A stretch of 64,000 bases of DNA, taken from positions 2,615-66,614 of the forward strand of contig JAFGBW010000103.1 in the NCBI GenBank assembly GCA_016932965.1, given 5' to 3'. The notes below the pieces were generated by a model, which saw nothing but the letters and a program-made list of their open reading frames with translations, made no database searches and was not told where the DNA came from. Shown here piece by piece: positions 1-64,000 of this stretch (position 1 is the stretch's first letter; the number at the start of each line of letters is the position of its first letter). The position numbers and the translations under genes were made by a program. This stretch comes from Candidatus Auribacterota bacterium (lineage in GTDB: Bacteria; Auribacterota; JAFGBW01).

Positions 1-255
1 ATTGAGAGACAGAGGCAAGAGATGAAAAAACACAATTGAAGTTGTTCTGAATATTTTATTTTGTAGATGCTTGATGGTTTCGGGAACGGTGAATAGGAAA
101 GCCGTCCTGAACGGAAATAAAAACACTGAAAAGAAATAGAATGAATAGATTTATTGAACTCTTATTTTTCATGATATAAACCAGGCTGTTTACCGGAAAG
201 GATTTTTCTTTTCTTATTATACAACATAATAGATAAAATGCGAGGCTTTTAAAAA

Positions 256-1305
256 ATGAAACTCAATCTCTCCGTTTCAAATTTACAACAAATACTGAAA
301 ACAGAATCTCCTTACCGCATCAAACAGGCATGGCATGCTTTTTTTTCTCCGCATTTTAAGGGCTGGGATAGTGTTCTTCCTTTTCCAAAAACCCTCCGTT
401 TGTCCCTGGAAGAAAAATTGAACTCCTCTTCTGTTTCTGAATCTTTTCTTATTAAATCAAAAGACGATACGTCTGTTTGTAAAGCGTTCCTTACCCTGTA
501 TGACCGGCAGAAAATCGAAACCGTTTTGATGATCAATCCAAAAAAACAGTGGACAGTCTGCATTTCAACGCAGGTCGGCTGTCCGATCAACTGCGTGTTC
601 TGCGCCACAGGGAAAATGGGATTTTTCCGGAATCTTGACGCTGTGGAAATGATTGAACAGGTGTGTTTCTGGAAAAAATTTTTGTCATCTCAGTCACAAG
701 ACCAAATTCCTCAAAGAATTTCCAATATAGTACTGATGGGGATGGGCGAACCCTTGCTCAATTATGACCATGTGAAAGAAGCTGTGAGACTCATGGCTGA
801 ATATGCTCTCATTGGCCCCAACCAAATGACTCTCTCTACGGTAGGACTTTTCCCCCAGCTGGATGCACTTCTTATAGATCCGGGCTGGCCGAAGGTCAAA
901 ATAGCCATTTCCCTGCATTCCGCTGACAATGACATCCGAAAAAAGCTGGTACCGTCCCATCATGAGGATTTCTTCGGACATTTAAAAAAATGGGCGTTTC
1001 AATATGAGAAAATGATCGGCTCCAGAACAAGACCTCTCACGTTTGAACTGGTCATGCTCCAGGGTGTGAACGATTCCATCCAGGAAGCTGAAAAACTCAT
1101 TGCTTTCTTGAAAGGGCTCCACAGGATTAAAGTCAATCTCATTCCCTGGAATACAGCCCAATCTGTTTCAGAACCATTTAAGCCTTCCCCGTATCCCAGC
1201 ATCGTGAAATTCCAGGAGGAATTAAACCATAAAGGAATTGTCGCAACCATCCGAAAAAGTCTTGGACAGGATATCAACGCCGCTTGCGGCCAGCTAGCCG
1301 GTTAA
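256..1305 (+). CDS. rlmN: 23S rRNA/tRNA adenine-C2 methyltransferase RlmN (radical SAM)
   Basis: 349 aa; radical-SAM Cys triad in GCPINCVFCATG, the typical RlmN/Cfr signature; further Cys near the C-terminus (CGQ); family-typical length. Confidence 0.85.
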   Translation: MKLNLSVSNLQQILKTESPYRIKQAWHAFFSPHFKGWDSVLPFPKTLRLSLEEKLNSSSVSESFLIKSKDDTSVCKAFLTLYDRQKIETVLMINPKKQWTVCISTQVGCPINCVFCATGKMGFFRNLDAVEMIEQVCFWKKFLSSQSQDQIPQRISNIVLMGMGEPLLNYDHVKEAVRLMAEYALIGPNQMTLSTVGLFPQLDALLIDPGWPKVKIAISLHSADNDIRKKLVPSHHEDFFGHLKKWAFQYEKMIGSRTRPLTFELVMLQGVNDSIQEAEKLIAFLKGLHRIKVNLIPWNTAQSVSEPFKPSPYPSIVKFQEELNHKGIVATIRKSLGQDINAACGQLAG

Positions 1306-1343
1306 TCTCATAACTCCCATCCAGAATCCGGGAGATCAGACCA

Positions 1344-2879
1344 TTAAAAATATAAATCCCTGTCGCCTTTTTTAATGAGGTCGTAGTAGGAATCCAGTTT
1401 TCTACAGATGGCTTTGGAATAAACGGAAGGACAACGATTTTTTATTTCTTCCATTTCTTTTTGAATCACGGTTTCGCCGGCTTTTTTAGTTTCTTCGGAG
1501 GCAAAATCATCCAGCCATTCCCGGAAGGTCAACACCGCGTTTAACTTGCAGAATTGGCCTTCTCTCCCGCTCCTCAACAGGTCCATGATACGCTTTCCAG
1601 TCCTTCCGCATCGATACCCTGCAGTGCAGAAAGAGGTGATGTATCCCATCTGCGCCAGCTCCCTGATCACTTCATCCAGGGACCGGGTGTCCCCGAGAAT
1701 GAATTGCTGACGATGGGCCTCCTGCTTTTCATAAGGATCGCTGTAAGCACCGACTCCGATACGGGAGGAAGCATCTCGTTGTGTACACATGGGAATCATT
1801 TCCCTTATTATTTCCGGAGTCTCTCTGGCAGTGATGATCATTCCGGCATAGGGAATAGAAAGACGAATAACGGTCAATATTTTTTTATAATCTTCATCTG
1901 AAACACGGTAAGGTGTTTTGTCTATAAAGGGGGTATTGATGGCAGCTTCAAGCCTGGGAAAGGAAACCGTATGAGGGCCGACACCCATTTTTTGTTCAAG
2001 ATCACGGGCATGATACAAAAGTCCCATCAATTCGAAACGCCAGTCATAAAGGCCGAACAATACACCGGTGGCCACATCATCAACCCCTGCTTCCTGGGCC
2101 CGGTGCAGAGAATAGAGCCTCCATGCGTAGTTTCCTTTTACCGTATTAACAGGATGGAGTTTTCGGTACGTTTCATGGTGATACGTTTCCTGAAAAACCT
2201 GGTACGTTCCCAAGCCGGACCCGTTCAGCCGGACGAGATCATCGATACTCAATGGAGCCGCATTGACGTTCACCCTCCTTATGTTGCCTGTGCCTTTATA
2301 GGTTTTGACTTTTACATCATAAATAGTCCTGATGGTTTCTATCATGTAATCAAGACCGGTCTTTGGATGCTCTCCATAGACCACAATCAGGCGTTTATGG
2401 CCGATTTCTCCGGCCAGGACTTCGGTCTCTCTTCTCACTTCAGCTTGAGTCAGCATCCTCCTTTGCACGGCCTTGTTTTCTGATCTGAATCCGCAGTAAA
2501 GACAATTGTTGATGCAAAGGTTACTGCAATAAAGCGGGGCAAAAGTCACCACCCGGTTATCATAAACCCGTTTTTTCACCTCAATGGCTGCCCCCCGCAT
2601 TTCCTGCCATAAATCTTTATCCTTCACATTCAGCAATGCGGCTGTTTCATCAGGATTCAGGGTTTGGATTGTCAATGACTTCTGAATGATATCCCTGATC
2701 CGCACAGGATCCGGATTTTTCTGTTTATGAATTTTTTCCCAGATCAGATCATCCTGAATGAAATCCCTTCCATGGTCCATATAACGGTGGATCTGATCAG
2801 AGCGGATGATTGCAGAAGCCCTCACGCTGTGTCTGGTAACATGGGGGGCTGACATTTTTTTTTTCATATCTGTATTCAT
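1344..2879 (-). CDS. hydG: [FeFe]-hydrogenase H-cluster maturase HydG (radical SAM tyrosine lyase, ThiH/HydG family)
   Basis: 511 aa; N-terminal CX3CX2C motif (CINNCLYCGF); C-terminal extra Cys cluster (CTAGYRCGRTG...C), as in HydG rather than the shorter ThiH; directly adjacent to a TM1266-type small regulator, as in Thermotoga. Confidence 0.8.
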   Translation of the reverse strand: MNTDMKKKMSAPHVTRHSVRASAIIRSDQIHRYMDHGRDFIQDDLIWEKIHKQKNPDPVRIRDIIQKSLTIQTLNPDETAALLNVKDKDLWQEMRGAAIEVKKRVYDNRVVTFAPLYCSNLCINNCLYCGFRSENKAVQRRMLTQAEVRRETEVLAGEIGHKRLIVVYGEHPKTGLDYMIETIRTIYDVKVKTYKGTGNIRRVNVNAAPLSIDDLVRLNGSGLGTYQVFQETYHHETYRKLHPVNTVKGNYAWRLYSLHRAQEAGVDDVATGVLFGLYDWRFELMGLLYHARDLEQKMGVGPHTVSFPRLEAAINTPFIDKTPYRVSDEDYKKILTVIRLSIPYAGMIITARETPEIIREMIPMCTQRDASSRIGVGAYSDPYEKQEAHRQQFILGDTRSLDEVIRELAQMGYITSFCTAGYRCGRTGKRIMDLLRSGREGQFCKLNAVLTFREWLDDFASEETKKAGETVIQKEMEEIKNRCPSVYSKAICRKLDSYYDLIKKGDRDLYF

Positions 2880-2904
2880 ATCATGATCCGTAAAGCTTGA
2901 CGCC

Positions 2905-3174
2905 TTATTGAGAACAACAACCTTTTGTTTTATTGACCAAAGTTGACTTCACGAGCACTTCAGGGATGGATCCCAGTTTGCCAGTCATGGCTCCGATTTC
3001 ATCAGTGGTCCCGTCCACAATGATGCTAATGATGTGGGTATTGCGCTGATGATAAGGAATACCCATTCTGCCGATGATCATTTCTCCGTATTGTGATAAA
3101 ACCTCATTCACTTTGCGTGAAGCGCTCATTCTATCCTTGATGATGACAGCCACGACTCCGACCTGCTTTTCCAT
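2905..3174 (-). CDS. putative iron-only hydrogenase system regulator (TM1266-like, NikR-C/ACT-like fold)
   Basis: 89 aa; resembles the small conserved protein found beside hydG (TIGR03959-type); synteny with hydG supports the call. Confidence 0.6.
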   Translation of the reverse strand: MEKQVGVVAVIIKDRMSASRKVNEVLSQYGEMIIGRMGIPYHQRNTHIISIIVDGTTDEIGAMTGKLGSIPEVLVKSTLVNKTKGCCSQ

Positions 3175-3456
3175 ATTTTCTCCTTATTCAAGTTTATGCC
3201 CCCTGAAATAAAAAACCCGGCTGAAACAGGCCGGGTAATGCTGCTATTACCCCTCAGTTTCAGTCCAAACCTTAACCTCAGGTCGCTATTTTCGGCAAAT
3301 TATATCAAGACTCATGGAAAGATACAGCTTAATTTTTTACAGCAAATAGTCTCAGCGTGTGACAATCCAGACTGAATCCATTTGTCTTAATAATAGTTTG
3401 TTATTTTCTGATTCGGAAAAAGTAGAATATTTTTTCGATATCTTGTATTTAGCATC

Positions 3457-4935
3457 ATGATGTCCGGACAAGATGGAATTGTATCAAAAGGATCTTTAAT
3501 AGAAGCAATGAACCGTTTGAAGTCATTATCCTTTCCTTTCATCATTGGCATTTTATTGGGTATCAATGCCTTGTCTGCTTTTTATTACAGCATGTATTGT
3601 GAACCGCTTACAATGACCATGGATGAGCCGCAATATGCGGAGCTGGCTTTTTCACTTTGTCAAAGAGGGTCCTACTCCACCTTAACAGAAAATACTTACT
3701 TTGAATCCGGGAAACCAACCGCCTTCAGACCCCCGCTTTATCCTCTTTTTCTGGCTGGAATCATTCAATTATTCGGAAAAGAAAATTTCATCATCAAAGT
3801 GCGTCTGGTTCAGGCCGTACTCAATCTGGGGATACTTCTGGCCATATTTTATTTCTCCTTTCTCTTATTTTCCAGCCGCGGTATTTCTTTGATTGCCATG
3901 ACCCTGGCCAGTGGTTTCATGCCCTTTATTTACATGAGTTCCCATATCATGACGGAAACATTGAGCTGTCTCCTTGTTCTGGCCACATTCATTTCATCGC
4001 TCTTGGTTCGTATGGCTTCCAGAGTGAATCAATTCTATTGGCGATCATTTTTCATGGGAATGCTTCTGGGACTATCGGTTTTATGCCGCCCCAATAACAT
4101 TGTGCTTCTTTTGTGTACACCTTGTATTTTTTTTAGCCTCATTTTTTCAGCTAGACAAATTTTCACGGCCTTTTTCCTGAGCTTGCTGATTTTTTTATCG
4201 ATACTGGGACCCTGGGCCATGAGGAATTATCTCGTGCTGGGCTCTCCTGTTTTTTTAACGACTAGCGGAGGCATCAATCTTTATTACGGGAATAATCCTC
4301 ATCCGGACAGCACCAAGGGAAATCTGGTTCCGCTTCCGGAATTGCCGGCAGATATCGCGAAGGATGAAGTCAAGAAGGACCATTACTTGACACAAGCGGC
4401 CTTTCAATTTATCAGAAGTAATCCCCAGACATTTTTGAAAAGAATTCCGCTTAAACTGAAATCCGTATTTTCGCCTCATTTGGGATCCGAATACAACAGC
4501 TATAGCGGCAGATTTTTTATCGTATTTTTCCTTCTGGCCTGTTTGTTTCATTCTTACAAAAGAAGAATCGTCCTTTTTTTCACCTTTTTGTTCTGGATTC
4601 CTTTATTTTCAAGGCATTTTTACAGCATTCCCTCTTTTGTCATTTTTTCATTCCATCAGGTCATGTTCGGATTCCCTCAATTGACCGTATTTATCTTTGT
4701 CGGTTCTCTTCTGCTTGTCATGAATAAAAAAGCCGACGCTCTCAGTCATCTTCCATTTTTATGTTATGTTCTCCTGACAATCCTGTTGAACATATTATTC
4801 CTTCCCAAGATGCGGTTGAGATTTGTTTTGGATCCTTATTTCATCATTCTTTCAGCCTATGCCATGCATTGGATATGGTCCCATACCCGAGAATGCGCTG
4901 CTTTCCTGAATCTCCGGCTTAACTTGAAGAAATGA
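3457..4935 (+). CDS. GT-C fold membrane glycosyltransferase (family 39/83, ArnT/PMT-like)
   Basis: 492 aa with more than 10 predicted TM helices; PPLYPLFLAGIIQLFG motif typical of ArnT/PMT family loop 1; no soluble domain. Confidence 0.6.
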   Translation: MMSGQDGIVSKGSLIEAMNRLKSLSFPFIIGILLGINALSAFYYSMYCEPLTMTMDEPQYAELAFSLCQRGSYSTLTENTYFESGKPTAFRPPLYPLFLAGIIQLFGKENFIIKVRLVQAVLNLGILLAIFYFSFLLFSSRGISLIAMTLASGFMPFIYMSSHIMTETLSCLLVLATFISSLLVRMASRVNQFYWRSFFMGMLLGLSVLCRPNNIVLLLCTPCIFFSLIFSARQIFTAFFLSLLIFLSILGPWAMRNYLVLGSPVFLTTSGGINLYYGNNPHPDSTKGNLVPLPELPADIAKDEVKKDHYLTQAAFQFIRSNPQTFLKRIPLKLKSVFSPHLGSEYNSYSGRFFIVFFLLACLFHSYKRRIVLFFTFLFWIPLFSRHFYSIPSFVIFSFHQVMFGFPQLTVFIFVGSLLLVMNKKADALSHLPFLCYVLLTILLNILFLPKMRLRFVLDPYFIILSAYAMHWIWSHTRECAAFLNLRLNLKK

Positions 4936-4958
4936 CGAGAATGATCAATTCAGATGGA

Positions 4959-6278
4959 TTATTTGAACCATCTTTTCAGGATTTTCCCCTCTGAAGGGTG
5001 ATAGGATGTTTTCACATCATCGATTTCCTGTCCCAGTAAGACATCAATCGATGATGATTTTTTCATTGAAAGGATTTGTGAAGGAAAGACACTTCTGTGA
5101 CCTGTGATCAAAAAGCTGATGACAGCCGCAATAGATGCGTAGGGCGCTATGGTCGGGCCGAAAAGTTCAATCGCCATGATGCTGGCTGCTATGGGTGCAT
5201 TGGCGCAACCGGCTAAAACGCTCACCATCCCTATGGCTGCTGCTGTGGCAGGATTCATATGAAGCCAGGGAGCAAAAGCGCTTCCGGCCGTGCTTCCGAT
5301 GAAAAAAATCGGGGTCACGATTCCGCCGCTTCCTCCAAAATTCAATGTCAAAGCAGTAAAGATGATTTTTAGAGGAAAATCCCAAAAATCAGCCCTTTTT
5401 CCCCTGAGACACTGTTCAATAGGAGTCAGTCCCAGACCGAGGTACTTGGAAGAAAATATCAAGGCTAAAATGACCAAAACCACACCGGCCAGCATATTCT
5501 TATAATAAGAATTGATTTTAAAGCGTTCAGATAATTTTTCACCAAATTTCAATGATTCAATAAGACAGAAAGAGCATAATCCGAAAAATAAACCGGCAAT
5601 GATTATTTTAAAAAGATAATTCTCCGTAAAAGGAGGCAATTGCTTTAAAGGATTATAAAAATAAGTGACGCCCAATTTGGAAGCGACCTGGTGGGCCGTG
5701 ATCCCGGCAATAAAAGATGGAAGGAGCACGTCGTAAAGAAGAGTCCCCACAAAAAGGACCTCCACACCGAAGAGGGACCCTGCAATCGGGGTCCCGAAAA
5801 CAGCAGCGAAGCCGGCGCTTATTCCGCAGATAACGAGTTTTTTTCTGTCTTGTCTGTTCAGTTTCAATAAAGAGGCAAACGAAGAAGCTAAAGCAGCGCC
5901 GATCTGCGCACAGGGGCCTTCTTTTCCTGCACTTCCGCCGAAAATCAGGGTCAGAATTGTTGCGATTAGTTTTATCGGAGCTACCAGTGGGGCAATATAT
6001 CCGGATTGTTTATGAAGCGCCTCGATGACTTTCTCGGTTCCATGCCCCTTGGCATTGGGTGCAAATTTCTGAACAAACCAGGTTGATGCCAGGAGAGCCA
6101 CCGGAATCAAAAGATAATAATATGTCCATCCCTCATGGATATAAAGCGTAAATTCATTGAGAGTGATAATAAACAGGGCCGTGGATAAACCAACCAGTGA
6201 GCCAACTATCAGAGACAGGATCACCCATTTCACGATGCTGATAAAAAGTATAGTTTCTTCTTCCAGTTTTTGTTTCAC
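4959..6278 (-). CDS. ClC family voltage-gated chloride channel / H+-Cl- antiporter
   Basis: 439 aa polytopic protein; GSAGKEGP and GGxGG-type selectivity-filter motifs (GKEGPCAQIG, FGGSGGIVTPIFFIG). Confidence 0.85.
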   Translation of the reverse strand: MKQKLEEETILFISIVKWVILSLIVGSLVGLSTALFIITLNEFTLYIHEGWTYYYLLIPVALLASTWFVQKFAPNAKGHGTEKVIEALHKQSGYIAPLVAPIKLIATILTLIFGGSAGKEGPCAQIGAALASSFASLLKLNRQDRKKLVICGISAGFAAVFGTPIAGSLFGVEVLFVGTLLYDVLLPSFIAGITAHQVASKLGVTYFYNPLKQLPPFTENYLFKIIIAGLFFGLCSFCLIESLKFGEKLSERFKINSYYKNMLAGVVLVILALIFSSKYLGLGLTPIEQCLRGKRADFWDFPLKIIFTALTLNFGGSGGIVTPIFFIGSTAGSAFAPWLHMNPATAAAIGMVSVLAGCANAPIAASIMAIELFGPTIAPYASIAAVISFLITGHRSVFPSQILSMKKSSSIDVLLGQEIDDVKTSYHPSEGKILKRWFK

Positions 6279-6655
6279 TTCACCTGCTTTCCGGATGATT
6301 CAATTAATCTTCATGAGCTGCTTATCTTCCTGTTTCAATTTGCATATGTGCAATCTATTAATAACTAATAACCAGATATTTTGAAAAAATCCACCTTTTT
6401 TATTTTATAATATGTCTCATAGCTGTGTCGGGTTTCATTTTTACTCATTATTTGAATTTCCGGTATATTACGGCACAAATGGGAGATTTCCATTCTTTCT
6501 TGGTGAAGAGGAACTACCGAACATTTCCGATGGCGAGGACCCCATGTCCGAATTTTAATCCGGAATCCCCCATGACAGGAGCCATATCAAAGATCTGATT
6601 CATCCGGTTCGTATGGTCAGACAATATCCCCATTGGAGATGGTTTGCATAATGCT

Positions 6656-9592
6656 TTATTTTATGAGATTCGAATCCAGTGTCACTGCATTGCTGGCCAA
6701 AGGCAGTGAAGAGTCGTTGATTTTTAAGCATCGTTTGTCCCTGGAGTCAGGAAGCCAGATTCCAAAATTAACGATGAGATCGTTCAAATTCCTGACATCC
6801 GGAGGAACAGGGATGATTCGGATGATCCGCTGATTTTCGTGAAGGAGCCATTCCAGCGCAGTTTTGTTGTCTTCATTTCTGTCAAAATCACCTTGAAAGA
6901 GGAGTTTTGAATCCCTGTTAAAGTGAAGGAAAAAAGCAGGGGAGTTCGATAAGGGGCCGGTTCTTTCCAGAAGAAAGCAGGCCTGAATGAAGTCTCCCTG
7001 ACGGGTTTTCTTGTTTTTCAGGAAATATCCCTTGAGGAGGATGGAAGATTCAAAGTCGACCCGGCATGGTTTCAAGATTCGCTGATTATTTTCAGACCAT
7101 TTTGTCAGCCGTGAACGGAGATAGGGATCCTGAATCGAAGAGAAGAACTTATCAAGAATGCTGGAGGTCGGAGATAATTCATATATAAGATGGAGAAGTT
7201 GTTGAAGACGAACACTGGGACGAGTGGTTTGCAGAGCTTGAAGCAGATAGTTCAGATGATCTTCCCGGGGAGATTGAACGGTTAGGCCCATTTGATTCCA
7301 GTAGAAGGAGATGGTTTTCGGCCCTCCGGAGAACTGGTAGAAACAGTCGTGTCCTTCCTGATTTATCCGCTGATAGTGAAATCCATAGATATCGAGGAAT
7401 TGCGACAAATCTCGGCTCATGGAAGGAACCGATAGGATCAAGGAGGATTCCTTTTCAGGAGTGAAATGCCCGTCAACAGGCATGGGGTACCACAGAGCAT
7501 CGTTGAAGGGTTGAACTACGACAGTTTTTTTCAGAAGAGATGATTTGATGAGTTTTGCTGAAAGATGTCTTTCAACAAAGACTTTTTCTATTCCCAGCGT
7601 GTTGATCCATTCGGCCAGGGAAGCGACATTTTCTGTTCCCCGAGGAATCAGTGGCAAGGGTTCAAATAAATAGCATTCTGCCATTGAAAACGGGGAGGAA
7701 GAGACAAATTCAACATAAGAGACTCTTTCAGGAGGGAATTCGAATTCATAGCGGGCCTGGATCCAGTTGAAGTAGATTTTATGTGAAGACGTATAAACGG
7801 GCATGATCCGGTTCTGTTTGATTTTCTTTGTCCATGATATTCCATCATCGGAAACATTGATTTGCAGGTCATTTTTTTTGTAAGGAAGAAAGTCAGGAGG
7901 AAAGAAAATGATTTTACCTAGTTGCGTACTCTGTGAGAGTTTGACCAGGATATGATAGCGATTCCGGATTTTCTGAGCCATGGCACAGGTGCGATGGTTC
8001 CGGTCAAAGAGGCCGCCATGATAGTGGAAGGAATAAGAATGAGTGTGTGAGACAGAGAGGGGTAGGGTGCGGTAACAGTACCGGGGCTCATAGCGGATAT
8101 GATTGAGGACCGTGATCTGGTCATTACGGACAGGACAATCGTATTGAACCGGGAGAATATCGGATAGATACCGGTCGTATTCGAATCCGGTGGATGTATA
8201 GAGCAGGAAAGGGTTTTCTGCTGCGTCTGCATTCAATTCGATGGTTTTATTTTTCTCCTGAAAAATGGCGGCAGAGGCCAGTTGGATTTTCCCTTTGGAA
8301 AGAAAATCAATTTGAGGGGCTTTCCGGAATTCCGATGTGGGGGTGACGCCTATAGGTTCATTCAGGGTGGATAAAGGAGTCATGAATTTATCATCTATCA
8401 GATCCGATATCCGCTTGGACTTTTCCAGAATATACCGGCTGCCGGAATAGCCGTGTTCAATTCTGAGAAGGAGAAAAATAACTAAAAGGGTCAGCGCCGT
8501 TTTTTTCCATTTTTCCATGAGCCAGATAAAAGAGGCCGCCATCATGATGGAAATAGGGAAGTAGATGGATAAAACGAACCGCGGAGAAGTCATTCTTCTA
8601 AAACGGTAACAGATAAAAATGACGATGGTGACTGTCACCATGAGAGGGAGTATGAGGGAAAGAAAACGGTTTTCTTTTGCAGGTGAAAAATGAAATTTTT
8701 TGATCACAGGAATGAAATACAGGACCAGCAATAACACTGTGAGCACGAAAATGGTTCCATAGAAGTATAAACGGTAGGGGGGAGGATTCAGCATCGGCTC
8801 TTTGTAGAGGAGTCCCGGCAGGATGTGGTGGAACATGTTCCAAATCCCCGTCTGAAAAGGAGTGTCCGGCTGATCGTGCAGGAGTTGTACTGTGATAAAC
8901 CGGTAATGGATATTCGCAATCCACCAGGGAAGACTGCCGAGCAGAAATGAAGGCAGCGCCCACATATTTTTTTTTGCAAAGAAAAGTGATGGACGGTAGA
9001 ACAGGATGAATAACAGGGAAGTCGCCACTGAAAAGATAATCAGACTGTGGTTCCACCAGCCCAATCCAGCAATGAGCCCCCACAGGAGAATGTCCCCGGT
9101 CCGGTTTTTTTTCAGTATTCGTACGGTGATCCACAATAACAGAACGGAAAACAGCGAGGTTACGGCATAAACGACTCTGGGATAATAGCTGTACACCAGC
9201 GGTTCAAACGAGGGAAACAGGAGGAACAGAAGAGAAAGTCCTGCCACCTTTTCGTTAAAGAGTTCTTTGGCTAACAAATAGGTGGCTCCCATGGTAAAAA
9301 GATACAGAACAACAATGGAGGCATGAAGGGAGGCCTTGGTTTCCCCGAAAAGGAGAATGAAAAACACGGAAAAGAAGGTTTCAAGCGTCCCGCTGTAACC
9401 ATGTCCGTAGAAAAAAGGTTCAAAACGGGCCTGTTTCAGCATGTTTCTGGCCATGACTCCCACCATGCCGGAATCGTACGTGAGATTGCACGGATAGAGG
9501 AGGATGAAAGGCAGTCTGGAGACCAGGGTGACAAGGGCCACGAAGAGAAGATACATTCTGCTGGATAAAAAATTCATTCGGTTTGGCCCCAT
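6656..9592 (-). CDS. large GT-C-like membrane glycosyltransferase paralog with roughly 550-aa C-terminal extracytoplasmic domain
   Basis: 978 aa; N-terminal roughly 420 aa polytopic with YGHGYSGTLETF loop resembling PMT/ArnT-type GT-C; long soluble C-terminal region of unknown fold. Confidence 0.45.
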   Translation of the reverse strand: MGPNRMNFLSSRMYLLFVALVTLVSRLPFILLYPCNLTYDSGMVGVMARNMLKQARFEPFFYGHGYSGTLETFFSVFFILLFGETKASLHASIVVLYLFTMGATYLLAKELFNEKVAGLSLLFLLFPSFEPLVYSYYPRVVYAVTSLFSVLLLWITVRILKKNRTGDILLWGLIAGLGWWNHSLIIFSVATSLLFILFYRPSLFFAKKNMWALPSFLLGSLPWWIANIHYRFITVQLLHDQPDTPFQTGIWNMFHHILPGLLYKEPMLNPPPYRLYFYGTIFVLTVLLLVLYFIPVIKKFHFSPAKENRFLSLILPLMVTVTIVIFICYRFRRMTSPRFVLSIYFPISIMMAASFIWLMEKWKKTALTLLVIFLLLRIEHGYSGSRYILEKSKRISDLIDDKFMTPLSTLNEPIGVTPTSEFRKAPQIDFLSKGKIQLASAAIFQEKNKTIELNADAAENPFLLYTSTGFEYDRYLSDILPVQYDCPVRNDQITVLNHIRYEPRYCYRTLPLSVSHTHSYSFHYHGGLFDRNHRTCAMAQKIRNRYHILVKLSQSTQLGKIIFFPPDFLPYKKNDLQINVSDDGISWTKKIKQNRIMPVYTSSHKIYFNWIQARYEFEFPPERVSYVEFVSSSPFSMAECYLFEPLPLIPRGTENVASLAEWINTLGIEKVFVERHLSAKLIKSSLLKKTVVVQPFNDALWYPMPVDGHFTPEKESSLILSVPSMSRDLSQFLDIYGFHYQRINQEGHDCFYQFSGGPKTISFYWNQMGLTVQSPREDHLNYLLQALQTTRPSVRLQQLLHLIYELSPTSSILDKFFSSIQDPYLRSRLTKWSENNQRILKPCRVDFESSILLKGYFLKNKKTRQGDFIQACFLLERTGPLSNSPAFFLHFNRDSKLLFQGDFDRNEDNKTALEWLLHENQRIIRIIPVPPDVRNLNDLIVNFGIWLPDSRDKRCLKINDSSLPLASNAVTLDSNLIK

Positions 9593-9791
9593 GAGTATTT
9601 TGTTGAAAATCGGTTATATATCGCAGGTGATTTTATATCAGTTTTATCATTGAAATGCATAGAATACATAAAAAAAGGTAATTGGGAATCCGGATTTTTC
9701 AGCAAACGGAGGGTGAATCTTCTTGCCATATCTCAATCGCAGTGCTTCAATTTACACCGTTATCATTCTATGAGATGAGGTATTTTCAGGA

Positions 9792-11543
9792 TTGAATTTC
9801 ACCGTGCGAAAAGTTTTATTTCTTATTCTGCTTTCGTTGTCGCTTCGTTTTATCCATTTGATTGAACTGGATTATTCCGTCCTGGCGAATCATTTAACCG
9901 GGGATGAGATCACGCACAAACAATGGGCCTCTGATGTGCTGCATGGCAGAATAAAGGAACTGGTTCCTTTTTTTCGCGCTCCTCTCTATGGTTTTTTTCT
10001 CGCTTGGATCATCAACATTTCAAACGGAACTTTGTATGCCATCCGTTTTTTTCAACAGGTCATTGGAACAGCAACAGTCGTCATGAGTTTTCTCATCGGA
10101 TTGGAATTGTTCTCCCCTCTTGTTGCTCTGACGGCCGGACTGATTCTGGCCTCATATCCTTTGCTGATGTATTTTGAAGGGTTTTTGTTCCTGGAAAATC
10201 TTTATCTTTTTTTTGTCATGGCAGGGATTTTATTTTTCGTTCGTGCCATCAAGTATAAGCAGTTCAAGTGGACAGGAGGATCGGCTCTTTTTTTAAGTGC
10301 TGCCGCCTTGACCAGGCCCAATATATTATTTTTCATTCCTTTTGTTTTTCTGGCCTTCATCAAGGAGTCTCTGCCAAAAAAACAGATACTGGGTTTTAGC
10401 TTTTTTTTACTCCTCATGATATGTCCGGTGACTCTTGTTAATGACTGGTATGGGAAAGGATTCTGCCTCATTTCCACTCAGGGGGGGATCAATTTTTATG
10501 CGGGGAACAGCCTTGCATCCGATGGAATTATCCCGTGCGTTCCAAATTCGTCACTCTCTGATCAGGAGTTAACAGCCAGATGCTCTTTTTTGAAAAAGAC
10601 CGCATGGAATGTGGATAATCTATGGCAGGTCTCACAAATCATCCCCAATATCGGAAATGATAAACAGCTATCGGAAATCGAAGTATCAGGATGGTGGTAC
10701 AAAAAGACGCTTGAAGAAATCCGGTCCGATATTCCGTTGTTTTTAAAAAGGCTTGCCAGAAAATTCCTGTTTTTGGTCGGTTCCTATGAACCTCCTAATA
10801 ATACGGACCCTGGTTATGCCATGGGCCGGTTTTTCCCTTTATTAAGAGGGTTGAGCCGGGTAATTAATTTTTGTATTCTCTGGGTTTTTTTCCTTCCAGG
10901 CTGCTTTCTTGCATGGAAGCTCTATCCCCGTTCGAGATGGTTGTTGCTCTATCTGATATCCATGAGCGCTGTGATTCTGGCTTTTTTTGTAAACGCAAGA
11001 TTCCGTGTTCAATTGATCCCTGTGATGGCCTTGTTTTCGGCGGTTTTTATTGAATGGCTGATGAAGAAAAAAGGGCTTTTTTCCATTTCAGCCTTGCTGA
11101 TACCGGTCATGGTGGTCACGGCTGTTGTTTTTTCCCAGCTATTCCGGCTTTATCCGGAAACCAGTCAGATCAGGTCATCCAAAGCCTTGTTTCATAATTC
11201 CCTTTCCCTGGCTTATCTGGATCATCAGCAAAGCGATAAGGCTTTGGATGAGATCAATGCTGCTCTGCGCCTTCATACAGGCGAGGAATTTATTTTTCTT
11301 CATACCCTTTCGGTCATTCAGTCGCGGTATCTCAATAAACCAGATGAAGCGATCCGCTCACTAGAAAAATCGGTTGAATTATGCGAGCATCCGGTCTCAC
11401 TTTTTGATCTGGCTTCTCTTTATTATCAGAGAGGCCTAAACGATCCATGCCTGAATGCATTGAATCGGCTGCTGCTTCTGGCACCGGATCATTCGCGTGC
11501 TCGGGAGTTAAAAGAAAAAGTAGTCCGGGAAGATAGGGGGTAG
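9792..11543 (+). CDS. GT-C membrane glycosyltransferase with C-terminal TPR repeats (TMTC-like architecture)
   Basis: 583 aa; more than 10 TM helices followed by a TPR-like helical repeat region (LSLAYLDHQQSDKALDEINAALRL...). Confidence 0.5.
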   Translation: MNFTVRKVLFLILLSLSLRFIHLIELDYSVLANHLTGDEITHKQWASDVLHGRIKELVPFFRAPLYGFFLAWIINISNGTLYAIRFFQQVIGTATVVMSFLIGLELFSPLVALTAGLILASYPLLMYFEGFLFLENLYLFFVMAGILFFVRAIKYKQFKWTGGSALFLSAAALTRPNILFFIPFVFLAFIKESLPKKQILGFSFFLLLMICPVTLVNDWYGKGFCLISTQGGINFYAGNSLASDGIIPCVPNSSLSDQELTARCSFLKKTAWNVDNLWQVSQIIPNIGNDKQLSEIEVSGWWYKKTLEEIRSDIPLFLKRLARKFLFLVGSYEPPNNTDPGYAMGRFFPLLRGLSRVINFCILWVFFLPGCFLAWKLYPRSRWLLLYLISMSAVILAFFVNARFRVQLIPVMALFSAVFIEWLMKKKGLFSISALLIPVMVVTAVVFSQLFRLYPETSQIRSSKALFHNSLSLAYLDHQQSDKALDEINAALRLHTGEEFIFLHTLSVIQSRYLNKPDEAIRSLEKSVELCEHPVSLFDLASLYYQRGLNDPCLNALNRLLLLAPDHSRARELKEKVVREDRG

Positions 11544-11550
11544 AATGGGT

Positions 11551-13149
11551 TCATGCTCTGTCCGGATTTGTATCCCGGCCTGGCTTGTTTTCTTCCATGT
11601 CTTTTATAATCCTTCTGGCAGTCGGAGAAGGGATTTTTTTTACAAAGTCCGCAAAATCCTTCCAGTCTTTTTCGGAAAGGAACCTTTCTCCGTGGCTCCC
11701 CTTATTGGCTTCTTTCAAAGCCTGGTAATAGGACCAGAAATCGTCTTCATTTTTGACCAAACCTGAAACAAGGCAGAGCACATCATAATAATAAGGGATA
11801 TAATTCTCAGTAAGGGTAACAGGCGTCGTTTTGAAGAAATTCAATAAATCCACACTCCTGTTTCCATCCAGAAGGGCGCAGGTCATGTTCCATAACGCGG
11901 TGGGGTGGTTCGTTTTTTCCCATGTTTTCTGCCACAGAAGCGCCGGATCTTTCCATTCCTGATTCCGGTTGAATCCGGTTAAATATATAACGGAAAGCAG
12001 CAGCAAACACAATCGGCGCATGAGAGGGGTTGAAAAAAATATCACAAGGCTTTTTTCCCTGCTGATGATCATGAAGACAGACAGGAGCCCAATGAGGGAG
12101 GGAAAATAAAATAGCCGGTCATTGATAAATGTATTGATGGGAATGAGGTTCACAATCGGCAGGGTTGAAATCAAAAATGCACCCGGGTAAATCCAGGTTT
12201 CGTTTTTCCTGATAAATACCGTGATGGTATAGGCAAGTATCGCGGCAAATAGAGCGAGGCTGATGATCAGTCCCGGCAATCCTTCTTGAGGCAGATATAA
12301 AAGCGACAAGTTCAGCGGAAAAAAGAAATAGAACAGGTAATAAAAAAGTGTCTGCAGGATATAGATGAAATGATCCGGGAGAGAAGTGATCTCTCTTTGT
12401 GCCAGCATGCCGACTGCGGCCTCTCTCTGGATTAAGTAGAGCACGGAAAGCATGAGTAAAGCCAGGGCTTGAAGAGTAGAGAATTTATTTCTGAAAAGAA
12501 TCCATAAAATGACCGGGCATGTGATGAATATTTCCTTGCACAACATCGCAAGATAGCAGGCCAAAAGGATGAAAAACATCCTGCCGTGATGAATGTTTCC
12601 GGAGGTATTTCGGATCTGTCTGAAAGCTAAAAGAAAAAGCAGTGTTCCCATCATGTCGCCGCAGCCGTTGATGGTATTGATGTTTTCGAGATGAATGGGA
12701 TGAAATAAGAAAAGAAAAGAAAAAAAGAAAGACAGAAACAGGCCTTGATTCAATGCAACGGCCTGTTTTCTTAATGTCAGCCAGAAGAAAAAACTCACTG
12801 TAAAATGCCAGATGATGTTGAAAAAGTGGAATGTGATTTCGGATTTTCCGAAAAAATACGTCAGAAGAATGAAGTAGATGGTCCGTAATGGGCGAAAAAT
12901 ATGTTTATCAAATCCCTGTTCAGTGCCGGATGTAATGCCCTGGTCGGTGAAGACGTTGGAAATCTGGCCGCAGTCATTTAAATAAGGATTGTCTTTGATC
13001 AAGTAATAGTCATCCCAGAAATAAGATAAACTAAGAGAAGGGGCAAAAAAGAAGTAAATGGCAGAAGATAAAATAACGATAACACTAAAAGAGAGAGCCC
13101 CTTTTTTTATCCGGTCCGCATGGATTCTTTTCCAATTTTCAATTTTCAA
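11551..13149 (-). CDS. GT-C-like polytopic membrane protein with C-terminal helical (TPR-like) tail
   Basis: 532 aa; polytopic N-terminus and soluble C-terminal tail; start is TTG embedded in a heptamer tandem repeat; convergent with the previous gene (7-bp gap). Confidence 0.4.
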   Translation of the reverse strand: MKIENWKRIHADRIKKGALSFSVIVILSSAIYFFFAPSLSLSYFWDDYYLIKDNPYLNDCGQISNVFTDQGITSGTEQGFDKHIFRPLRTIYFILLTYFFGKSEITFHFFNIIWHFTVSFFFWLTLRKQAVALNQGLFLSFFFSFLFLFHPIHLENINTINGCGDMMGTLLFLLAFRQIRNTSGNIHHGRMFFILLACYLAMLCKEIFITCPVILWILFRNKFSTLQALALLMLSVLYLIQREAAVGMLAQREITSLPDHFIYILQTLFYYLFYFFFPLNLSLLYLPQEGLPGLIISLALFAAILAYTITVFIRKNETWIYPGAFLISTLPIVNLIPINTFINDRLFYFPSLIGLLSVFMIISREKSLVIFFSTPLMRRLCLLLLSVIYLTGFNRNQEWKDPALLWQKTWEKTNHPTALWNMTCALLDGNRSVDLLNFFKTTPVTLTENYIPYYYDVLCLVSGLVKNEDDFWSYYQALKEANKGSHGERFLSEKDWKDFADFVKKIPSPTARRIIKDMEENKPGRDTNPDRA

Positions 13150-13170
13150 TTTTCAGTTCTCGATTAAATT
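13131..13170 (-). repeat. heptanucleotide tandem repeat (AATTGAA/AATCGAG units, minus-strand reading)
   Basis: Plus strand CCAATTTTCAATTTTCAATTTTCAGTTCTCGATTAAATTG; reverse complement is AATCGAG-AACTGAA-AATTGAA-AATTGAA-AATTGG; overlaps the TTG start of the gene ending at 13149. Confidence 0.55.
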
Positions 13171-13203
13171 GTTTGCAATCCGGACTGATCCGCGATTTGC
13201 TTG

Positions 13204-15573
13204 TCAGATTTCTTCCAGGAAGCGGTATATTTCCTGTGCTTCGATTTTAAACATGTTTTTTGCGGCTGAAAATTCCAGGACAGGCAGATCATCGGTGTGA
13301 ATCGGACCCGGCTGAATTTTGGTTTTGATCCTTTCTCCTGTCTGAATACGAAACCGGTTGAATTCCTCGAATGTTCCTGCCCCGATCTGATTCATTTCCT
13401 TTTTGTAATATAAATTCTGCATGATCGAATCGTATTTTTCTCTGATGAGAGGGGATTTTTTCTTTTTCCATCCGACCAGAAAAACGTCTCCGTAATTGAA
13501 TGAACCCCAGATTTCGAATGTCGGAAACACGGAGGAAAAGGTTCTCAGCGCGGTCTGGAAATCATCCAACGAGAGCTTATAAACATGAATCCACTGGACA
13601 AGGACTCCCTTTTCAGTGAGAAGATGCTTGCAATCCTGGAAATATTCTCGTGTGAATAAATGCGCCACTCCTGAAACCCAGATGTTGGAGGGTTCTGCGG
13701 ATATAAAATCATATTTTTCCTTTTGCATCCGTATGTATCTTCTGGCATCTCCCAGAATCAGATGGATATTTTTAGATTGCAGCGCAGATAAATTGAAAGG
13801 TTCAAAAAAAGGCGATGCCTCCATGACGGCTTTTTCTATTTCGAGGCAGTCGAGATGCTGCACATGCCGGCAGAGAATCCCGGCGGTCACCCCGCTGCCG
13901 TAACCTACCACCAGGCCCCTTTCCATGCGGTTGCTCAGCATCAGAGGTAATAATGCAAGAAAAGACTGGGTGGGCATGTCACTTTCGAAAAAATCACCAA
14001 CGGAAGCATCCACTTTTCCGTCAATGACCAAGGCGGTGTTGAGATTGCTTTTAAGCACCGCTACGGAACTGATCAGTCCGTGCTTGCACCATAATGTTTT
14101 GGATGCTGTTTTGCTTTTTTTATTTTTTTTGGCATATTGATAATGAGGATTGTCGCTTAAATATCGGGGATTTTGTTGAACCACGCCTGAGTATGTGCCG
14201 GAATAGAACCCGGTTAAGATATCCTCTTTTTGGGAAAGAGAAAATTGTTTCCATAGAAAGAAAATGCCGAGAATAAAAAGCAGGTGATTGGTTGTGAGTT
14301 TTTTGCCAAAAGGAACGGGGGCAACCAGAATCATGATGACCCAATGTATGGCCGCAGCGATCCATATGGCCTTAAACGGGCCTGTTTTCGCCATGAACCA
14401 AAAACCAGTCGATAGGGCGCCTGCTATAGCTCCCAGGGTATTCACGCAGTATGCCAATCCCACGCTTTTTTCGTCAGGCTCGCCTTTTTTCGGAACCAAA
14501 GAGCAAAGCAATGGAAAAGAAGCTCCGATGAAAAAGGCAGAAGGAGCCATGATCATAAAAAGAAGGATGAATTCAGCCAAAATGACTTTCCAGTAGATGC
14601 CGTGCGTATACTCAAAGAGAGCCTGGGTGATGAGGGGAATACGCAATGCAAAAAAAATGAAAATGGAGGCAGCCAGAAAAATTTTTGTCTGAAGATCGCT
14701 TAAGATCATTTTCTGTTCTACGGTATCAGTGCCGGTTTTACGTTTGATCCATGCGGCCCCCAGTCCAAGCCCCAGAAGAAAAGTGAACAGGATCAGAGAA
14801 AAGGTATAGGTCGAGGAACCGAAAGAAAAATTCAGCGCCCTGCTCCAGGTTATTTCATAAAGCATGGTGCAAAATCCCGCGAGAAAAAGACCGGCGAGGA
14901 TTTTTACGTTGACCGCTTGACTATCTGAAGACCGGGAAATGAGACGTTCGGAAGAGGAGGTGTTTTCCCGTATTTTTAGAAAGAGGAAAAAGAGGAATAA
15001 ATTGACTGAAACAGCTATACCCAGGGTATGCTGCAGGCCTATGCGACTGATTAAAAAATAACCGGAGACAAGGATGCCTGTCACGGCGCCAAACGTGTTG
15101 ATCACGTACAGGTTGGAAAGAATGCGCAAAGGGGGATTTTCTTTCTCATGGAGGAAAGACTTATACAACACAGGGAAAGTGCCTCCCATGGCAACGGTAG
15201 GGGGCAAGATACAGAGAGTGCAGATCAGCAGTTTGAACCCAAAATCCAGAAAGTCGTTTTGAAGACAGAACTGATGAGCAAAAGGGAGAAAGTAGATGGA
15301 AAATAGTCCGAAAAATCCAACCAGACCTTCTAATAATCCATAACAGAACAAGGGCCTTTTGGAGAACGGCATATGGTTTCCAATCCATATTGATCCTGCT
15401 GCCAATCCTCCCATAAACAGTCCCAGAACAATGCTTTGGGCATATACCGTGGCCCCGAAAATGAGTGCAAGCATTCTGGACCAGACGACTTCATAGATGA
15501 GAGCTGCGAATCCGGAAAGGAAAAATGCTGTGAAAATGAGAGGAACACGTTTCATAGTGTCAAACCTTATCAA
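13204..15573 (-). CDS. membrane-anchored spermidine synthase-like protein (MFS-like N-terminal domain fused to polyamine aminopropyltransferase domain)
   Basis: 789 aa; about 12 TM helices N-terminal; C-terminal VGYGSGVTAG...LDCLEIEKAVMEAS resembles the SAM/dcSAM-binding core of spermidine synthase. Confidence 0.6.
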   Translation of the reverse strand: MIRFDTMKRVPLIFTAFFLSGFAALIYEVVWSRMLALIFGATVYAQSIVLGLFMGGLAAGSIWIGNHMPFSKRPLFCYGLLEGLVGFFGLFSIYFLPFAHQFCLQNDFLDFGFKLLICTLCILPPTVAMGGTFPVLYKSFLHEKENPPLRILSNLYVINTFGAVTGILVSGYFLISRIGLQHTLGIAVSVNLFLFFLFLKIRENTSSSERLISRSSDSQAVNVKILAGLFLAGFCTMLYEITWSRALNFSFGSSTYTFSLILFTFLLGLGLGAAWIKRKTGTDTVEQKMILSDLQTKIFLAASIFIFFALRIPLITQALFEYTHGIYWKVILAEFILLFMIMAPSAFFIGASFPLLCSLVPKKGEPDEKSVGLAYCVNTLGAIAGALSTGFWFMAKTGPFKAIWIAAAIHWVIMILVAPVPFGKKLTTNHLLFILGIFFLWKQFSLSQKEDILTGFYSGTYSGVVQQNPRYLSDNPHYQYAKKNKKSKTASKTLWCKHGLISSVAVLKSNLNTALVIDGKVDASVGDFFESDMPTQSFLALLPLMLSNRMERGLVVGYGSGVTAGILCRHVQHLDCLEIEKAVMEASPFFEPFNLSALQSKNIHLILGDARRYIRMQKEKYDFISAEPSNIWVSGVAHLFTREYFQDCKHLLTEKGVLVQWIHVYKLSLDDFQTALRTFSSVFPTFEIWGSFNYGDVFLVGWKKKKSPLIREKYDSIMQNLYYKKEMNQIGAGTFEEFNRFRIQTGERIKTKIQPGPIHTDDLPVLEFSAAKNMFKIEAQEIYRFLEEI

Positions 15574-15690
15574 TTGAGATCATTTCAAACAAGCATGAAG
15601 GAGTTAAAATCACTCGTGTCCGGTTTATTCTTTATCTGGAGATGACATTCATCATCAATGGCTTTAATTCATTTAATGTGTTTTTGAATT

Positions 15691-15716
15691 CAGGATCGAG
15701 AATCGAGAATTGTTCC
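15691..15716 (+). repeat. heptanucleotide tandem repeat (GATCGAG-AATCGAG-AATTG)
   Basis: CAGGATCGAGAATCGAGAATTGTTCC in the divergent intergenic region. Confidence 0.5.
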
Positions 15717-15984
15717 GGCCCTCGGCCTCCATCCCTAACGGGAGTCCGAACGATAAGGGTGAAGCGTGAAGCAATCTTATGTCCGGCTTTGTTTTATTTT
15801 TAATCAGGCCCTATATTTTATAGTTTTTCATGCTATTTCTTTTATTTTAAACCGGACATTGATGAGTTAAAATATAATTATCGTGTCTTTTGTTCTCCAA
15901 ATCAGCTAAAGTCAGTTTTGGACTATTGGCTCATCATACAAAAACCTGCTGACATGCTGGCGGAACGATTTTGTTGCAGTAGAA

Positions 15985-17469
15985 ATGAAAAGAATATCAA
16001 CATGGATTATCTGGATCGTATGCCTGGGATTGGCATGGAGCATTTTTTCTCCATCCAAACACTCTGTTCATTTGCCGAGCCAGACTAACCGATACCTGAT
16101 AGGGGCCTACTATTATCTCTGGTATCCGAAAAATTTTACCAAATACGGTTATCTCAGGAAAATGCTGGATCCTCCCCAGACTCCGCTGTTAGGTGTTTAC
16201 GATTCATCAAAAATCGAGGTGGCGGAACAGCATATTGCATGGTGTTCCCAGTATGGAATTGATTTTTTAGCATTGAACTGGTGGCCAACTCGCCCCGAAC
16301 AAAATCGATGCATTGAGGACAGTTTTTTAAAAGCCAAAAACATTAAGGACATCCGATTCTGTATTTTTTATGAAGCCTGGAATTTAAATTGGGATCCCAA
16401 AACAGCCACCACTGTTTTTACGGACCAGACCATAGAGAAATTGATTCGTGATTTTTCAGACATGGCTGATTCATATTTCTATCATCCGTCTTATTTGAGG
16501 ATCCAGGGTAGGCCGGTTGTGATACTGTATCTCACAAGGACGTTTACAGGGAGATACCATCAAGCCATTGCTCGTCTCAGATCCGAAATAAATAAAAAAG
16601 GATGGAATCTTTTTCTCATAGGAGACGAAGTTTTTTGGGATGCCATTTCGGAGAGGATTTTTCGCCCGCCTTGTCTTTCGGTCAAACCGCAAAGTAACCG
16701 GGTGAGACTTTTTGATGCTGTGACGGCGTACAATATGTATGAACATGGTAAAAAAGAATATGCCGGGTATGGTTCCCAAACGAGGTTTTTAAAGGATGTG
16801 GCGGAAAAATATCGAGAATATTTTTCTTTATTCAGGAATAAAGTCGGTTTCGTTCCCAACGTGATTCCGGGCTACAACGACCGGGGGGTCAGAAGGGTCA
16901 GCGATCATTTTGTTATTCCGAGACAATATGATTTGGGAGGGAAAGAGGCGTCTTTTCTCCTGGAGAATATCGTTCAGACGGTTCTCCCTTACGTGGATCC
17001 TCGTTTGAACATGGTTTTAATCACGTCATGGAATGAATGGAATGAGGACACGGCCATCGAGCCCCTTCTTTTAAGCGGGACGACTTCGAAGGATCAAAGT
17101 CCAAGCGGGACTCTTTTTACCCAGGGTTTTTCTTACAGCGGCCACGGCACCGTTTATCTTGAGATGGTTCGGGACCAGTTTGTGGCTGTCTATGGCCGCG
17201 TGATGGATATCCACGGACAGCCGGTTCCCGGAATTTCGGTCGTTGCCTTCAAGAATCGACGGATCATGGCCAGGGACAGGTCTGATTCAAACGGATATTA
17301 CAGGCTTTCAAGGCTTCATCTACACGAGGGGAACTATCGTGTCTGCCCTGAAAGGTATCCAAAAAAAGACAAACAGGTCGTCATTGTTCCTGAGAAGGCG
17401 GTTTGTCAGGATTTCACTTTAGATTATCAATCTATCCTCTTGAGGGATGCATCCCTGGTGTCAGGCTGA
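15985..17469 (+). CDS. secreted glycoside hydrolase-like protein (GH99/GH71-like TIM barrel) with C-terminal carboxypeptidase-regulatory-like beta-sandwich
   Basis: 494 aa; signal peptide; YYYLWYP...PLLGVYDSS...IDFLALNWWP resembles the GH99 endo-mannosidase N-terminus; C-terminal GRVMDIHGQPVPGISVV...DSNGYYRL is a CarbopepD_reg-like motif. Confidence 0.35.
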   Translation: MKRISTWIIWIVCLGLAWSIFSPSKHSVHLPSQTNRYLIGAYYYLWYPKNFTKYGYLRKMLDPPQTPLLGVYDSSKIEVAEQHIAWCSQYGIDFLALNWWPTRPEQNRCIEDSFLKAKNIKDIRFCIFYEAWNLNWDPKTATTVFTDQTIEKLIRDFSDMADSYFYHPSYLRIQGRPVVILYLTRTFTGRYHQAIARLRSEINKKGWNLFLIGDEVFWDAISERIFRPPCLSVKPQSNRVRLFDAVTAYNMYEHGKKEYAGYGSQTRFLKDVAEKYREYFSLFRNKVGFVPNVIPGYNDRGVRRVSDHFVIPRQYDLGGKEASFLLENIVQTVLPYVDPRLNMVLITSWNEWNEDTAIEPLLLSGTTSKDQSPSGTLFTQGFSYSGHGTVYLEMVRDQFVAVYGRVMDIHGQPVPGISVVAFKNRRIMARDRSDSNGYYRLSRLHLHEGNYRVCPERYPKKDKQVVIVPEKAVCQDFTLDYQSILLRDASLVSG

Positions 17470-17661
17470 CAAATCCGTCATTTTTATATTTTGCTGTACA
17501 TCTTTGAACAGTATTTTTCCCATGGGGGAATGACTTGGATTCCGAGTTATCCCTTTATCATTCAAGATGATACGGATTCATTTCAATGAAATAATCAGTT
17601 GGCATCTGTTGTGCGTTTCTTTCCCTTCACTAATGAATCAATTCACCAGGAGGAAAAAGAA

Positions 17662-18021
17662 ATGCCGGATAAATTATCGAAAAAAATCGAATTGGAAATC
17701 GAACACGAACCCCGTATCATTGATCTCATCAGGTTGTATCATCAGATCAAAGAACAGTTTGAACTTCCTTTGATCACCTTGGAATCGATTTTTTACATTC
17801 TATTCGTAGAAAAGTATTCTTTGATACAGAAAATGATAGAAATCGCAAAATTACTGATCGTCTCCAAGGAAGAAGAAATGAATTTGAAGCTGGTCAACAA
17901 AACACAGCAAACGATTTGTGAAATTGTGAGTCATACCAATCTGCACAGATTGAATTGTATCCGCGTGCTCCATTATTTTTCCGATCATACTCACGGTTTG
18001 ACTCAGATGATTTTTGTCTAA
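17662..18021 (+). CDS. hypothetical protein
   Basis: ORF 17599..18021; ATG at 17662 is preferred because it follows a strong RBS (caggaggaaaaagaaATG); no recognisable domain. Confidence 0.35.
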   Translation: MPDKLSKKIELEIEHEPRIIDLIRLYHQIKEQFELPLITLESIFYILFVEKYSLIQKMIEIAKLLIVSKEEEMNLKLVNKTQQTICEIVSHTNLHRLNCIRVLHYFSDHTHGLTQMIFV

Positions 18022-18196
18022 TCCTGAATGGTGAAGGGTTGATGGTTGCTAGTGGGTGGCTGTTAGTGAATAGTGAGGGGAATATATCTTGATTTATTAA
18101 CGCCTTAGAAAGAATTTAATACGGCTCCGGCAAATGAATACATGCATTTTAAAGGTCATTAGCCTGCGGGTATAACTGGAGCATATTTAAATATTT

Positions 18197-18540
18197 AATT
18201 AATCCGGTATATCACCGCCACAGGATTTGGACTAGCAAAGTTTGACAATTCCGTGAATGCTAAGAGGAATAATATCACCACAGAGAGGACACGGAGAGCA
18301 CGGAGAAATCATCATTGTGAGTTTTGAGGGTTTAGTTATGAATTGAATTGATCGAATTTCATTTGAATTTTGAAATTCAACACCTATAACTTTTTTTACC
18401 CTCCGTGCTCTCCGTGTCCTCTGTGGCAGAAAAAAAATGGAAATATTTTATACAGTATATTTCATTAAAATTGATCGCTTTGAGAGGTTCACATTTCAAG
18501 CCACCGGCTCTGCCGGTGGTAGTTGACTGCCCCAGTAATA
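18197..18540 (+). repeat. composite intergenic repeat element, copy A (5' module + 30-bp inverted-repeat hairpin + 3' module)
   Basis: 5' module TTAATTAATCCGGTA...GGATTTGGACTAGCAAAGTTTGACAAT (18197-18275). IR-L CACCACAGAGAGGACACGGAGAGCACGGAGA (18276-18306) and IR-R CCTCCGTGCTCTCCGTGTCCTCTGTGG (18399-18426) are near-perfect reverse complements around a roughly 93-bp loop. 3' module GCTTTGAGAGG...CCACCGGCTCTGCCGGTGG...AGTTGACTG is shared with copies B, C and E. Confidence 0.65.
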
Positions 18541-18852
18541 ATTTATCCTGTCTAAAAAATTTATATTCCCATTCCTCTGCGCCTCAGCGTCTCTGCGGGA
18601 GTCCTTCTTTATCTTGCGGGCGTATGCGACCAGTTCCTTTCTCCGTGTTCTGTCGTGAAAAATAGATATAAATCCAATGAGTCAGTAGAAATGTTTGCTC
18701 TTTATTATGATCTCATGAAATGCTTAGATGAGGAGGGGGGTAATTTTATTTTTGCGTTACGGGAAAAATTTTGCTTTTTATATCAGCAAATGGATTCATT
18801 TTTAGTGATAGGTTAATAAATTCAAGAGACATTAACCCGGAAGGATCAGAAC

Positions 18853-19395
18853 ATGGTACCTAAAAAAATTTTTTTGACCAAAGGAGTTGGAGCACATAAG
18901 CATAAACTTCGGAGTTTCGAGCAGGCATTGAGGATGGCAGGTATTCAAGCGTGCAATTTAGTGCAGGTGTCCAGTATTTTTCCCCCGAAATGTAAACTCA
19001 TCACCAGAAAAGTAGGATTAACCTGTCTCAAAGCTGGTGCTATCCAGCATGTGGTCATGGCCAGAAACGAAACCAATGAAGCCAACCGCATGATTGCGGC
19101 ATCGGTGGGGCTGTCCAAGCCCATTAAAAATAATGCGTACGGATATCTGAGCGAATACCATTCATTTGGGGAAAATGCCAAGATTGCAGGAGATTATGCT
19201 GAGGATCTGGCTGCAAGCATGCTGGCTGAAACATTGGGGCTTACCGGTTTTGACGCGGATATTGCCTGGGATTCCCGTAAGGAATTATATAAAACCACAA
19301 AGGGATTTTTTACTTCCCGTAATGTCACGCAAACGGCGCGGGGTATCACAGGAAAATGGATTACGGTCATTGCGGCAGCGGTGCTGGTTATCTGA
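18853..19395 (+). CDS. pdaD: pyruvoyl-dependent arginine decarboxylase
   Basis: 180 aa; LRSFEQALRMAGIQACNLVQVSSIFPP closely matches archaeal PdaD ([27 protein letters not shown]), including the Ser-Ser self-cleavage site. Confidence 0.85.
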   Translation: MVPKKIFLTKGVGAHKHKLRSFEQALRMAGIQACNLVQVSSIFPPKCKLITRKVGLTCLKAGAIQHVVMARNETNEANRMIAASVGLSKPIKNNAYGYLSEYHSFGENAKIAGDYAEDLAASMLAETLGLTGFDADIAWDSRKELYKTTKGFFTSRNVTQTARGITGKWITVIAAAVLVI

Positions 19396-19440
19396 TTTGA
19401 TAGAGTCAGGAAAAAGAACTGCCTCATTGGGGATGATGAA

Positions 19441-19514
19441 CACGCCCGACAGGATTTGAACCTGTGACCCACGGATTAGAAATCCGTTGCTCTATCCAAC
19501 TGAGCTACGGGCGC
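19441..19514 (-). tRNA. tRNA-Arg (anticodon UCU)
   Basis: Reverse complement reads GCGCCCGTAGCTCAGTTGGATAGAGCAACGGATTTCTAATCCGTGGGTCACAGGTTCAAATCCTGTCGGGCGTG. It has a 7-bp acceptor stem with one G-U pair, D-loop AGTTGGATAG, anticodon stem ACGGA/TCCGT with loop TTTCTAA (anticodon TCT), and T-loop GGTTCAAATCC. CCA is not encoded. Confidence 0.85.
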
Positions 19515-19579
19515 AAGAGCTACATATACTGGCTGTATATTGAAATTGATGCAAGAATTTTTTTAATAAAGGAGAGAGT

Positions 19580-20908
19580 ATGTTCGGATGTCATCTGGGA
19601 AGAGTATTTCAATTAACGGTTGGCGGCGGATCTTATCAGGAGGGATTGACATCGGTGGTCATGGGATGCCCTCCCGGCATCATCTTGACAGAACAGGAAA
19701 TCTATGGAGACTTGTTATTGAGGAAACCGGGTGCGGATGAGCTGTCTTCTCCAAGAAAAGAGCCGGATTTACCCGTGATTTATACAGGTTTGAATGCTGC
19801 TGACACCATCGAACATGCTGGAAATAAGCACCATACCAACGGAACGCCTGTTACCATTCTGATCCCGAATCTGGACCGTCATTTTATTCACATCAAACAA
19901 TATCAGGACACCAATCGGACACCTAGGCCTGGACATGCCTCTTATGCTTCTTTTATGAAGTACGGGCCAGATGATGACGCGGTGGGTGCCGGTATTTTCA
20001 GCGGGCGATACACCTCCACGATCGTTGCAGGGGGGTATGTGGCGAAAAAAATACTTGAGAAATGCGGCATCAGGGTTTTTGCCTATATAAAAGAAGCAGC
20101 CGGTGTCAAGGCAGATGATCTGGACATGGAAATGTCGTGGAAAAGGAACGCCGCGTATAAAGAGATGCGCCGTGATTTTGACCCGTTTTACCAGGAGATT
20201 TATGTTAAAACAAGGATCCATCCGGACATGCATTTCCTTGAGAAGATGAAGGTCTTTGCTGAAATAGAAAAGGAAATTGATGATATCCGGGCTAAAACAC
20301 CGCTGTTTGATCCTAAAAAAGTGGAAGAACAATATGGGATCAATCCGCTTCTGAACTGTCCTGATCTGGCTGCTGCAAAGGAAATGGTCAAAGCCATCAA
20401 TAAAATCACGCATACCGGGGATTCAAGCGGAGGGGTCGTGGAAGTCATTGCTTTGGGAGTGCCGCCGGGTCTTGGCGAACCTGTTTTTGATAAATTGGAT
20501 GCGGAATTAGGCAGGATGCTGGGTATTGGCGCTGTTAAAGCCGTAGAAGTGGGTGCCGGCCTTTCAGTCAAAGACTTGACCGGGATTCAAAGTAATGATC
20601 AGATGCGTTCTGAAAAGGGGAAAGTCCTGTTTGATTCGAATAATGCCGGCGGAATCACAGGCGGTCTTGCCACAGGACAACCGATTTTAGTGCGTTTGGC
20701 AGTCAAACCGACTCCGACCATTGCCAAAAAACAGCACACCATTGATAAATATACCCTGGAAAACGTCGAATTGGCCGCTATCACACGCCGGGACCCCACC
20801 ATTGTTGCCCGTATCTGGCCAGTGGCGGAAAATTATACGGCACTGGTGCTTTTAGATCATCTGATGCTTCATTTTGGTTTCCAGAAAATCAAAGAAATGA
20901 TCCGGTAG
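19580..20908 (+). CDS. aroC: chorismate synthase (atypical, with internal insertion)
   Basis: 442 aa; strong matches to AroC motifs: [65 protein letters not shown]. Good RBS (aaggagagagtATG). Confidence 0.8.
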
Positions 20909-20912
20909 AAGA

Positions 20913-22343
20913 ATGTCCCCTCTTCATTCCATCAGCCAGGAAAAATACGGTTTTATTACTGACGTGGAATCCGATGAAGCTCCAAAAGGGTTGAATGAAG
21001 ATATCATCCGTCTGATTTCTGTGAAAAAGAACGAGCCTCAATTCATGCTGGATTTCAGGCTCGATGCATTTCAAAAGTGGCTGTCCCTGCCGCTTCCCCA
21101 GTGGGCTAAAGTGAGCCATCCTGAAATAGATTTTCAATCTATCAAGTATTATTCAGCTCCCAGACAAAAAAACCAAAATCCTAAAGATTTGACCGAAGTG
21201 GATAAGGAGATCCTTGAAACATTCGAGAAACTGGGGATCCCCTTGAGAGAACAGAAAAGACTTGCCGGAGTGGCAGTGGATGCAGTCTTTGACAGTATTT
21301 CTGTGGGGACAACCCATCAGGAAATGCTGGCAGAATATGGCATTATTTTTTGTTCCATCTCGGAAGCAGTCCATAAATATCCGGACCTCATTAAAAAATA
21401 TCTCGGCTCTGTTGTTCCGGTTACGGATAATTTTTACGCGGCATTGAACAGCGCCGTGTTCAGTGACGGATCGTTTTGCTATATCCCCAAAGGGGTTCGC
21501 TGCCCTGTGGATTTATCGACGTATTTCCGTATCAATGCATCGGAAACAGGACAATTTGAGAGAACGCTCATCATTGCCGAGGAAGGAAGCTACGTGAATT
21601 ATCTGGAGGGGTGTACGGCTCCTATCCGGCATGAAAACCAGCTCCATGCGGCTGTTGTGGAACTCATCGCCATGGACCATGCGGAAATCAAGTATTCCAC
21701 GGTACAGAACTGGTATGCGGGCGATAAAAACGGTGTAGGAGGGATCTATAATTTTGTCACTAAGCGCGGTAAATGCGCAGGCAACTATTCTAAAATTTCC
21801 TGGACCCAGGTGGAAGCCGGATCGGCCATTACCTGGAAATATCCGGGCTGCATCCTTTTGGGGGATCATTCGGTCGGTGCCTTTTATTCGGTTGCTCTGA
21901 CCAACAACCGGATGCAGGCTGATACAGGAACCAAGATGATCCATATCGGGAAGAACACCAAAAGCACCATCATTTCCAAGGGGATTTCAGCGGATGAATC
22001 ATCAAACACCTATCGGGGCCTGATCAAGGTGCTTCCTTCTGCCGAAGGCGCCAGAGCTTATTCACAGTGCGATTCTCTGCTTGTGGGAGACCGATGCAGA
22101 GCCAATACATTTCCCTGCCTGGAAGTGGAAAATGATACGGGTGTGGTGGAGCATGAAGCCACGACCAGCCGCATGAATGAAGAGCAGATTTTTTATCTGC
22201 GGTCACGGGGAATTGATTCAGAAGGAGCGATTTCCCTTTTGGTGAACGGGTTTTGCAAGGAGGTGTTCCAGGAACTGCCTCTGGAATTTTCCGTGGAAGC
22301 AGTGCGTCTTCTGGAAATGAAGCTGGAAGGCAGTATCGGGTGA
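20913..22343 (+). CDS. sufB: Fe-S cluster assembly protein SufB
   Basis: 476 aa; typical SufB core ([47 protein letters not shown]) and C-terminal beta-helix region. Confidence 0.9.
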
Positions 22344-22347
22344 AGTT

Positions 22348-22660
22348 TTAATTAATCCGGTAAACCACCACCATTGGTTTTGGACTAGTCAAGTTTGACA
22401 GATGAGTAAGTATTTTTAAAAAATTTTCACCACGAAGGGTAAAAAGAGTTATTGGTGTTGAGTTTACATTTTATTTATTAACTCATGACTCAAAATTTTT
22501 CTCATTTTTTCGTGCTCTTCGTGTCCTTAGTGGTAAAATAAAAATATTTAACTAGAGAATAATATGAATGTTATGCCATATTCAGTGGCTTAATATGAGG
22601 AGGCTTTGAGCCGGGAATATTTTCAAGTCTTCACCTCTGGTGGAGATAACTGACTCAAAG
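22348..22660 (+). repeat. composite intergenic repeat element, copy B (between sufB and sufC)
   Basis: Starts 4 bp after the sufB stop with TTAATTAATCCGGTAAACCACC...GGTTTTGGACTAGTCAAGTTTGACAG. Degenerate IR arms CACCACGAAGG (22427) and CGTGCTCTTCGTGTCCTTAGTGG (22511-22538). 3' module ATGCCATATTCAGTGGC...GGCTTTGAGCCGGGAATATTTTCAAG...CACCTCTGGTGGAGATAACTGACTCAAAG. Confidence 0.6.
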
Positions 22661-22722
22661 CATAGGCCAGTACTTTCGGTAGGGCATCCGAGGAGAGGAA
22701 TTCGATAAGAAGGATCATCAAT

Positions 22723-23490
22723 ATGCTTGTCATAAATAATTTGAAAGTGAGTGTGAATGAAAAGCCGATTCTGGATTCCATCCGTCTTTCTGTCGGGAAA
22801 GGGGAGATTCACGCGATCATGGGCCCGAATGGTTCCGGCAAGAGCACACTGGCCAAGGTCATTGTGGGGCATCCGTTATGCAAGGTGACGGAAGGAAGCA
22901 TGGAATATAACATCAATGGGCAAAGGATCAATTTATTGCCCCTGTCTCCGGAGGAAAGGGCGAGAGAAGGTATATTTCTGGCATTTCAGTATCCAATGGA
23001 AATACCGGGTGTGAGCAATGCCGTTTTCTTAAGGGCGGCGTATAATGAGATTCTCAAAAAAACAGGCCGTGAGGAAATGGATCCCATGGATTTCAATATT
23101 TTCATAAAACAAAAAATGAAGGAATTGGATCTGGATGAATCTTTTATCAACCGTTTTGTGAATGTGGATTTTTCAGGGGGAGAAAAGAAGAGAAATGAGA
23201 TACTTCAGATGGCGGTTCTTTCCCCCAGGCTTGTTTTTCTGGATGAAGTCGATTCCGGATTGGATGTGGATTCACTCAGGACAGTGGCTGACCGGATCAA
23301 CCGTTTGAAAACCAAAGACAATGCATTAGTTCTGGTCACCCATTATCAACGGATACTCAATTACGTGGTTCCGGATTATGTTCATGTTCTCTCCAACGGC
23401 AGAATCATTAAAACGGGCGGAAAAGACCTGGCTTTATATATTGAGGAAAATGGATACGATACCATCAAAGAGGAGAAGAAAAGGGTATGA
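22723..23490 (+). CDS. sufC: Fe-S cluster assembly ATPase SufC
   Basis: 255 aa; Walker A GPNGSGKS, ABC signature FSGGEKKR, Walker B LVFLDEVDSGLD; SufC-typical length. Confidence 0.9.
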   Translation: MLVINNLKVSVNEKPILDSIRLSVGKGEIHAIMGPNGSGKSTLAKVIVGHPLCKVTEGSMEYNINGQRINLLPLSPEERAREGIFLAFQYPMEIPGVSNAVFLRAAYNEILKKTGREEMDPMDFNIFIKQKMKELDLDESFINRFVNVDFSGGEKKRNEILQMAVLSPRLVFLDEVDSGLDVDSLRTVADRINRLKTKDNALVLVTHYQRILNYVVPDYVHVLSNGRIIKTGGKDLALYIEENGYDTIKEEKKRV

Positions 23491-24002
23491 AAAAAACGGT
23501 ATTATTTATTTTAACTGTTTTGATTGGATCGGCTGTCTCCACTTTTTCTTATTCAGAGGAGACGGTCGCCCAGTTGAAAGAAAAAATCATTGATATCCAG
23601 AATGCGGGAGAACTGGGATTTCGCAATTTCACTCTCTGCACCAATATCATCGGATACGGCCAGTATGTGGCCGCTCCTGATAACAAGGTCAAAGCAGGAT
23701 CGGAGATTTATTTTTACTACGAGCCGGTGAATTTGTTTACCAACCGCCTGAATCAATCCTATCAGATTTGGTATACACAGGATATGATCATCCTTTCCCA
23801 GGACGGCAAGGAATTGTACCGGGCTTCCGATGCTTTGAATTTTAATTATCAGAGTCTGGCTCCTGTCATGGATATATATGCTTCGAATACATTGAATCTG
23901 AAGGAAGTGCCTCCTGGAATATATCAGTTCCAGGCAGTCATTCATGATAAATTGAAAAAAAGGGATGCCACGTATTCTTTTGTTTTTGAAGTGGTTCCAT
24001 GA
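23487..24002 (+). CDS. hypothetical secreted protein inserted between sufC and sufD
   Basis: 171 aa; N-terminal signal peptide (MKKTVLFILTVLIGSAVSTFS); start overlaps the sufC stop (ATGA) and its 3' end overlaps sufD; no recognisable domain. Confidence 0.45.
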   Translation: MKKTVLFILTVLIGSAVSTFSYSEETVAQLKEKIIDIQNAGELGFRNFTLCTNIIGYGQYVAAPDNKVKAGSEIYFYYEPVNLFTNRLNQSYQIWYTQDMIILSQDGKELYRASDALNFNYQSLAPVMDIYASNTLNLKEVPPGIYQFQAVIHDKLKKRDATYSFVFEVVP

Positions 24003-24015
24003 TGTTTCAGTGCCG

Positions 24016-25356
24016 ATGAATAAACAGGCTCATTCTTTGGGGATACCGGATGACTTTATCCGGTCTTATGAGGCAACCTGGCAGGAAGTTCTGGTTCCTG
24101 AATGGGTTCGTTCCTGCCGCTCTGAATCCCTGGAGCGTTTGAAAATGATGGGATTCCCTTCCAAGAAGTCTGAGGACTGGAAGTATACGGACCTGACCCC
24201 AATCGTGAACGGGGCCTTTCATTTTTCAAAAGAGCACAGTCTGCCTCAGAATTGCTGTTATAACAGGTTTCACGGTCTATCAGGCCAGGAAATCGAGCTG
24301 GTATTCATCAATGGTGTTTTTTCAAAAGAGATTTCCACCACGGCGAGATCTTTTCCCGGGATAAGAATACGAACGCTCAGGCAAGCAATGCTGGAAAACG
24401 ACGGCATGCTGAAACAGTGTCTTGAAAGAATAAACCAGACCGGCGATTCTTTCAGCCTCCTCAATCAGGCTTTTTTTCAGGACGGGATTTTCTTGGAAGT
24501 TGAAGCGGATTGCCGGTTTCAACCCTGGATTCATCTGGTCTTTTTTTCGACATCCAGTGATAATTTTTTTGCTTCTTTTCCTGCCAATTTCCTCGTTGTC
24601 GGCCAGGGTGCATCAGTCAGGATTTTTGAAAGCTATGTTTCTTTTTCTCAGAATCAGTATTTCACGAACAGCATGACCTCCGTTTTTCTTGAGGAAGGCG
24701 CCTCATTGATGCTAGGCATTATTCAGGCGGAAAGTTTCCATTCCTTTCATATCTGTTCCACCAGAGTGATCCAGGAAAAACGATCCCGTTTTGATTCATT
24801 TTCTTTTCTGTTTGGAGGGGATATTGTCAGGCATAATCTGGATATCCTTCAGCAGGGCGAGCAAGCCCAGAGCTATTTAAACGGACTTTACGCCCTGAAA
24901 GGACGGCAGCATTTTGATACGAAAGTCGTGATTGATCACCAGCGCACAGGCGGCATCAGCAGGCAGTTGTATAAAGGTATCCTGGGAGAAACGGCGCGGT
25001 CCGTTTTTAACGGACAAATTCATGTGCGTAAATCAGCCCAGAAAACGGATGCTTTTCAGTTGAATAAAAATTTGCTTTTGAACACCCGATGCCGTGTGGA
25101 TACTAAGCCGCAGCTTGAAATTGAAACGGACGATGTCAAATGCAGCCATGGTGCTGCCGTCGGCCAATTAAATGAGGAAGAGTTGTTTTATTTGTTGAGC
25201 CGCGGAATATCCAGGTCTCAGGCAGTGGAGATCCTTCTTCATGGATTCGCCGACGAGGTTATCAGCAGACTTGAAAATGAGACCCAGCGTGAGATGATCC
25301 GAAATTTGCTGTCCGGGAATATTTTTTCAAAAATCAAAGTGGATTTGTTAAACTGA
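24016..25356 (+). CDS. sufD: Fe-S cluster assembly protein SufD
   Basis: ORF 23965..25356; ATG at 24016 (MNKQAHSLG) is preferred because it minimises overlap; C-terminal SufB/D beta-helix region with KCSHGAAVGQLNEEELFYLLSRGISRSQA. Confidence 0.8.
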   Translation: MNKQAHSLGIPDDFIRSYEATWQEVLVPEWVRSCRSESLERLKMMGFPSKKSEDWKYTDLTPIVNGAFHFSKEHSLPQNCCYNRFHGLSGQEIELVFINGVFSKEISTTARSFPGIRIRTLRQAMLENDGMLKQCLERINQTGDSFSLLNQAFFQDGIFLEVEADCRFQPWIHLVFFSTSSDNFFASFPANFLVVGQGASVRIFESYVSFSQNQYFTNSMTSVFLEEGASLMLGIIQAESFHSFHICSTRVIQEKRSRFDSFSFLFGGDIVRHNLDILQQGEQAQSYLNGLYALKGRQHFDTKVVIDHQRTGGISRQLYKGILGETARSVFNGQIHVRKSAQKTDAFQLNKNLLLNTRCRVDTKPQLEIETDDVKCSHGAAVGQLNEEELFYLLSRGISRSQAVEILLHGFADEVISRLENETQREMIRNLLSGNIFSKIKVDLLN

Positions 25357-25429
25357 ATCGGGCATCATTTTTTGATTTATATTATGGACCCATTTAGAAC
25401 AAGAATAGCTGCGATAGGATAGAGATCTC

Positions 25430-26647
25430 ATGCTGGATATCAATAAAATCAAAAATGACTTTCCTATTTTGAAAAGAGAGATTCACGGGAAACCTCTTGT
25501 TTATCTGGATAATGCGGCGACCACTTTAAAACCCGTATCCGTTGTCGAAAGGATCCGTCAGTATTATCTCATGGAAACTTCCAATATCCATAGAGGGGTC
25601 TATTATCTGAGTGAACAGGGCACGCTTGCCTTCGAAGCAGTCAGGAAAAAAATCAAGGATTTCATCGGAGCTGGAGATACCAGCGAGATTATTTTCACCA
25701 AAAGCGCCACGGAATCCATTAATCTGGTCGCACACAGCTTCGGCAGGACTTATATCAAAGAAGGAGACGAAATTCTTATTACTGAAATGGAGCATCATTC
25801 CAATATCGTTCCCTGGCAGATGCTTTGTCAGGAAATAGGCTGTTTGATAAAAGTGATCCCGATTGATGATGAGGGCTCTATTCGTTTTGATCAATATGAG
25901 GAAATGTTAAATCCGAAAGTCAAATTAGTTTCACTCCTGCATGTGTCCAATGCACTCGGCTCGATCAATCCTGTTAAGAAGATCATTGACTCCGCGCATA
26001 GACTGAATATTCCCGTTCTGATTGACGGCACTCAGGCTGTCAGTAATACTCATGTCAATGTCAGGGAACTGGATTGCGATTTTTATGTTTTTTCAGGTCA
26101 TAAGATCTTTGGCCCGACAGGGATTGGCGTTTTGTACGGAAAAGCATCCTGGCTGGAAGCCATGCCGCCCTTTTTAGGCGGCGGAGACATGATCCTATCC
26201 GTCACTTTTGAAAAAACCATTTACAATCATATTCCTTATAAGTTCGAGGCTGGTACTCCTCCGATCGCGGAAGTGATTGGATTGGGATCAGCCATTGATT
26301 ATATCCTTTCTATCGGCTTACCTTTGATCACGTCACATGCTGAGGAATTGGCCCTTTATGGAACACAGGCATTACAAACGGTCCCGGGAATCCGGCTCAT
26401 TGGAACTGCTGCGAACAAAAGGCCGATATTTTCGTTTGTTTTTGAGGAGATCCATCCTCATGATATCGGGACGCTTTTGGACCGGCAAGGTATTGCCGTG
26501 AGGACCGGACATCATTGCACTCAGCCTGTCATGCATCGTTATCAAGTGCCGGCCACGACTCGTGCCTCTTTTTCCATTTATAACTCTAAAGAGGATATGG
26601 ACAAGCTGATACAAGTCCTTATGAGTGTGAAGGATAGATTCAAATGA
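25430..26647 (+). CDS. sufS: cysteine desulfurase SufS (class II aminotransferase V)
   Basis: 405 aa; N-terminus VYLDNAATTLKP, PLP-Lys region SGHKIFGPTGIGVLYGK, catalytic Cys loop HHCTQP. Confidence 0.9.
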   Translation: MLDINKIKNDFPILKREIHGKPLVYLDNAATTLKPVSVVERIRQYYLMETSNIHRGVYYLSEQGTLAFEAVRKKIKDFIGAGDTSEIIFTKSATESINLVAHSFGRTYIKEGDEILITEMEHHSNIVPWQMLCQEIGCLIKVIPIDDEGSIRFDQYEEMLNPKVKLVSLLHVSNALGSINPVKKIIDSAHRLNIPVLIDGTQAVSNTHVNVRELDCDFYVFSGHKIFGPTGIGVLYGKASWLEAMPPFLGGGDMILSVTFEKTIYNHIPYKFEAGTPPIAEVIGLGSAIDYILSIGLPLITSHAEELALYGTQALQTVPGIRLIGTAANKRPIFSFVFEEIHPHDIGTLLDRQGIAVRTGHHCTQPVMHRYQVPATTRASFSIYNSKEDMDKLIQVLMSVKDRFK

Positions 26648-27105
26648 ATGCATCTGAAAGAGACGAGCTGTATCAGGAACTGATCCTGGAACACAATAAG
26701 AAGCCGAGAAATTACAGAAAAATCGACAATCCGAGTCATGCTGTTGAAGGGTACAATCCCATTTGCGGTGATCATATCTACCTGTATCTTAAAATGGATG
26801 AAAATAAAATCATCGAGGACATTGCCTTTGAAGGTTCCGGATGCGCCATTTCGAAATCTTCTGCATCGCTGTTGACCATGACATTGAAAGGGAAGACAGA
26901 ACAGGAGGCCAGACAGTTATTTGCTGAATTCCATGATCTTTTGACCGGAAAAATGGACCTTCAGAAGAGCGGACATCATTTGGGGAAATTGGCGGTCTTT
27001 TCCGGCATATGGCAGTATCCTTCCCGTATTAAATGCGCTAGTTTAGCCTGGCATGCACTTGAAAGCGCTTTGAAGGACGGGAAGAAACAAGTTTCGACAG
27101 AATAA
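26644..27105 (+). CDS. sufU: Fe-S cluster scaffold / sulfur transferase SufU (IscU-like)
   Basis: 153 aa; LYQELILEHNKKPRN, NPICGDHIYLYL, EGSGCAISKSSAS conserved Cys/Asp ligands; 4-bp overlap with sufS. Confidence 0.85.
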   Translation: MNASERDELYQELILEHNKKPRNYRKIDNPSHAVEGYNPICGDHIYLYLKMDENKIIEDIAFEGSGCAISKSSASLLTMTLKGKTEQEARQLFAEFHDLLTGKMDLQKSGHHLGKLAVFSGIWQYPSRIKCASLAWHALESALKDGKKQVSTE

Positions 27106-27136
27106 AAAAACCCGATCAATGATCGGGTTTTTTTAT
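27104..27136. terminator. bidirectional rho-independent terminator between sufU (+) and coiled-coil gene (-)
   Basis: AAAAAAACCCGATCAATGATCGGGTTTTTTT: perfect 9-bp stem flanked by an A-run and a T-run. Confidence 0.65.
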
Positions 27137-27173
27137 TCAAACGGATTAAATCTGTCCGGGATGGGACAATAAA

Positions 27174-27833
27174 TTATATTTTTGCCAGCTCTTTTTGTTT
27201 TGCGTCGATGCTCTTACGGATTTCATCCCGGCTTTGTTTCAGGTCTGTCACTTTAGAGCTTGCTTTTTCCAGGTCGCCCTTTTTATTCTGGACCTTTTTT
27301 GTAAGGCTGGCATTCTTGGATTGAAGTGCATTTAAGCTTTTCTTATCCGCGTCTAATTCATTTTGGACTTTTTTCAATTCAGTGGTTTTTTCAGAAATCA
27401 ATTTTTCCAGGGAGGCTTTTTCCGCCATCTTGGCATTGATACTGTCACTCAAGGGCTTTTGGCCTTCACTCTCCTTGGCCAATTCTTTTTCAAGCTCATT
27501 GTACTCGTTTTCGTTTCCTTTTTCTACCTCTTCCGCATCCTTGATTTGCTTATTGAGACTTTCTTCCTGAATTTTCAGATCGTCAATTTGTTTCTGGAGT
27601 TCATTCTGTTTTTCAAGTCGTTCCTGAGCCTGTTTTTTCTTCTGTTGAGCCTGCATGAGCAGGGCCTGTAATTGGGCTTCTTCCTTTGCAGCCTGATCAA
27701 AGGTCGTCTGCGGGGTGACGCCTTGACCCGGTTTTGCACTTTTCTCTTTTTGAGGGGCAGTTTCTTCTGCAGCCATCACCTGCATACTTGTGCCCAGAAA
27801 TAGAACCAATAATAGAGTCATCATGTATCTCAT
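27174..27833 (-). CDS. secreted coiled-coil protein (Skp/OmpH-like or structural)
   Basis: 219 aa; signal peptide, then K/E/Q-rich heptad-like sequence throughout. Confidence 0.45.
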   Translation of the reverse strand: MRYMMTLLLVLFLGTSMQVMAAEETAPQKEKSAKPGQGVTPQTTFDQAAKEEAQLQALLMQAQQKKKQAQERLEKQNELQKQIDDLKIQEESLNKQIKDAEEVEKGNENEYNELEKELAKESEGQKPLSDSINAKMAEKASLEKLISEKTTELKKVQNELDADKKSLNALQSKNASLTKKVQNKKGDLEKASSKVTDLKQSRDEIRKSIDAKQKELAKI

Positions 27834-27973
27834 GGTTCAAACCTTTCTTGATATTTTAAAGTTCCCGATTGTTTCATTTTGTGATCTATACTTTATCTAA
27901 TAAAAAATTATTCTTTTGTCCAAATAAAAAAAAGTTATTTATTATTATCTTAACACAAGGAGAACAGGTCATC

Positions 27974-29107
27974 ATGAAGATACTCATAGATGCGCAATCG
28001 ATTGTTGAGAACAGAACAGGTGTCGGCCGCTATACTCTGAATCTTCTGCTTGCCATGGCGCAGCTTAAGAATCCGCATGAATATATCCCGGTATATTTCA
28101 ATTTCAGACGCCGTTTTAAGGAACAGTTTTTATGGGAAAAATATTCCAGCATCAGACCTTGTGAAATCAGGTGTGTCCCGGGCTTTGTCATGCACCGTCT
28201 TTGGAGGTATTTTTCCTTTTTGCCGCTGGATTATTTTTCAGGCAGAGCGGACGTCGTTTTGTTTCCTAATTATACGATTGAACCCCTATCCTCAGGGAAG
28301 ACGGTCATGACAGTACATGACCTGTGTTTCCTGCGTTTTCCTGACACACTGATGCCTAAAAATTTAAGGAGATTGAAACGAGCCTTTGAAAAAAGTCTCA
28401 GTTCTTCGGATGCGGTTCTGACGGTGTCCGAGTTTTCAAGGAGCGAATTTTTTCATTATTATCCCAGTTATCAAAAGCCGGTTGTGGTGACTCCCAACGG
28501 AATAGATGAATTTCTTGGTTTCATTCCGGATGAGGAGCAGCAGAAGAGGGTGAAACTCACTCATTCTCTTCCGGAAGATTTCCTTCTTTACGTGGGAGCC
28601 GTTGAACCCAGAAAAAATCTCATTCTTTTATTGAAGGCCTTTTCCATTTTGAGAAAAAAATATCCTGATCTCAAACTGGTGATGGCCGGAACCAAAGGAT
28701 GGCTGAGCGGGGAATTTCATGAGACAGTGCATCAACTGGATCTGAAAGAATGGATCCTGTTTCCTGGTTTTATATCCGACGAGGACCTGAAGCTGATCTA
28801 TTCGCTGGCTAAATTATTCGTCTTTCCCAGTATTTATGAAGGATTTGGACTGCCTCCCCTGGAAGCCATGGCCTGCGGAGCGCCGGTTCTGGCTTCCTCC
28901 ATCCCGGTACACCGGGAAATATTGGGGAACGCCGCCTGTTTCTGTTCTCCTGACGCATCCCCCCATGAATGGGCAGAGACGATCAGCCGTATCATCAGTT
29001 CGACTGAAACGGTTTCGGACATGGTGCAGAAAGGCAGAACAACAGCCGCCGCTTTCACCTGGAAGAAAACGGCAGAACTCACCTTGAATTTATTTGAAAA
29101 ATTATGA
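27974..29107 (+). CDS. glycosyltransferase family 4 (GT-B, GT1 superfamily)
   Basis: ORF 27869..29107; start at ATG 27974 (MKILIDAQ) is preferred; EGFGLPPLEAMACGAPVLAS retaining-GT motif. Confidence 0.75.
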   Translation: MKILIDAQSIVENRTGVGRYTLNLLLAMAQLKNPHEYIPVYFNFRRRFKEQFLWEKYSSIRPCEIRCVPGFVMHRLWRYFSFLPLDYFSGRADVVLFPNYTIEPLSSGKTVMTVHDLCFLRFPDTLMPKNLRRLKRAFEKSLSSSDAVLTVSEFSRSEFFHYYPSYQKPVVVTPNGIDEFLGFIPDEEQQKRVKLTHSLPEDFLLYVGAVEPRKNLILLLKAFSILRKKYPDLKLVMAGTKGWLSGEFHETVHQLDLKEWILFPGFISDEDLKLIYSLAKLFVFPSIYEGFGLPPLEAMACGAPVLASSIPVHREILGNAACFCSPDASPHEWAETISRIISSTETVSDMVQKGRTTAAAFTWKKTAELTLNLFEKL

Positions 29108-29124
29108 ATCTGGAAGAATCAATA

Positions 29125-29147
29125 AAATTAAGAATTAAGAATTGGGG
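29125..29147 (+). repeat. heptanucleotide tandem repeat (AATTAAG-AATTAAG-AATTGGG)
   Basis: Immediately after the GT4 gene stop. Confidence 0.5.
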
Positions 29148-29255
29148 AAGAAAAGGGATGCTTGGAAAACAGATGCCTTTCTATCTTTACTATCCATTGA
29201 CCCTGATACTCCGAATATACATATTTGTTGATTCTCAATGCTTTATTTACCTCAT

Positions 29256-29879
29256 TCAGTGCCGGACCAGGGCTTGAATTAGAAAGGAAAGCCATTCCAG
29301 ACTCTTGAAATAGAGCCAGTCAATGAAACGGGTTTGAAGCAGCAGAATAATCAGGATAAAACCCACGCCGGCAAGTCTGTTGTAGCGTTCTGCCACCTCG
29401 CGGGGTAGCAGCCCTGAAACAATCCTGGATCCGTCAAGGGGAGGAATCGGGAGAAGATTGAAAATGGCCAGCAGCCAGTTTAGATTGAAGATATGCATGA
29501 ACACGATTTCCCATTGGTCAGCCGGATGGAAAAAAACAAGGAACAGGACAGACAGAAAAGCCAATCCAAGGTTGGATAAGGGGCCGGCGGACGAGACGAC
29601 AGCCAGACCGATTTTTTGACGGCGGAAGCGATGGTGGTTGACCGGTACGGGTTTGGCATAACCGAAAACAGGAACATGACCCCCTGACAGATAAGAAACT
29701 GCAAGGAGCAATAACGGCAGGAGGATGGTTCCGAATGGATCAATGTGTTTAAGAGGATTCAAAGTGAGTCTTCCCTGTTCTTTGGCCGTGGGGTCTCCCA
29801 TCATCAAAGCGCTCCAGCCATGAGCAAATTCATGGACAGAAAGAGAAAACAGAACGATCAGGAATATAAGGATTATCAT
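29256..29879 (-). CDS. site-2 protease family zinc metalloprotease (peptidase M50)
   Basis: 207 aa polytopic; HEFAH zinc motif in TM1 and LNLLPIPPLDG motif typical of M50/S2P. Confidence 0.7.
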   Translation of the reverse strand: MIILIFLIVLFSLSVHEFAHGWSALMMGDPTAKEQGRLTLNPLKHIDPFGTILLPLLLLAVSYLSGGHVPVFGYAKPVPVNHHRFRRQKIGLAVVSSAGPLSNLGLAFLSVLFLVFFHPADQWEIVFMHIFNLNWLLAIFNLLPIPPLDGSRIVSGLLPREVAERYNRLAGVGFILIILLLQTRFIDWLYFKSLEWLSFLIQALVRH

Positions 29880-30015
29880 AACGGGAGATTCCGGTTCATT
29901 GTCTTAATGGACGTTTGTCTGATGTAGATATAATTCATTTCTTTTTTTCTGGCTACGAGTTCTTTTATTTTGTAAGTTTTTTTCTTAAAAATACAACATT
30001 TTAGGGAAAAATCTT

Positions 30016-31260
30016 ATGAAAAACCTGTTTATTTATCTAAAGAATATTTTATTGATATCAGTGGTTTTATGTCTTTCCTTGTATGCGGAGGAGCCAGGAG
30101 ACGAAACCATGGGACCCGAACCTGTTCGGTATAAAAATTCATTTGAAATCAATCCCACCAGTGAGAGTTGTTATCTGGGATACGAAAGACTGATGACCCT
30201 GGGCGATCATGCCATATTGATTTTTGATATAAAAAACACATGCAAACAGGGGGATGATTTCGGTTTGTCAGGGTTCACCTGGCGTTTGAGTATGAATGAC
30301 AAGTCTCTTTTTTCAGCCAGAGTGCAGACATCCTGGATGGATGGGCTTCATAATATCGGTTTAAGACTGGGTTATGACAACCGATTTTTCGGCTGTGTTC
30401 TGACAGGAGTGAAAAGCTTGAGTGATCCTGAGACGATTCACGCAGAGGAATCCATTCTGGATGAGGCATCTACTTATGACGATACTTTTGTCGAAACACG
30501 GGGACAAAATGATGTGTATGACCGTGCGATAACCACGACCAGAGATGTTCTCATTTCCGAGACGCGTCTTGCCACTCCTGACGGTCTGTTACTGGACATG
30601 AATGTCAATTGTTTTAATCGGTTCAATTTTAATTTTGGCGGTTCTTACTGGGAGGCAGAAGACTGGGATGAAACCGGATTCCACGGCAGTTGTTCCTGGC
30701 AACTTACAGGCGCGGATGTGCTTGGCGGTCATTATGCAAAGGTGGGTGATAACGAGGAGGGCGGGATTTTTTATAAAAAGCGGTTTAATTCGCTCAAAGA
30801 TATCTTTAAAAAGGGTCCCAAATTCACTCCCGGAGAAGATATCCCTCTTTTGCACCGGTTTTCATCCATCCCCTTTTCTTTGCCGCCTATTAGGATTTTA
30901 GCTGCCCAGACTTACAGGAAAGAAATAAGAGAAACCCGGACCGAAGTCAATCATGAAGAAGTTTTGATCCGGAGAGAGGAGCCGACTAACAATCCTCCTG
31001 TGATCACGGCGTTCACCTGTGCCCCTGAAACAGCCGGGCAGTTTCGTGTCACTGCAGCCTCTGCCACAGATTCCGATGGGACCATTGTTTCGTGGATAAT
31101 AACCAGCGATATTGACGGAGACTTAGACGACGGGATTTGGCCCATCACCATTCCCTCTATCATCTCGACTCCTACCACTGATATTCATACGATCACCCTA
31201 ACTGTCACGGATGACAAGGGCGCCACCGCCACTGCATCAACGACAGTGAGCACCATGTAA
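30016..31260 (+). CDS. secreted hypothetical protein with C-terminal PKD/Ig-like domain
   Basis: 414 aa; signal peptide; C-terminal PPVITAFTCAPE...VTAASATDSDGTIVSW...TLTVTDDKGATATAS resembles a PKD repeat. Confidence 0.4.
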   Translation: MKNLFIYLKNILLISVVLCLSLYAEEPGDETMGPEPVRYKNSFEINPTSESCYLGYERLMTLGDHAILIFDIKNTCKQGDDFGLSGFTWRLSMNDKSLFSARVQTSWMDGLHNIGLRLGYDNRFFGCVLTGVKSLSDPETIHAEESILDEASTYDDTFVETRGQNDVYDRAITTTRDVLISETRLATPDGLLLDMNVNCFNRFNFNFGGSYWEAEDWDETGFHGSCSWQLTGADVLGGHYAKVGDNEEGGIFYKKRFNSLKDIFKKGPKFTPGEDIPLLHRFSSIPFSLPPIRILAAQTYRKEIRETRTEVNHEEVLIRREEPTNNPPVITAFTCAPETAGQFRVTAASATDSDGTIVSWIITSDIDGDLDDGIWPITIPSIISTPTTDIHTITLTVTDDKGATATASTTVSTM

Positions 31261-31331
31261 AATTGAGTGTAGATGGTTATATAATTAAAAAGTCGAGACT
31301 CTACCGACATTAATGAACCTGATGGGATTTC

Positions 31332-32465
31332 ATGATGAATCCTTTTTTTCCGATCCTGCGGGCATCCCTGATCACATTTGTCTTGTTGTTATTTGTTTTT
31401 TTCTTCCAGGGATGCGGCAAGAAAATAGACTATGGATCTGAAATCAATGCCATTTTATCTGAATTGAACCGTTCTCCCCAGTCCGAAGAGTGGACCAAAA
31501 AAGCCGTCAATAAATTCATTGAATACAAATATCATGAGGAGGCCCGGGACCAGATTCGTCGTTTGCGTTCCCTGGCTTATGCGAATTTTGAGAATTATGT
31601 ATATATTGGTGAATCCTATGAAAAAATACACGATTTCACCTCTGCAAAGAGCCATTATGAGAGTTATATCTCATCCAAGGAATTTGCTCCTGTGCGGAAT
31701 TTTTTTATCGCTCAGCTTCACTACCGATCCGGTGAGCTTGATCAGGCCTTGACATTCATCCAATACTCATTGAATGAAAGTAAAGATTCTTTTTTTCTAA
31801 AGATCGAAGCCCTCAATCTGGAAGCCCGGATACACCAACTGCGGAGAGAGGATGAAGCGTGTATTGAGACCTGTAATGCGATTTTAACTCTGGATGATAA
31901 AAATGATGAGGCGCTCATACGGCTTGGAAACATGGCTTACCGGAAATCCGATTTCTCTTCAGCCATGATTCATTATAACCGGATTCTTGAAAAAGACCCC
32001 CTGCATTACGAGGCCAATTATAAAATGGGCCTGATCCATTATTTTAAAAACGATATTCCCCAGGCTCAGGTTTATCTTGGCAAAGCGGCTTCACAGGATT
32101 CGTCGCTCATGAATTTGATGAAGCTGCTGGAGGTAAAAAAATTTTATGATACCCATGATGCAGTGAATACAGCGCTGGTCAAAGTGAGTGAAACCTATTG
32201 GTGGCAAAATGAAAATGCTTTGTCCTGTTTCACGGTTGCTGAATCCATGGGGCTTCAAAAGGCGACCGATGTCAGGATTTACATCCAGACTTATGCTGAA
32301 GACGGAAAGATGACAGACCAGATCGTTGAGAAATCATCCCCGGCTAACCTTTTTCCCGGCCAAACCTATCATTTCAGAAGGGAACTGCCGATTTCCCAGC
32401 CTGTTAAGGATGTCAGTGTCACCGTTTCCTGGAATAGAGGGAATGCTTCTTTATCTTATGAATAA
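31332..32465 (+). CDS. TPR-repeat lipoprotein
   Basis: 377 aa; signal peptide with lipobox-like FFQGC; multiple TPR-like helical repeats. Confidence 0.5.
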   Translation: MMNPFFPILRASLITFVLLLFVFFFQGCGKKIDYGSEINAILSELNRSPQSEEWTKKAVNKFIEYKYHEEARDQIRRLRSLAYANFENYVYIGESYEKIHDFTSAKSHYESYISSKEFAPVRNFFIAQLHYRSGELDQALTFIQYSLNESKDSFFLKIEALNLEARIHQLRREDEACIETCNAILTLDDKNDEALIRLGNMAYRKSDFSSAMIHYNRILEKDPLHYEANYKMGLIHYFKNDIPQAQVYLGKAASQDSSLMNLMKLLEVKKFYDTHDAVNTALVKVSETYWWQNENALSCFTVAESMGLQKATDVRIYIQTYAEDGKMTDQIVEKSSPANLFPGQTYHFRRELPISQPVKDVSVTVSWNRGNASLSYE

Positions 32466-32834
32466 GGTGTATCACTCCTGTCCGGTCTTCATTCATAACT
32501 CGATTCTTGCTTCTTACTCAGCAGTTGTGATTTTTTAACGCGTCATGTTTAACTCATGATTCAATCCTGGAAGCAGTAATTGTATAAACGCATATTTGAC
32601 ATTAACTTAATCATGGGGGTAAATAATTCGTATGTGAAATGATTCATGAATGCAGATGAAATATTAAAGATGAAATAATTCCACAAATTTTTTTTACTCC
32701 CTGTTGTAGTTCTTATTTTATCCGTTAAGATAGTAGGCGGTTCAGAAACTTTTGTCCCTTCTCTTAGCGGCCTGCTTTTCCTTGCCCCGCATTCTGCAGT
32801 CGAGGATTTAAGTTATGATTTCCTGTTTAAGCAT

Positions 32835-33575
32835 GTGACCAGGAAATTATTTATCCCGGGAGATAAGAATCCGGTGAAAAACAGTTTTTTTTGCCATTTG
32901 CTTCATGTTTTTTATGACTTAGTTGCATCAAGATTCAGAGATCCGGTTGTTTATTATTTTGGAATAGGCGGGGGAAAGGCTGTGTCTGCTGAAGGATATC
33001 AGCCTATTGATATTTTATCGCCGCTCATCGCCTCGGATTTCAGTTTGCTGATAGGCAGTGATATTTCCAAAGGGAATTTCCGGGCATTCGTATCCCTGGT
33101 TAAAAGAGAATTAGGACAGCTCCCTGGGATCGAGATGGGAGATGTCTCCTTCAGTGAGCTTACGAAGGATGCAGAGTTTCAAGTTGATTTCATGTTCATG
33201 GGAAAATCAAGAACCATCAGGATATATTATAACGTGGATTCGACAAAAGAGGGGCCTTCAGCTCTTAACAAATCATTGAGGAAGGGTTTTCAGGTATTAT
33301 TTTCAAGAGGGATTCCAGGCATCATTCCGGACATGGTCAGGGGAAAGACCATGGAGAAACTGCTGGGAAATCTTTCTGATGGTGGTTTGTTGTTTCTTGA
33401 GATGCCGGAAAATTTCACTCTGCCCGGCCCTGGTTTGAGACAAGAGGAACATACGGTTGTTTCTGATTTTTCTATATTCAAACGGATTCGTTTATATTCG
33501 CTGGAACAGCCATCCAGGATGTGGCCGTTGTTAATACTAGGAAAGATTTTTTCAACTTTTCGGAGAGCAGCTTAG
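32835..33575 (+). CDS. hypothetical protein
   Basis: 246 aa; no recognisable motifs; start uncertain. Confidence 0.3.
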   Translation: MTRKLFIPGDKNPVKNSFFCHLLHVFYDLVASRFRDPVVYYFGIGGGKAVSAEGYQPIDILSPLIASDFSLLIGSDISKGNFRAFVSLVKRELGQLPGIEMGDVSFSELTKDAEFQVDFMFMGKSRTIRIYYNVDSTKEGPSALNKSLRKGFQVLFSRGIPGIIPDMVRGKTMEKLLGNLSDGGLLFLEMPENFTLPGPGLRQEEHTVVSDFSIFKRIRLYSLEQPSRMWPLLILGKIFSTFRRAA

Positions 33576-33724
33576 TCTATCCGGAGTTGAGAATCTTATG
33601 GATACTTTTTAATCTCTTGATTTTCTTGAAACAGGAAAATCAAGGGATTACGTTGTTTTTTTGAAAGGAAGCGAAAAGTATTCCTCCGCATTTTCTCTTC
33701 TGTCCTTCGGACGGATGGTCTCCT

Positions 33725-36625
33725 TTATTTTTCACTGAAATTTTTTTCAATGAAATCATCCAGAAACACGAGCCGGTTGCGGATCCATTCCTTGGTTTGA
33801 CTCATGACTTCGTCGTGAAGAGGGCCTTCTTTGACCGGCCATGTTCTGAAATTGCGGATGCAGGCCTGTCTCATCTGTGCATCCAGATGGTCGATGTTTT
33901 TTAGAAGCGTTTCTTCGGACAACTGGTTTGATCTGAGTTCCTTCCATCTTGTTTTGAACAGGGAATTGTAACCCGGATAATCCGCGCTCATGCGCCGGAA
34001 CAGGTGGTTGTTCAGCCAGCCGGTGTGTTCCAGTCCCAGACTTTTATCATAATCCCAGGGGACAATGAAGAAGGGGGCATCCGGGTGTTTGTTTCTGGCC
34101 AGGAAGAGGTTATGGCGGTTTCCGTCCTTGTTGTAAGTGACATTAAGAAAAATTTCAAAATCAATGACATTGCCGATATCGATATTCATTGAAACATTCC
34201 TGATGAATTCCTCCCTGGGAGATGATCCCAGAAAACGGATGAGTGATTCATAGGGCTCCCAGTATTCAAGAACCTCAGGAGGAGGCTCTGTCTGCAGGTA
34301 AGCCCCGCGTGCGGATACCTGGAAATTAGCCTGGGTGTCTTCAGCCTTGTAAATCACGCTGTGGGCCGGATCTTTTTCCGAATAAGGGGCAAAACCCAGT
34401 GTGGCGGCGTTGATTTTTTCTGATAAGGAATAAACCCCCTGATATTCGTGGTTGAGAATCACTTCGACCAGACGGATTTTAGGGGTGATTCTCGGGGCTG
34501 CTTCCTTTGAAAAATTTCTGAACAGGTCATAGTTGATCACATTTTTCATGAGTGTCCGGTCAGGATAGTTCCCCATCAGGGCGAAACGGCTGTTGCAGTT
34601 GAAATCAAAAAAACTCCGGCTGTTTTTCAGACTCAGGGCATATGATTTTTTCGGATAGAGCAGGCAGGTATTGCCCCTGTATTTGATTTGGCCTTCCATC
34701 CAGCCGCTGTTTTTATCCGGCTCGTATAGTTTCACCAGGCAGGGGGTTTTATTTTCCTTTCGGACCGGGTTCGGAATTTGAAGCTGTAAAACACAAATGG
34801 GATTACAAAGGGGCATGACCGTAATCAAATATTTTCTTTCCACACTCCGGAAAGTGTCTGAAATGACCGCTGTCAGCGTCACGAATGCGGGCTCCTCTCC
34901 TTTTGGCCGTGTGATCTTACCGTCTTTTGTGAGGACTGTTTCATCCGAACTTTTCCATGAAAGGGAAGCTCCGGAGCATCCGGGCAGTTTTAAATCCCCC
35001 GTCACGCAATCCAGTGAAGGATTTTCATTCAGGATGAGTATATCACCGAGACATCTTCTTATTTTATTGAGCTTTTGAAGGCGGGGAGAGTCCCGCATTC
35101 TTTCCATTTCTTTTCTGAGCAATTCCTCCTCTTTTTTGAAGAAATATTTTATGGCCCGGACATTCAACTGCAGACTCCGGTCATTTTTAAACAGGGGGAT
35201 CCATTTTTTGACCAATTCCCGGTATTGTGACAGCACTTCCTCTTCTGAGAAAGGAAACCATTTCAATACATTTAAAATGGAACTGTGATCCGAATAACTG
35301 CGGTATCCGTTCAATTTGAATTCTTCAAAGTAATACAAGCCCTGGTTGATGCCATTGATCCTGACAAGGCAAATGCCGTTTGGAGTATAGGGCAGGTGAT
35401 GGCTCCGGCATAATTCTTTCAAAAGTAACGGACGGAGATAGCCTTTGATATGAAGCGGAAGCAGAACCATTTTTTTCATCCCCATGAAGGATTTGTTTTC
35501 TAGATCCAGATAATAGGCTTTCTTGGGCATGGGCCAATATTCGGAAGAAGGACCATACAGCCCCATTCTTACCTTGAAAAACCGGTTTGGGCCGGCAGTC
35601 ATGTCCACCCGTCTTTTTTTATAGGCCTTTTTCAAGGCACAGCCGTGTTGAAGACAGAGATTCTGGTTTTGGTTGAAAAAACGGAGATCTTTTTTAGACA
35701 GGGCGAAATCAAGTATGCAGATATCCTCCTGTTGATAGAGATGACTTTCATGATAAAACAGATTGAAATAATCCTCGAAGTCGAGAAGCGACCGGATCGT
35801 TTTGTTCAGGTTTTCCCAGAATTTGATTTTTAGATAAAATTTGGAAGAAACCTGGTAGGGCAGAGCGGTTTTCCCGCGGTATATTTCCCTCACTTCCCTT
35901 CTGGAGAGAGAACGGTTATAGAGGATCACTTCATCGAGAATGCCGTTTAATGGGTAGAGCACATGATATTCCCGGTATTTCCCGAATTCAATATTTGCAC
36001 ATATTGGGTGGACGGCGGATATCGGAACAGAACCTTTTAGTTCGCCGTTTTCATAAAGACTGGCCTTTTGACCGGCCAGATCCACTACGCCGGTGAGATT
36101 CACAAATTCGTCATACTTGTTAAAAATGTAACCTGCCTTCTGGATTTCCTTGTCGTTCGGAACGAAGAATTTCATTTCTCCGTTTTCTAAAACCAGTCCC
36201 GAATAGAGCCGGCCTGAATTTCTGGCCACAATCGTCTGGTTTTTTGAATGGCGGCTCAATTTAACCCGGCAGGAAATCGTGTATTGGAATCCCAGCTCGC
36301 TCCACGGGAGGCCCGTTTCAATATGATTGTTTTTCCTTCCGTTGAATAATCGGCCCTGCCCAAACCGGGCCTGGCTTAAAACCGTTTGATAATTCACGGT
36401 GTCCCATCTGTCGAAGTATTCTTTAGGGTCGATCTCATCCATGGACCAGTAAGCCAGAACCCCTTTTTTTGTCATGCGTCTTGCTAATTTTTTTTTTGCA
36501 GTACAAACAGCTCTGTCAGGCAGTTCAAAGACAATGTGATCAGAGAAATAGGACAGAAAAAAAAGGATTGCTATGAAGCTGAATAAAATCCGCTGTTTTC
36601 TTTTCATGAATCGGTCTGATTGCAC
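33725..36625 (-). CDS. secreted LamG (concanavalin-like) + CotH-like atypical-kinase domain protein
   Basis: 966 aa; signal peptide; LamG_3-type motif GILDEVILYNRSLSRREVREIY; C-terminal region with CotH-family signature (FFIVPWDYDKSLG). Confidence 0.45.
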   Translation of the reverse strand: MQSDRFMKRKQRILFSFIAILFFLSYFSDHIVFELPDRAVCTAKKKLARRMTKKGVLAYWSMDEIDPKEYFDRWDTVNYQTVLSQARFGQGRLFNGRKNNHIETGLPWSELGFQYTISCRVKLSRHSKNQTIVARNSGRLYSGLVLENGEMKFFVPNDKEIQKAGYIFNKYDEFVNLTGVVDLAGQKASLYENGELKGSVPISAVHPICANIEFGKYREYHVLYPLNGILDEVILYNRSLSRREVREIYRGKTALPYQVSSKFYLKIKFWENLNKTIRSLLDFEDYFNLFYHESHLYQQEDICILDFALSKKDLRFFNQNQNLCLQHGCALKKAYKKRRVDMTAGPNRFFKVRMGLYGPSSEYWPMPKKAYYLDLENKSFMGMKKMVLLPLHIKGYLRPLLLKELCRSHHLPYTPNGICLVRINGINQGLYYFEEFKLNGYRSYSDHSSILNVLKWFPFSEEEVLSQYRELVKKWIPLFKNDRSLQLNVRAIKYFFKKEEELLRKEMERMRDSPRLQKLNKIRRCLGDILILNENPSLDCVTGDLKLPGCSGASLSWKSSDETVLTKDGKITRPKGEEPAFVTLTAVISDTFRSVERKYLITVMPLCNPICVLQLQIPNPVRKENKTPCLVKLYEPDKNSGWMEGQIKYRGNTCLLYPKKSYALSLKNSRSFFDFNCNSRFALMGNYPDRTLMKNVINYDLFRNFSKEAAPRITPKIRLVEVILNHEYQGVYSLSEKINAATLGFAPYSEKDPAHSVIYKAEDTQANFQVSARGAYLQTEPPPEVLEYWEPYESLIRFLGSSPREEFIRNVSMNIDIGNVIDFEIFLNVTYNKDGNRHNLFLARNKHPDAPFFIVPWDYDKSLGLEHTGWLNNHLFRRMSADYPGYNSLFKTRWKELRSNQLSEETLLKNIDHLDAQMRQACIRNFRTWPVKEGPLHDEVMSQTKEWIRNRLVFLDDFIEKNFSEK

Positions 36626-36922
36626 TTTCTATCCGGATGATTCCTGGTTTGAGCATGATCCGACGCCGGGGCGGGATTGAATCCTACTATAATTGTAGCT
36701 GTGGAAGCGAAGGAAATATTTCTAAAAAAAATGGCCATCCAAGCTTGAAATACACGGAACGGCCTTCTCTTTCAGAAGACTTGTTTCTGGAAAACAAACA
36801 TTTTATAAAAAAAATGTAAAGTATTTTTCTTTTTCATTTTCCTGTTTATTTATGATAAGATGACATATAATTTCAATTCACCTGTTTACTATTAATCCAT
36901 TTTTATCGGGAACCGAAATCGA

Positions 36923-39511
36923 ATGAAACAAATGGTGTTATTCATTCTGCTTTTGTCTTTTCCTTGTTTAGCACAAGAAGAATTCAGGTTGAATCCCCAT
37001 TTGTCTGTTTATGAACTTAAAAACGGCCTGAAAGTCATCCTATCGCCGCGGAATCAGGGTGAATTGATTGCAGTAAGGCTTTTTGTCAAGGCAGGTTCCA
37101 TGACGGAGAATCCCTATTTAGGAAGCGGAATCTCGCATTTTGTGGAACACCTGTGTTTTAAAGGGAGCGAAAGGGGACGGACCACTTCGCTTACGCAGGA
37201 GGTCAGAAAAAAAGGCGGGACCGTCAATGCCCACACCTCTTTTTTGAATACGGTCTATGAAGTGACTTTTCCCTCAATTTATCTTGAAGACGCACTGAAG
37301 ATCGTTTCAGATCTCGTGCTCCACCTTCGTTTCAGCCAAGAGGACTTCGATAAGGAGAAATCGGTGATCGAAAGGGAGATGGACATGATCGAAGATGATC
37401 ATGACCGCTACTTGTCCGAAACATTCTGGCATCTGGCGTATTGCTATTCACCGGTCCGGTACCGGGTGATCGGTGAACGCTCCTTATTTAGAAAACTCAC
37501 TCCTGATCATGTCAGAGAATATTACGAAGCCCATTATGTGCCCGGTAATATGATTTTATCGGTTACTGGAAATTTTTTCCCAACTTCGGTGAAGCCTCTT
37601 ATCGAAAAATACTATCAATTCGAGTCCAGACAATTTTATCCCGCTGCAGGGGTCTGGAATGAGCCCCCTCCCTCTGCTGAAAAGTACCTGGAAGTCGAAC
37701 GCGAGCGTCTTCCTTTATACAAGGCCATCATTGGCTGGCAGACTACGGATATTCACAGCATTGACGTGGCAACATTGGATGTCCTTTCCATGATTCTGGG
37801 CGAAATGAAATCCTCGCTTCTTCCTTATTATCTGATTCCCACAGGAGAAATTTTAGGAATCTCCAGTTGGTCCTTTACGCCTGAATTTCCCGGTTTTCTA
37901 GGGATAGGTTTTTCCTGGCAGGACGGGTCTCCTGAGGATAAATCAGTCCTGGTTGAAAAAGTGATTGACAAGGTCAAAGCGGGAGATTTCAGCAATGCTT
38001 TGTTGAAAACCGCTCTCCAGCAGGTCCGGCTCGGCCTTTTTTTGAAAATGGAAAGCGTAGAGGGAGAGGCTGAAATATTAGGGAGTAATCTGCAGACCAC
38101 AGGCAATGTGCGTTACATTGAAACCTGGTTGAAAGATCTGGAACGTATCACGAAGGCCGATATTCAGGAAGCTGCGAAAAAATATCTTATTCCTGTCAGG
38201 AAAACCACCCTTGTTCTCACGCCGGCTTCCAAACGGCCTTCACCCCCTCCCAAGAAACTGGAAAAAATCATTCTTCGTCCGGTTTTATTGAAACTGCCTT
38301 CCGGTTTAAGAGTGATTTTATTGAATGACGACCGGCTTCCCTTGACTTACGTTCAATGGGTTGGTCTGGGCGGCACCATGGCGGAACCAGATCACAAAGA
38401 AGGAGTGGGAGCCTTGCTTGGTAATATACTCGGAACAGCCAGCCGTAAACTGGACCGCTTCAGCCTCGACAGGAAAATGGATTCTCTTGGCAGTGAAGTG
38501 AGAGGATTCTCAGGAAGAAACAGTTTTGGACTTTCCGGTACCGTTGTATCTGAAAACCTGCCTGCCATTCTGCCTGATTTTTTTAATCTTCTATTGACGC
38601 CGCGGTGGATAAAAAGTGACGTGGAAAGGGAAAAGAAGATTTTGAAAGTGGAAATGAATACCTCCATGGAGGACCCGTTTGACCGCGCCGCCATTGAAAT
38701 GCGCAAGGCGCTATACGGTAGTCACCCTTATGGGCGCATGATCAAGGGGACTGTAGAATCTATTTCACAAATGACGACGGAGGATATTGAATCTTTCTAC
38801 AGACAGATTTTTTGTCTTGAGAGAGGCGTGCTTTCTATCATGGGAAAATTCGATCTCCCCTGGGTCATGGACTGGCTCCATAAGATGGACAGAAAAAAAA
38901 CACCGCAAATACCCCCATGGAAAAGCACACTTTTGCCGGTTTTTCAGCCTTGTGAAAAACTGATCCCTCTTGAGAACGTGGAACAGACCATTCTCATGCT
39001 GGGTTATCCTACTGTTTCCATGCATCATGAGGACGCGCTGGCTCTGGATTTTCTTTCTGCGCATCTTTCGGAACAAAATTCTCCGCTTTTTAAAAGAATC
39101 AGGGAGGAAAAGGGGTGGGCTTATATTACCGGGGCTGAGAGTTCCTGTAACTTGGCAGGAGGCCATTTTATTGTTTATGCCGCCTTCAAGGAAGATGTGA
39201 TGGAAGAGATAGACGGGATCATCCAGGATATTTTTTTCAATCTGGCAAAAGAGGACATGCCCCTGGATATATTTGAAGAAACCAGATCATTTCTTCTTGG
39301 GCAGGATTTAAGAAGGATGGCTAATACCAGTGATCTTGGCCTGCGAAGCGCCCTTGAAGAGCTTTATGGCCTGGGTTATGATCATTATTCGAAAAGGGCG
39401 GAGAAGATTAAAACCTTGACTCCGATTCAGGTCCGTGAAACAGTCAAAAAATATTTCCATAACAAATCCCATGTCAAACTCGTTGTAGGAAAGCGCGCCG
39501 TGTGCAAATGA
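36923..39511 (+). CDS. secreted double-M16 zinc peptidase (pitrilysin/insulinase family)
   Basis: 862 aa; signal peptide; inverted zinc motif HFVEHLCF (HxxEH) in the first M16 half; second, degenerate M16 half in the C-terminal 430 aa. Confidence 0.75.
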   Translation: MKQMVLFILLLSFPCLAQEEFRLNPHLSVYELKNGLKVILSPRNQGELIAVRLFVKAGSMTENPYLGSGISHFVEHLCFKGSERGRTTSLTQEVRKKGGTVNAHTSFLNTVYEVTFPSIYLEDALKIVSDLVLHLRFSQEDFDKEKSVIEREMDMIEDDHDRYLSETFWHLAYCYSPVRYRVIGERSLFRKLTPDHVREYYEAHYVPGNMILSVTGNFFPTSVKPLIEKYYQFESRQFYPAAGVWNEPPPSAEKYLEVERERLPLYKAIIGWQTTDIHSIDVATLDVLSMILGEMKSSLLPYYLIPTGEILGISSWSFTPEFPGFLGIGFSWQDGSPEDKSVLVEKVIDKVKAGDFSNALLKTALQQVRLGLFLKMESVEGEAEILGSNLQTTGNVRYIETWLKDLERITKADIQEAAKKYLIPVRKTTLVLTPASKRPSPPPKKLEKIILRPVLLKLPSGLRVILLNDDRLPLTYVQWVGLGGTMAEPDHKEGVGALLGNILGTASRKLDRFSLDRKMDSLGSEVRGFSGRNSFGLSGTVVSENLPAILPDFFNLLLTPRWIKSDVEREKKILKVEMNTSMEDPFDRAAIEMRKALYGSHPYGRMIKGTVESISQMTTEDIESFYRQIFCLERGVLSIMGKFDLPWVMDWLHKMDRKKTPQIPPWKSTLLPVFQPCEKLIPLENVEQTILMLGYPTVSMHHEDALALDFLSAHLSEQNSPLFKRIREEKGWAYITGAESSCNLAGGHFIVYAAFKEDVMEEIDGIIQDIFFNLAKEDMPLDIFEETRSFLLGQDLRRMANTSDLGLRSALEELYGLGYDHYSKRAEKIKTLTPIQVRETVKKYFHNKSHVKLVVGKRAVCK

Positions 39512-41991
39512 ACATGAATGAAAACGATAGTGCTTTATCCATGGAAGACACGACCGTTCAGGAGGGAACAGAAGAAGTTTTTTTTTCAAAAAAGAATCAT
39601 CTCAGATTCAATGATTTGAAGCAGGATCTGGAAATGTATGATGTGCTTTCTGAAATCGGAGAGGGGGCCACGGGTATTGTATATGAAGCCGTTCATAAAA
39701 AATTAGGACGGCCCGTAGCCATCAAAATGCTGCGTCCCGAATACTTTAAAGATCATGATATCTTAAAAAATTTTCGCAGGGAGGCTCAAATCATCTCCCG
39801 CATCAAGCACGAGAATATCGCCTCTGTTTATGATTTCATCGAAGCCAATAAACACTATTACATCATCATGGAAAAAGTGTATGGAAAGAGCCTGTCTGAT
39901 ATCATCAAGACGAAACGGATGACGGAGGAGGAAATTCTCCATGTCATGCTGGGGCTTTTGGAAGGGGTGCGCTATTCCCATAATAAAAAGATCCTGCACC
40001 TGGATATCAAGCCATCCAATATCTTAATAAACGAGTATGGTGAACCTGTGATCGTTGACTTCGGAATTTCCCGGTTTCAATTCTCTAACACTGAAAAGAA
40101 CAGGATCGTGGGTACGCCGCACTACATGGCTCCTGAACAGTATTCCCGGTCCCAGTCCTGTCTGGATGTGCGTACTGACATTTATGCCCTCGGCATTTTA
40201 TTTTATCAGCTTGTAAGCGGTCAGCTGCCTTTTAACGGGAATTCTTTCTCCGAGATCAGGGAAAAAGTGATGAATCATGATCCCTTGAGGTTATCTTCCA
40301 TCTGCCCTGATATTTCCCCCGGCCTGGAAGCCATTATTTTAAAAATGATCCGTCAGTCTCCTTCTGAGAGATATCCCGATGCCCAATTGGTCATTGATGA
40401 CATCAAAAGATATTTGAATAATGAACCGGTCAAGGCTTATCAATATAAGCGGCTTTCTCTTGTGTGGAATTGGATGATCAGAAATATGGCTGTGACCGTA
40501 TTATCTCTTTTGACTCTGGCCGTGACGTTTGCCTTTATCGTATATTTTCACAATAAGGTCATCGAACAAACCCCCCAATGGAAACAGGCCTTTTCCGAAG
40601 ATTTTAACCAGGATTTTTTGGGTAAGTGGGAAGGGTATTCCGGATTCGTCAACGGGTGTCTTACTCCTGTCAAAGCTGAAGATTTTATGAAGATTTTCAG
40701 CCGGAAAATCAAGGTATGCGGTTTTAAAAAAGAATACGATTCTTTACTGCTTTCTAACCAGTCGTTTAATGAAAACGTTAAATTGCTTTTTGAATGCACG
40801 GTCAATCCCAATCCTTTGAAAGGTTCGCATTTCGGTTTTTTTGTCAATGGATCTCCTTCAGAGAATGAGTGGGGATATTTGATTGATTGCCAGGATAGTA
40901 AAATGTCCCTCATCCGGGACAATATTAACAGCACTCCGTTATGGACCGGTGACTATGTGTTTAAATCGGATCAGATTTATCAGATTGCTCTTGAAGTCAT
41001 CAATGGACATATTCATCTCTTCATCAATAACAAACTCATTTTTGATTTTCAGGATATCGTGACCTGGTTTTCGAAAAACGATAACCGGATTGGTTTTTAC
41101 GCAACCAATGTGGATATGGAGGTGGATAATGTGGTTCTTTTCCAGCAGAATACAGCCCTCCTGATCACTCCTTTGGATATCGGACACCGTTTTTTCCAGT
41201 TGGGACGATTCGACGAAGCCATTCATGAATACGCGAGTGTCATTGAAAAATATCCCGCACATAAAATGACTTTAGATGCTTATTATTTCAAGGGTCTGGC
41301 TCTCATTAAAAACAATCATCCTGTGAAAGCACTGCGTGATTTCGATCGGCTCATTTCGCTCACCAAGGAAGACAGCGTCAAAGGGAAATGTTACTATCAA
41401 AAGGGAGTTTGTCTTTTAGAATTGAACGAATTGCCTAATGCCTGCAAGTCCTTTGACTATGCTCTCAGCGTTTATGATATTGCCTCCCTGCGGTCCAATG
41501 TAATCAATGTTGTTGTTGATACGGCCTTGAAAAAAGTAGCTGAAGCGACGATGGGGAGTGTTTCTGACGCTGAATATCTGTTTCAATATCTGATTAAGCT
41601 GAATTCCCCCTGGAAACTGTCTTATGTGGAGGTCCCTAAAAAGATCATCTTATATTATTTTGACCGCGGATATTATGAGAAATGCCTGCAAAGCCTGGAT
41701 CTCCTCATAAGGCATTATACTCCCAAAAAAGATTTACTGGCTTTTGCCACGTGGAAAAAAGCAAGGGCCTATTCAGAGATGGCCAGACTGCAGAAAGAGG
41801 AAGCGGCTACTCGTTCTTATAATGAAAAGGCGATTGATTGCTATAATACTATTTTGACTCGATATCCTGAAATTGAGATATATTGTTCTTTTGCGCATGA
41901 AGAACTCGCTAAGATTTACCGTTCCATGGGAGAGTTTGTTTTGGCCAATACCCATGAGAAGCAGGTGAAAAGAGAATGGATGGAGAATTAA
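39502..41991 (+). CDS. Hanks-type Ser/Thr protein kinase with TM segment, LamG-like domain and TPR repeats
   Basis: 829 aa; kinase motifs AIKML, HLDIKPSNILI, DFGIS, GTPHYMAPE; one TM (MAVTVLSLLTLAVTFAFIVYF); LamG-like YQIALEVINGHIHLFINNKLIFDF; C-terminal TPR-like repeats. Confidence 0.8.
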   Translation: MQMNMNENDSALSMEDTTVQEGTEEVFFSKKNHLRFNDLKQDLEMYDVLSEIGEGATGIVYEAVHKKLGRPVAIKMLRPEYFKDHDILKNFRREAQIISRIKHENIASVYDFIEANKHYYIIMEKVYGKSLSDIIKTKRMTEEEILHVMLGLLEGVRYSHNKKILHLDIKPSNILINEYGEPVIVDFGISRFQFSNTEKNRIVGTPHYMAPEQYSRSQSCLDVRTDIYALGILFYQLVSGQLPFNGNSFSEIREKVMNHDPLRLSSICPDISPGLEAIILKMIRQSPSERYPDAQLVIDDIKRYLNNEPVKAYQYKRLSLVWNWMIRNMAVTVLSLLTLAVTFAFIVYFHNKVIEQTPQWKQAFSEDFNQDFLGKWEGYSGFVNGCLTPVKAEDFMKIFSRKIKVCGFKKEYDSLLLSNQSFNENVKLLFECTVNPNPLKGSHFGFFVNGSPSENEWGYLIDCQDSKMSLIRDNINSTPLWTGDYVFKSDQIYQIALEVINGHIHLFINNKLIFDFQDIVTWFSKNDNRIGFYATNVDMEVDNVVLFQQNTALLITPLDIGHRFFQLGRFDEAIHEYASVIEKYPAHKMTLDAYYFKGLALIKNNHPVKALRDFDRLISLTKEDSVKGKCYYQKGVCLLELNELPNACKSFDYALSVYDIASLRSNVINVVVDTALKKVAEATMGSVSDAEYLFQYLIKLNSPWKLSYVEVPKKIILYYFDRGYYEKCLQSLDLLIRHYTPKKDLLAFATWKKARAYSEMARLQKEEAATRSYNEKAIDCYNTILTRYPEIEIYCSFAHEELAKIYRSMGEFVLANTHEKQVKREWMEN

Positions 41992-42135
41992 GGGCGGATC
42001 ATTCATCAAATCGAGAATGGTGCCCCGAAATCCTATTTGTATAAAAAAAGGAACCAATCCCTTTTGAGGGGGATATAAAATCCAAGCCTCGCTATATGTG
42101 TGGCACCGGGCTAAACTTCAGATGGTTAGACACAT

Positions 42136-42903
42136 ATGTCGTATTTTTCCGTGATGCTTTTAGGTTTATTGCAGGGTCTGTTTGAATTCCTTCCTGTGAG
42201 CAGTTCTGGTCATCTGGTCATGGCTAGATCGCTTTTGGGGATCAGGGATAACGGAATGGCCATTGATATTGCCCTGCATGCAGGAACTCTGTTTTCCATT
42301 CTTTATTATTATAGAAAAGACCTGATAAAAATATGGAAGACCAAAACAGAACCACAGACAGCCAATTTTTTGGTTTTGATAGTCTTGGGGATATTGCCGG
42401 CTGCTGTAACCGGTTTATTTTTAGCGGATTTGTTCGATTCCTGGTTCATGGATCCGAGGAGAGTCCTCGTCACATTTCCTGTCACAGGATTGATCCTTTT
42501 TTCAACCCGATATGTCCATCCTGAGTCGCTGTTACCGATCAATCTTAAGAGGGCTTTTCTGATAGGGTTATGCCAGATAGGAGCGCTGTTCCCGGGTATC
42601 TCAAGATCAGGAGTCACGATTTCAGCCGGCATTCATCTGAAAATTTCAAGGAAGGAGGCGGCGGATTTTTCTTTTCTGATGTTCATCCCTCTTCTTATCG
42701 GAGCTTTGGTTCTTCATGTAAGGGATTTTACCGCCCTTTCTTTCAATGATTTGACTATCCTCATGACAGGCGTGCTGACGGCATTTTTATCAGGATTGGC
42801 GGCGATCCATCTGGTTCATATTTTGTTGATTAAGGAAAAGTTTCATTTTTTCGCCTGGTATTTATGGCTGGTGACGCTGGCTGGATGGTTTGTTTTCCGT
42901 TGA
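42136..42903 (+). CDS. uppP: undecaprenyl-diphosphate phosphatase
   Basis: 255 aa; N-terminus LLGLLQGLFEFLPVSSSGHLV and PGISRSGVTISAG motif typical of BacA/UppP. Confidence 0.85.
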   Translation: MSYFSVMLLGLLQGLFEFLPVSSSGHLVMARSLLGIRDNGMAIDIALHAGTLFSILYYYRKDLIKIWKTKTEPQTANFLVLIVLGILPAAVTGLFLADLFDSWFMDPRRVLVTFPVTGLILFSTRYVHPESLLPINLKRAFLIGLCQIGALFPGISRSGVTISAGIHLKISRKEAADFSFLMFIPLLIGALVLHVRDFTALSFNDLTILMTGVLTAFLSGLAAIHLVHILLIKEKFHFFAWYLWLVTLAGWFVFR

Positions 42904-43039
42904 TCCGTGAAACCTTCCTGATCTGGAGAAACTGCTCCATAAACGTGCGGATGATCAGCCAGTCACTTGCGTGATGCAGAGGATGAGAGTGATATTTTTT
43001 CTTTTTTGAAATGATATTTCGTGCCATATTCAGATCCAT

Positions 43040-43936
43040 ATGGAAATAAAAATGCAAAAGTTTAAAACGCTGCTTTTTCAAAAAAAAGAGCTGGTGGAGA
43101 AGGAACTGAAAAAGATGATGATCTCCTTTTCTTCCTCCCCCCCTGTGTTAAGGGAGGCTGTTGCCTATTCCCTTTTGGCTTCTGCAAAACGGATTCGTCC
43201 TGTGTTATGCCTTATGACGGCGGAATTATTCGGTCCTGTTTCCCCTGCTGTTCTCCGGTGTTCAACAGCACTGGAATTGCTTCATACCTACACCCTCATC
43301 CATGATGATCTTCCCTGCATGGATGACGATGATTTAAGACGGGGAAGACCGACGCTTCATCGGGTTTATCCGGAGGGGATCGCTTTGTTAGCCGGGGATG
43401 CCCTTTTAACTCATGCTTTTTTGATTTTGGCTGAAAATGCACCTGATGCTGAAAAGGGTGTCCGCGTGATTGCTGATTTTGCCCAATTGACAGGAGGCGC
43501 AGGAACCATTGGTGGTCAGGTCCTGGATCTCATTTCAGAGGATCAGGATCTTTCCTTGAACCAATTGCAGCAGATTCATTTATGTAAAACAGGAAAATTG
43601 ATCATGGCTTCGGTACGGATTGGCTGTATTCTGGGAGGGGGTGATGAGGATGACCTGAAAGCATTGACTCAATACGGGAAAAACATCGGGCTGGCGTTTC
43701 AGATTGCAGATGACCTTCTGGATGAAACCGGAGACATCGTTCAGATGGGTAAGAGGACCCGTAAGGACGCCGGCAGAAAAAAAGCAACTTATCCCAGGCT
43801 TCTTGGACTGGAAAAATCAAGGGGAATCCTTGAAAAGACCCTTCATTCGGCCGTGGGGAATTTGAAATGTTTTTCAGAAGAAAAAGCATTTTCATTACGC
43901 CAGATGGCTTTTTATATCGGCAACCGTGAAAAGTAA
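43040..43936 (+). CDS. polyprenyl diphosphate synthase (FPP/GGPP synthase, trans-IPPS)
   Basis: 298 aa; first aspartate-rich motif LIHDDLPCMDDDDLRRG and second FQIADDLLD. Confidence 0.85.
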   Translation: MEIKMQKFKTLLFQKKELVEKELKKMMISFSSSPPVLREAVAYSLLASAKRIRPVLCLMTAELFGPVSPAVLRCSTALELLHTYTLIHDDLPCMDDDDLRRGRPTLHRVYPEGIALLAGDALLTHAFLILAENAPDAEKGVRVIADFAQLTGGAGTIGGQVLDLISEDQDLSLNQLQQIHLCKTGKLIMASVRIGCILGGGDEDDLKALTQYGKNIGLAFQIADDLLDETGDIVQMGKRTRKDAGRKKATYPRLLGLEKSRGILEKTLHSAVGNLKCFSEEKAFSLRQMAFYIGNREK

Positions 43937-44348
43937 CCCGCTTAAGGATAACCTTTTTTTTTTGATATCAGGAGTGGTTATTTTTTTTCTTGCCAGGTTT
44001 TGGTGGCCGTTTTCCGAATGGATCAACGGCTGGATACCCGGTTTGTTGAAATGCCGGTTTTATGAAATGACCGGTTTTCCCTGTATCACCTGCGGTGGTG
44101 TCCGCTCAGCCTATCATTTTGTCCGCGGATCCTGGCTGGATTCGTTCAATCAAAATGCCGGAGTTTTTTTTACGCTTTTCATGGTGTTCTTTGTCATGAT
44201 CCAGTCCATTTACGGCCTGATCAGAAAAGTACCTGTTAGAACAGGGTTATTTTTAAATAATACCCTTTTATTTTGTCTGGCCTGTGTTTTTTTGATTCAT
44301 TGGATAATTAAAATCGTTCAGTCTATTTTTTTTAGTCTTTCGGGTTAA
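43926..44348 (+). CDS. DUF2752-family small membrane protein
   Basis: 140 aa; CITCGGVRSAYHF matches the DUF2752 CxxCGxTR motif; 3-4 TM helices. Confidence 0.5.
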   Translation: MKSNPLKDNLFFLISGVVIFFLARFWWPFSEWINGWIPGLLKCRFYEMTGFPCITCGGVRSAYHFVRGSWLDSFNQNAGVFFTLFMVFFVMIQSIYGLIRKVPVRTGLFLNNTLLFCLACVFLIHWIIKIVQSIFFSLSG

Positions 44349-44351
44349 TTT

Positions 44352-44362
44352 TCACCACGAAG
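44352..44362 (+). repeat. fragment of repeat IR-arm (TTTTCACCACGAAGG), copy G
   Basis: 18-mer nearly identical to the left-arm variant of copy B (ttttcaccacgaaggGta vs ttttcaccacgaaggAta); lies between the DUF2752 gene stop and the lplA-like start. Confidence 0.35.
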
Positions 44363-44369
44363 GATAGGG

Positions 44370-45071
44370 ATGAGTGTCATGCAGGCAAACAGAATTTATT
44401 TTTACCCTTATGAAACGCAAGAATTGAATTTCAACATGGCTCTGGATGAAGTTCTTCTGGATGAATCCATTGAAAAAGGCACGGCTTTTTTCCGTTGTTA
44501 CGGTTTTTCTTTTCGGTCCTGTTCCATCGGGTATTTTCAGGCTCATTCATTCCTTGATCCTCATGATGAAAGCTGGACGAGAAGACTCACAGGCGGAGGC
44601 AGAGTGGATCATGGCGAGGACATGGTCATTTCCCTGAGTTTTCACCGGCTTTCAGGCAATAGAAGCATTTTAGTTTTATATCGTGACATTCATGCTGCCA
44701 TCAGGGCCGTGCTGATAAAAGCAGGTATTCCGGCTGAAGTGTTTAAAGAGAGATCCCAGCCTTTGGTTTCCAGGAATTATAGGTGTTTCGATGCTCCTGT
44801 TGAACAGGATCTGGGCATAGAGGGAAGAAAAATAGCGGGAGGTGCGCTTTATCGCAGAAAGGATTGGTTTTTATATCAGGGGTCCATTCAGACGGATCAT
44901 GACATGATTTCTGTATTGTCCGGCAATGAAATGAAGAGACAATTTGTAGACAAGATAGGGGGCTTGTCAGACAGGCTTTCAGAAGAAGTTTTGATTCCTG
45001 AAAAACTGAAAGACAGGGCCCGGATTTTAGCAGGAGAAAAATACAAATCCATCCACTGGAAAATAAAATAA
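44370..45071 (+). CDS. lipoate/octanoyl protein ligase family protein (BPL_LplA_LipB catalytic domain only)
   Basis: 233 aa; NMALDEVLL and RRLTGGGRVDHGEDM align to LplA NLAVEE and RRSSGGGAVFHDLGN; the lysine-containing region KIAGGALYRR follows. Confidence 0.55.
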   Translation: MSVMQANRIYFYPYETQELNFNMALDEVLLDESIEKGTAFFRCYGFSFRSCSIGYFQAHSFLDPHDESWTRRLTGGGRVDHGEDMVISLSFHRLSGNRSILVLYRDIHAAIRAVLIKAGIPAEVFKERSQPLVSRNYRCFDAPVEQDLGIEGRKIAGGALYRRKDWFLYQGSIQTDHDMISVLSGNEMKRQFVDKIGGLSDRLSEEVLIPEKLKDRARILAGEKYKSIHWKIK

Positions 45072-45080
45072 AACGGGATT

Positions 45081-45430
45081 TAATCCATTAAAATACCGGC
45101 ATAGCTTTTGGACTGGTGAAGTATGACAGTGGGAGGAAATTGTTAAAAAAATTGTTCACCACGGACACGGAAAGCACGGAGGATGAGAGTAAATTTTGGG
45201 TTGTGAGTTTTATGTTATGAGTTGAAATGATGAAATCATATTTTCTCTCATGATTTAATACTGAACACTTATCAGTCTTATTCTCCGTGCTTTCCGTGGT
45301 GAAAAAATAAATGATCAAATATGCACAACAATCATGCCACTTTAAGTGGCTTTATATAAGGCTTTGAGCCGAAACCGGTTAAACTTTTCACCTTTGATAG
45401 GGTGATTGTCCAACTTTAGTGAATCTCAGG
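45081..45430 (+). repeat. composite intergenic repeat element, copy C
   Basis: 5' module TAATCCATTAAAATACCGGCATAGCTTTTGGACTGGTGAAGTATGACAG. IR-L CACCACGGACACGGAAAGCACGGAGGA (45167-45193) and IR-R TCTCCGTGCTTTCCGTGGTG (45281-45300). 3' module ATGCCACTTTAAGTGGC...GGCTTTGAGCCG...TTTTCACC. Confidence 0.6.
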
Positions 45431-45503
45431 ATTTGCTGGTTTCTGTTGCGAAGATGCAGATGAATCCTTAATATTCTTTTCAAGGAGTGATAAATACTCA
45501 ATC

Positions 45504-48359
45504 ATGCGCAGATGGATTTATATTGTACTGCTTTTATTCTGTCTGTCCGGAGTCGCTTTTTTTTATCCTTCACTTGAAAAAGCCTGGTTCTATGTCCGGC
45601 TGGAATATCTGGATACTCCTCCGGAATGGTTCAAGGGAAAAGGGGATGGCGCGGTCAGCCTTGCTGAAGACTTTCTGAGTTCTTCCGAGAATGTTCAGAA
45701 CATCAAGGGACTTGAATTATCGGTCCATCTTTCTTCCCCCCGGCTGGCTCCCCTGGTGATTCCTCTCATTAAGTCCGAAGACCGGGCGGTTTCAGAACTG
45801 GCTTTGACATCCTTAGGGAACATGGCATCGGCGGACCTTATCCCTCCTTTGTCCGCGATGGCTAAAACAACGGATATCCGGACCCGTCTGGGTGTATTAC
45901 AGGCTTTGTCCCAAATCAAAACAGGAAAAGACCTCTCCGCGGTTCTGGCTGCATTTATGAATGACCATAGCTGGATTGTCCGCCTGGTTCTGTCTGATGA
46001 AATATTCTTTCATAAGGGAAAGGATACAGTCAGGGTGTTGAGGAGCCTGGTTTCCGATGATTATTTCGAAGTGGCTTTCAATGCGGCTTTAAATCTGGCT
46101 GAGATGGGTGAAGATAAGATTTTTTCCGATATTTTTTCCCATCTCAAAACTGATCAAAGCTGGATCGACCAGTTTAAAGCCATCCGGCTGATCACCCTTT
46201 TTCCGGAAAAACTGGTGAGTTACCTTGTGGCCCGTTATGTCGGAAACACCTATCCTTTTTTGGCCGTGGCAGCTCTTGAATGGATGATGGTCAAAGGGGA
46301 TGAAAGGGATTTTGCCCTGATTGTCAGGGAAACCAATGATAAACCGGAAGGGGTCGTCAAATCGGTTTCCCTGAAAGCATTGGCACGACTGGCCCCCCTC
46401 ACGACTAAAAAGGACCAGGTGATACTGACGCTCATGAAATTTTTACGTGTCAAGAATCAGGAAACCGTTGCAGCCGCATTGGAGGGCCTGAGGATATTGA
46501 AAGCCTCCATTGCCGGAACTGAAATATTGCCTTTCACGGAGAATGATTTTTTGGAATTGAGCGCTGAGGCCATTTTGACTCTGGGCTCTTTTGCAGATCC
46601 GAAATACCTTCCTGTTTTGATCAAGCAGATATTTAGCGAGCATTCGGTTCGCAGAAAGGCCGCCTATCTGGGATTATTGTATTATAACGAATTGCCTTCT
46701 TCCCTGGACCTGAAGCAAATAAAAAACTGCGCCAATTGTGATGAGGTTGAATCGCTTGGACTGTTTTTATTGTTTCATGCCCCTTTAAAAGGAGGCGAGA
46801 TTTTATTGAGCCAATACCGCTCTGCTGAAAATCAGGAAGTGAAAATAACAATTCTGGAACTCTTGTCCGTATTCAATGACAAGGTTACCAATCTGGATCT
46901 GTTGAAATTGCTTTCCGCTCCTGAGATAACGAGCTGGGAAAAAGCCAAAAATATCATGGACCGTTCCCTCTTTAAACTGGATACTTCCGCTGTCATCGAG
47001 GGATTTTCCTTCTACCGAGGCCGTCAGGTTAAAGACGTTCAGTATTCGGTCTTTTCCTTTCAATCCGCTTCCGAATCCATCTGGAATCAGAAGGATGTTC
47101 TCTATTTGAAAGGAGCTCAGGGGTCACAAGGGAAGGTGGAAGGTGTTCTATTGCATGAAGATGCGGGCTCTTACTACGTTTCAACTACGATTGAAGAAGT
47201 GATCCAACTGGAAAAAAATCTTGTTTCGTCAACGCGTTTTTCCCTTTTATACGAATTATGGAAACTGAAGAAGAAACTGATTTTTTATCAGGAATGGTTT
47301 GACGAGGCTTTGGAAAGAAAATTTTTTGATGCAGCGGGCTATCTTCTGCAGAAGGCGCTGGTCCGGATTGAAATATTGAACGCGGAAACTGCTCATCATC
47401 CTGTGACACGGGAGGCTTTGACTGAGATGCAGGAAGTCTGGAAAACCAATGCCCTCCGGTTCGAACAGCTTTTAAAGGAAACCAATCAGGTCAGGTTTGC
47501 CGGCCGATATCTCACGCAAAATGAGGCGGTTGCCAGGGAACTAGAGGAGAAATTCAAAGGAGAGGCTGAAAAGAGGAAAAAACAGGCGGAAGAAATTTTC
47601 AGCCGGGGCCAGACACTCATGGAGTCGCAGGAATGGGAAAAAGCCATATCGAAATATAAACAAACGCTGGAGATATGGCCTTTTCATTCTGAAGCCATGA
47701 AACAGATCGGAATCGCTTACGCCACTCTTGGGGAATATGACAAGGCGCTTTCATTTTATATGGAAATGAAAAAGAAATTTCCCAGTGATGTGAACGTCAT
47801 GAACAGCATGTCACTTGTGTATCGTCTCAAGGAAGACAATGAAAACGCGTTGAAGTGTCTGACGCAGGAAATCGAGATTGACCCGTCTCTTTACCGGGGA
47901 TATGAAGATGCATCAGATGTCCTGGTTAAAATGGACCGTCTTGACGATGCGGAAGAGCTTCTGGAAGCTGGGGTGAAAACCGTGAAGGATTCCCATTCCC
48001 TGTATTTCAAACTGGCTAAACTGGTTTTTAAGCAAAAGGAAATCGATAAGGCCTTGGAGTATCTTCAGATATGCCTGAAATTCAAACCGGATTGGGTCGA
48101 AGCACTGACTTATCAGGGATATGTCTATTTTGCTGCCGGAAAAAATGAGGCGGCTGTTTCCATACTTAAAAAAGCCATAGCGTATGATCTGGCCAATATC
48201 CCGGCACGTCTCACTCTCGCAGATGTTTATCAGAGCCTGGGTAAGACAAGGGAAGCTACGATGGAGTTAACCAAAGTGCTGGCAATAGATCCCAATAATG
48301 AAGAGGCAAAAAGTATTCTCGATTCGATCTCGAACGAAGACAAGAGGAAAGGAAGATAG
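45504..48359 (+). CDS. membrane-anchored HEAT-repeat + TPR-repeat protein
   Basis: 951 aa; N-terminal TM/signal; PBS-lyase HEAT-like repeats in the first roughly 450 aa; canonical TPR repeats at the C-terminus (AMKQIGIAYATLGEYDKALSFY...). Confidence 0.5.
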   Translation: MRRWIYIVLLLFCLSGVAFFYPSLEKAWFYVRLEYLDTPPEWFKGKGDGAVSLAEDFLSSSENVQNIKGLELSVHLSSPRLAPLVIPLIKSEDRAVSELALTSLGNMASADLIPPLSAMAKTTDIRTRLGVLQALSQIKTGKDLSAVLAAFMNDHSWIVRLVLSDEIFFHKGKDTVRVLRSLVSDDYFEVAFNAALNLAEMGEDKIFSDIFSHLKTDQSWIDQFKAIRLITLFPEKLVSYLVARYVGNTYPFLAVAALEWMMVKGDERDFALIVRETNDKPEGVVKSVSLKALARLAPLTTKKDQVILTLMKFLRVKNQETVAAALEGLRILKASIAGTEILPFTENDFLELSAEAILTLGSFADPKYLPVLIKQIFSEHSVRRKAAYLGLLYYNELPSSLDLKQIKNCANCDEVESLGLFLLFHAPLKGGEILLSQYRSAENQEVKITILELLSVFNDKVTNLDLLKLLSAPEITSWEKAKNIMDRSLFKLDTSAVIEGFSFYRGRQVKDVQYSVFSFQSASESIWNQKDVLYLKGAQGSQGKVEGVLLHEDAGSYYVSTTIEEVIQLEKNLVSSTRFSLLYELWKLKKKLIFYQEWFDEALERKFFDAAGYLLQKALVRIEILNAETAHHPVTREALTEMQEVWKTNALRFEQLLKETNQVRFAGRYLTQNEAVARELEEKFKGEAEKRKKQAEEIFSRGQTLMESQEWEKAISKYKQTLEIWPFHSEAMKQIGIAYATLGEYDKALSFYMEMKKKFPSDVNVMNSMSLVYRLKEDNENALKCLTQEIEIDPSLYRGYEDASDVLVKMDRLDDAEELLEAGVKTVKDSHSLYFKLAKLVFKQKEIDKALEYLQICLKFKPDWVEALTYQGYVYFAAGKNEAAVSILKKAIAYDLANIPARLTLADVYQSLGKTREATMELTKVLAIDPNNEEAKSILDSISNEDKRKGR

Positions 48360-48368
48360 GGGGATAAC

Positions 48369-48405
48369 AATTGAGAATTAAGAATTTAGAATTATGAATT
48401 GAGAG
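48369..48405 (+). repeat. heptanucleotide tandem repeat (AATTGAG-AATTAAG-AATTTAG-AATTATG-AATTGAG)
   Basis: Five consecutive AATTNNG heptamers between the HEAT/TPR gene stop and the znuA-like start. Confidence 0.6.
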
Positions 48406-49331
48406 CGGGGGAGGTATGTTCTTTCATGAAACTATTTGACGGAGCCGTATTTAATAGCAATGGCATGAAGAGATTTTTTTATTTTTTTTTATTCTATTTG
48501 TTCAGTTTTATTGTGACAGCGGATGAGGCTGTTTGTGTTTTTGTCAGTATTTTGCCGCAGAAATATTTCGTGGAAAAAATCGGTCAAAAAAGGGTCAAAG
48601 TTTCCGTTCTGGTTCAACCGGGTTATGAGCCGCATTCATATGAGCCAAAGCCAAGGCAGATGATGGAACTGGCTGCTGCCAGGATCTATTTTGCTATTGG
48701 TTTTCCTTTCGAGCAGACCTGGCTGTCCAAGTTTCGGTCAGTCAATCCTTCCATGCTCATTGTACAAACAGATGAAGGGATCCGGAAAGTCCCTTCTGTC
48801 CATCACGAACAAGCAGGCGAAAAGGGGGAAAATGAAGTGTTGGATCCCCATATCTGGCTTTCTCCGGTTTTGGTCCGGAAACAGGCCTTAACGATCAAAA
48901 ATGCGCTGATCAGAGCCGATCCTATGCATCAGGATCAATATGAATCCAATTTCAGACAATTTGACAATGAATTGAGCGGTTTACACCAGGAATTCAAAAG
49001 GATTTTCAGCGAGGGTACATTAAAGAACAGGGCTTTTCTGGTCTATCATCCGTCATGGGGATATTTTGCCAGGGATTATCATTTGGATCAGATCCCCATT
49101 GAACAGGAAGGCAAAGAGCCCAAGCCTCAATATCTGGAACAGCTGATCATCCGTTCCAGAACGCTCGGAATCAAGGTTGTTTTGATCCAGCCTGAATATT
49201 CCGTGAAGATGGCGCAGACCATTGCTTCCGCGACCGGGGCGAAAGTGATTACAGCAGATGTCATGAGCGAAAATTGGGGTGAAAATCTGAAAAAAGTGTC
49301 CCGGGAGTTACAAGCTGCTATGCAGGAATAA
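48399..49331 (+). CDS. metal (Zn/Mn) ABC transporter substrate-binding protein, ZnuA/TroA family
   Basis: 310 aa; a likely true start lies near 48463 (MKRFFYFF signal); DPHIWLSP metal-site motif; no cognate ATPase or permease nearby. Confidence 0.7.
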   Translation: MRAGEVCSFMKLFDGAVFNSNGMKRFFYFFLFYLFSFIVTADEAVCVFVSILPQKYFVEKIGQKRVKVSVLVQPGYEPHSYEPKPRQMMELAAARIYFAIGFPFEQTWLSKFRSVNPSMLIVQTDEGIRKVPSVHHEQAGEKGENEVLDPHIWLSPVLVRKQALTIKNALIRADPMHQDQYESNFRQFDNELSGLHQEFKRIFSEGTLKNRAFLVYHPSWGYFARDYHLDQIPIEQEGKEPKPQYLEQLIIRSRTLGIKVVLIQPEYSVKMAQTIASATGAKVITADVMSENWGENLKKVSRELQAAMQE

Positions 49332-49369
49332 GCTCCCGCTGATGAATCCAAGGACTAGGGAATGAGGGA

Positions 49370-49412
49370 TGAACTCGCCGGCTTCATCCCCCTTTGTTTG
49401 CAGCGGCGGAAG
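49370..49412 (+). terminator. possible intrinsic terminator after znuA-like gene
   Basis: GGGATGAACTCGCCGGCTTCATCCCC hairpin (8-bp stem) followed by CTTTGTTTG; the U-tract is weak. Confidence 0.3.
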
Positions 49413-49476
49413 GGCTGAAAAAACAGTCCGGATGCATCTCAATTTTTATTGGTTTGTACACCCCGCCACGGATTTT

Positions 49477-50121
49477 TCATCCTGGACCGCCTCGTGAGAT
49501 ACGCAGCAGATGGTTTTTCCATGAAATCCGTTTTTCCTTAGTCAGGCGATGGAGAAGCCGCGATAAGGTTTCAGGATTGGTGCCGATGGCAGAGGACAGG
49601 TCTTTCTTGGAAATGGGAATGGAGTACAGGTCTTTCTTCCCGTATTGTTCCTCCAGGAAGCTGAAAAATCTGCCTTCCACGTCCCGGGCAGTCAGGTAAA
49701 GGATCCGTCTTGTCAGATAACGCTGTTTTTCCATAAGCATCCGGATGAATTCATTCCGGAATTTTTCCTGGTTCAACAGATGCCGGAATTTCATTTTAGG
49801 CAGGAAAAAGACAAAGCTTTCCTTCAGACATACAGCACTCACCGGATAATTTTCCTTTTCAAACAAGGTCACTTCGGCAAAGATTTCTCCGGGCTGGATC
49901 ATCTTGATAACAGCCTCTTTTCCATCGGGTGTAGTTTTGTAAAGGCGGATGCTTCCTGAGGCCAGAAGAAACGCCCCGTTTCCTGAATCCTCCTCCAGGA
50001 AAAGATGTCCGTTTTTTCTGAATTTTTTACCCATGCAGATGGAACTGAGCAATTGTTTGCTTTGTTCAGAAAGCCCGTCGAATAACTCGACTTTTTTTAA
50101 TATTTCATAGGCATTCATCAA
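49477..50121 (-). CDS. Crp/Fnr family transcriptional regulator
   Basis: 214 aa; N-terminal cNMP-binding beta-roll (LFLEEDSGNGAFLLASGSIRLYK); C-terminal HTH (ISKKDLSSAIGTNPETLSRLLHRL). Confidence 0.8.
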   Translation of the reverse strand: MMNAYEILKKVELFDGLSEQSKQLLSSICMGKKFRKNGHLFLEEDSGNGAFLLASGSIRLYKTTPDGKEAVIKMIQPGEIFAEVTLFEKENYPVSAVCLKESFVFFLPKMKFRHLLNQEKFRNEFIRMLMEKQRYLTRRILYLTARDVEGRFFSFLEEQYGKKDLYSIPISKKDLSSAIGTNPETLSRLLHRLTKEKRISWKNHLLRISRGGPG

Positions 50122-50199
50122 TCTTCGCTTTCTTGACCTGCATCAAGGTTTATTCAATACCCGTTGTTATTATATAGAAATAGAATGAGGAGAGAAATC

Positions 50200-51048
50200 A
50201 TGAAAAGAAAAATTATCCACATCGATGAAAACAAATGCACCGGATGCGGCGAATGTATTCCGGCTTGTCCTGAAGGAGCCATTCAGATTATTGACGGTAA
50301 GGCCATTTTGGTCAGCGACCTTTTTTGCGACGGACTGGGTTCGTGCCTGGGCCATTGTCCTGAAGGAGCGATTCATGTTGAAGAACGGGAGGCGGAAGCT
50401 TATGACGAGGAAAAAACCATGTCCAATATCGTCAAACAGGGAAAATCAGTCGTTCATGCCCATATCCAACATCTTAAAGAGCATGGTGATGAGGTCCATT
50501 TCCAGGAAGCGCTGAATTTTCTTAAACAGAATAAAATGGAGATTCCCCATGAGGAAAACATCCAGTTACAATCCCATTCGCATTCAGGCTGCCCCGGTTC
50601 CATGATGAAGGATTATTCCCAAAAGAAGGATGAAAGGCTCAAGGAAGATGGAAAACGAGGATCTCATTTGCTGCAATGGCCGGTTCAGATGCATCTGATC
50701 TCTCCTGCAGCGCCGTATTTTAAAAGGAAAGACCTCTTACTCGCCGCGGATTGTACCGCTTTTACCGTGGGTGATTTTCATAAGGATTGCCTTCAGGGAA
50801 AGAGCCTCTGTATTGCCTGTCCTAAACTGGATTCCGGCCGGGAAATCTATATTGGAAAAATCCGGGAACTCATTGATGAGGCACAAATCAATACCCTGAC
50901 CGTCATGATCATGGAGGTTCCCTGCTGCGGAGGACTTCTTCAACTGGCCTTGGAAGCGGTCTCCAAGGCAAAAAGAAAGATTCCCATTAAAGAAATCGTG
51001 GTTGGAATTCAGGGGGACATTCTGTCTGAAGACTGGGTGGGTACATGA
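50200..51048 (+). CDS. 4Fe-4S dicluster ferredoxin-domain protein with C-terminal Cys-rich domain
   Basis: ORF 50164..51048; ATG at 50200 follows the RBS gaggagagaaatcATG; CTGCGECIPACP and CDGLGSCLGHCP cluster motifs; further C-terminal Cys (CIACP, CCGG). Confidence 0.6.
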   Translation: MKRKIIHIDENKCTGCGECIPACPEGAIQIIDGKAILVSDLFCDGLGSCLGHCPEGAIHVEEREAEAYDEEKTMSNIVKQGKSVVHAHIQHLKEHGDEVHFQEALNFLKQNKMEIPHEENIQLQSHSHSGCPGSMMKDYSQKKDERLKEDGKRGSHLLQWPVQMHLISPAAPYFKRKDLLLAADCTAFTVGDFHKDCLQGKSLCIACPKLDSGREIYIGKIRELIDEAQINTLTVMIMEVPCCGGLLQLALEAVSKAKRKIPIKEIVVGIQGDILSEDWVGT

Positions 51049-51056
51049 AAACAATG

Positions 51057-51161
51057 AATTAATCCGGTAAACCACCCCAAGAGGATTTGAACCAGCCAAG
51101 TTGTTTGACAATTCCGGAAATTTTAAAAAAGAAATAATTTCATCACAGAGAACACAGAGAT
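51057..51161 (+). repeat. composite repeat element, copy D (5' module + degenerate left arm only)
   Basis: AATTAATCCGGTAAACCACCCCAAGAGGATTTGAACCAGCCAAGTTGTTTGACAATTCCGG...TCATCACAGAGAACACAGAGA; begins 8 bp after the ferredoxin gene stop. Confidence 0.55.
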
Positions 51162-51355
51162 TTATAAAACAAATCTTCTGATTCCTTTAATTGCCTTCAG
51201 TATATTTACTTCTTATCCGTTTGAGGCTTTCATTTATCATGGCGGTATTTTATTCTCATGGCCCCATTTTTTCTCAATAAAGAACAGCTTCTTTTGATCT
51301 GGAATGAAATTGTGCTTGAATCTTTCTTCTGCGCAGGTTAAATTCTCTTTAAATC

Positions 51356-51787
51356 ATGAATCTTGGAAGAAGCATGAAACAAAAAATTTTAATCCTGGAA
51401 GAGGATCCGTCGCTTCGCTATCTGTTGAAGATGCATCTGGAAGCCGCTGAATATGAAGTCACGGTTGCGTCTCATTTGTCTGAATGCCTGAATGTATGCA
51501 AAAGTATCAAACCCGTGCTGATATTAATGGAACTGCGGAGTACGGATAAATCTTTTTCAGCTTTTTTCCCCGAAATCAAAAACAATCCTTCCATCTATGG
51601 AATCCCTGTTATCGTGGGTATTACCACGAATGAGGAAAGTGAGTTCATCGCCTCTTATTTGAAGGTAAAAGGAGAAATTGATTCCGTATTTAGAAAACCT
51701 TTTGAGTTTGAAGATCTGAACCGGGAGGTAACAAAGCTTCTTACAGGTGTCAGGGGTAGGACACAAACGGGCACAGGTAAAAAATAG
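51356..51787 (+). CDS. stand-alone receiver (REC) domain protein with Glu at the phospho-acceptor position
   Basis: 143 aa; ILILEEDPS acidic pocket, conserved T (GITT) and K (FRKPF), but the canonical Asp position reads LILMEL, a D to E substitution; no output domain. Confidence 0.5.
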   Translation: MNLGRSMKQKILILEEDPSLRYLLKMHLEAAEYEVTVASHLSECLNVCKSIKPVLILMELRSTDKSFSAFFPEIKNNPSIYGIPVIVGITTNEESEFIASYLKVKGEIDSVFRKPFEFEDLNREVTKLLTGVRGRTQTGTGKK

Positions 51788-51855
51788 TCAGATAGCTTAA
51801 CCGGAAAAGATATATTCTCCACATAACGATACGCCGGATAAGGGGTCAGGAAGAC

Positions 51856-52707
51856 ATGGATATTAAATTTTTCGGCCAGTATTTATTGGAAAAAAACATC
51901 ATTACTAAAGTCCAGCTTCTGGAGGCAATCACACTCCAGACCAATACCAATATTTCTTTGCCCATTCTCGCTGTCAAATTGGGTTATATCGACAAGTCCG
52001 CTCATGATAAGATCCAGCAATATCAGATCAGAAATAATCTGAGCTTCATCGAGGCAGCCAAACAACTGCAACTTATCTCTTCTGAAAAACTCGAACATCT
52101 CATTGCGAGACAAGTTTCCAATAATATCCTTCTGGGAGAAGCCCTTGTCAGAAAAAATATTCTTTCCCAGGAACAGGTTGACGAGCATTTCCGCCGTTTC
52201 AGGACAGAACAGTCTGCACTGGAACTGGAAATATTGAGTTCCATCTCATCCCACCACTATGGAGATATCATCGGTGCGTCGCTGCAGTCTTCCGTGAATC
52301 TGTTCCGTTACGCCATGGATGTTCAGCCCAGGATCGGGGCTTTTTATACCCATACTAGCAGCAGCTCTGATCAATACCCCTGGGTTGCTTTTCAGTCTCT
52401 GCAGGGAGATTATAATTTCACCTTTCATCTTTATGTGACTGAACCGCTTATATGTCAGATAGCTTCCTCACTGGTTCAAAGAAGGGTGGATGATATCAAT
52501 GAATTGTCTCTGGATGCCATGAAGGAATTTGTCAATACCATTGTCGGATATATCTGCACCACGCTTTCCATTAAAAATATAAAGGAAGAACCGACGCTGC
52601 CTGAAATCGAACGAACGGAAAAAATGATCAAAACGAATGAAATGGTAAAATTGGTGCTGCGTTTTCCTGAAGAAGTCGTTGAAATAGGGATCATCTTTCA
52701 CGAGTAA
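51856..52707 (+). CDS. tandem T2SSE_N/MshEN-like domains + CheX/CheC-like C-terminal domain protein
   Basis: 283 aa; two copies of a GspE-N-like motif (FGQYLLEKNIITKVQLLEAI; LGEALVRKNILSQEQVDEHF); C-terminus SLDAMKEFVNTIVGYICTTLS resembles CheX. Confidence 0.4.
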   Translation: MDIKFFGQYLLEKNIITKVQLLEAITLQTNTNISLPILAVKLGYIDKSAHDKIQQYQIRNNLSFIEAAKQLQLISSEKLEHLIARQVSNNILLGEALVRKNILSQEQVDEHFRRFRTEQSALELEILSSISSHHYGDIIGASLQSSVNLFRYAMDVQPRIGAFYTHTSSSSDQYPWVAFQSLQGDYNFTFHLYVTEPLICQIASSLVQRRVDDINELSLDAMKEFVNTIVGYICTTLSIKNIKEEPTLPEIERTEKMIKTNEMVKLVLRFPEEVVEIGIIFHE

Positions 52708-52725
52708 TTGAGTGTCAAATAAAAA

Positions 52726-52944
52726 AGTTTATCACGGAGGACACGAAGGAATTTAAGTTATGAGTTGGAATGATGAGATTTTAACTCACAACTGACACTC
52801 AAAACTCTTTTTATCCTCTGTGGTAAAAAATTTTATCAACAGAATTTATCATTGATCATGCCACTTTGAGTGGTGTTATCCATGTGGTTTGAGCTGATAA
52901 CTATTTTCAATCCTCTGGCTCTGGCGGAAGTAACTGACTTGAGA
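52726..52944 (+). repeat. composite repeat element, copy E (IR hairpin + 3' module)
   Basis: IR-L ATCACGGAGGACACGAAGGA (52731-52750) and IR-R TCCTCTGTGGTAAAA (about 52813-52827). Loop shares GTTATGAGTTGGAATGATGAG with copy C. 3' module ATGCCACTTTGAGTGG...GGTTTGAGCTG...ATTTTCAATCCTCTGGCTCTGGCGGAAGTAACTGACTTGAG ends 8 bp before the TTG start of the rSAM gene. Confidence 0.6.
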
Positions 52945-52952
52945 TCTGTAAG

Positions 52953-53924
52953 TTGATATTTGAAGATTATTATAGCAATCTCCTTCATCATTGCGCTCTT
53001 TGTCCCAGGCAGTGCCACGCTGATCGGTTTTCTTCAAAATTGGGTTATTGCAACACGGGGGCGGTCTTTCCTGTTTCCTCGATCTGCCTTCATCATGGTG
53101 AAGAACCGGTCATTTCCGGAAAAAGAGGCATCTGTAATATTTTTTTCAGTCATTGCAATCTCCAGTGCCGTTATTGCCAGAATTATCAGATCAGCAGCAA
53201 TGTCATTGGGGTTGGCCCAATAGTGTTGGAATTGGAGGAAATCATTACGCAACTGGAGGTGCATTTAAAAAATAAGATTACCCGAATCGGGTTTGTTTCG
53301 CCGTCCCATGTTCTGCCTCAGGTGGAAATCATCATGAAGAGGCTGCGTGAAAGGAATTGGAATCCCGTTTTTGTCTATAATACGAACGGCTATGACAGGA
53401 GTGAACAGATACGGTCCCTGGAAGGGCGGATCCAGGTTTATCTGCCTGACCTCAAATATACGGATGGATCTGTCTCCAAAGCCTATTCGGATGCAGCCGA
53501 TTATCCTTTTTATGCGAAAGAGGCCATTAAAGAGATGTTTCGTCAAAAAGGGAGTGAAATCATTCTGGATGAACAAGGAGAAATTTTATCAGGCTTGATC
53601 ATTCGCCATCTGGTTATTCCCGGGCAGGTTGAAAACAGTATAGCCTGCCTTCGTTTCATTGCAGAGGAACTTTCCCCTGATGTGTCAGTTTCCCTCATGT
53701 CCCAGTATCATCCGGTGCCGGCCACGATCAAACACAGATGTCTTGGAAGGACTCTCAACAAAGAAGAATATGCCCAAGTCAGGCATGAGCTTGAAAAACT
53801 GGGAATGCAAAACGGCTGGATCCAGGAATTGGAAAGTTCCGCCTATTATTTTCCTGATTTCAACCGGCCCCATCCGTTTGAAGAAAAAAATCACCACGGA
53901 GGACGCGGAGAGCACGGAGAATAA
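52953..53924 (+). CDS. radical SAM protein, PflX/YjjW-like (pyruvate formate-lyase activating enzyme-related)
   Basis: 323 aa; CALCPRQCHADR...GYC...HHGEEPVISG...FFSHCNLQCRYCQN matches the PflX-family N-terminus and CX3CX2C; TTG start; the last 12 codons and stop are contributed by repeat fragment F. Confidence 0.65.
   Translation: MIFEDYYSNLLHHCALCPRQCHADRFSSKLGYCNTGAVFPVSSICLHHGEEPVISGKRGICNIFFSHCNLQCRYCQNYQISSNVIGVGPIVLELEEIITQLEVHLKNKITRIGFVSPSHVLPQVEIIMKRLRERNWNPVFVYNTNGYDRSEQIRSLEGRIQVYLPDLKYTDGSVSKAYSDAADYPFYAKEAIKEMFRQKGSEIILDEQGEILSGLIIRHLVIPGQVENSIACLRFIAEELSPDVSVSLMSQYHPVPATIKHRCLGRTLNKEEYAQVRHELEKLGMQNGWIQELESSAYYFPDFNRPHPFEEKNHHGGRGEHGE
53892..53920 (+). repeat. repeat IR-arm fragment, copy F (embedded in the 3' end of the rSAM CDS)
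   Basis: CACCACGGAGGACGCGGAGAGCACGGAGA is 26/29 identical to the IR-L consensus; it encodes the HHGGRGEHGE-stop tail of the rSAM protein. Confidence 0.6.
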
Positions 53925-53927
53925 GAG

Positions 53928-55580
53928 TTATTCCTCGAATTCATCTGATATTTTTGTGATATAATCAACGATGAATCTTCCGGCAAGATCATGGGGGGAA
54001 ACGACGGCATCGGCTCCGGCATGGATGAGTATTTCTTCCTGTTCCTCTCCGTCTCCCGTGGCGATCACTCTTGCCTTTGGATTCAGGGTTTTACAATTCC
54101 TGACTAGGCTGTAATTATTCGTGCCTTTGAGCAGAACATCCGGGATGGATGAAATGATGATTTGCGCATTGGCTATGTCCGCATGCTGGAGTGTATCGGT
54201 ATGGCTGATATCCCCGAATACGGCTTCGATATGACGGGTTTTGAGCTCGCGGATCAATTCCATGTTGAAATCAATCACTCGGATTTTTTTCAGAAGCTCA
54301 GGACAGGTGTCCTCCAGGATATTGATAATAGCCCTGCCGCCCCGGTGCATACCCAGTAACAGAATCGGACAGGATTCTTTTTGGGGTTTGATATGATGTT
54401 CCTCCAGAAACTTGATCCATTTGTTTTTTTTCAAGAAGGATTCAACCCATCCGTAAATCGTATAATTATATTTGATGAAATAGGAGGAAAGAATCGAACT
54501 GGCCGCCATGGTATAGATGAGAATGTCCAGGATTTTCTGATCGATATGCTTCAATTGGATACCGATGAGCGCAATGACGAGTGAAAATTCGCTGATCTGG
54601 GAAAGATTAAGCGATGTGATGAAGGCCGTTCTGGGTCCTGAACCTTGCATCATCATGATGGGAATGAGACTTATAAAACGGGTAGTCATGATGAAAAGCG
54701 TCAGGAGGAGACTGTAATAGATGATGGTTTCATCAGGACGGGTGATTTTCATGCCTAGTGAGACAAAGAAAAGAACCAGGAAAAAGTCCCTCAATGGCTG
54801 GGTTTTGGCCGTGATGTGAATGCTGTAGGGGAAGGAGGAAATGGAGATGCCAGCGATCAAGGCTCCCATCTCAATAGAGAGCCCTAAAAGGCCCGCAAGC
54901 CAGGAGACCAGTGCGCACCAGCCGATGGAAATGGACAAAACCATTTCCGGCGAATGGTGAACGGAAGCGCAGATTTTTTTCAGTACGTATTTGCTGAAAA
55001 AAAAGGCAAAGGTCACGAGCAGGGTGCTCTTGATGACAGCGAGTCCAATGATCCGGAAGTCGAAATGGTTGAAATTGGGCTGGAAGGCTAATATCAGGAT
55101 GGCCCATAAGTCCTGAATGATCAGGATGCCAACAGAAAATTGCCCGTGGAGCGTATCCAGCTCAAACTTGTCGTTTAAAGCCTTGACCACAATGGCAGTG
55201 CTGCTGAGGGCGCATAAAAGGGAAAGATACAGAATATTCATCGTGTTATTTTTCCCGAACAGGACAAGGAAAAAAGGAATCCCGAGTAGCACACACAGGA
55301 CAAACTGACCGATTCCCGCTGTCAGCAGTCGTTTCCCGGCACGAATGAGAGAGGCGATATGAAGTTCCAATCCTGTGATGAAAAGAAGCAGAATAAGGCC
55401 GATTTCAGAAATGATTTCAATGTTGACCTGATTTTCTATCAATTTGCATCCGATCGGGCCGACAATGACTCCGGTGATCAGGTAACCGAGGAGGATAGGC
55501 TGTTTGAACCGGAAACTGATGAGGCCGACTGCAGCAGCGATGATGATGATGGTTCCGATGTCTTCGATAATGTGGTGCAT
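53928..55580 (-). CDS. Kef-type cation:proton antiporter with C-terminal RCK/TrkA-N domain
   Basis: 550 aa; about 12 TM Na+/H+ exchanger-like core; C-terminal Rossmann ILLLGMHRGGRAIINIL...FGDISHTDTLQHADIANAQIII. Confidence 0.8.
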   Translation of the reverse strand: MHHIIEDIGTIIIIAAAVGLISFRFKQPILLGYLITGVIVGPIGCKLIENQVNIEIISEIGLILLLFITGLELHIASLIRAGKRLLTAGIGQFVLCVLLGIPFFLVLFGKNNTMNILYLSLLCALSSTAIVVKALNDKFELDTLHGQFSVGILIIQDLWAILILAFQPNFNHFDFRIIGLAVIKSTLLVTFAFFFSKYVLKKICASVHHSPEMVLSISIGWCALVSWLAGLLGLSIEMGALIAGISISSFPYSIHITAKTQPLRDFFLVLFFVSLGMKITRPDETIIYYSLLLTLFIMTTRFISLIPIMMMQGSGPRTAFITSLNLSQISEFSLVIALIGIQLKHIDQKILDILIYTMAASSILSSYFIKYNYTIYGWVESFLKKNKWIKFLEEHHIKPQKESCPILLLGMHRGGRAIINILEDTCPELLKKIRVIDFNMELIRELKTRHIEAVFGDISHTDTLQHADIANAQIIISSIPDVLLKGTNNYSLVRNCKTLNPKARVIATGDGEEQEEILIHAGADAVVSPHDLAGRFIVDYITKISDEFEE

Positions 55581-55646
55581 GTGATCGGGTCTTCTGTTGG
55601 TTTAGTGGGAGCAGGAAAAATGATTAACTAGCATTCCTTTACCGGG

Positions 55647-56912
55647 TTATGGCCTGAATTCATCCAGTTTTTTAAAATCGAGCGTCCTAAAATAATCCTG
55701 GACGTTTTCGGCCCGGCGTATGGGGATGACCTGGCCGTTTTTCCTGAGTAGTAATTCCGCGGAACGGAGTTTGCCGTTGTAATTGAATCCCATGGCATGA
55801 CCGTGCGCTCCTGTGTCATGGATCACGATGATATCGCCTATTTTGATCTTTGGCAGTTTCCGGTCAATCGCAAATTTGTCGTTGTTTTCGCACAGTGAAC
55901 CTGTGACATCCACGGTTTCTTCAGGAGTATTTCGCTTTTTATTCAAAACCGTGATATGATGATAAGCTTTATACAAGGCCGGCCGCATGAGGTTCGCCAT
56001 GCAGGCATCCAGACCGATGTATTTTTTATAGATATCTTTGATATGCAGAACCCGGGACACAAGGTATCCATAAGGCCCTGTGATCATGCGTCCGCATTCC
56101 ATGAATATTTTTAGCGGTGCCAGGCCTGCTGTTGCGATTTTTTTCCTGTAAAGACGCTCGATTCCTTTGCCGATGCAAACGAGATCCACGGGTTTATCTT
56201 CAGGACGGTAAGGGATCCCGATTCCTCCGCTTAAATTGACGAATTCCAGTTTTATTCCGAGCGTATTTTGTAATTCGATGGCCAGATCAAAGAGCATATT
56301 CGCCGTATCAATGAAATATTGGGCGTGCAGTTCATTGGATGCAACAAAGGTATGCAACCCGAAACGCTTAGCCCCTTTCTGACGGACCATTTTGAAACCT
56401 TCAAAGAGCTGGGCCTTGGTGAAACCGTATTTGGATTCTTCGGGGTGTCCGATGATGAAATTGCCTTTCCGCAGCTTGCCGGGATTATAACGGAAGGAAA
56501 TCACTTTTGGAATGCCGGTGATTTTTTCCAGAAAGGGGATGTGGCTGATGTCATCCAGGTTGATGATGGCACCCAATTCCGCGGCTTTTTTATATTCCGC
56601 TGCCGGGGTGTCATTGGAGGTGAACATGATCTCTTCACCGGTGATGCCCGCTTTTTCCGACAGCATCAGTTCAGGCAGGGAACTGCAGTCCGTTCCGAAT
56701 CCTTCCTTGTGCAGAAGTTTCAGGATATATGGATTGGGAGTGGCCTTGACGGCAAAGTATTCCTTAAAACCCTTGTTCCAGGAAAAAGCCTTTTTAAAAT
56801 TCCGGACATTTTCAAGCATGGATTTTTCATCATAAATATGAAAAGGGGTCGGATATCGTTCAATGATTTTTAATAATTGTTCATAAGTAAATGGGATGGT
56901 TTTATTAACCAT
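55647..56912 (-). CDS. lysA: PLP-dependent decarboxylase, diaminopimelate decarboxylase family (fold-type III)
   Basis: 421 aa; YFAVKATPN (PLP Lys); C-terminal GLDACMANLMRPALYKAYHHI, VDVTGSLCENNDKF and HDTGAHGHAMGFNYN closely parallel LysA motifs; EPGR is ECGR here. Confidence 0.6.
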   Translation of the reverse strand: MVNKTIPFTYEQLLKIIERYPTPFHIYDEKSMLENVRNFKKAFSWNKGFKEYFAVKATPNPYILKLLHKEGFGTDCSSLPELMLSEKAGITGEEIMFTSNDTPAAEYKKAAELGAIINLDDISHIPFLEKITGIPKVISFRYNPGKLRKGNFIIGHPEESKYGFTKAQLFEGFKMVRQKGAKRFGLHTFVASNELHAQYFIDTANMLFDLAIELQNTLGIKLEFVNLSGGIGIPYRPEDKPVDLVCIGKGIERLYRKKIATAGLAPLKIFMECGRMITGPYGYLVSRVLHIKDIYKKYIGLDACMANLMRPALYKAYHHITVLNKKRNTPEETVDVTGSLCENNDKFAIDRKLPKIKIGDIIVIHDTGAHGHAMGFNYNGKLRSAELLLRKNGQVIPIRRAENVQDYFRTLDFKKLDEFRP

Positions 56913-57296
56913 GTGGGCTCCTCAATAATCTGCTTGTGATGTAATGGGTTCTGGTTTCCCTGCAGTTTCTTCTGCTGTCTGCAAAAATAATGATGAAAAA
57001 TAATAAAGCCTTTCAGGAGATTCAAGATAAATCCTTTAACTAACCTGCATCTTTCTTAACATCATGCTATTACAGCCTGCAATTTCTTGCTGCAAGCCTC
57101 GTTTCTCGAAATTATTTAGGCATAATATGTCCAATATTGCTTCCTCGTGAAATCGTTTCAGCTTAAGCTTTCACGGCGGATTGAGATGCTTCATTACGAA
57201 GATATCATGTGATGTGTGGATTACATACCTCAGATTCCGGGACAGTATGGATATAAATGGCAATCGCCAGTCGGGTTTTCTTATCCTTTTATTGTT

Positions 57297-57926
57297 TTAC
57301 CATTGACTGGGACGAATATTGATAAGAATAAAAAAGAATAAATAGGAAAGGAGTTCGTAGAGTTCAGTATAATAATAGGCAACATAGCTTTTTTCATACA
57401 GAATAAGAGAGAGACAGTTTCCGAGATTAATTCCAAAAAATATGCAGATTTTAACCATGTCAAGAGGGGGAATCCCTGCTATTCTCAACATGTTGCGATC
57501 ATACAGGTTAAATAATGCGTAGAGTATAAATACTGCTATCATTATTCTTTCAAGCTGTTTTTTTACTATGTTGTGAATATTTATTTCGTGATAGACATTA
57601 TATTTAATAAAGAATGCCGGACTTTGAATGTGAAATATGCTTTGTCCATAATTTATTTCTTCGAGGAAAATGAAGACAAATCCAATACCTGCACCGAGGA
57701 AGAAGAGACGATACTGTCTCCAGCCGATTTGTCGGCTTCTTATAAAACAGGAAAGGGCAGTCAGCAGCAATAATACTGCCTGCAGGTTTTCTACAAGATG
57801 ATGTTCTCGAAAGCAATCCGGATTGAAAAAATACAGGACGTGCAGAAGTAAAAAACCGGACCCCAGTATAACTCCCAGAGAAATGTTCTTTTTTTTTAAG
57901 GCGTTTTGCGCCATTTCAGTTTTCAT
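57297..57926 (-). CDS. hypothetical polytopic membrane protein
   Basis: 209 aa; 5-6 hydrophobic segments; no motif. Confidence 0.35.
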   Translation of the reverse strand: MKTEMAQNALKKKNISLGVILGSGFLLLHVLYFFNPDCFREHHLVENLQAVLLLLTALSCFIRSRQIGWRQYRLFFLGAGIGFVFIFLEEINYGQSIFHIQSPAFFIKYNVYHEINIHNIVKKQLERIMIAVFILYALFNLYDRNMLRIAGIPPLDMVKICIFFGINLGNCLSLILYEKSYVAYYYTELYELLSYLFFFILINIRPSQW

Positions 57927-58233
57927 GAGGTCTAATTTGGTAAATGGTTTTGATTTTCCTTTATACAGGGAATGAATTCAGCGGTTTTTTCACCCTTGTC
58001 TGGGTGGGGTGTTGATAAGGATCACCAAGAATAAATAATAAAGAAATCCTGTGATTTCAAAATAAAAATCTCCGACTACATTCATACTATATGCCAAAGC
58101 ACAGATAGTATCATGATAAATGTTGTTTCCGATTAGATTAATGAGGTCTCAGGAAATATGACAGAGAATTTATAAACATCTAAAAATGATGGTTGGTGCG
58201 TGATTCAACCGTTTTCTCAGTATCTGTTTCCAT

Positions 58234-59685
58234 TTATCGGCATGCTTCCGGCTTTTTAATATACAGGTCATAAAGATTTTTCAGTATCAGAAGAAAACCA
58301 TTCCAGTATTCCCTTGGACGAATATTTCTGATTGTAAAAAGATGCCGATAAATCATGATGGGTCTGAAATAAAATTGTAAAAAAGCTTTTTTTTGGGAAC
58401 GGATGAGTTTCTGCGGAGTCATTCCATCCGGAGTGAAGACCACTTTCTCCGCTGAAGGAGGATAGGATGAAAAACAGATCCAGGGTAGTCCATTTGTTTT
58501 TTTTCTGATTTTTTGATCTTCATACGCTGCCGTTCCAGGAAAGGGAACAAACAAATTGAATTTGGCATAATCCAATCCCATTTTTTTTGACGCCTCTATC
58601 GTTGCCATGATTTCTTCTTCTGTTTCTGTCGGGTTTCCGATGATAAAAAGACCATATAAAAAGATTCCGCATTTTTTTACCATGTCCGCGGCCTTGATTG
58701 AATCCTGAACGGTAAATCGTTTGTTTAAAATTTTTAATATCCTGTCTGAACCGGACTCAAAACCGATCTGGATTTTGGTGCATCCAGCTTTTTTCATGAG
58801 TTCAAGAAGCTCTTCATCCAAGAGATCAGGTCTGGTTTCTGTTGTCCAGACGATTTTAGACGGAACATCTAAGCGGATGAGTTCGTTACAGAATTCAATG
58901 GCCTGGTCCCTGTATACGGGGAAATTAGCATCTGAGAAGACAAAACCATCCACTCCGAACCGGTCGTGACACCATAACATTTCAGAAATAACGTTTTCAA
59001 CAGAACGTCTTCTCACCTGATTGCCCAATTCCTGATTGCAGAAAATACAATGGAAAGGGCAGCCCCGGTTGAACAAAAGAGGAAGATTCAGCCGGCCTCC
59101 TGGGGTCACTTCAGGCCGGGGTTTGTATTTTTCCAGGGGCAGAATATCCCATGCGGGAAAAGGAATGGAATCCAGATCCTGAATCAGGGGCCTTTCCGGA
59201 TTTCGAATGGGGTTGCCTTTATCCTGATAAGTAATCCCTTTCACATCATCAAGGCTTTGTTTGTTTTCAAAATGGCATACCAGATCCAGCAGGGTTTTCT
59301 CCCCTTCCCCGTGTACAATCACATCCGCAATGCCCTTAGAAATAAAATCCTTTGCAAAATAATCCGCGTGTCTATGCCCCAGGACGATTTTTATTTCAGG
59401 AAAATGTTTCCGGATTTCTTTTGTTAGAAAAACAGTCTGATCCGCCAAAGGTGTCAGACACGATATTCCGATCATTTCCGGAGAATAACTGCGGATGTTT
59501 TCCATGATTCCCTTTAAGCCGAGTTTTTCGACGTAATCATCAATGATTTTGACTTCATGTCCGTATTTTTTCAGGTAGGAAGCAAGATAAGCAAGGCCGA
59601 TGACAGGAACCGGGGCAAAAAATTTTTCATAATAGGTAAATTCGGATATGGAATAGTAAAAATGATTGATGAGGAGTATTTTCAT
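58234..59685 (-). CDS. class B radical SAM enzyme (N-terminal cobalamin-binding domain + rSAM core)
   Basis: 483 aa; B12-binding-like Rossmann (VIGLAYLASYLKKYGHEVKIID); CX3CX2C in NRGCPFHCIFCNQ. Confidence 0.75.
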   Translation of the reverse strand: MKILLINHFYYSISEFTYYEKFFAPVPVIGLAYLASYLKKYGHEVKIIDDYVEKLGLKGIMENIRSYSPEMIGISCLTPLADQTVFLTKEIRKHFPEIKIVLGHRHADYFAKDFISKGIADVIVHGEGEKTLLDLVCHFENKQSLDDVKGITYQDKGNPIRNPERPLIQDLDSIPFPAWDILPLEKYKPRPEVTPGGRLNLPLLFNRGCPFHCIFCNQELGNQVRRRSVENVISEMLWCHDRFGVDGFVFSDANFPVYRDQAIEFCNELIRLDVPSKIVWTTETRPDLLDEELLELMKKAGCTKIQIGFESGSDRILKILNKRFTVQDSIKAADMVKKCGIFLYGLFIIGNPTETEEEIMATIEASKKMGLDYAKFNLFVPFPGTAAYEDQKIRKKTNGLPWICFSSYPPSAEKVVFTPDGMTPQKLIRSQKKAFLQFYFRPIMIYRHLFTIRNIRPREYWNGFLLILKNLYDLYIKKPEACR

Positions 59686-59780
59686 GGTCTCAATATCATT
59701 GTTTTGATTTCATTTTTTTCTATTAAAGGATAAAATTACATCATGTTAATTCAATTTCAGGTTATTTTCAACAGCCAACC

Positions 59781-61217
59781 ATGAAAAAAATGTCAACTGT
59801 TCTCATGATGGCGCCCTGCAGACGCATGCGATACAACATAAGCGATTTGTATCCTCTGCCGCGTCTGGGAATCGGATCTATCTCGGCTTTTTTAAAAGAG
59901 GCGGGATACAATCAGACAAAGATCTGGGATATCATCGCGGAAAAAAAGTGGATACCGGAAATATTAGAAGCTTTTAAAAACGGGGTATGTCCGGATCTGT
60001 TGGGAATCAGTGCGACGCTTTTAAGCATGAAGGAGGCTTTTGAAATTGCTGAATCAGTCAAAAATCAATTTCCTCATATCCATATTGTGTTAGGCGGGCC
60101 CGGAGTCAGTTTTCCCGCTGAAGTTTTATTTGAATACGGCAAAGGTGTGGATTTTTATATCCGGGGGGAAGGCGAAGAATCGTTTGTGCAATTAATCCGA
60201 TGCCTGGATACCATGGCGTCGGATTTATCCTCAGTCCCCGGGCTTATCTGGAAAAATCAGCAGGGGAAAATCATAGAAAATCCATCAGGTAAATTCAGGG
60301 ATCTTGATGACGGAATCATGAGCGATTATTCATCCATGCCCATGCAGAAATATCAGCTTCATCCCCCTATGGGGATATATCCTCCTGCAGTCATATTGGA
60401 AACAGCCCGGGGGTGTTCTTATTCATGCACATTCTGCTGTATTCCCAGGAAGGTTCGTTTTAAGAATCCTGTACTGGTGGAAAAAGAAATCATCCGGCTG
60501 AAGAAACAATTTGGAATCAATGAAATACATTTTGTGGATCCCACGTTTACTCTTGATTCTGCAAGGACTGAAGAGATGACCGGAAGAATACAGAAGTTAG
60601 ACATCAAATGGTCATGCAAGACCCGGGTGGATTTGACGGATTTCTCTCTTTTAAAAAAAATGGCTGATTCAGGCTGTTATCTTATTTCCTTTGGCGTGGA
60701 ATCAGCCGCTGAATCCATTCTGAATGATCTGGATAAGAAAATCATGATCAGCCAGACAAATGAGACATTCATGAATTGCCGTTCATTGAGAATACGCACC
60801 GCGGCCTATCTGATGATTGGAAATCCGGGCGAGACGGATGATACGGTTAAATTGAATATTCAATTCGTCAGACAACTTCAGCCGGACTATGTCTTATATG
60901 GAATCCTTCAACCTGATCCGGCCAGTCAATTGACCCATGACATGATCAGAAAAGGATTTTTTTCAGAAAAGGATTTATACCGGTATTATTTATCGGACGA
61001 AGACAATTATTTCCAGGATCACACGGTTTGCGGGCTTCCGCTCAAGACGGTTCAGGATTGGATCAGGAAGGCAAGCAGGGGTTTTTATCTTCGTCCGGGA
61101 TATGTTGTTAGGAGGCTTACTGATTTGAGAAGTATTCAGGACCTTATAAATCTGGGAGCAGGCGGTCTGACATTCATGAAAGATTTTATGGGATTGGGAC
61201 GCCTTTGGAAACAATGA
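59781..61217 (+). CDS. class B radical SAM enzyme (cobalamin-binding domain + rSAM core)
   Basis: 478 aa; B12-like N-terminal domain (LLGISATLLSMKEAFEIAESVKNQFPHIHIVLGGPGVS); TARGCSYSCTFCCIP motif. Confidence 0.75.
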   Translation: MKKMSTVLMMAPCRRMRYNISDLYPLPRLGIGSISAFLKEAGYNQTKIWDIIAEKKWIPEILEAFKNGVCPDLLGISATLLSMKEAFEIAESVKNQFPHIHIVLGGPGVSFPAEVLFEYGKGVDFYIRGEGEESFVQLIRCLDTMASDLSSVPGLIWKNQQGKIIENPSGKFRDLDDGIMSDYSSMPMQKYQLHPPMGIYPPAVILETARGCSYSCTFCCIPRKVRFKNPVLVEKEIIRLKKQFGINEIHFVDPTFTLDSARTEEMTGRIQKLDIKWSCKTRVDLTDFSLLKKMADSGCYLISFGVESAAESILNDLDKKIMISQTNETFMNCRSLRIRTAAYLMIGNPGETDDTVKLNIQFVRQLQPDYVLYGILQPDPASQLTHDMIRKGFFSEKDLYRYYLSDEDNYFQDHTVCGLPLKTVQDWIRKASRGFYLRPGYVVRRLTDLRSIQDLINLGAGGLTFMKDFMGLGRLWKQ

Positions 61218-62506
61218 ATTCAAAACCGAAAATTCTTCTGCTTCATCCTCCTGCCTCAAAAAAGAGGCGATATCAGCTGGACGGGTACTGCAGCCAGCCG
61301 CAAAAAGGCCCTTTCCGATGGCATCCGCTTGACTTCTGCGCCTTTGCTTCTAAGTTATCCCGGGAAGCGGACCTGGAAATCCTGGATTTGGGTATTTCTT
61401 CCTGTCATGATTTTAATGCCAGGCCCTTGGCGTATGATTTTATCATAGGTCTTATCGGTGCCTATGGGTGGGATGACCAGCTGCTTTTCTGGAAAGAGAT
61501 CTTGAAAAAAGGGGTCCCTGTCTTTTTAAGCGGTGATATCGCCAGGTACGAACCGCAGTTTGTCTTTGAACATCTCCCTAATCTTGGCGGGATCATTCCT
61601 GAACTGTCTTTGCCTCCCGCTCTATCTGATTTATCTGACACTAACAGTTCATTCATCTGGCGTCCTGGTAGAAAGGAATATTCCTTGCCTTCACTCAAAG
61701 AACCTTTTTCAATCGGGATTCAGAATTTTAATTTGTGGAAGCATTCTTTGTATCATCTGCCTTTCAATACAGGTCATCCTTTTGCAAGCATCATCACCCA
61801 GGTTGGGTGTCCGTATCATTGTGATTATTGCATCCTGAGCACTTATCCGTCTGCCAAAAGGGATTTAAATGAAGTTGAAGAGGAGCTTGAATCACTCAAA
61901 AAACAGGGAGCAAAGCATGTCTATATCAGGGACGCGACATTGAACAGTTCACAAAAACACCTGGAAGCGGTTTGTGATCTGATGAAAAAAACAGGACTTC
62001 CATGGAATGCCTTTGTTCATACCCGCGGAATAGGGAAATTTTCAAAAATATTGAAAGAATCCGGCTGCATAGTTCTGCAGCTGGGAATCGATTCGCCTGA
62101 TCAGGAAACCCTGAGAAGAAAAAACAAAATACCAGCAAATGCAGAAGAAGAAATTCATTTACTTCAGAAGGAAAAGATTTCCACGGCAGGACACTTCATT
62201 TACAGATTGGAAGATAATCCTTTACCCCCTCAATCTATTGCAAGGTACGCGGACGAAATCGGGTTGAATTGGTTCACGCTTACTCCCTTCATGATCAGAC
62301 CCGGAATGACATCATGGGATCGAAAAGAACTATCAGTCATCAGTACGATGGATTCATCTATCGAAAGACTGATTCTGAAGACTAGTCTGTGGTTTTATAG
62401 TCGTCCTTCCCGTGTATTCAGACTCATCCGGATCTTTTTCAGACATCCGATATTTTCTTTTTTAAGTTTAATGAATTTATTGATGAAGGATAAATACTTG
62501 AAATAA
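61205..62506 (+). CDS. radical SAM enzyme (class B-like, degenerate N-terminal domain)
   Basis: 433 aa; overlaps the upstream gene by 13 nt (translational coupling); ITQVGCPYHCDYCILS CX3CX2C. Confidence 0.65.
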   Translation: METMNSKPKILLLHPPASKKRRYQLDGYCSQPQKGPFRWHPLDFCAFASKLSREADLEILDLGISSCHDFNARPLAYDFIIGLIGAYGWDDQLLFWKEILKKGVPVFLSGDIARYEPQFVFEHLPNLGGIIPELSLPPALSDLSDTNSSFIWRPGRKEYSLPSLKEPFSIGIQNFNLWKHSLYHLPFNTGHPFASIITQVGCPYHCDYCILSTYPSAKRDLNEVEEELESLKKQGAKHVYIRDATLNSSQKHLEAVCDLMKKTGLPWNAFVHTRGIGKFSKILKESGCIVLQLGIDSPDQETLRRKNKIPANAEEEIHLLQKEKISTAGHFIYRLEDNPLPPQSIARYADEIGLNWFTLTPFMIRPGMTSWDRKELSVISTMDSSIERLILKTSLWFYSRPSRVFRLIRIFFRHPIFSFLSLMNLLMKDKYLK

Positions 62507-62657
62507 TAAGTTATCTTTTCAGCATGAATAAATGGATGGGAGCTTAAAATGAGAGCCGTTTGTCGGAAATAAGTTTTATGCATCTGTTATATTCAATTCA
62601 AGTTGTATGACATGATTATTTGACGGAATCGAAATCATCAATTTCAGGCAGGGTTAA

Positions 62658-63398
62658 ATGAGTAAGCCAGAATATAATTTTTTTTGTTATGTCTTCAATC
62701 TGTTTCCATTACCCCTGATTGTAATTAATGTCATCATGGCTGCGTGGCTGGTTTTTAATTTCTATATTCTTTTCCGGTGGTCCCGATATCTTATCATGGA
62801 AAGAACCAGTCGAAAAACCGGAATGCATTTGCTGGGTTACGCCTGTCTTTTTGGAATTCTTTCAAAAGTATTTTCATGCCGCTATGGTATGCTGGGTTTT
62901 CATTTATATGAACTGATTTTTTATTACTTATCGCTTGGATTCCATGTGGCAGCTTTTTATTTCCTGATTAAGAGTTCATGGCATTCCTTAAAACCGTGGC
63001 TTTTAACATTAGGGAATTATTTTTTCGTATATCATTTCTTATTTTTTCCTATTGTGTTCTGGATGATGTTTACATGGATCATTCCTTCAGTTGATTTTCA
63101 CCGGTTAAACGACGGGGTCTATCGTGGTAAAAGCAACAGCATTGCAAATCATACTATTTCTGAAGTGACGGTCAAGGAAGGCACTCTTGTTTCGATAAGA
63201 TGGATACAAAAAGGTTGTTCTGAGTATGGCATGGAAGCCTATGAGCAATTGCCCGGGCGTATTCTCAGACTTCAGTCATTGGATGTTGATGGAATCAGCG
63301 GGGCTACGCGTACATCTAACCTGATAAAAAGTTCCGTTGGAGATGCCTTGCAGAATAGCACTCATCATCTCGATCAAAGTGAAAATAGAAAAGACTAG
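62658..63398 (+). CDS. membrane protein with C-terminal FMN-binding (FMN_bind) domain
   Basis: 246 aa; 4-5 TM; C-terminal DVDGISGATRTSNLIKSSVGDAL matches the FMN_bind S/T-G-A-T motif (flavin attachment Thr). Confidence 0.5.
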   Translation: MSKPEYNFFCYVFNLFPLPLIVINVIMAAWLVFNFYILFRWSRYLIMERTSRKTGMHLLGYACLFGILSKVFSCRYGMLGFHLYELIFYYLSLGFHVAAFYFLIKSSWHSLKPWLLTLGNYFFVYHFLFFPIVFWMMFTWIIPSVDFHRLNDGVYRGKSNSIANHTISEVTVKEGTLVSIRWIQKGCSEYGMEAYEQLPGRILRLQSLDVDGISGATRTSNLIKSSVGDALQNSTHHLDQSENRKD

Positions 63399-63435
63399 CG
63401 GAAGAATATTGGGAAGGTCAGGAAGAAGACTATAG

Positions 63436-64000
63436 ATGAAAAGAATATTCAATATATTTTTTATATACCCGGTTCTTTCAGTACTTGCCTGTTTTTTGAT
63501 TCTCCCGTTTTTCTTTTCAAGAAATGTAGCTTTTCTCTTTTTTATATGGGCAATTATTATATTTGTATTTCTTTTATTTTCATCGATTTCATCCTTACGA
63601 AGGATTCTGTTCGATTACGCGAAATTCAGAATCCTTTTAAAATTCAATATTTTTTTATCTATTTTATCTGTTCCCTTTTTTTTATATTCATTTTTATTTA
63701 TATCTAGATTTTTCTTTGTATGGCCCTGCACATTGGGTATCTATGTATCACTTTTTCTGTTTCTGCTTTGGATTCAATTGGGCTCAAAAAAGTTTAAATC
63801 ATATTTTTTTCTTTTTCTTACACTCATTCAACTTCTTTTTAATTTGGCAATGGGTGTCTATTTGCCAGAATATTTCTGGCCAGACTATAGATGCATCTAT
63901 CATCCCTCGTTTTTATCTACGAAGCCGGTTTTTTGTCAGAAGGGCCTGAAAAAAATATTTTACGTTTTGGATTTTTTATCTGCAGATAAACAATTTTATC
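63436..64000 (+). CDS. hypothetical polytopic membrane protein (3' partial; runs off the window end)
   Basis: Frame-1 ORF from ATG 63436 is open to the window end (more than 188 codons, no stop) and is absent from the ORF track because no stop is present; very hydrophobic F/L/I-rich product; the listed ORF 63716..63949 is in another frame. Confidence 0.35.
   Translation, partial: MKRIFNIFFIYPVLSVLACFLILPFFFSRNVAFLFFIWAIIIFVFLLFSSISSLRRILFDYAKFRILLKFNIFLSILSVPFFLYSFLFISRFFFVWPCTLGIYVSLFLFLLWIQLGSKKFKSYFFLFLTLIQLLFNLAMGVYLPEYFWPDYRCIYHPSFLSTKPVFCQKGLKKIFYVLDFLSADKQFY

Follow-up and report, generated by a model that had tools for sequence, protein, structure and literature searches.

Three adjacent radical SAM (rSAM) genes on the chromosome of an uncultured, anaerobic Candidatus Aureabacteria (Auribacterota) bacterium, which we call rSAM1, rSAM2 and rSAM3, constitute a genuine module, rare but encountered again in distant phyla. 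Within the window (the whole 64,000-nucleotide stretch of DNA that was analysed) the trio is flanked by genes for a multi-TM FMN_bind protein and two more membrane proteins. The clustering of the rSAM genes is not a chance arrangement, as unrelated lineages again show members of these subfamilies together. We propose tentatively, and with more doubt than confidence, that the locus represents, in bare form, a portable cassette of three class-B-type rSAMs for radical tailoring, whose target would be a lipid-like or envelope metabolite.

Three enzymes of class-B type

All open reading frames described in a first-pass annotation of this DNA are present where it had placed them, and its account of two rSAMs with a B12 domain and a third rSAM agrees with the Pfam matches. 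rSAM1 (58234-59685, minus strand, 483 aa) carries a B12-binding domain at residues 25-135 (66.9 bits) and a Radical_SAM core at 205-364 (93.3 bits); rSAM2 (59781-61217, plus strand, 478 aa), transcribed divergently from it, has the same domains at residues 24-138 (54.9 bits) and 207-358 (61.9 bits). Judged by sequence, both keep a recognisable, putative cobalamin-binding Rossmann domain. rSAM3 (61214-62506, plus strand) matches only Radical_SAM in Pfam (40.2 bits). Each enzyme has a single CxxxCxxC motif, which is CPFHCIFC at C209 in rSAM1, CSYSCTFC at C212 in rSAM2 and CPYHCDYC at C202 in rSAM3. The site for the [4Fe-4S]/SAM cluster is kept in all three, and the catalytic Cys motifs are intact throughout the trio together with dozens of family-invariant residues.

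The start of rSAM3 is likely ATG 61214 rather than TTG 61205, from which a protein of 433 aa is counted. An overlap of 13 nt with rSAM2 had been reported, but from this ATG it amounts to 4 nt (ATGA) against the rSAM2 stop codon, TGA 61215-61217. The earlier description of the third enzyme as an rSAM stands, although it is not a plain one, as the predicted fold shows a complete class-B layout. The best PDB fold match of the AF2 model (pLDDT 88.5) is AprD4 (6fd2), full-length, with a Foldseek E of 1.5e-16, TMq 0.70 and 16% identity, followed by TsrM, CysS, MgmA and TokK. The model thus predicts the class-B three-domain fold with a divergent Rossmann-like N-domain. In this N-domain B12-binding is not detectable by sequence, and there is an invariant motif, YQLDGYCSQ-QKG-FRWH. 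When the rSAM3 and rSAM2 families are compared by hhalign, only residues 146-407 align. The AF2 model of rSAM2 (pLDDT 87.2) likewise has a class-B fold.

In NCBIfam searches rSAM1, rSAM2 and rSAM3 all score far below the curated cutoff of every family; the best matches are BchE for rSAM1 (212.5 bits against a cutoff of 481) and HpnJ for rSAM2 (164 bits against 578). These scores place none of the three in a housekeeping or characterised family such as MiaB/RimO, HemN or BchE, an assignment that would have removed the novelty claimed for the cluster. The trio adds to a very large class of enzymes, most of which are uncharacterised. Its components differ greatly in abundance. The rSAM1 family (SF1) is a very large, generic BchE-like subfamily with more than 4145 homologues, the closest of them 58-59% identical; the rSAM2 family (SF4) is small, with ~45 clusters at >=41% identity; and the rSAM3 clade (SF2) is very rare, with 5 representatives above 480 bits among 1.84 billion. 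A close rSAM3 homologue occurs in only 3 of 185,579 species-representative genomes, a patchy spread that bears out the accessory character first suspected.

rSAM1 and rSAM2 share a divergent, AT-rich intergenic region of 95 bp (59686-59780), which contains inverted repeat I1. Both start codons lie within an identical ACCATGAAAA context. A single promoter-like match was found in this region, on the minus strand at 59771-59743; such matches are no more frequent than in shuffled sequence. Rfam searches of the whole window at gathering thresholds, and of 56.8-64 kb at E<=1, returned no riboswitch or other RNA family. Neither NRPS/PKS genes nor a plausible precursor ORF was found, the intergenic gaps included, so the reported absence of precursor, NRPS/PKS and cobalamin riboswitch is confirmed. 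The window contains no gene of a lipid, glycan or other pathway alongside the trio.

A conserved pair with variable company

The conserved unit of the locus is the translationally coupled rSAM2-rSAM3 pair, joined by the ATGA overlap. The adjacent pair was found in three further distant lineages (L004, L007/L088, L089/L096), each with an rSAM2 orthologue of 48-51% identity immediately upstream of the rSAM3 orthologue; between phyla the pair is conserved at 43-55% identity. At least 11 times a member of each family was found on one and the same contig, and members of both fall within one island of a 1.3 Mb contig. In distant lineages the pair is usually accompanied by rSAM1-like and other class-B paralogues, and the combination SF1+SF4+SF2 recurs among the related loci. 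Paralogues of SF1 lie beside rSAM3 orthologues in six lineages, L004, L008, L009, L089 and L091 among them, and islands with such paralogues hold up to ~8 class-B-type rSAMs. The two genes are not always paired: L090 has a solitary rSAM3 orthologue, and L095 an rSAM2 orthologue with no adjacent rSAM3. Binatia-type islands have no SF1 member. As rSAM1 comes from a huge generic family, its link to the module may be loose.

The accessory genes are heterogeneous from one related island to the next, and none of them is present in the window. One set comprises LuxC/E, homocitrate-synthase-like and aconitase-like genes; in L007/L088 and in L091 a co-oriented operon joins the rSAM set to genes for homocitrate-synthase-like, homoaconitase-like (large and small subunit), flavoprotein, LuxE-like and LuxC-like proteins. 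A second set contains GT2, GDSL and AlgX-like genes, including a GT2-rSAM fusion and GDSL/SGNH lipases, and a third contains UbiA and GDPD. Each of the three rSAM subfamilies has members fused to class I methyltransferases (P0024, P0078, P0221), and several islands encode such methyltransferases beside the rSAM2-rSAM3 pair, which fits a multi-step tailoring pathway.

The neighbours of the trio in the window are of a different kind. At 62658-63398 (plus strand), 151 bp beyond rSAM3, a protein of 246 aa has hydrophobic segments followed by a C-terminal FMN_bind domain (27.6 bits, Pfam cutoff 22) with a flavinylation-type DGISGATRT motif. It is followed by a very hydrophobic, Phe/Leu-rich polytopic protein without a Pfam or NCBIfam match (63436-64000, plus strand, open to the window end). 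On the other side, 307 bp downstream of rSAM1, a hydrophobic membrane protein of 209 aa (57297-57926, minus strand) matches no family. Homologues of these three proteins are absent from all 96 related loci fetched, and for this reason they are probably bystanders rather than components of the module. The first-pass annotation had placed the FMN_bind and polytopic proteins in the pathway and had taken the membrane context to favour a lipid or envelope substrate. Neither point is supported by the comparison, in which the flanking genes are missing even from the nearest islands.

Possible substrates of the cassette

What would such a cassette do? In the model that we tentatively prefer, rSAM1, rSAM2 and rSAM3 would act in succession on one metabolite. 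At unactivated carbons, rSAM1 and rSAM2 would probably catalyse either C-methylation by a radical route or a rearrangement of the BchE/HpnJ type, and rSAM3, perhaps in complex with rSAM2, would probably perform radical chemistry other than methylation, for instance dehydration, desaturation or the joining of two carbons. According to a review, however, neither sequence nor structure can separate methylating from non-methylating class-B enzymes (PMC12931638). Cytoplasmic ferredoxin or flavodoxin would supply the electrons, and cobalamin would be taken up; Auribacterota are anaerobes, described as non-phototrophic fermenters, and encode cobalamin ABC transporters (PMC9324843). By analogy with GrsA/B, Gmm and Ted, which act on archaeal lipid tails, and with HpnJ, HpnP and HpnR of hopanoid metabolism, the substrate would most likely be a hydrophobic, lipid-like or cell-envelope metabolite. 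The LuxE/LuxC-like, GDSL/SGNH, AlgX-like, GT2-rSAM, UbiA and GDPD genes of related islands suggest a lipid or envelope flavour, and lipid tails are known to be modified by sets of class-B rSAM paralogues elsewhere (PMC11214058; bioRxiv 10.1101/2025.10.20.683597). This leading guess derives only from those heterogeneous accessory genes and from precedent, not from the neighbours of the trio in the window.

The same islands lend themselves to other readings. GT2, AlgX-like and epimerase genes speak for a glycan, and the cassette might tailor a glycan or sugar-derived metabolite, with rSAM3 catalysing an AprD4-like dehydration or deoxygenation of a sugar diol and rSAM1 and rSAM2 serving as GenK- or Fom3-type C-methylases; the target would be an envelope polysaccharide, a glycolipid head group or an aminoglycoside-like compound. 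We regard this as unlikely. AprD4 is both the closest, full-length structural neighbour of rSAM3 and the top PDB sequence match for each of the three enzymes, an NAD-dependent epimerase/dehydratase gene overlaps the closest rSAM1 orthologue, L091 holds RmlD-like and SDR genes, and the GT2-rSAM fusion, AlgX-like and SGNH/GDSL genes fit as well. However, identity to AprD4 is so low, and the AprD4 scores in NCBIfam (98.9, 62.2 and 19.8) fall so short of the cutoff of 500, that they argue against it; the glycan genes are confined to some islands, and neither a sugar-pathway gene nor an AprD3-like reductase adjoins the trio in the window. Homocitrate-synthase-like and homoaconitase-like genes point to a small 2-oxoacid-derived metabolite. 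It is quite unlikely, in our judgement, that the cassette serves to make or tailor a small soluble natural product or cofactor of amino-acid or 2-oxoacid origin. In such a pathway a chain-elongated 2-oxoacid would be methylated or rearranged by radical chemistry, and its carboxylate would then be activated and reduced. The operon running from homocitrate-synthase-like to LuxC-like genes does occur in two independent lineages (L007/L088 and L091), and UbiE/class I methyltransferases are common neighbours and fusion partners; but the window has none of these operon genes, the substrates would be needed from elsewhere in the genome, and the chemistry of the Binatia-type islands, devoid of SF1, may differ from that of the window trio.

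Two further explanations are less likely still. The rSAM genes could be functionally unrelated neighbours, or partly decaying paralogues, that form no pathway with the FMN_bind and membrane genes. The several thousand members of the rSAM1 family, the bare state of the window trio and the non-obligatory rSAM2-rSAM3 pairing are in keeping with this, but the ATGA overlap, the identity of the pair across phyla, the intact catalytic and invariant residues and the recurring SF1+SF4+SF2 combination make it very unlikely. The most improbable reading is RiPP maturation, in which proteusin- or bottromycin-like class-B C-methyltransferases and an auxiliary rSAM would modify a ribosomal precursor peptide. 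Several class-B rSAMs with a class I methyltransferase, as in polytheonamide and bottromycin clusters, and matches to the RiPP methylases ApyD and TIGR03975 speak for it; these matches are sub-threshold (143.8 against 750 and 101 against 282), no RRE/PqqD domain, protease or exporter occurs in the window or in most islands, the intergenic gaps hold no candidate precursor, and the small ORFs beside the solitary rSAM3 orthologue of L090 are secreted coiled-coil proteins without homologues elsewhere. The original caution that function cannot be deduced with confidence from sequence still holds after family, fold and neighbourhood comparisons.

Comparison with known systems

In the thienamycin (ThnK/L/P), bottromycin (BotRMT1-3) and polytheonamide (PoyB/C) clusters, two to three class-B rSAMs are encoded together and act sequentially on one scaffold. 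Clusters of this type often include class I methyltransferases, which in bottromycin and polytheonamide are N-/O-methyltransferases. PoyB/C and BotRMT1-3 are among the enzymes listed in PMC12931638. Unlike these clusters, the trio comes without genes for building a scaffold (such as carbapenam synthase, precursor peptide or YcaO), and TokK and CysS are remote fold matches only. Like the cobalamin-dependent methylases of known structure, rSAM1 and rSAM2 exceed the Pfam B12-binding threshold. The rSAM2 model is closest to TsrM (6WTE, E 5.9e-22) and MgmA/QCMT (9CCB, E 1.8e-21), then AprD4, followed by OxsB (5UL2), TokK (7KDX) and CysS (9N1B); with 17-22% identity to the methylases and no substrate-binding features in common, their function is not transferable to the window enzymes.

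AprD4 (NF033070), the cobalamin-free radical SAM 1,2-diol dehydratase of apramycin biosynthesis, resembles rSAM3 in having a Rossmann-like N-domain unrecognised as B12-binding, an rSAM barrel and a C-terminal helical region. It differs in that the invariant N-domain hairpin motif is rSAM3's own, and the trio, with its low NF033070 scores, has neither an AprD3-like partner nor an aminoglycoside context. BchE and HpnJ (TIGR02026, TIGR03471), non-methylating enzymes within the largest B12-rSAM group, are the highest-scoring curated families for rSAM1 and rSAM2 and share with them a length of ~480 aa, the domain order and a C-terminal FY-RP region. In contrast, neither score reaches half of its equivalog cutoff, the trio has no genes for bacteriochlorophyll or hopanoids (hpn) in its vicinity, and the hosts are not phototrophs (PMC9324843). 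In archaea, the paralogous B12-rSAMs GrsA/GrsB (ring synthases), Gmm/GDGT methylases and Ted desaturase cyclise, methylate and desaturate inert hydrocarbon tails under anoxia (PMC11214058; bioRxiv 10.1101/2025.10.20.683597). Here the host is bacterial and neither window nor islands showed a homologue of Tes, Mss or Gms, but the systems are alike, by published description, in having several paralogous B12-rSAMs per genome or cluster, and some related islands carry genes of lipid type (LuxC/E, GDSL, UbiA and GDPD).

Gene structure, predicted folds and family assignment of the trio

All the open reading frames of the first-pass annotation were found in the window, and its reading of the cluster as two radical SAM proteins with a B12-binding domain accompanied by a third radical SAM protein is borne out by Pfam. 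The three adjacent genes, here rSAM1 (58234-59685, minus strand, 483 aa), rSAM2 (59781-61217, plus strand, 478 aa) and rSAM3 (61214-62506, plus strand), score 93.3, 61.9 and 40.2 bits against Radical_SAM (PF04055, cutoff 29.5 bits), which places all of them in the superfamily. rSAM1 and rSAM2 also pass the B12-binding cutoff (PF02310, 32.1 bits) with 66.9 and 54.9 bits; rSAM3 has the Radical_SAM match alone and none to PF02310 in Pfam. Each protein carries a single CxxxCxxC cluster motif, at residue 209, 212 and 202, respectively, and the motif is invariant across the family alignments. rSAM3 can be read as 433 aa from a TTG at 61205 or as 430 aa from an ATG at 61214. Independent gene callers choose the ATG, which overlaps the TGA of rSAM2 by 4 nt at the junction ...caATGAat..., instead of the 13 nt proposed earlier. 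The cluster had been described as free of a cobalamin riboswitch, and a search for cobalamin and SAM riboswitches agrees: whether the gathering thresholds or E ≤ 1 is applied, no RNA family appears over the cluster. Scans for terminators and promoters gave no information; sites resembling promoters are no more frequent than in shuffled sequence. The divergent start codons of rSAM1 and rSAM2 share the 10-nt context ACCATGAAAA (window 59679-59688 and 59778-59787), the two copies forming a perfect inverted repeat that spans the 95-bp intergenic region. The repeat may be coincidental, because both proteins start with MK.

The first-pass annotation treated rSAM3 as a plain radical SAM protein. Its predicted structure suggests otherwise. 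The AlphaFold (AF2) model of rSAM3 (pLDDT 88.5) matches AprD4 from end to end (E 1.5e-16, TMq 0.70), and the next matches are the cobalamin-bound TsrM, CysS, MgmA and TokK. The predicted architecture is thus the three-domain layout of class B, the cobalamin-dependent type. The N-domain is Rossmann-like in the model and holds a family-invariant stretch, Y23-Q-L-D-G-Y-C29-S-Q-x-Q-K-G-x-F-R-W-H40; when rSAM3 is aligned with the rSAM2 family by hhalign, only residues 146-407 are covered (99.2% probability) and the N-domain is left out. The resemblance to AprD4 is one of fold alone, and the cutoff of the AprD4 family (NF033070) is not reached. AprD4 and ArsL have a Rossmann-like domain yet bind no cobalamin (PMC12931638). 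For rSAM2 (model pLDDT 87.2) the best folds are TsrM and MgmA, followed by AprD4, OxsB, TokK and CysS. By sequence, the nearest solved structures of all three proteins are AprD4 (6FD2) and the MCR glutamine methylase (9CCB, MgmA/QCMT), both remote.

Is the trio a set of well-known enzymes in disguise? A housekeeping identity (MiaB/RimO, HemN or BchE) had been set as the test that would remove the novelty of the cluster, and it can be set aside because every score of the trio lies below the NCBIfam cutoffs; the distribution is, moreover, patchy rather than core. In the order rSAM1, rSAM2, rSAM3, the scores are 212.5, 135.1 and 23.5 bits for BchE (TIGR02026, equivalog cutoff 481.35), 159.3, 164.0 and 44.4 for HpnJ (TIGR03471, 577.6), 98.9, 62.2 and 19.8 for AprD4 (500), 121.3, 118.6 and 51.4 for the B12-rSAM of ladderane-type lipid biosynthesis (TIGR04072, 360), and 123.9, 135.2 and 54.8 for PhpK (TIGR04479, 600). 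The best NCBIfam score is thus BchE for rSAM1, HpnJ for rSAM2 and PhpK for rSAM3. Like PhpK, the Sden_1168 P-methyltransferase model (NF038361, 575 bits) is not reached. For MiaB/RimO (TIGR00089, cutoff 251) the scores are 50.1 and 20.2 bits, and NCBIfam lists no match of the trio to the HemN family. As to the archaeal lipid-modifying B12-rSAMs (GrsA/B, Gmm, GDGT methylases, Ted), the matches seen were weak ones to archaeal hypothetical-equivalog models (TIGR04013, 117 bits against 251; TIGR04190, 59.7 against 500). In the genomic context, the annotated window ORFs include neither an hpn nor a squalene-hopene cyclase gene, and no PEP mutase, the mark of a phosphonate context, occurs in the window annotation or in related islands. 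A defence-system reading was rejected: PADLOC gives just superfamily-level matches to one candidate model.

Recurrence and rarity

When window proteins were compared with related loci by tblastn and all ORFs of 13 loci were clustered, the pair formed by rSAM2 and rSAM3 stood out. In L004, L007/L088 and L089/L096 the gene immediately upstream of the rSAM3 orthologue is an rSAM2 orthologue (48-51% identity), and the two genes overlap or are at most 8 nt apart. On a 1.3 Mb contig the orthologues are ~17 kb apart within one island, and at least 11 rSAM3-family clusters come from contigs equal in length to that of an rSAM2-family cluster. Paralogues of the rSAM1-like subfamily (SF1) accompany rSAM3 orthologues in six lineages. 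The rSAM2-rSAM3 pair is translationally coupled, phylogenetically scattered and very rare, and the trio is a recurrent combination of three intact class-B-type genes, of which the window holds a copy without accessory genes.

Rarity is most marked for rSAM3. When its profile was run exhaustively with HMMER over 1.84 billion representatives clustered at 50% identity, only five scored above 480 bits; the next scores are at most 287 bits and fall in an unnamed subfamily of ~460 aa with 372 representatives at E ≤ 1e-30. The rSAM3 clade comprises about 24 clusters of 42-54% identity in a 90%-clustered collection, and a metagenome scan with rSAM3-specific motifs yielded only one further locus. A close homologue is found in 3 of 185,579 species-representative genomes, namely a Binatia MAG (49% identity), an Oligoflexia MAG (42%) and an unclassified bacterium (38%). 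For rSAM2, too, the family is limited in size, with about 45 clusters of at least 41% identity, and the family of rSAM1 is a generic one of more than 4145 matches, only 4 of them at 51% identity or above. This patchy distribution upholds the accessory character suggested earlier. Composition gives no signal of recent horizontal acquisition, because the GC content of the trio (0.40-0.44) lies inside the window range; the low value of 62-64 kb (0.356) coincides with Phe/Leu-rich membrane genes.

Elsewhere the module sits in large islands, many with several class-B-type paralogues, and up to about eight in a single island. Some of these paralogues are Pfam-negative yet keep CxxxCxxC. Two such proteins of ~412-435 aa (L093 8637-9875 and L002 4951-6258) have no Pfam match and are remote class-B paralogues, and therefore hidden extra radical SAM enzymes of the islands. 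Class I methyltransferases occur as island genes and also fused to members of all three subfamilies; C-terminal fusions are seen in P0024 (L008 1992-4055), P0078 and P0221, which are rSAM3-like, rSAM2-like and rSAM1-like, respectively. In two distant lineages (L088 6064-19828 and L091 139-12955) the radical SAM set lies inside an operon whose other genes include homocitrate-synthase-like and homoaconitase-like ones, and L088 adds an HTTM (vitamin-K carboxylase-like) gene and a Trp-halogenase-like gene. The island of ~25-30 kb in L002/L092 (ENA ERZ25039480 contig_20108, about 1,120-1,158 kb) has about eight class-B-type genes together with a 707-aa GT2-rSAM fusion, a class I methyltransferase, two GDSL lipases and an AlgX-like gene. 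UbiA, GDPD, a carbamoyltransferase, a U32 peptidase and a chorismate mutase are further island accessory genes. Among the unannotated accessory genes of L089 and L004, NCBIfam and Pfam recovered a TPR protein and UbiA, with a cyclase-like repeat below threshold, and nothing else. None of the island accessory genes occurs anywhere in the 64 kb window. A literature search on B12-rSAM clusters with LuxC/LuxE, or in Omnitrophota and other uncultivated lineages, turned up no account of the module.

Neighbouring genes and the rest of the window

The first-pass interpretation stands in part. Three radical SAM enzymes of an uncharacterised, accessory kind are supported; the inclusion of the FMN_bind and polytopic membrane proteins in the pathway is not. 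These neighbours, the FMN_bind protein (62658-63398, plus strand, 246 aa) and two strongly hydrophobic proteins without a family match (57297-57926, minus strand; 63436 to the window end, plus strand), are rejected as components because no homologue of any of them is present in any fetched related locus. The FMN_bind protein has a C-terminal FMN_bind domain (27.6 bits, cutoff 22) and multiple transmembrane segments, its topology being ambiguous by hydropathy and the positive-inside rule. It carries DGISGATRT, which we take to be of the motif type flavinylated by ApbE on extracytoplasmic domains. An ApbE-flavinylated protein of this kind is defined by an FMN_bind domain, a [S/T]GA[S/T] acceptor motif, an extracytoplasmic location and ApbE in the genome; no ApbE gene was present among the window ORFs scanned. 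An extracytoplasmic location, if it applies, would further weaken the case for direct cooperation of the protein with Fe-S enzymes of the cytoplasm.

Outside the cluster, the window looks like ordinary chromosome, with annotated ORFs that include Suf/NifU/NifS, UppP, polyprenyl synthetase, an LplA/B-type ligase, ZnuA, a Crp-type regulator, a CPA2 antiporter and lysA, the last (55647-56912, minus strand) barely passing the diaminopimelate decarboxylase equivalog cutoff (300.7 against 297.9 bits). A fourth radical SAM protein (52953-53924, plus strand, 323 aa, Radical_SAM and Fer4_12), 4.3 kb upstream of the trio, resembles the PflA/NrdG activases without passing any NCBIfam cutoff; the annotated ORFs of 22.7-64 kb include no glycyl-radical enzyme. 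In the 283-aa protein at 51856-52707 (plus strand), two N-terminal stretches with MshE-type c-di-GMP-binding motifs (53.9 bits, cutoff 38) are joined to a CheX-like phosphatase domain, and the protein may link c-di-GMP to chemotaxis. A 966-aa protein (33725-36625, minus strand) with CotH kinase, Laminin_G_3 and atrophied Ig domains adjoins a gene resembling an M16 peptidase pair (36923-39511) and a Ser/Thr kinase-TPR protein (39502-41991). Proteins identical to those of the trio have been annotated in a Candidatus Aureabacteria (Auribacterota) MAG, and published Auribacterota genomes point to anaerobic fermenters encoding cobalamin ABC transporters (PMC9324843).

Possible function and significance

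What might the trio do? Class-B radical SAM enzymes carry out O2-free methylation, ring formation and desaturation at unactivated carbons, reactions that are among the hardest in biology. We propose that rSAM1, rSAM2 and rSAM3 would handle a single substrate in consecutive steps. The cobalamin-domain enzymes rSAM1 and rSAM2, whose use of cobalamin is predicted, would perform methylation or rearrangement, and rSAM3, possibly in complex with rSAM2, would contribute a radical step other than methylation. Neither sequence nor structure tells whether a class-B enzyme methylates or not (PMC12931638). Our tentative preference, held at somewhat less than even chance, is for a lipid-like or envelope metabolite as the substrate. 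It is favoured because LuxC/E, GDSL, UbiA and GDPD genes occur in related islands, because the nearest curated families are BchE, HpnJ and the ladderane lipid family, and because archaea, in which multiple B12-rSAM paralogues act on lipid tails (PMC11214058; bioRxiv 10.1101/2025.10.20.683597), set a precedent.

Other substrates have to be weighed against this one. Tailoring of a glycan or sugar is unlikely; in its favour, a GT2-rSAM fusion, an AlgX-like gene and GDSL/SGNH lipases are found among the island accessory genes. A small molecule derived from a 2-oxoacid strikes us as rather doubtful. It would fit the operon of L088 and L091, in which homocitrate-synthase-like genes, homoaconitase-like genes for the large and small subunit, a flavoprotein gene and LuxE-like and LuxC-like genes occur together, all under equivalog cutoffs. 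That the three genes share no common pathway would be surprising. The full SF1+SF4+SF2 combination of the window (rSAM1-like subfamily, rSAM2 family and rSAM3 clade) is met again in L004, L089/L096 and L091; the pairing is not absolute, with an rSAM3 orthologue alone in L090 and an rSAM2 orthologue without an adjacent rSAM3 in L095. Maturation of a RiPP is the least probable reading. The intergenic gaps contain no precursor-like ORF and nothing conserved, in line with the earlier claim that no precursor peptide is visible, and the Pfam scan revealed no RRE. The RiPP methylase TIGR03975 (101 and 99 bits against 282) and ApyD (NF050148, 143.8 and 129.3 against 750) remain under cutoff, and the small ORFs flanking the solitary rSAM3 orthologue of L090 encode secreted coiled-coil proteins unique to that locus.

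A bolder version of the lipid reading, which we put forward as a long shot, is that rSAM2 and rSAM3 form a heteromer of a new type, a canonical cobalamin-rSAM enzyme with an AprD4-like subunit, and with the rSAM1-like enzyme make up a horizontally mobile cassette by which bacteria would remodel the tails of their membrane lipids anaerobically. The invariant hairpin of the rSAM3 N-domain (YQLDGYCSQ-QKG-FRWH, with conserved Cys and His) would replace or re-ligate the cobalamin site, and the tail chemistry would couple methylation with desaturation, cyclisation or cross-linking.

What are the implications of the locus? It defines a module of small size, sharp limits and scattered phylogenetic occurrence that consists of the rSAM2-rSAM3 pair and an rSAM1-like enzyme. 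The window version is its minimal three-gene form without accessory genes and therefore lends itself to heterologous expression and functional discovery. A modified lipid or envelope molecule, if that is what the trio makes, could account for orphan biomarkers of anoxic sediments or reveal a new radical reaction. At present the trio is one more uncharacterised B12-rSAM cluster, unsurprising to a specialist: it is rare and transferable, and of a kind already known and very large, the class-B enzymes comprising more than 100 sequence groups (83,589 accession IDs), most of them uncharacterised (PMC12931638). Should the heteromeric, lipid-directed version be true, bacteria would have in the trio their own equivalent of the Grs/Gmm/Ted toolkit of archaea, and some orphan lipid biomarkers of sediments might stem from it.
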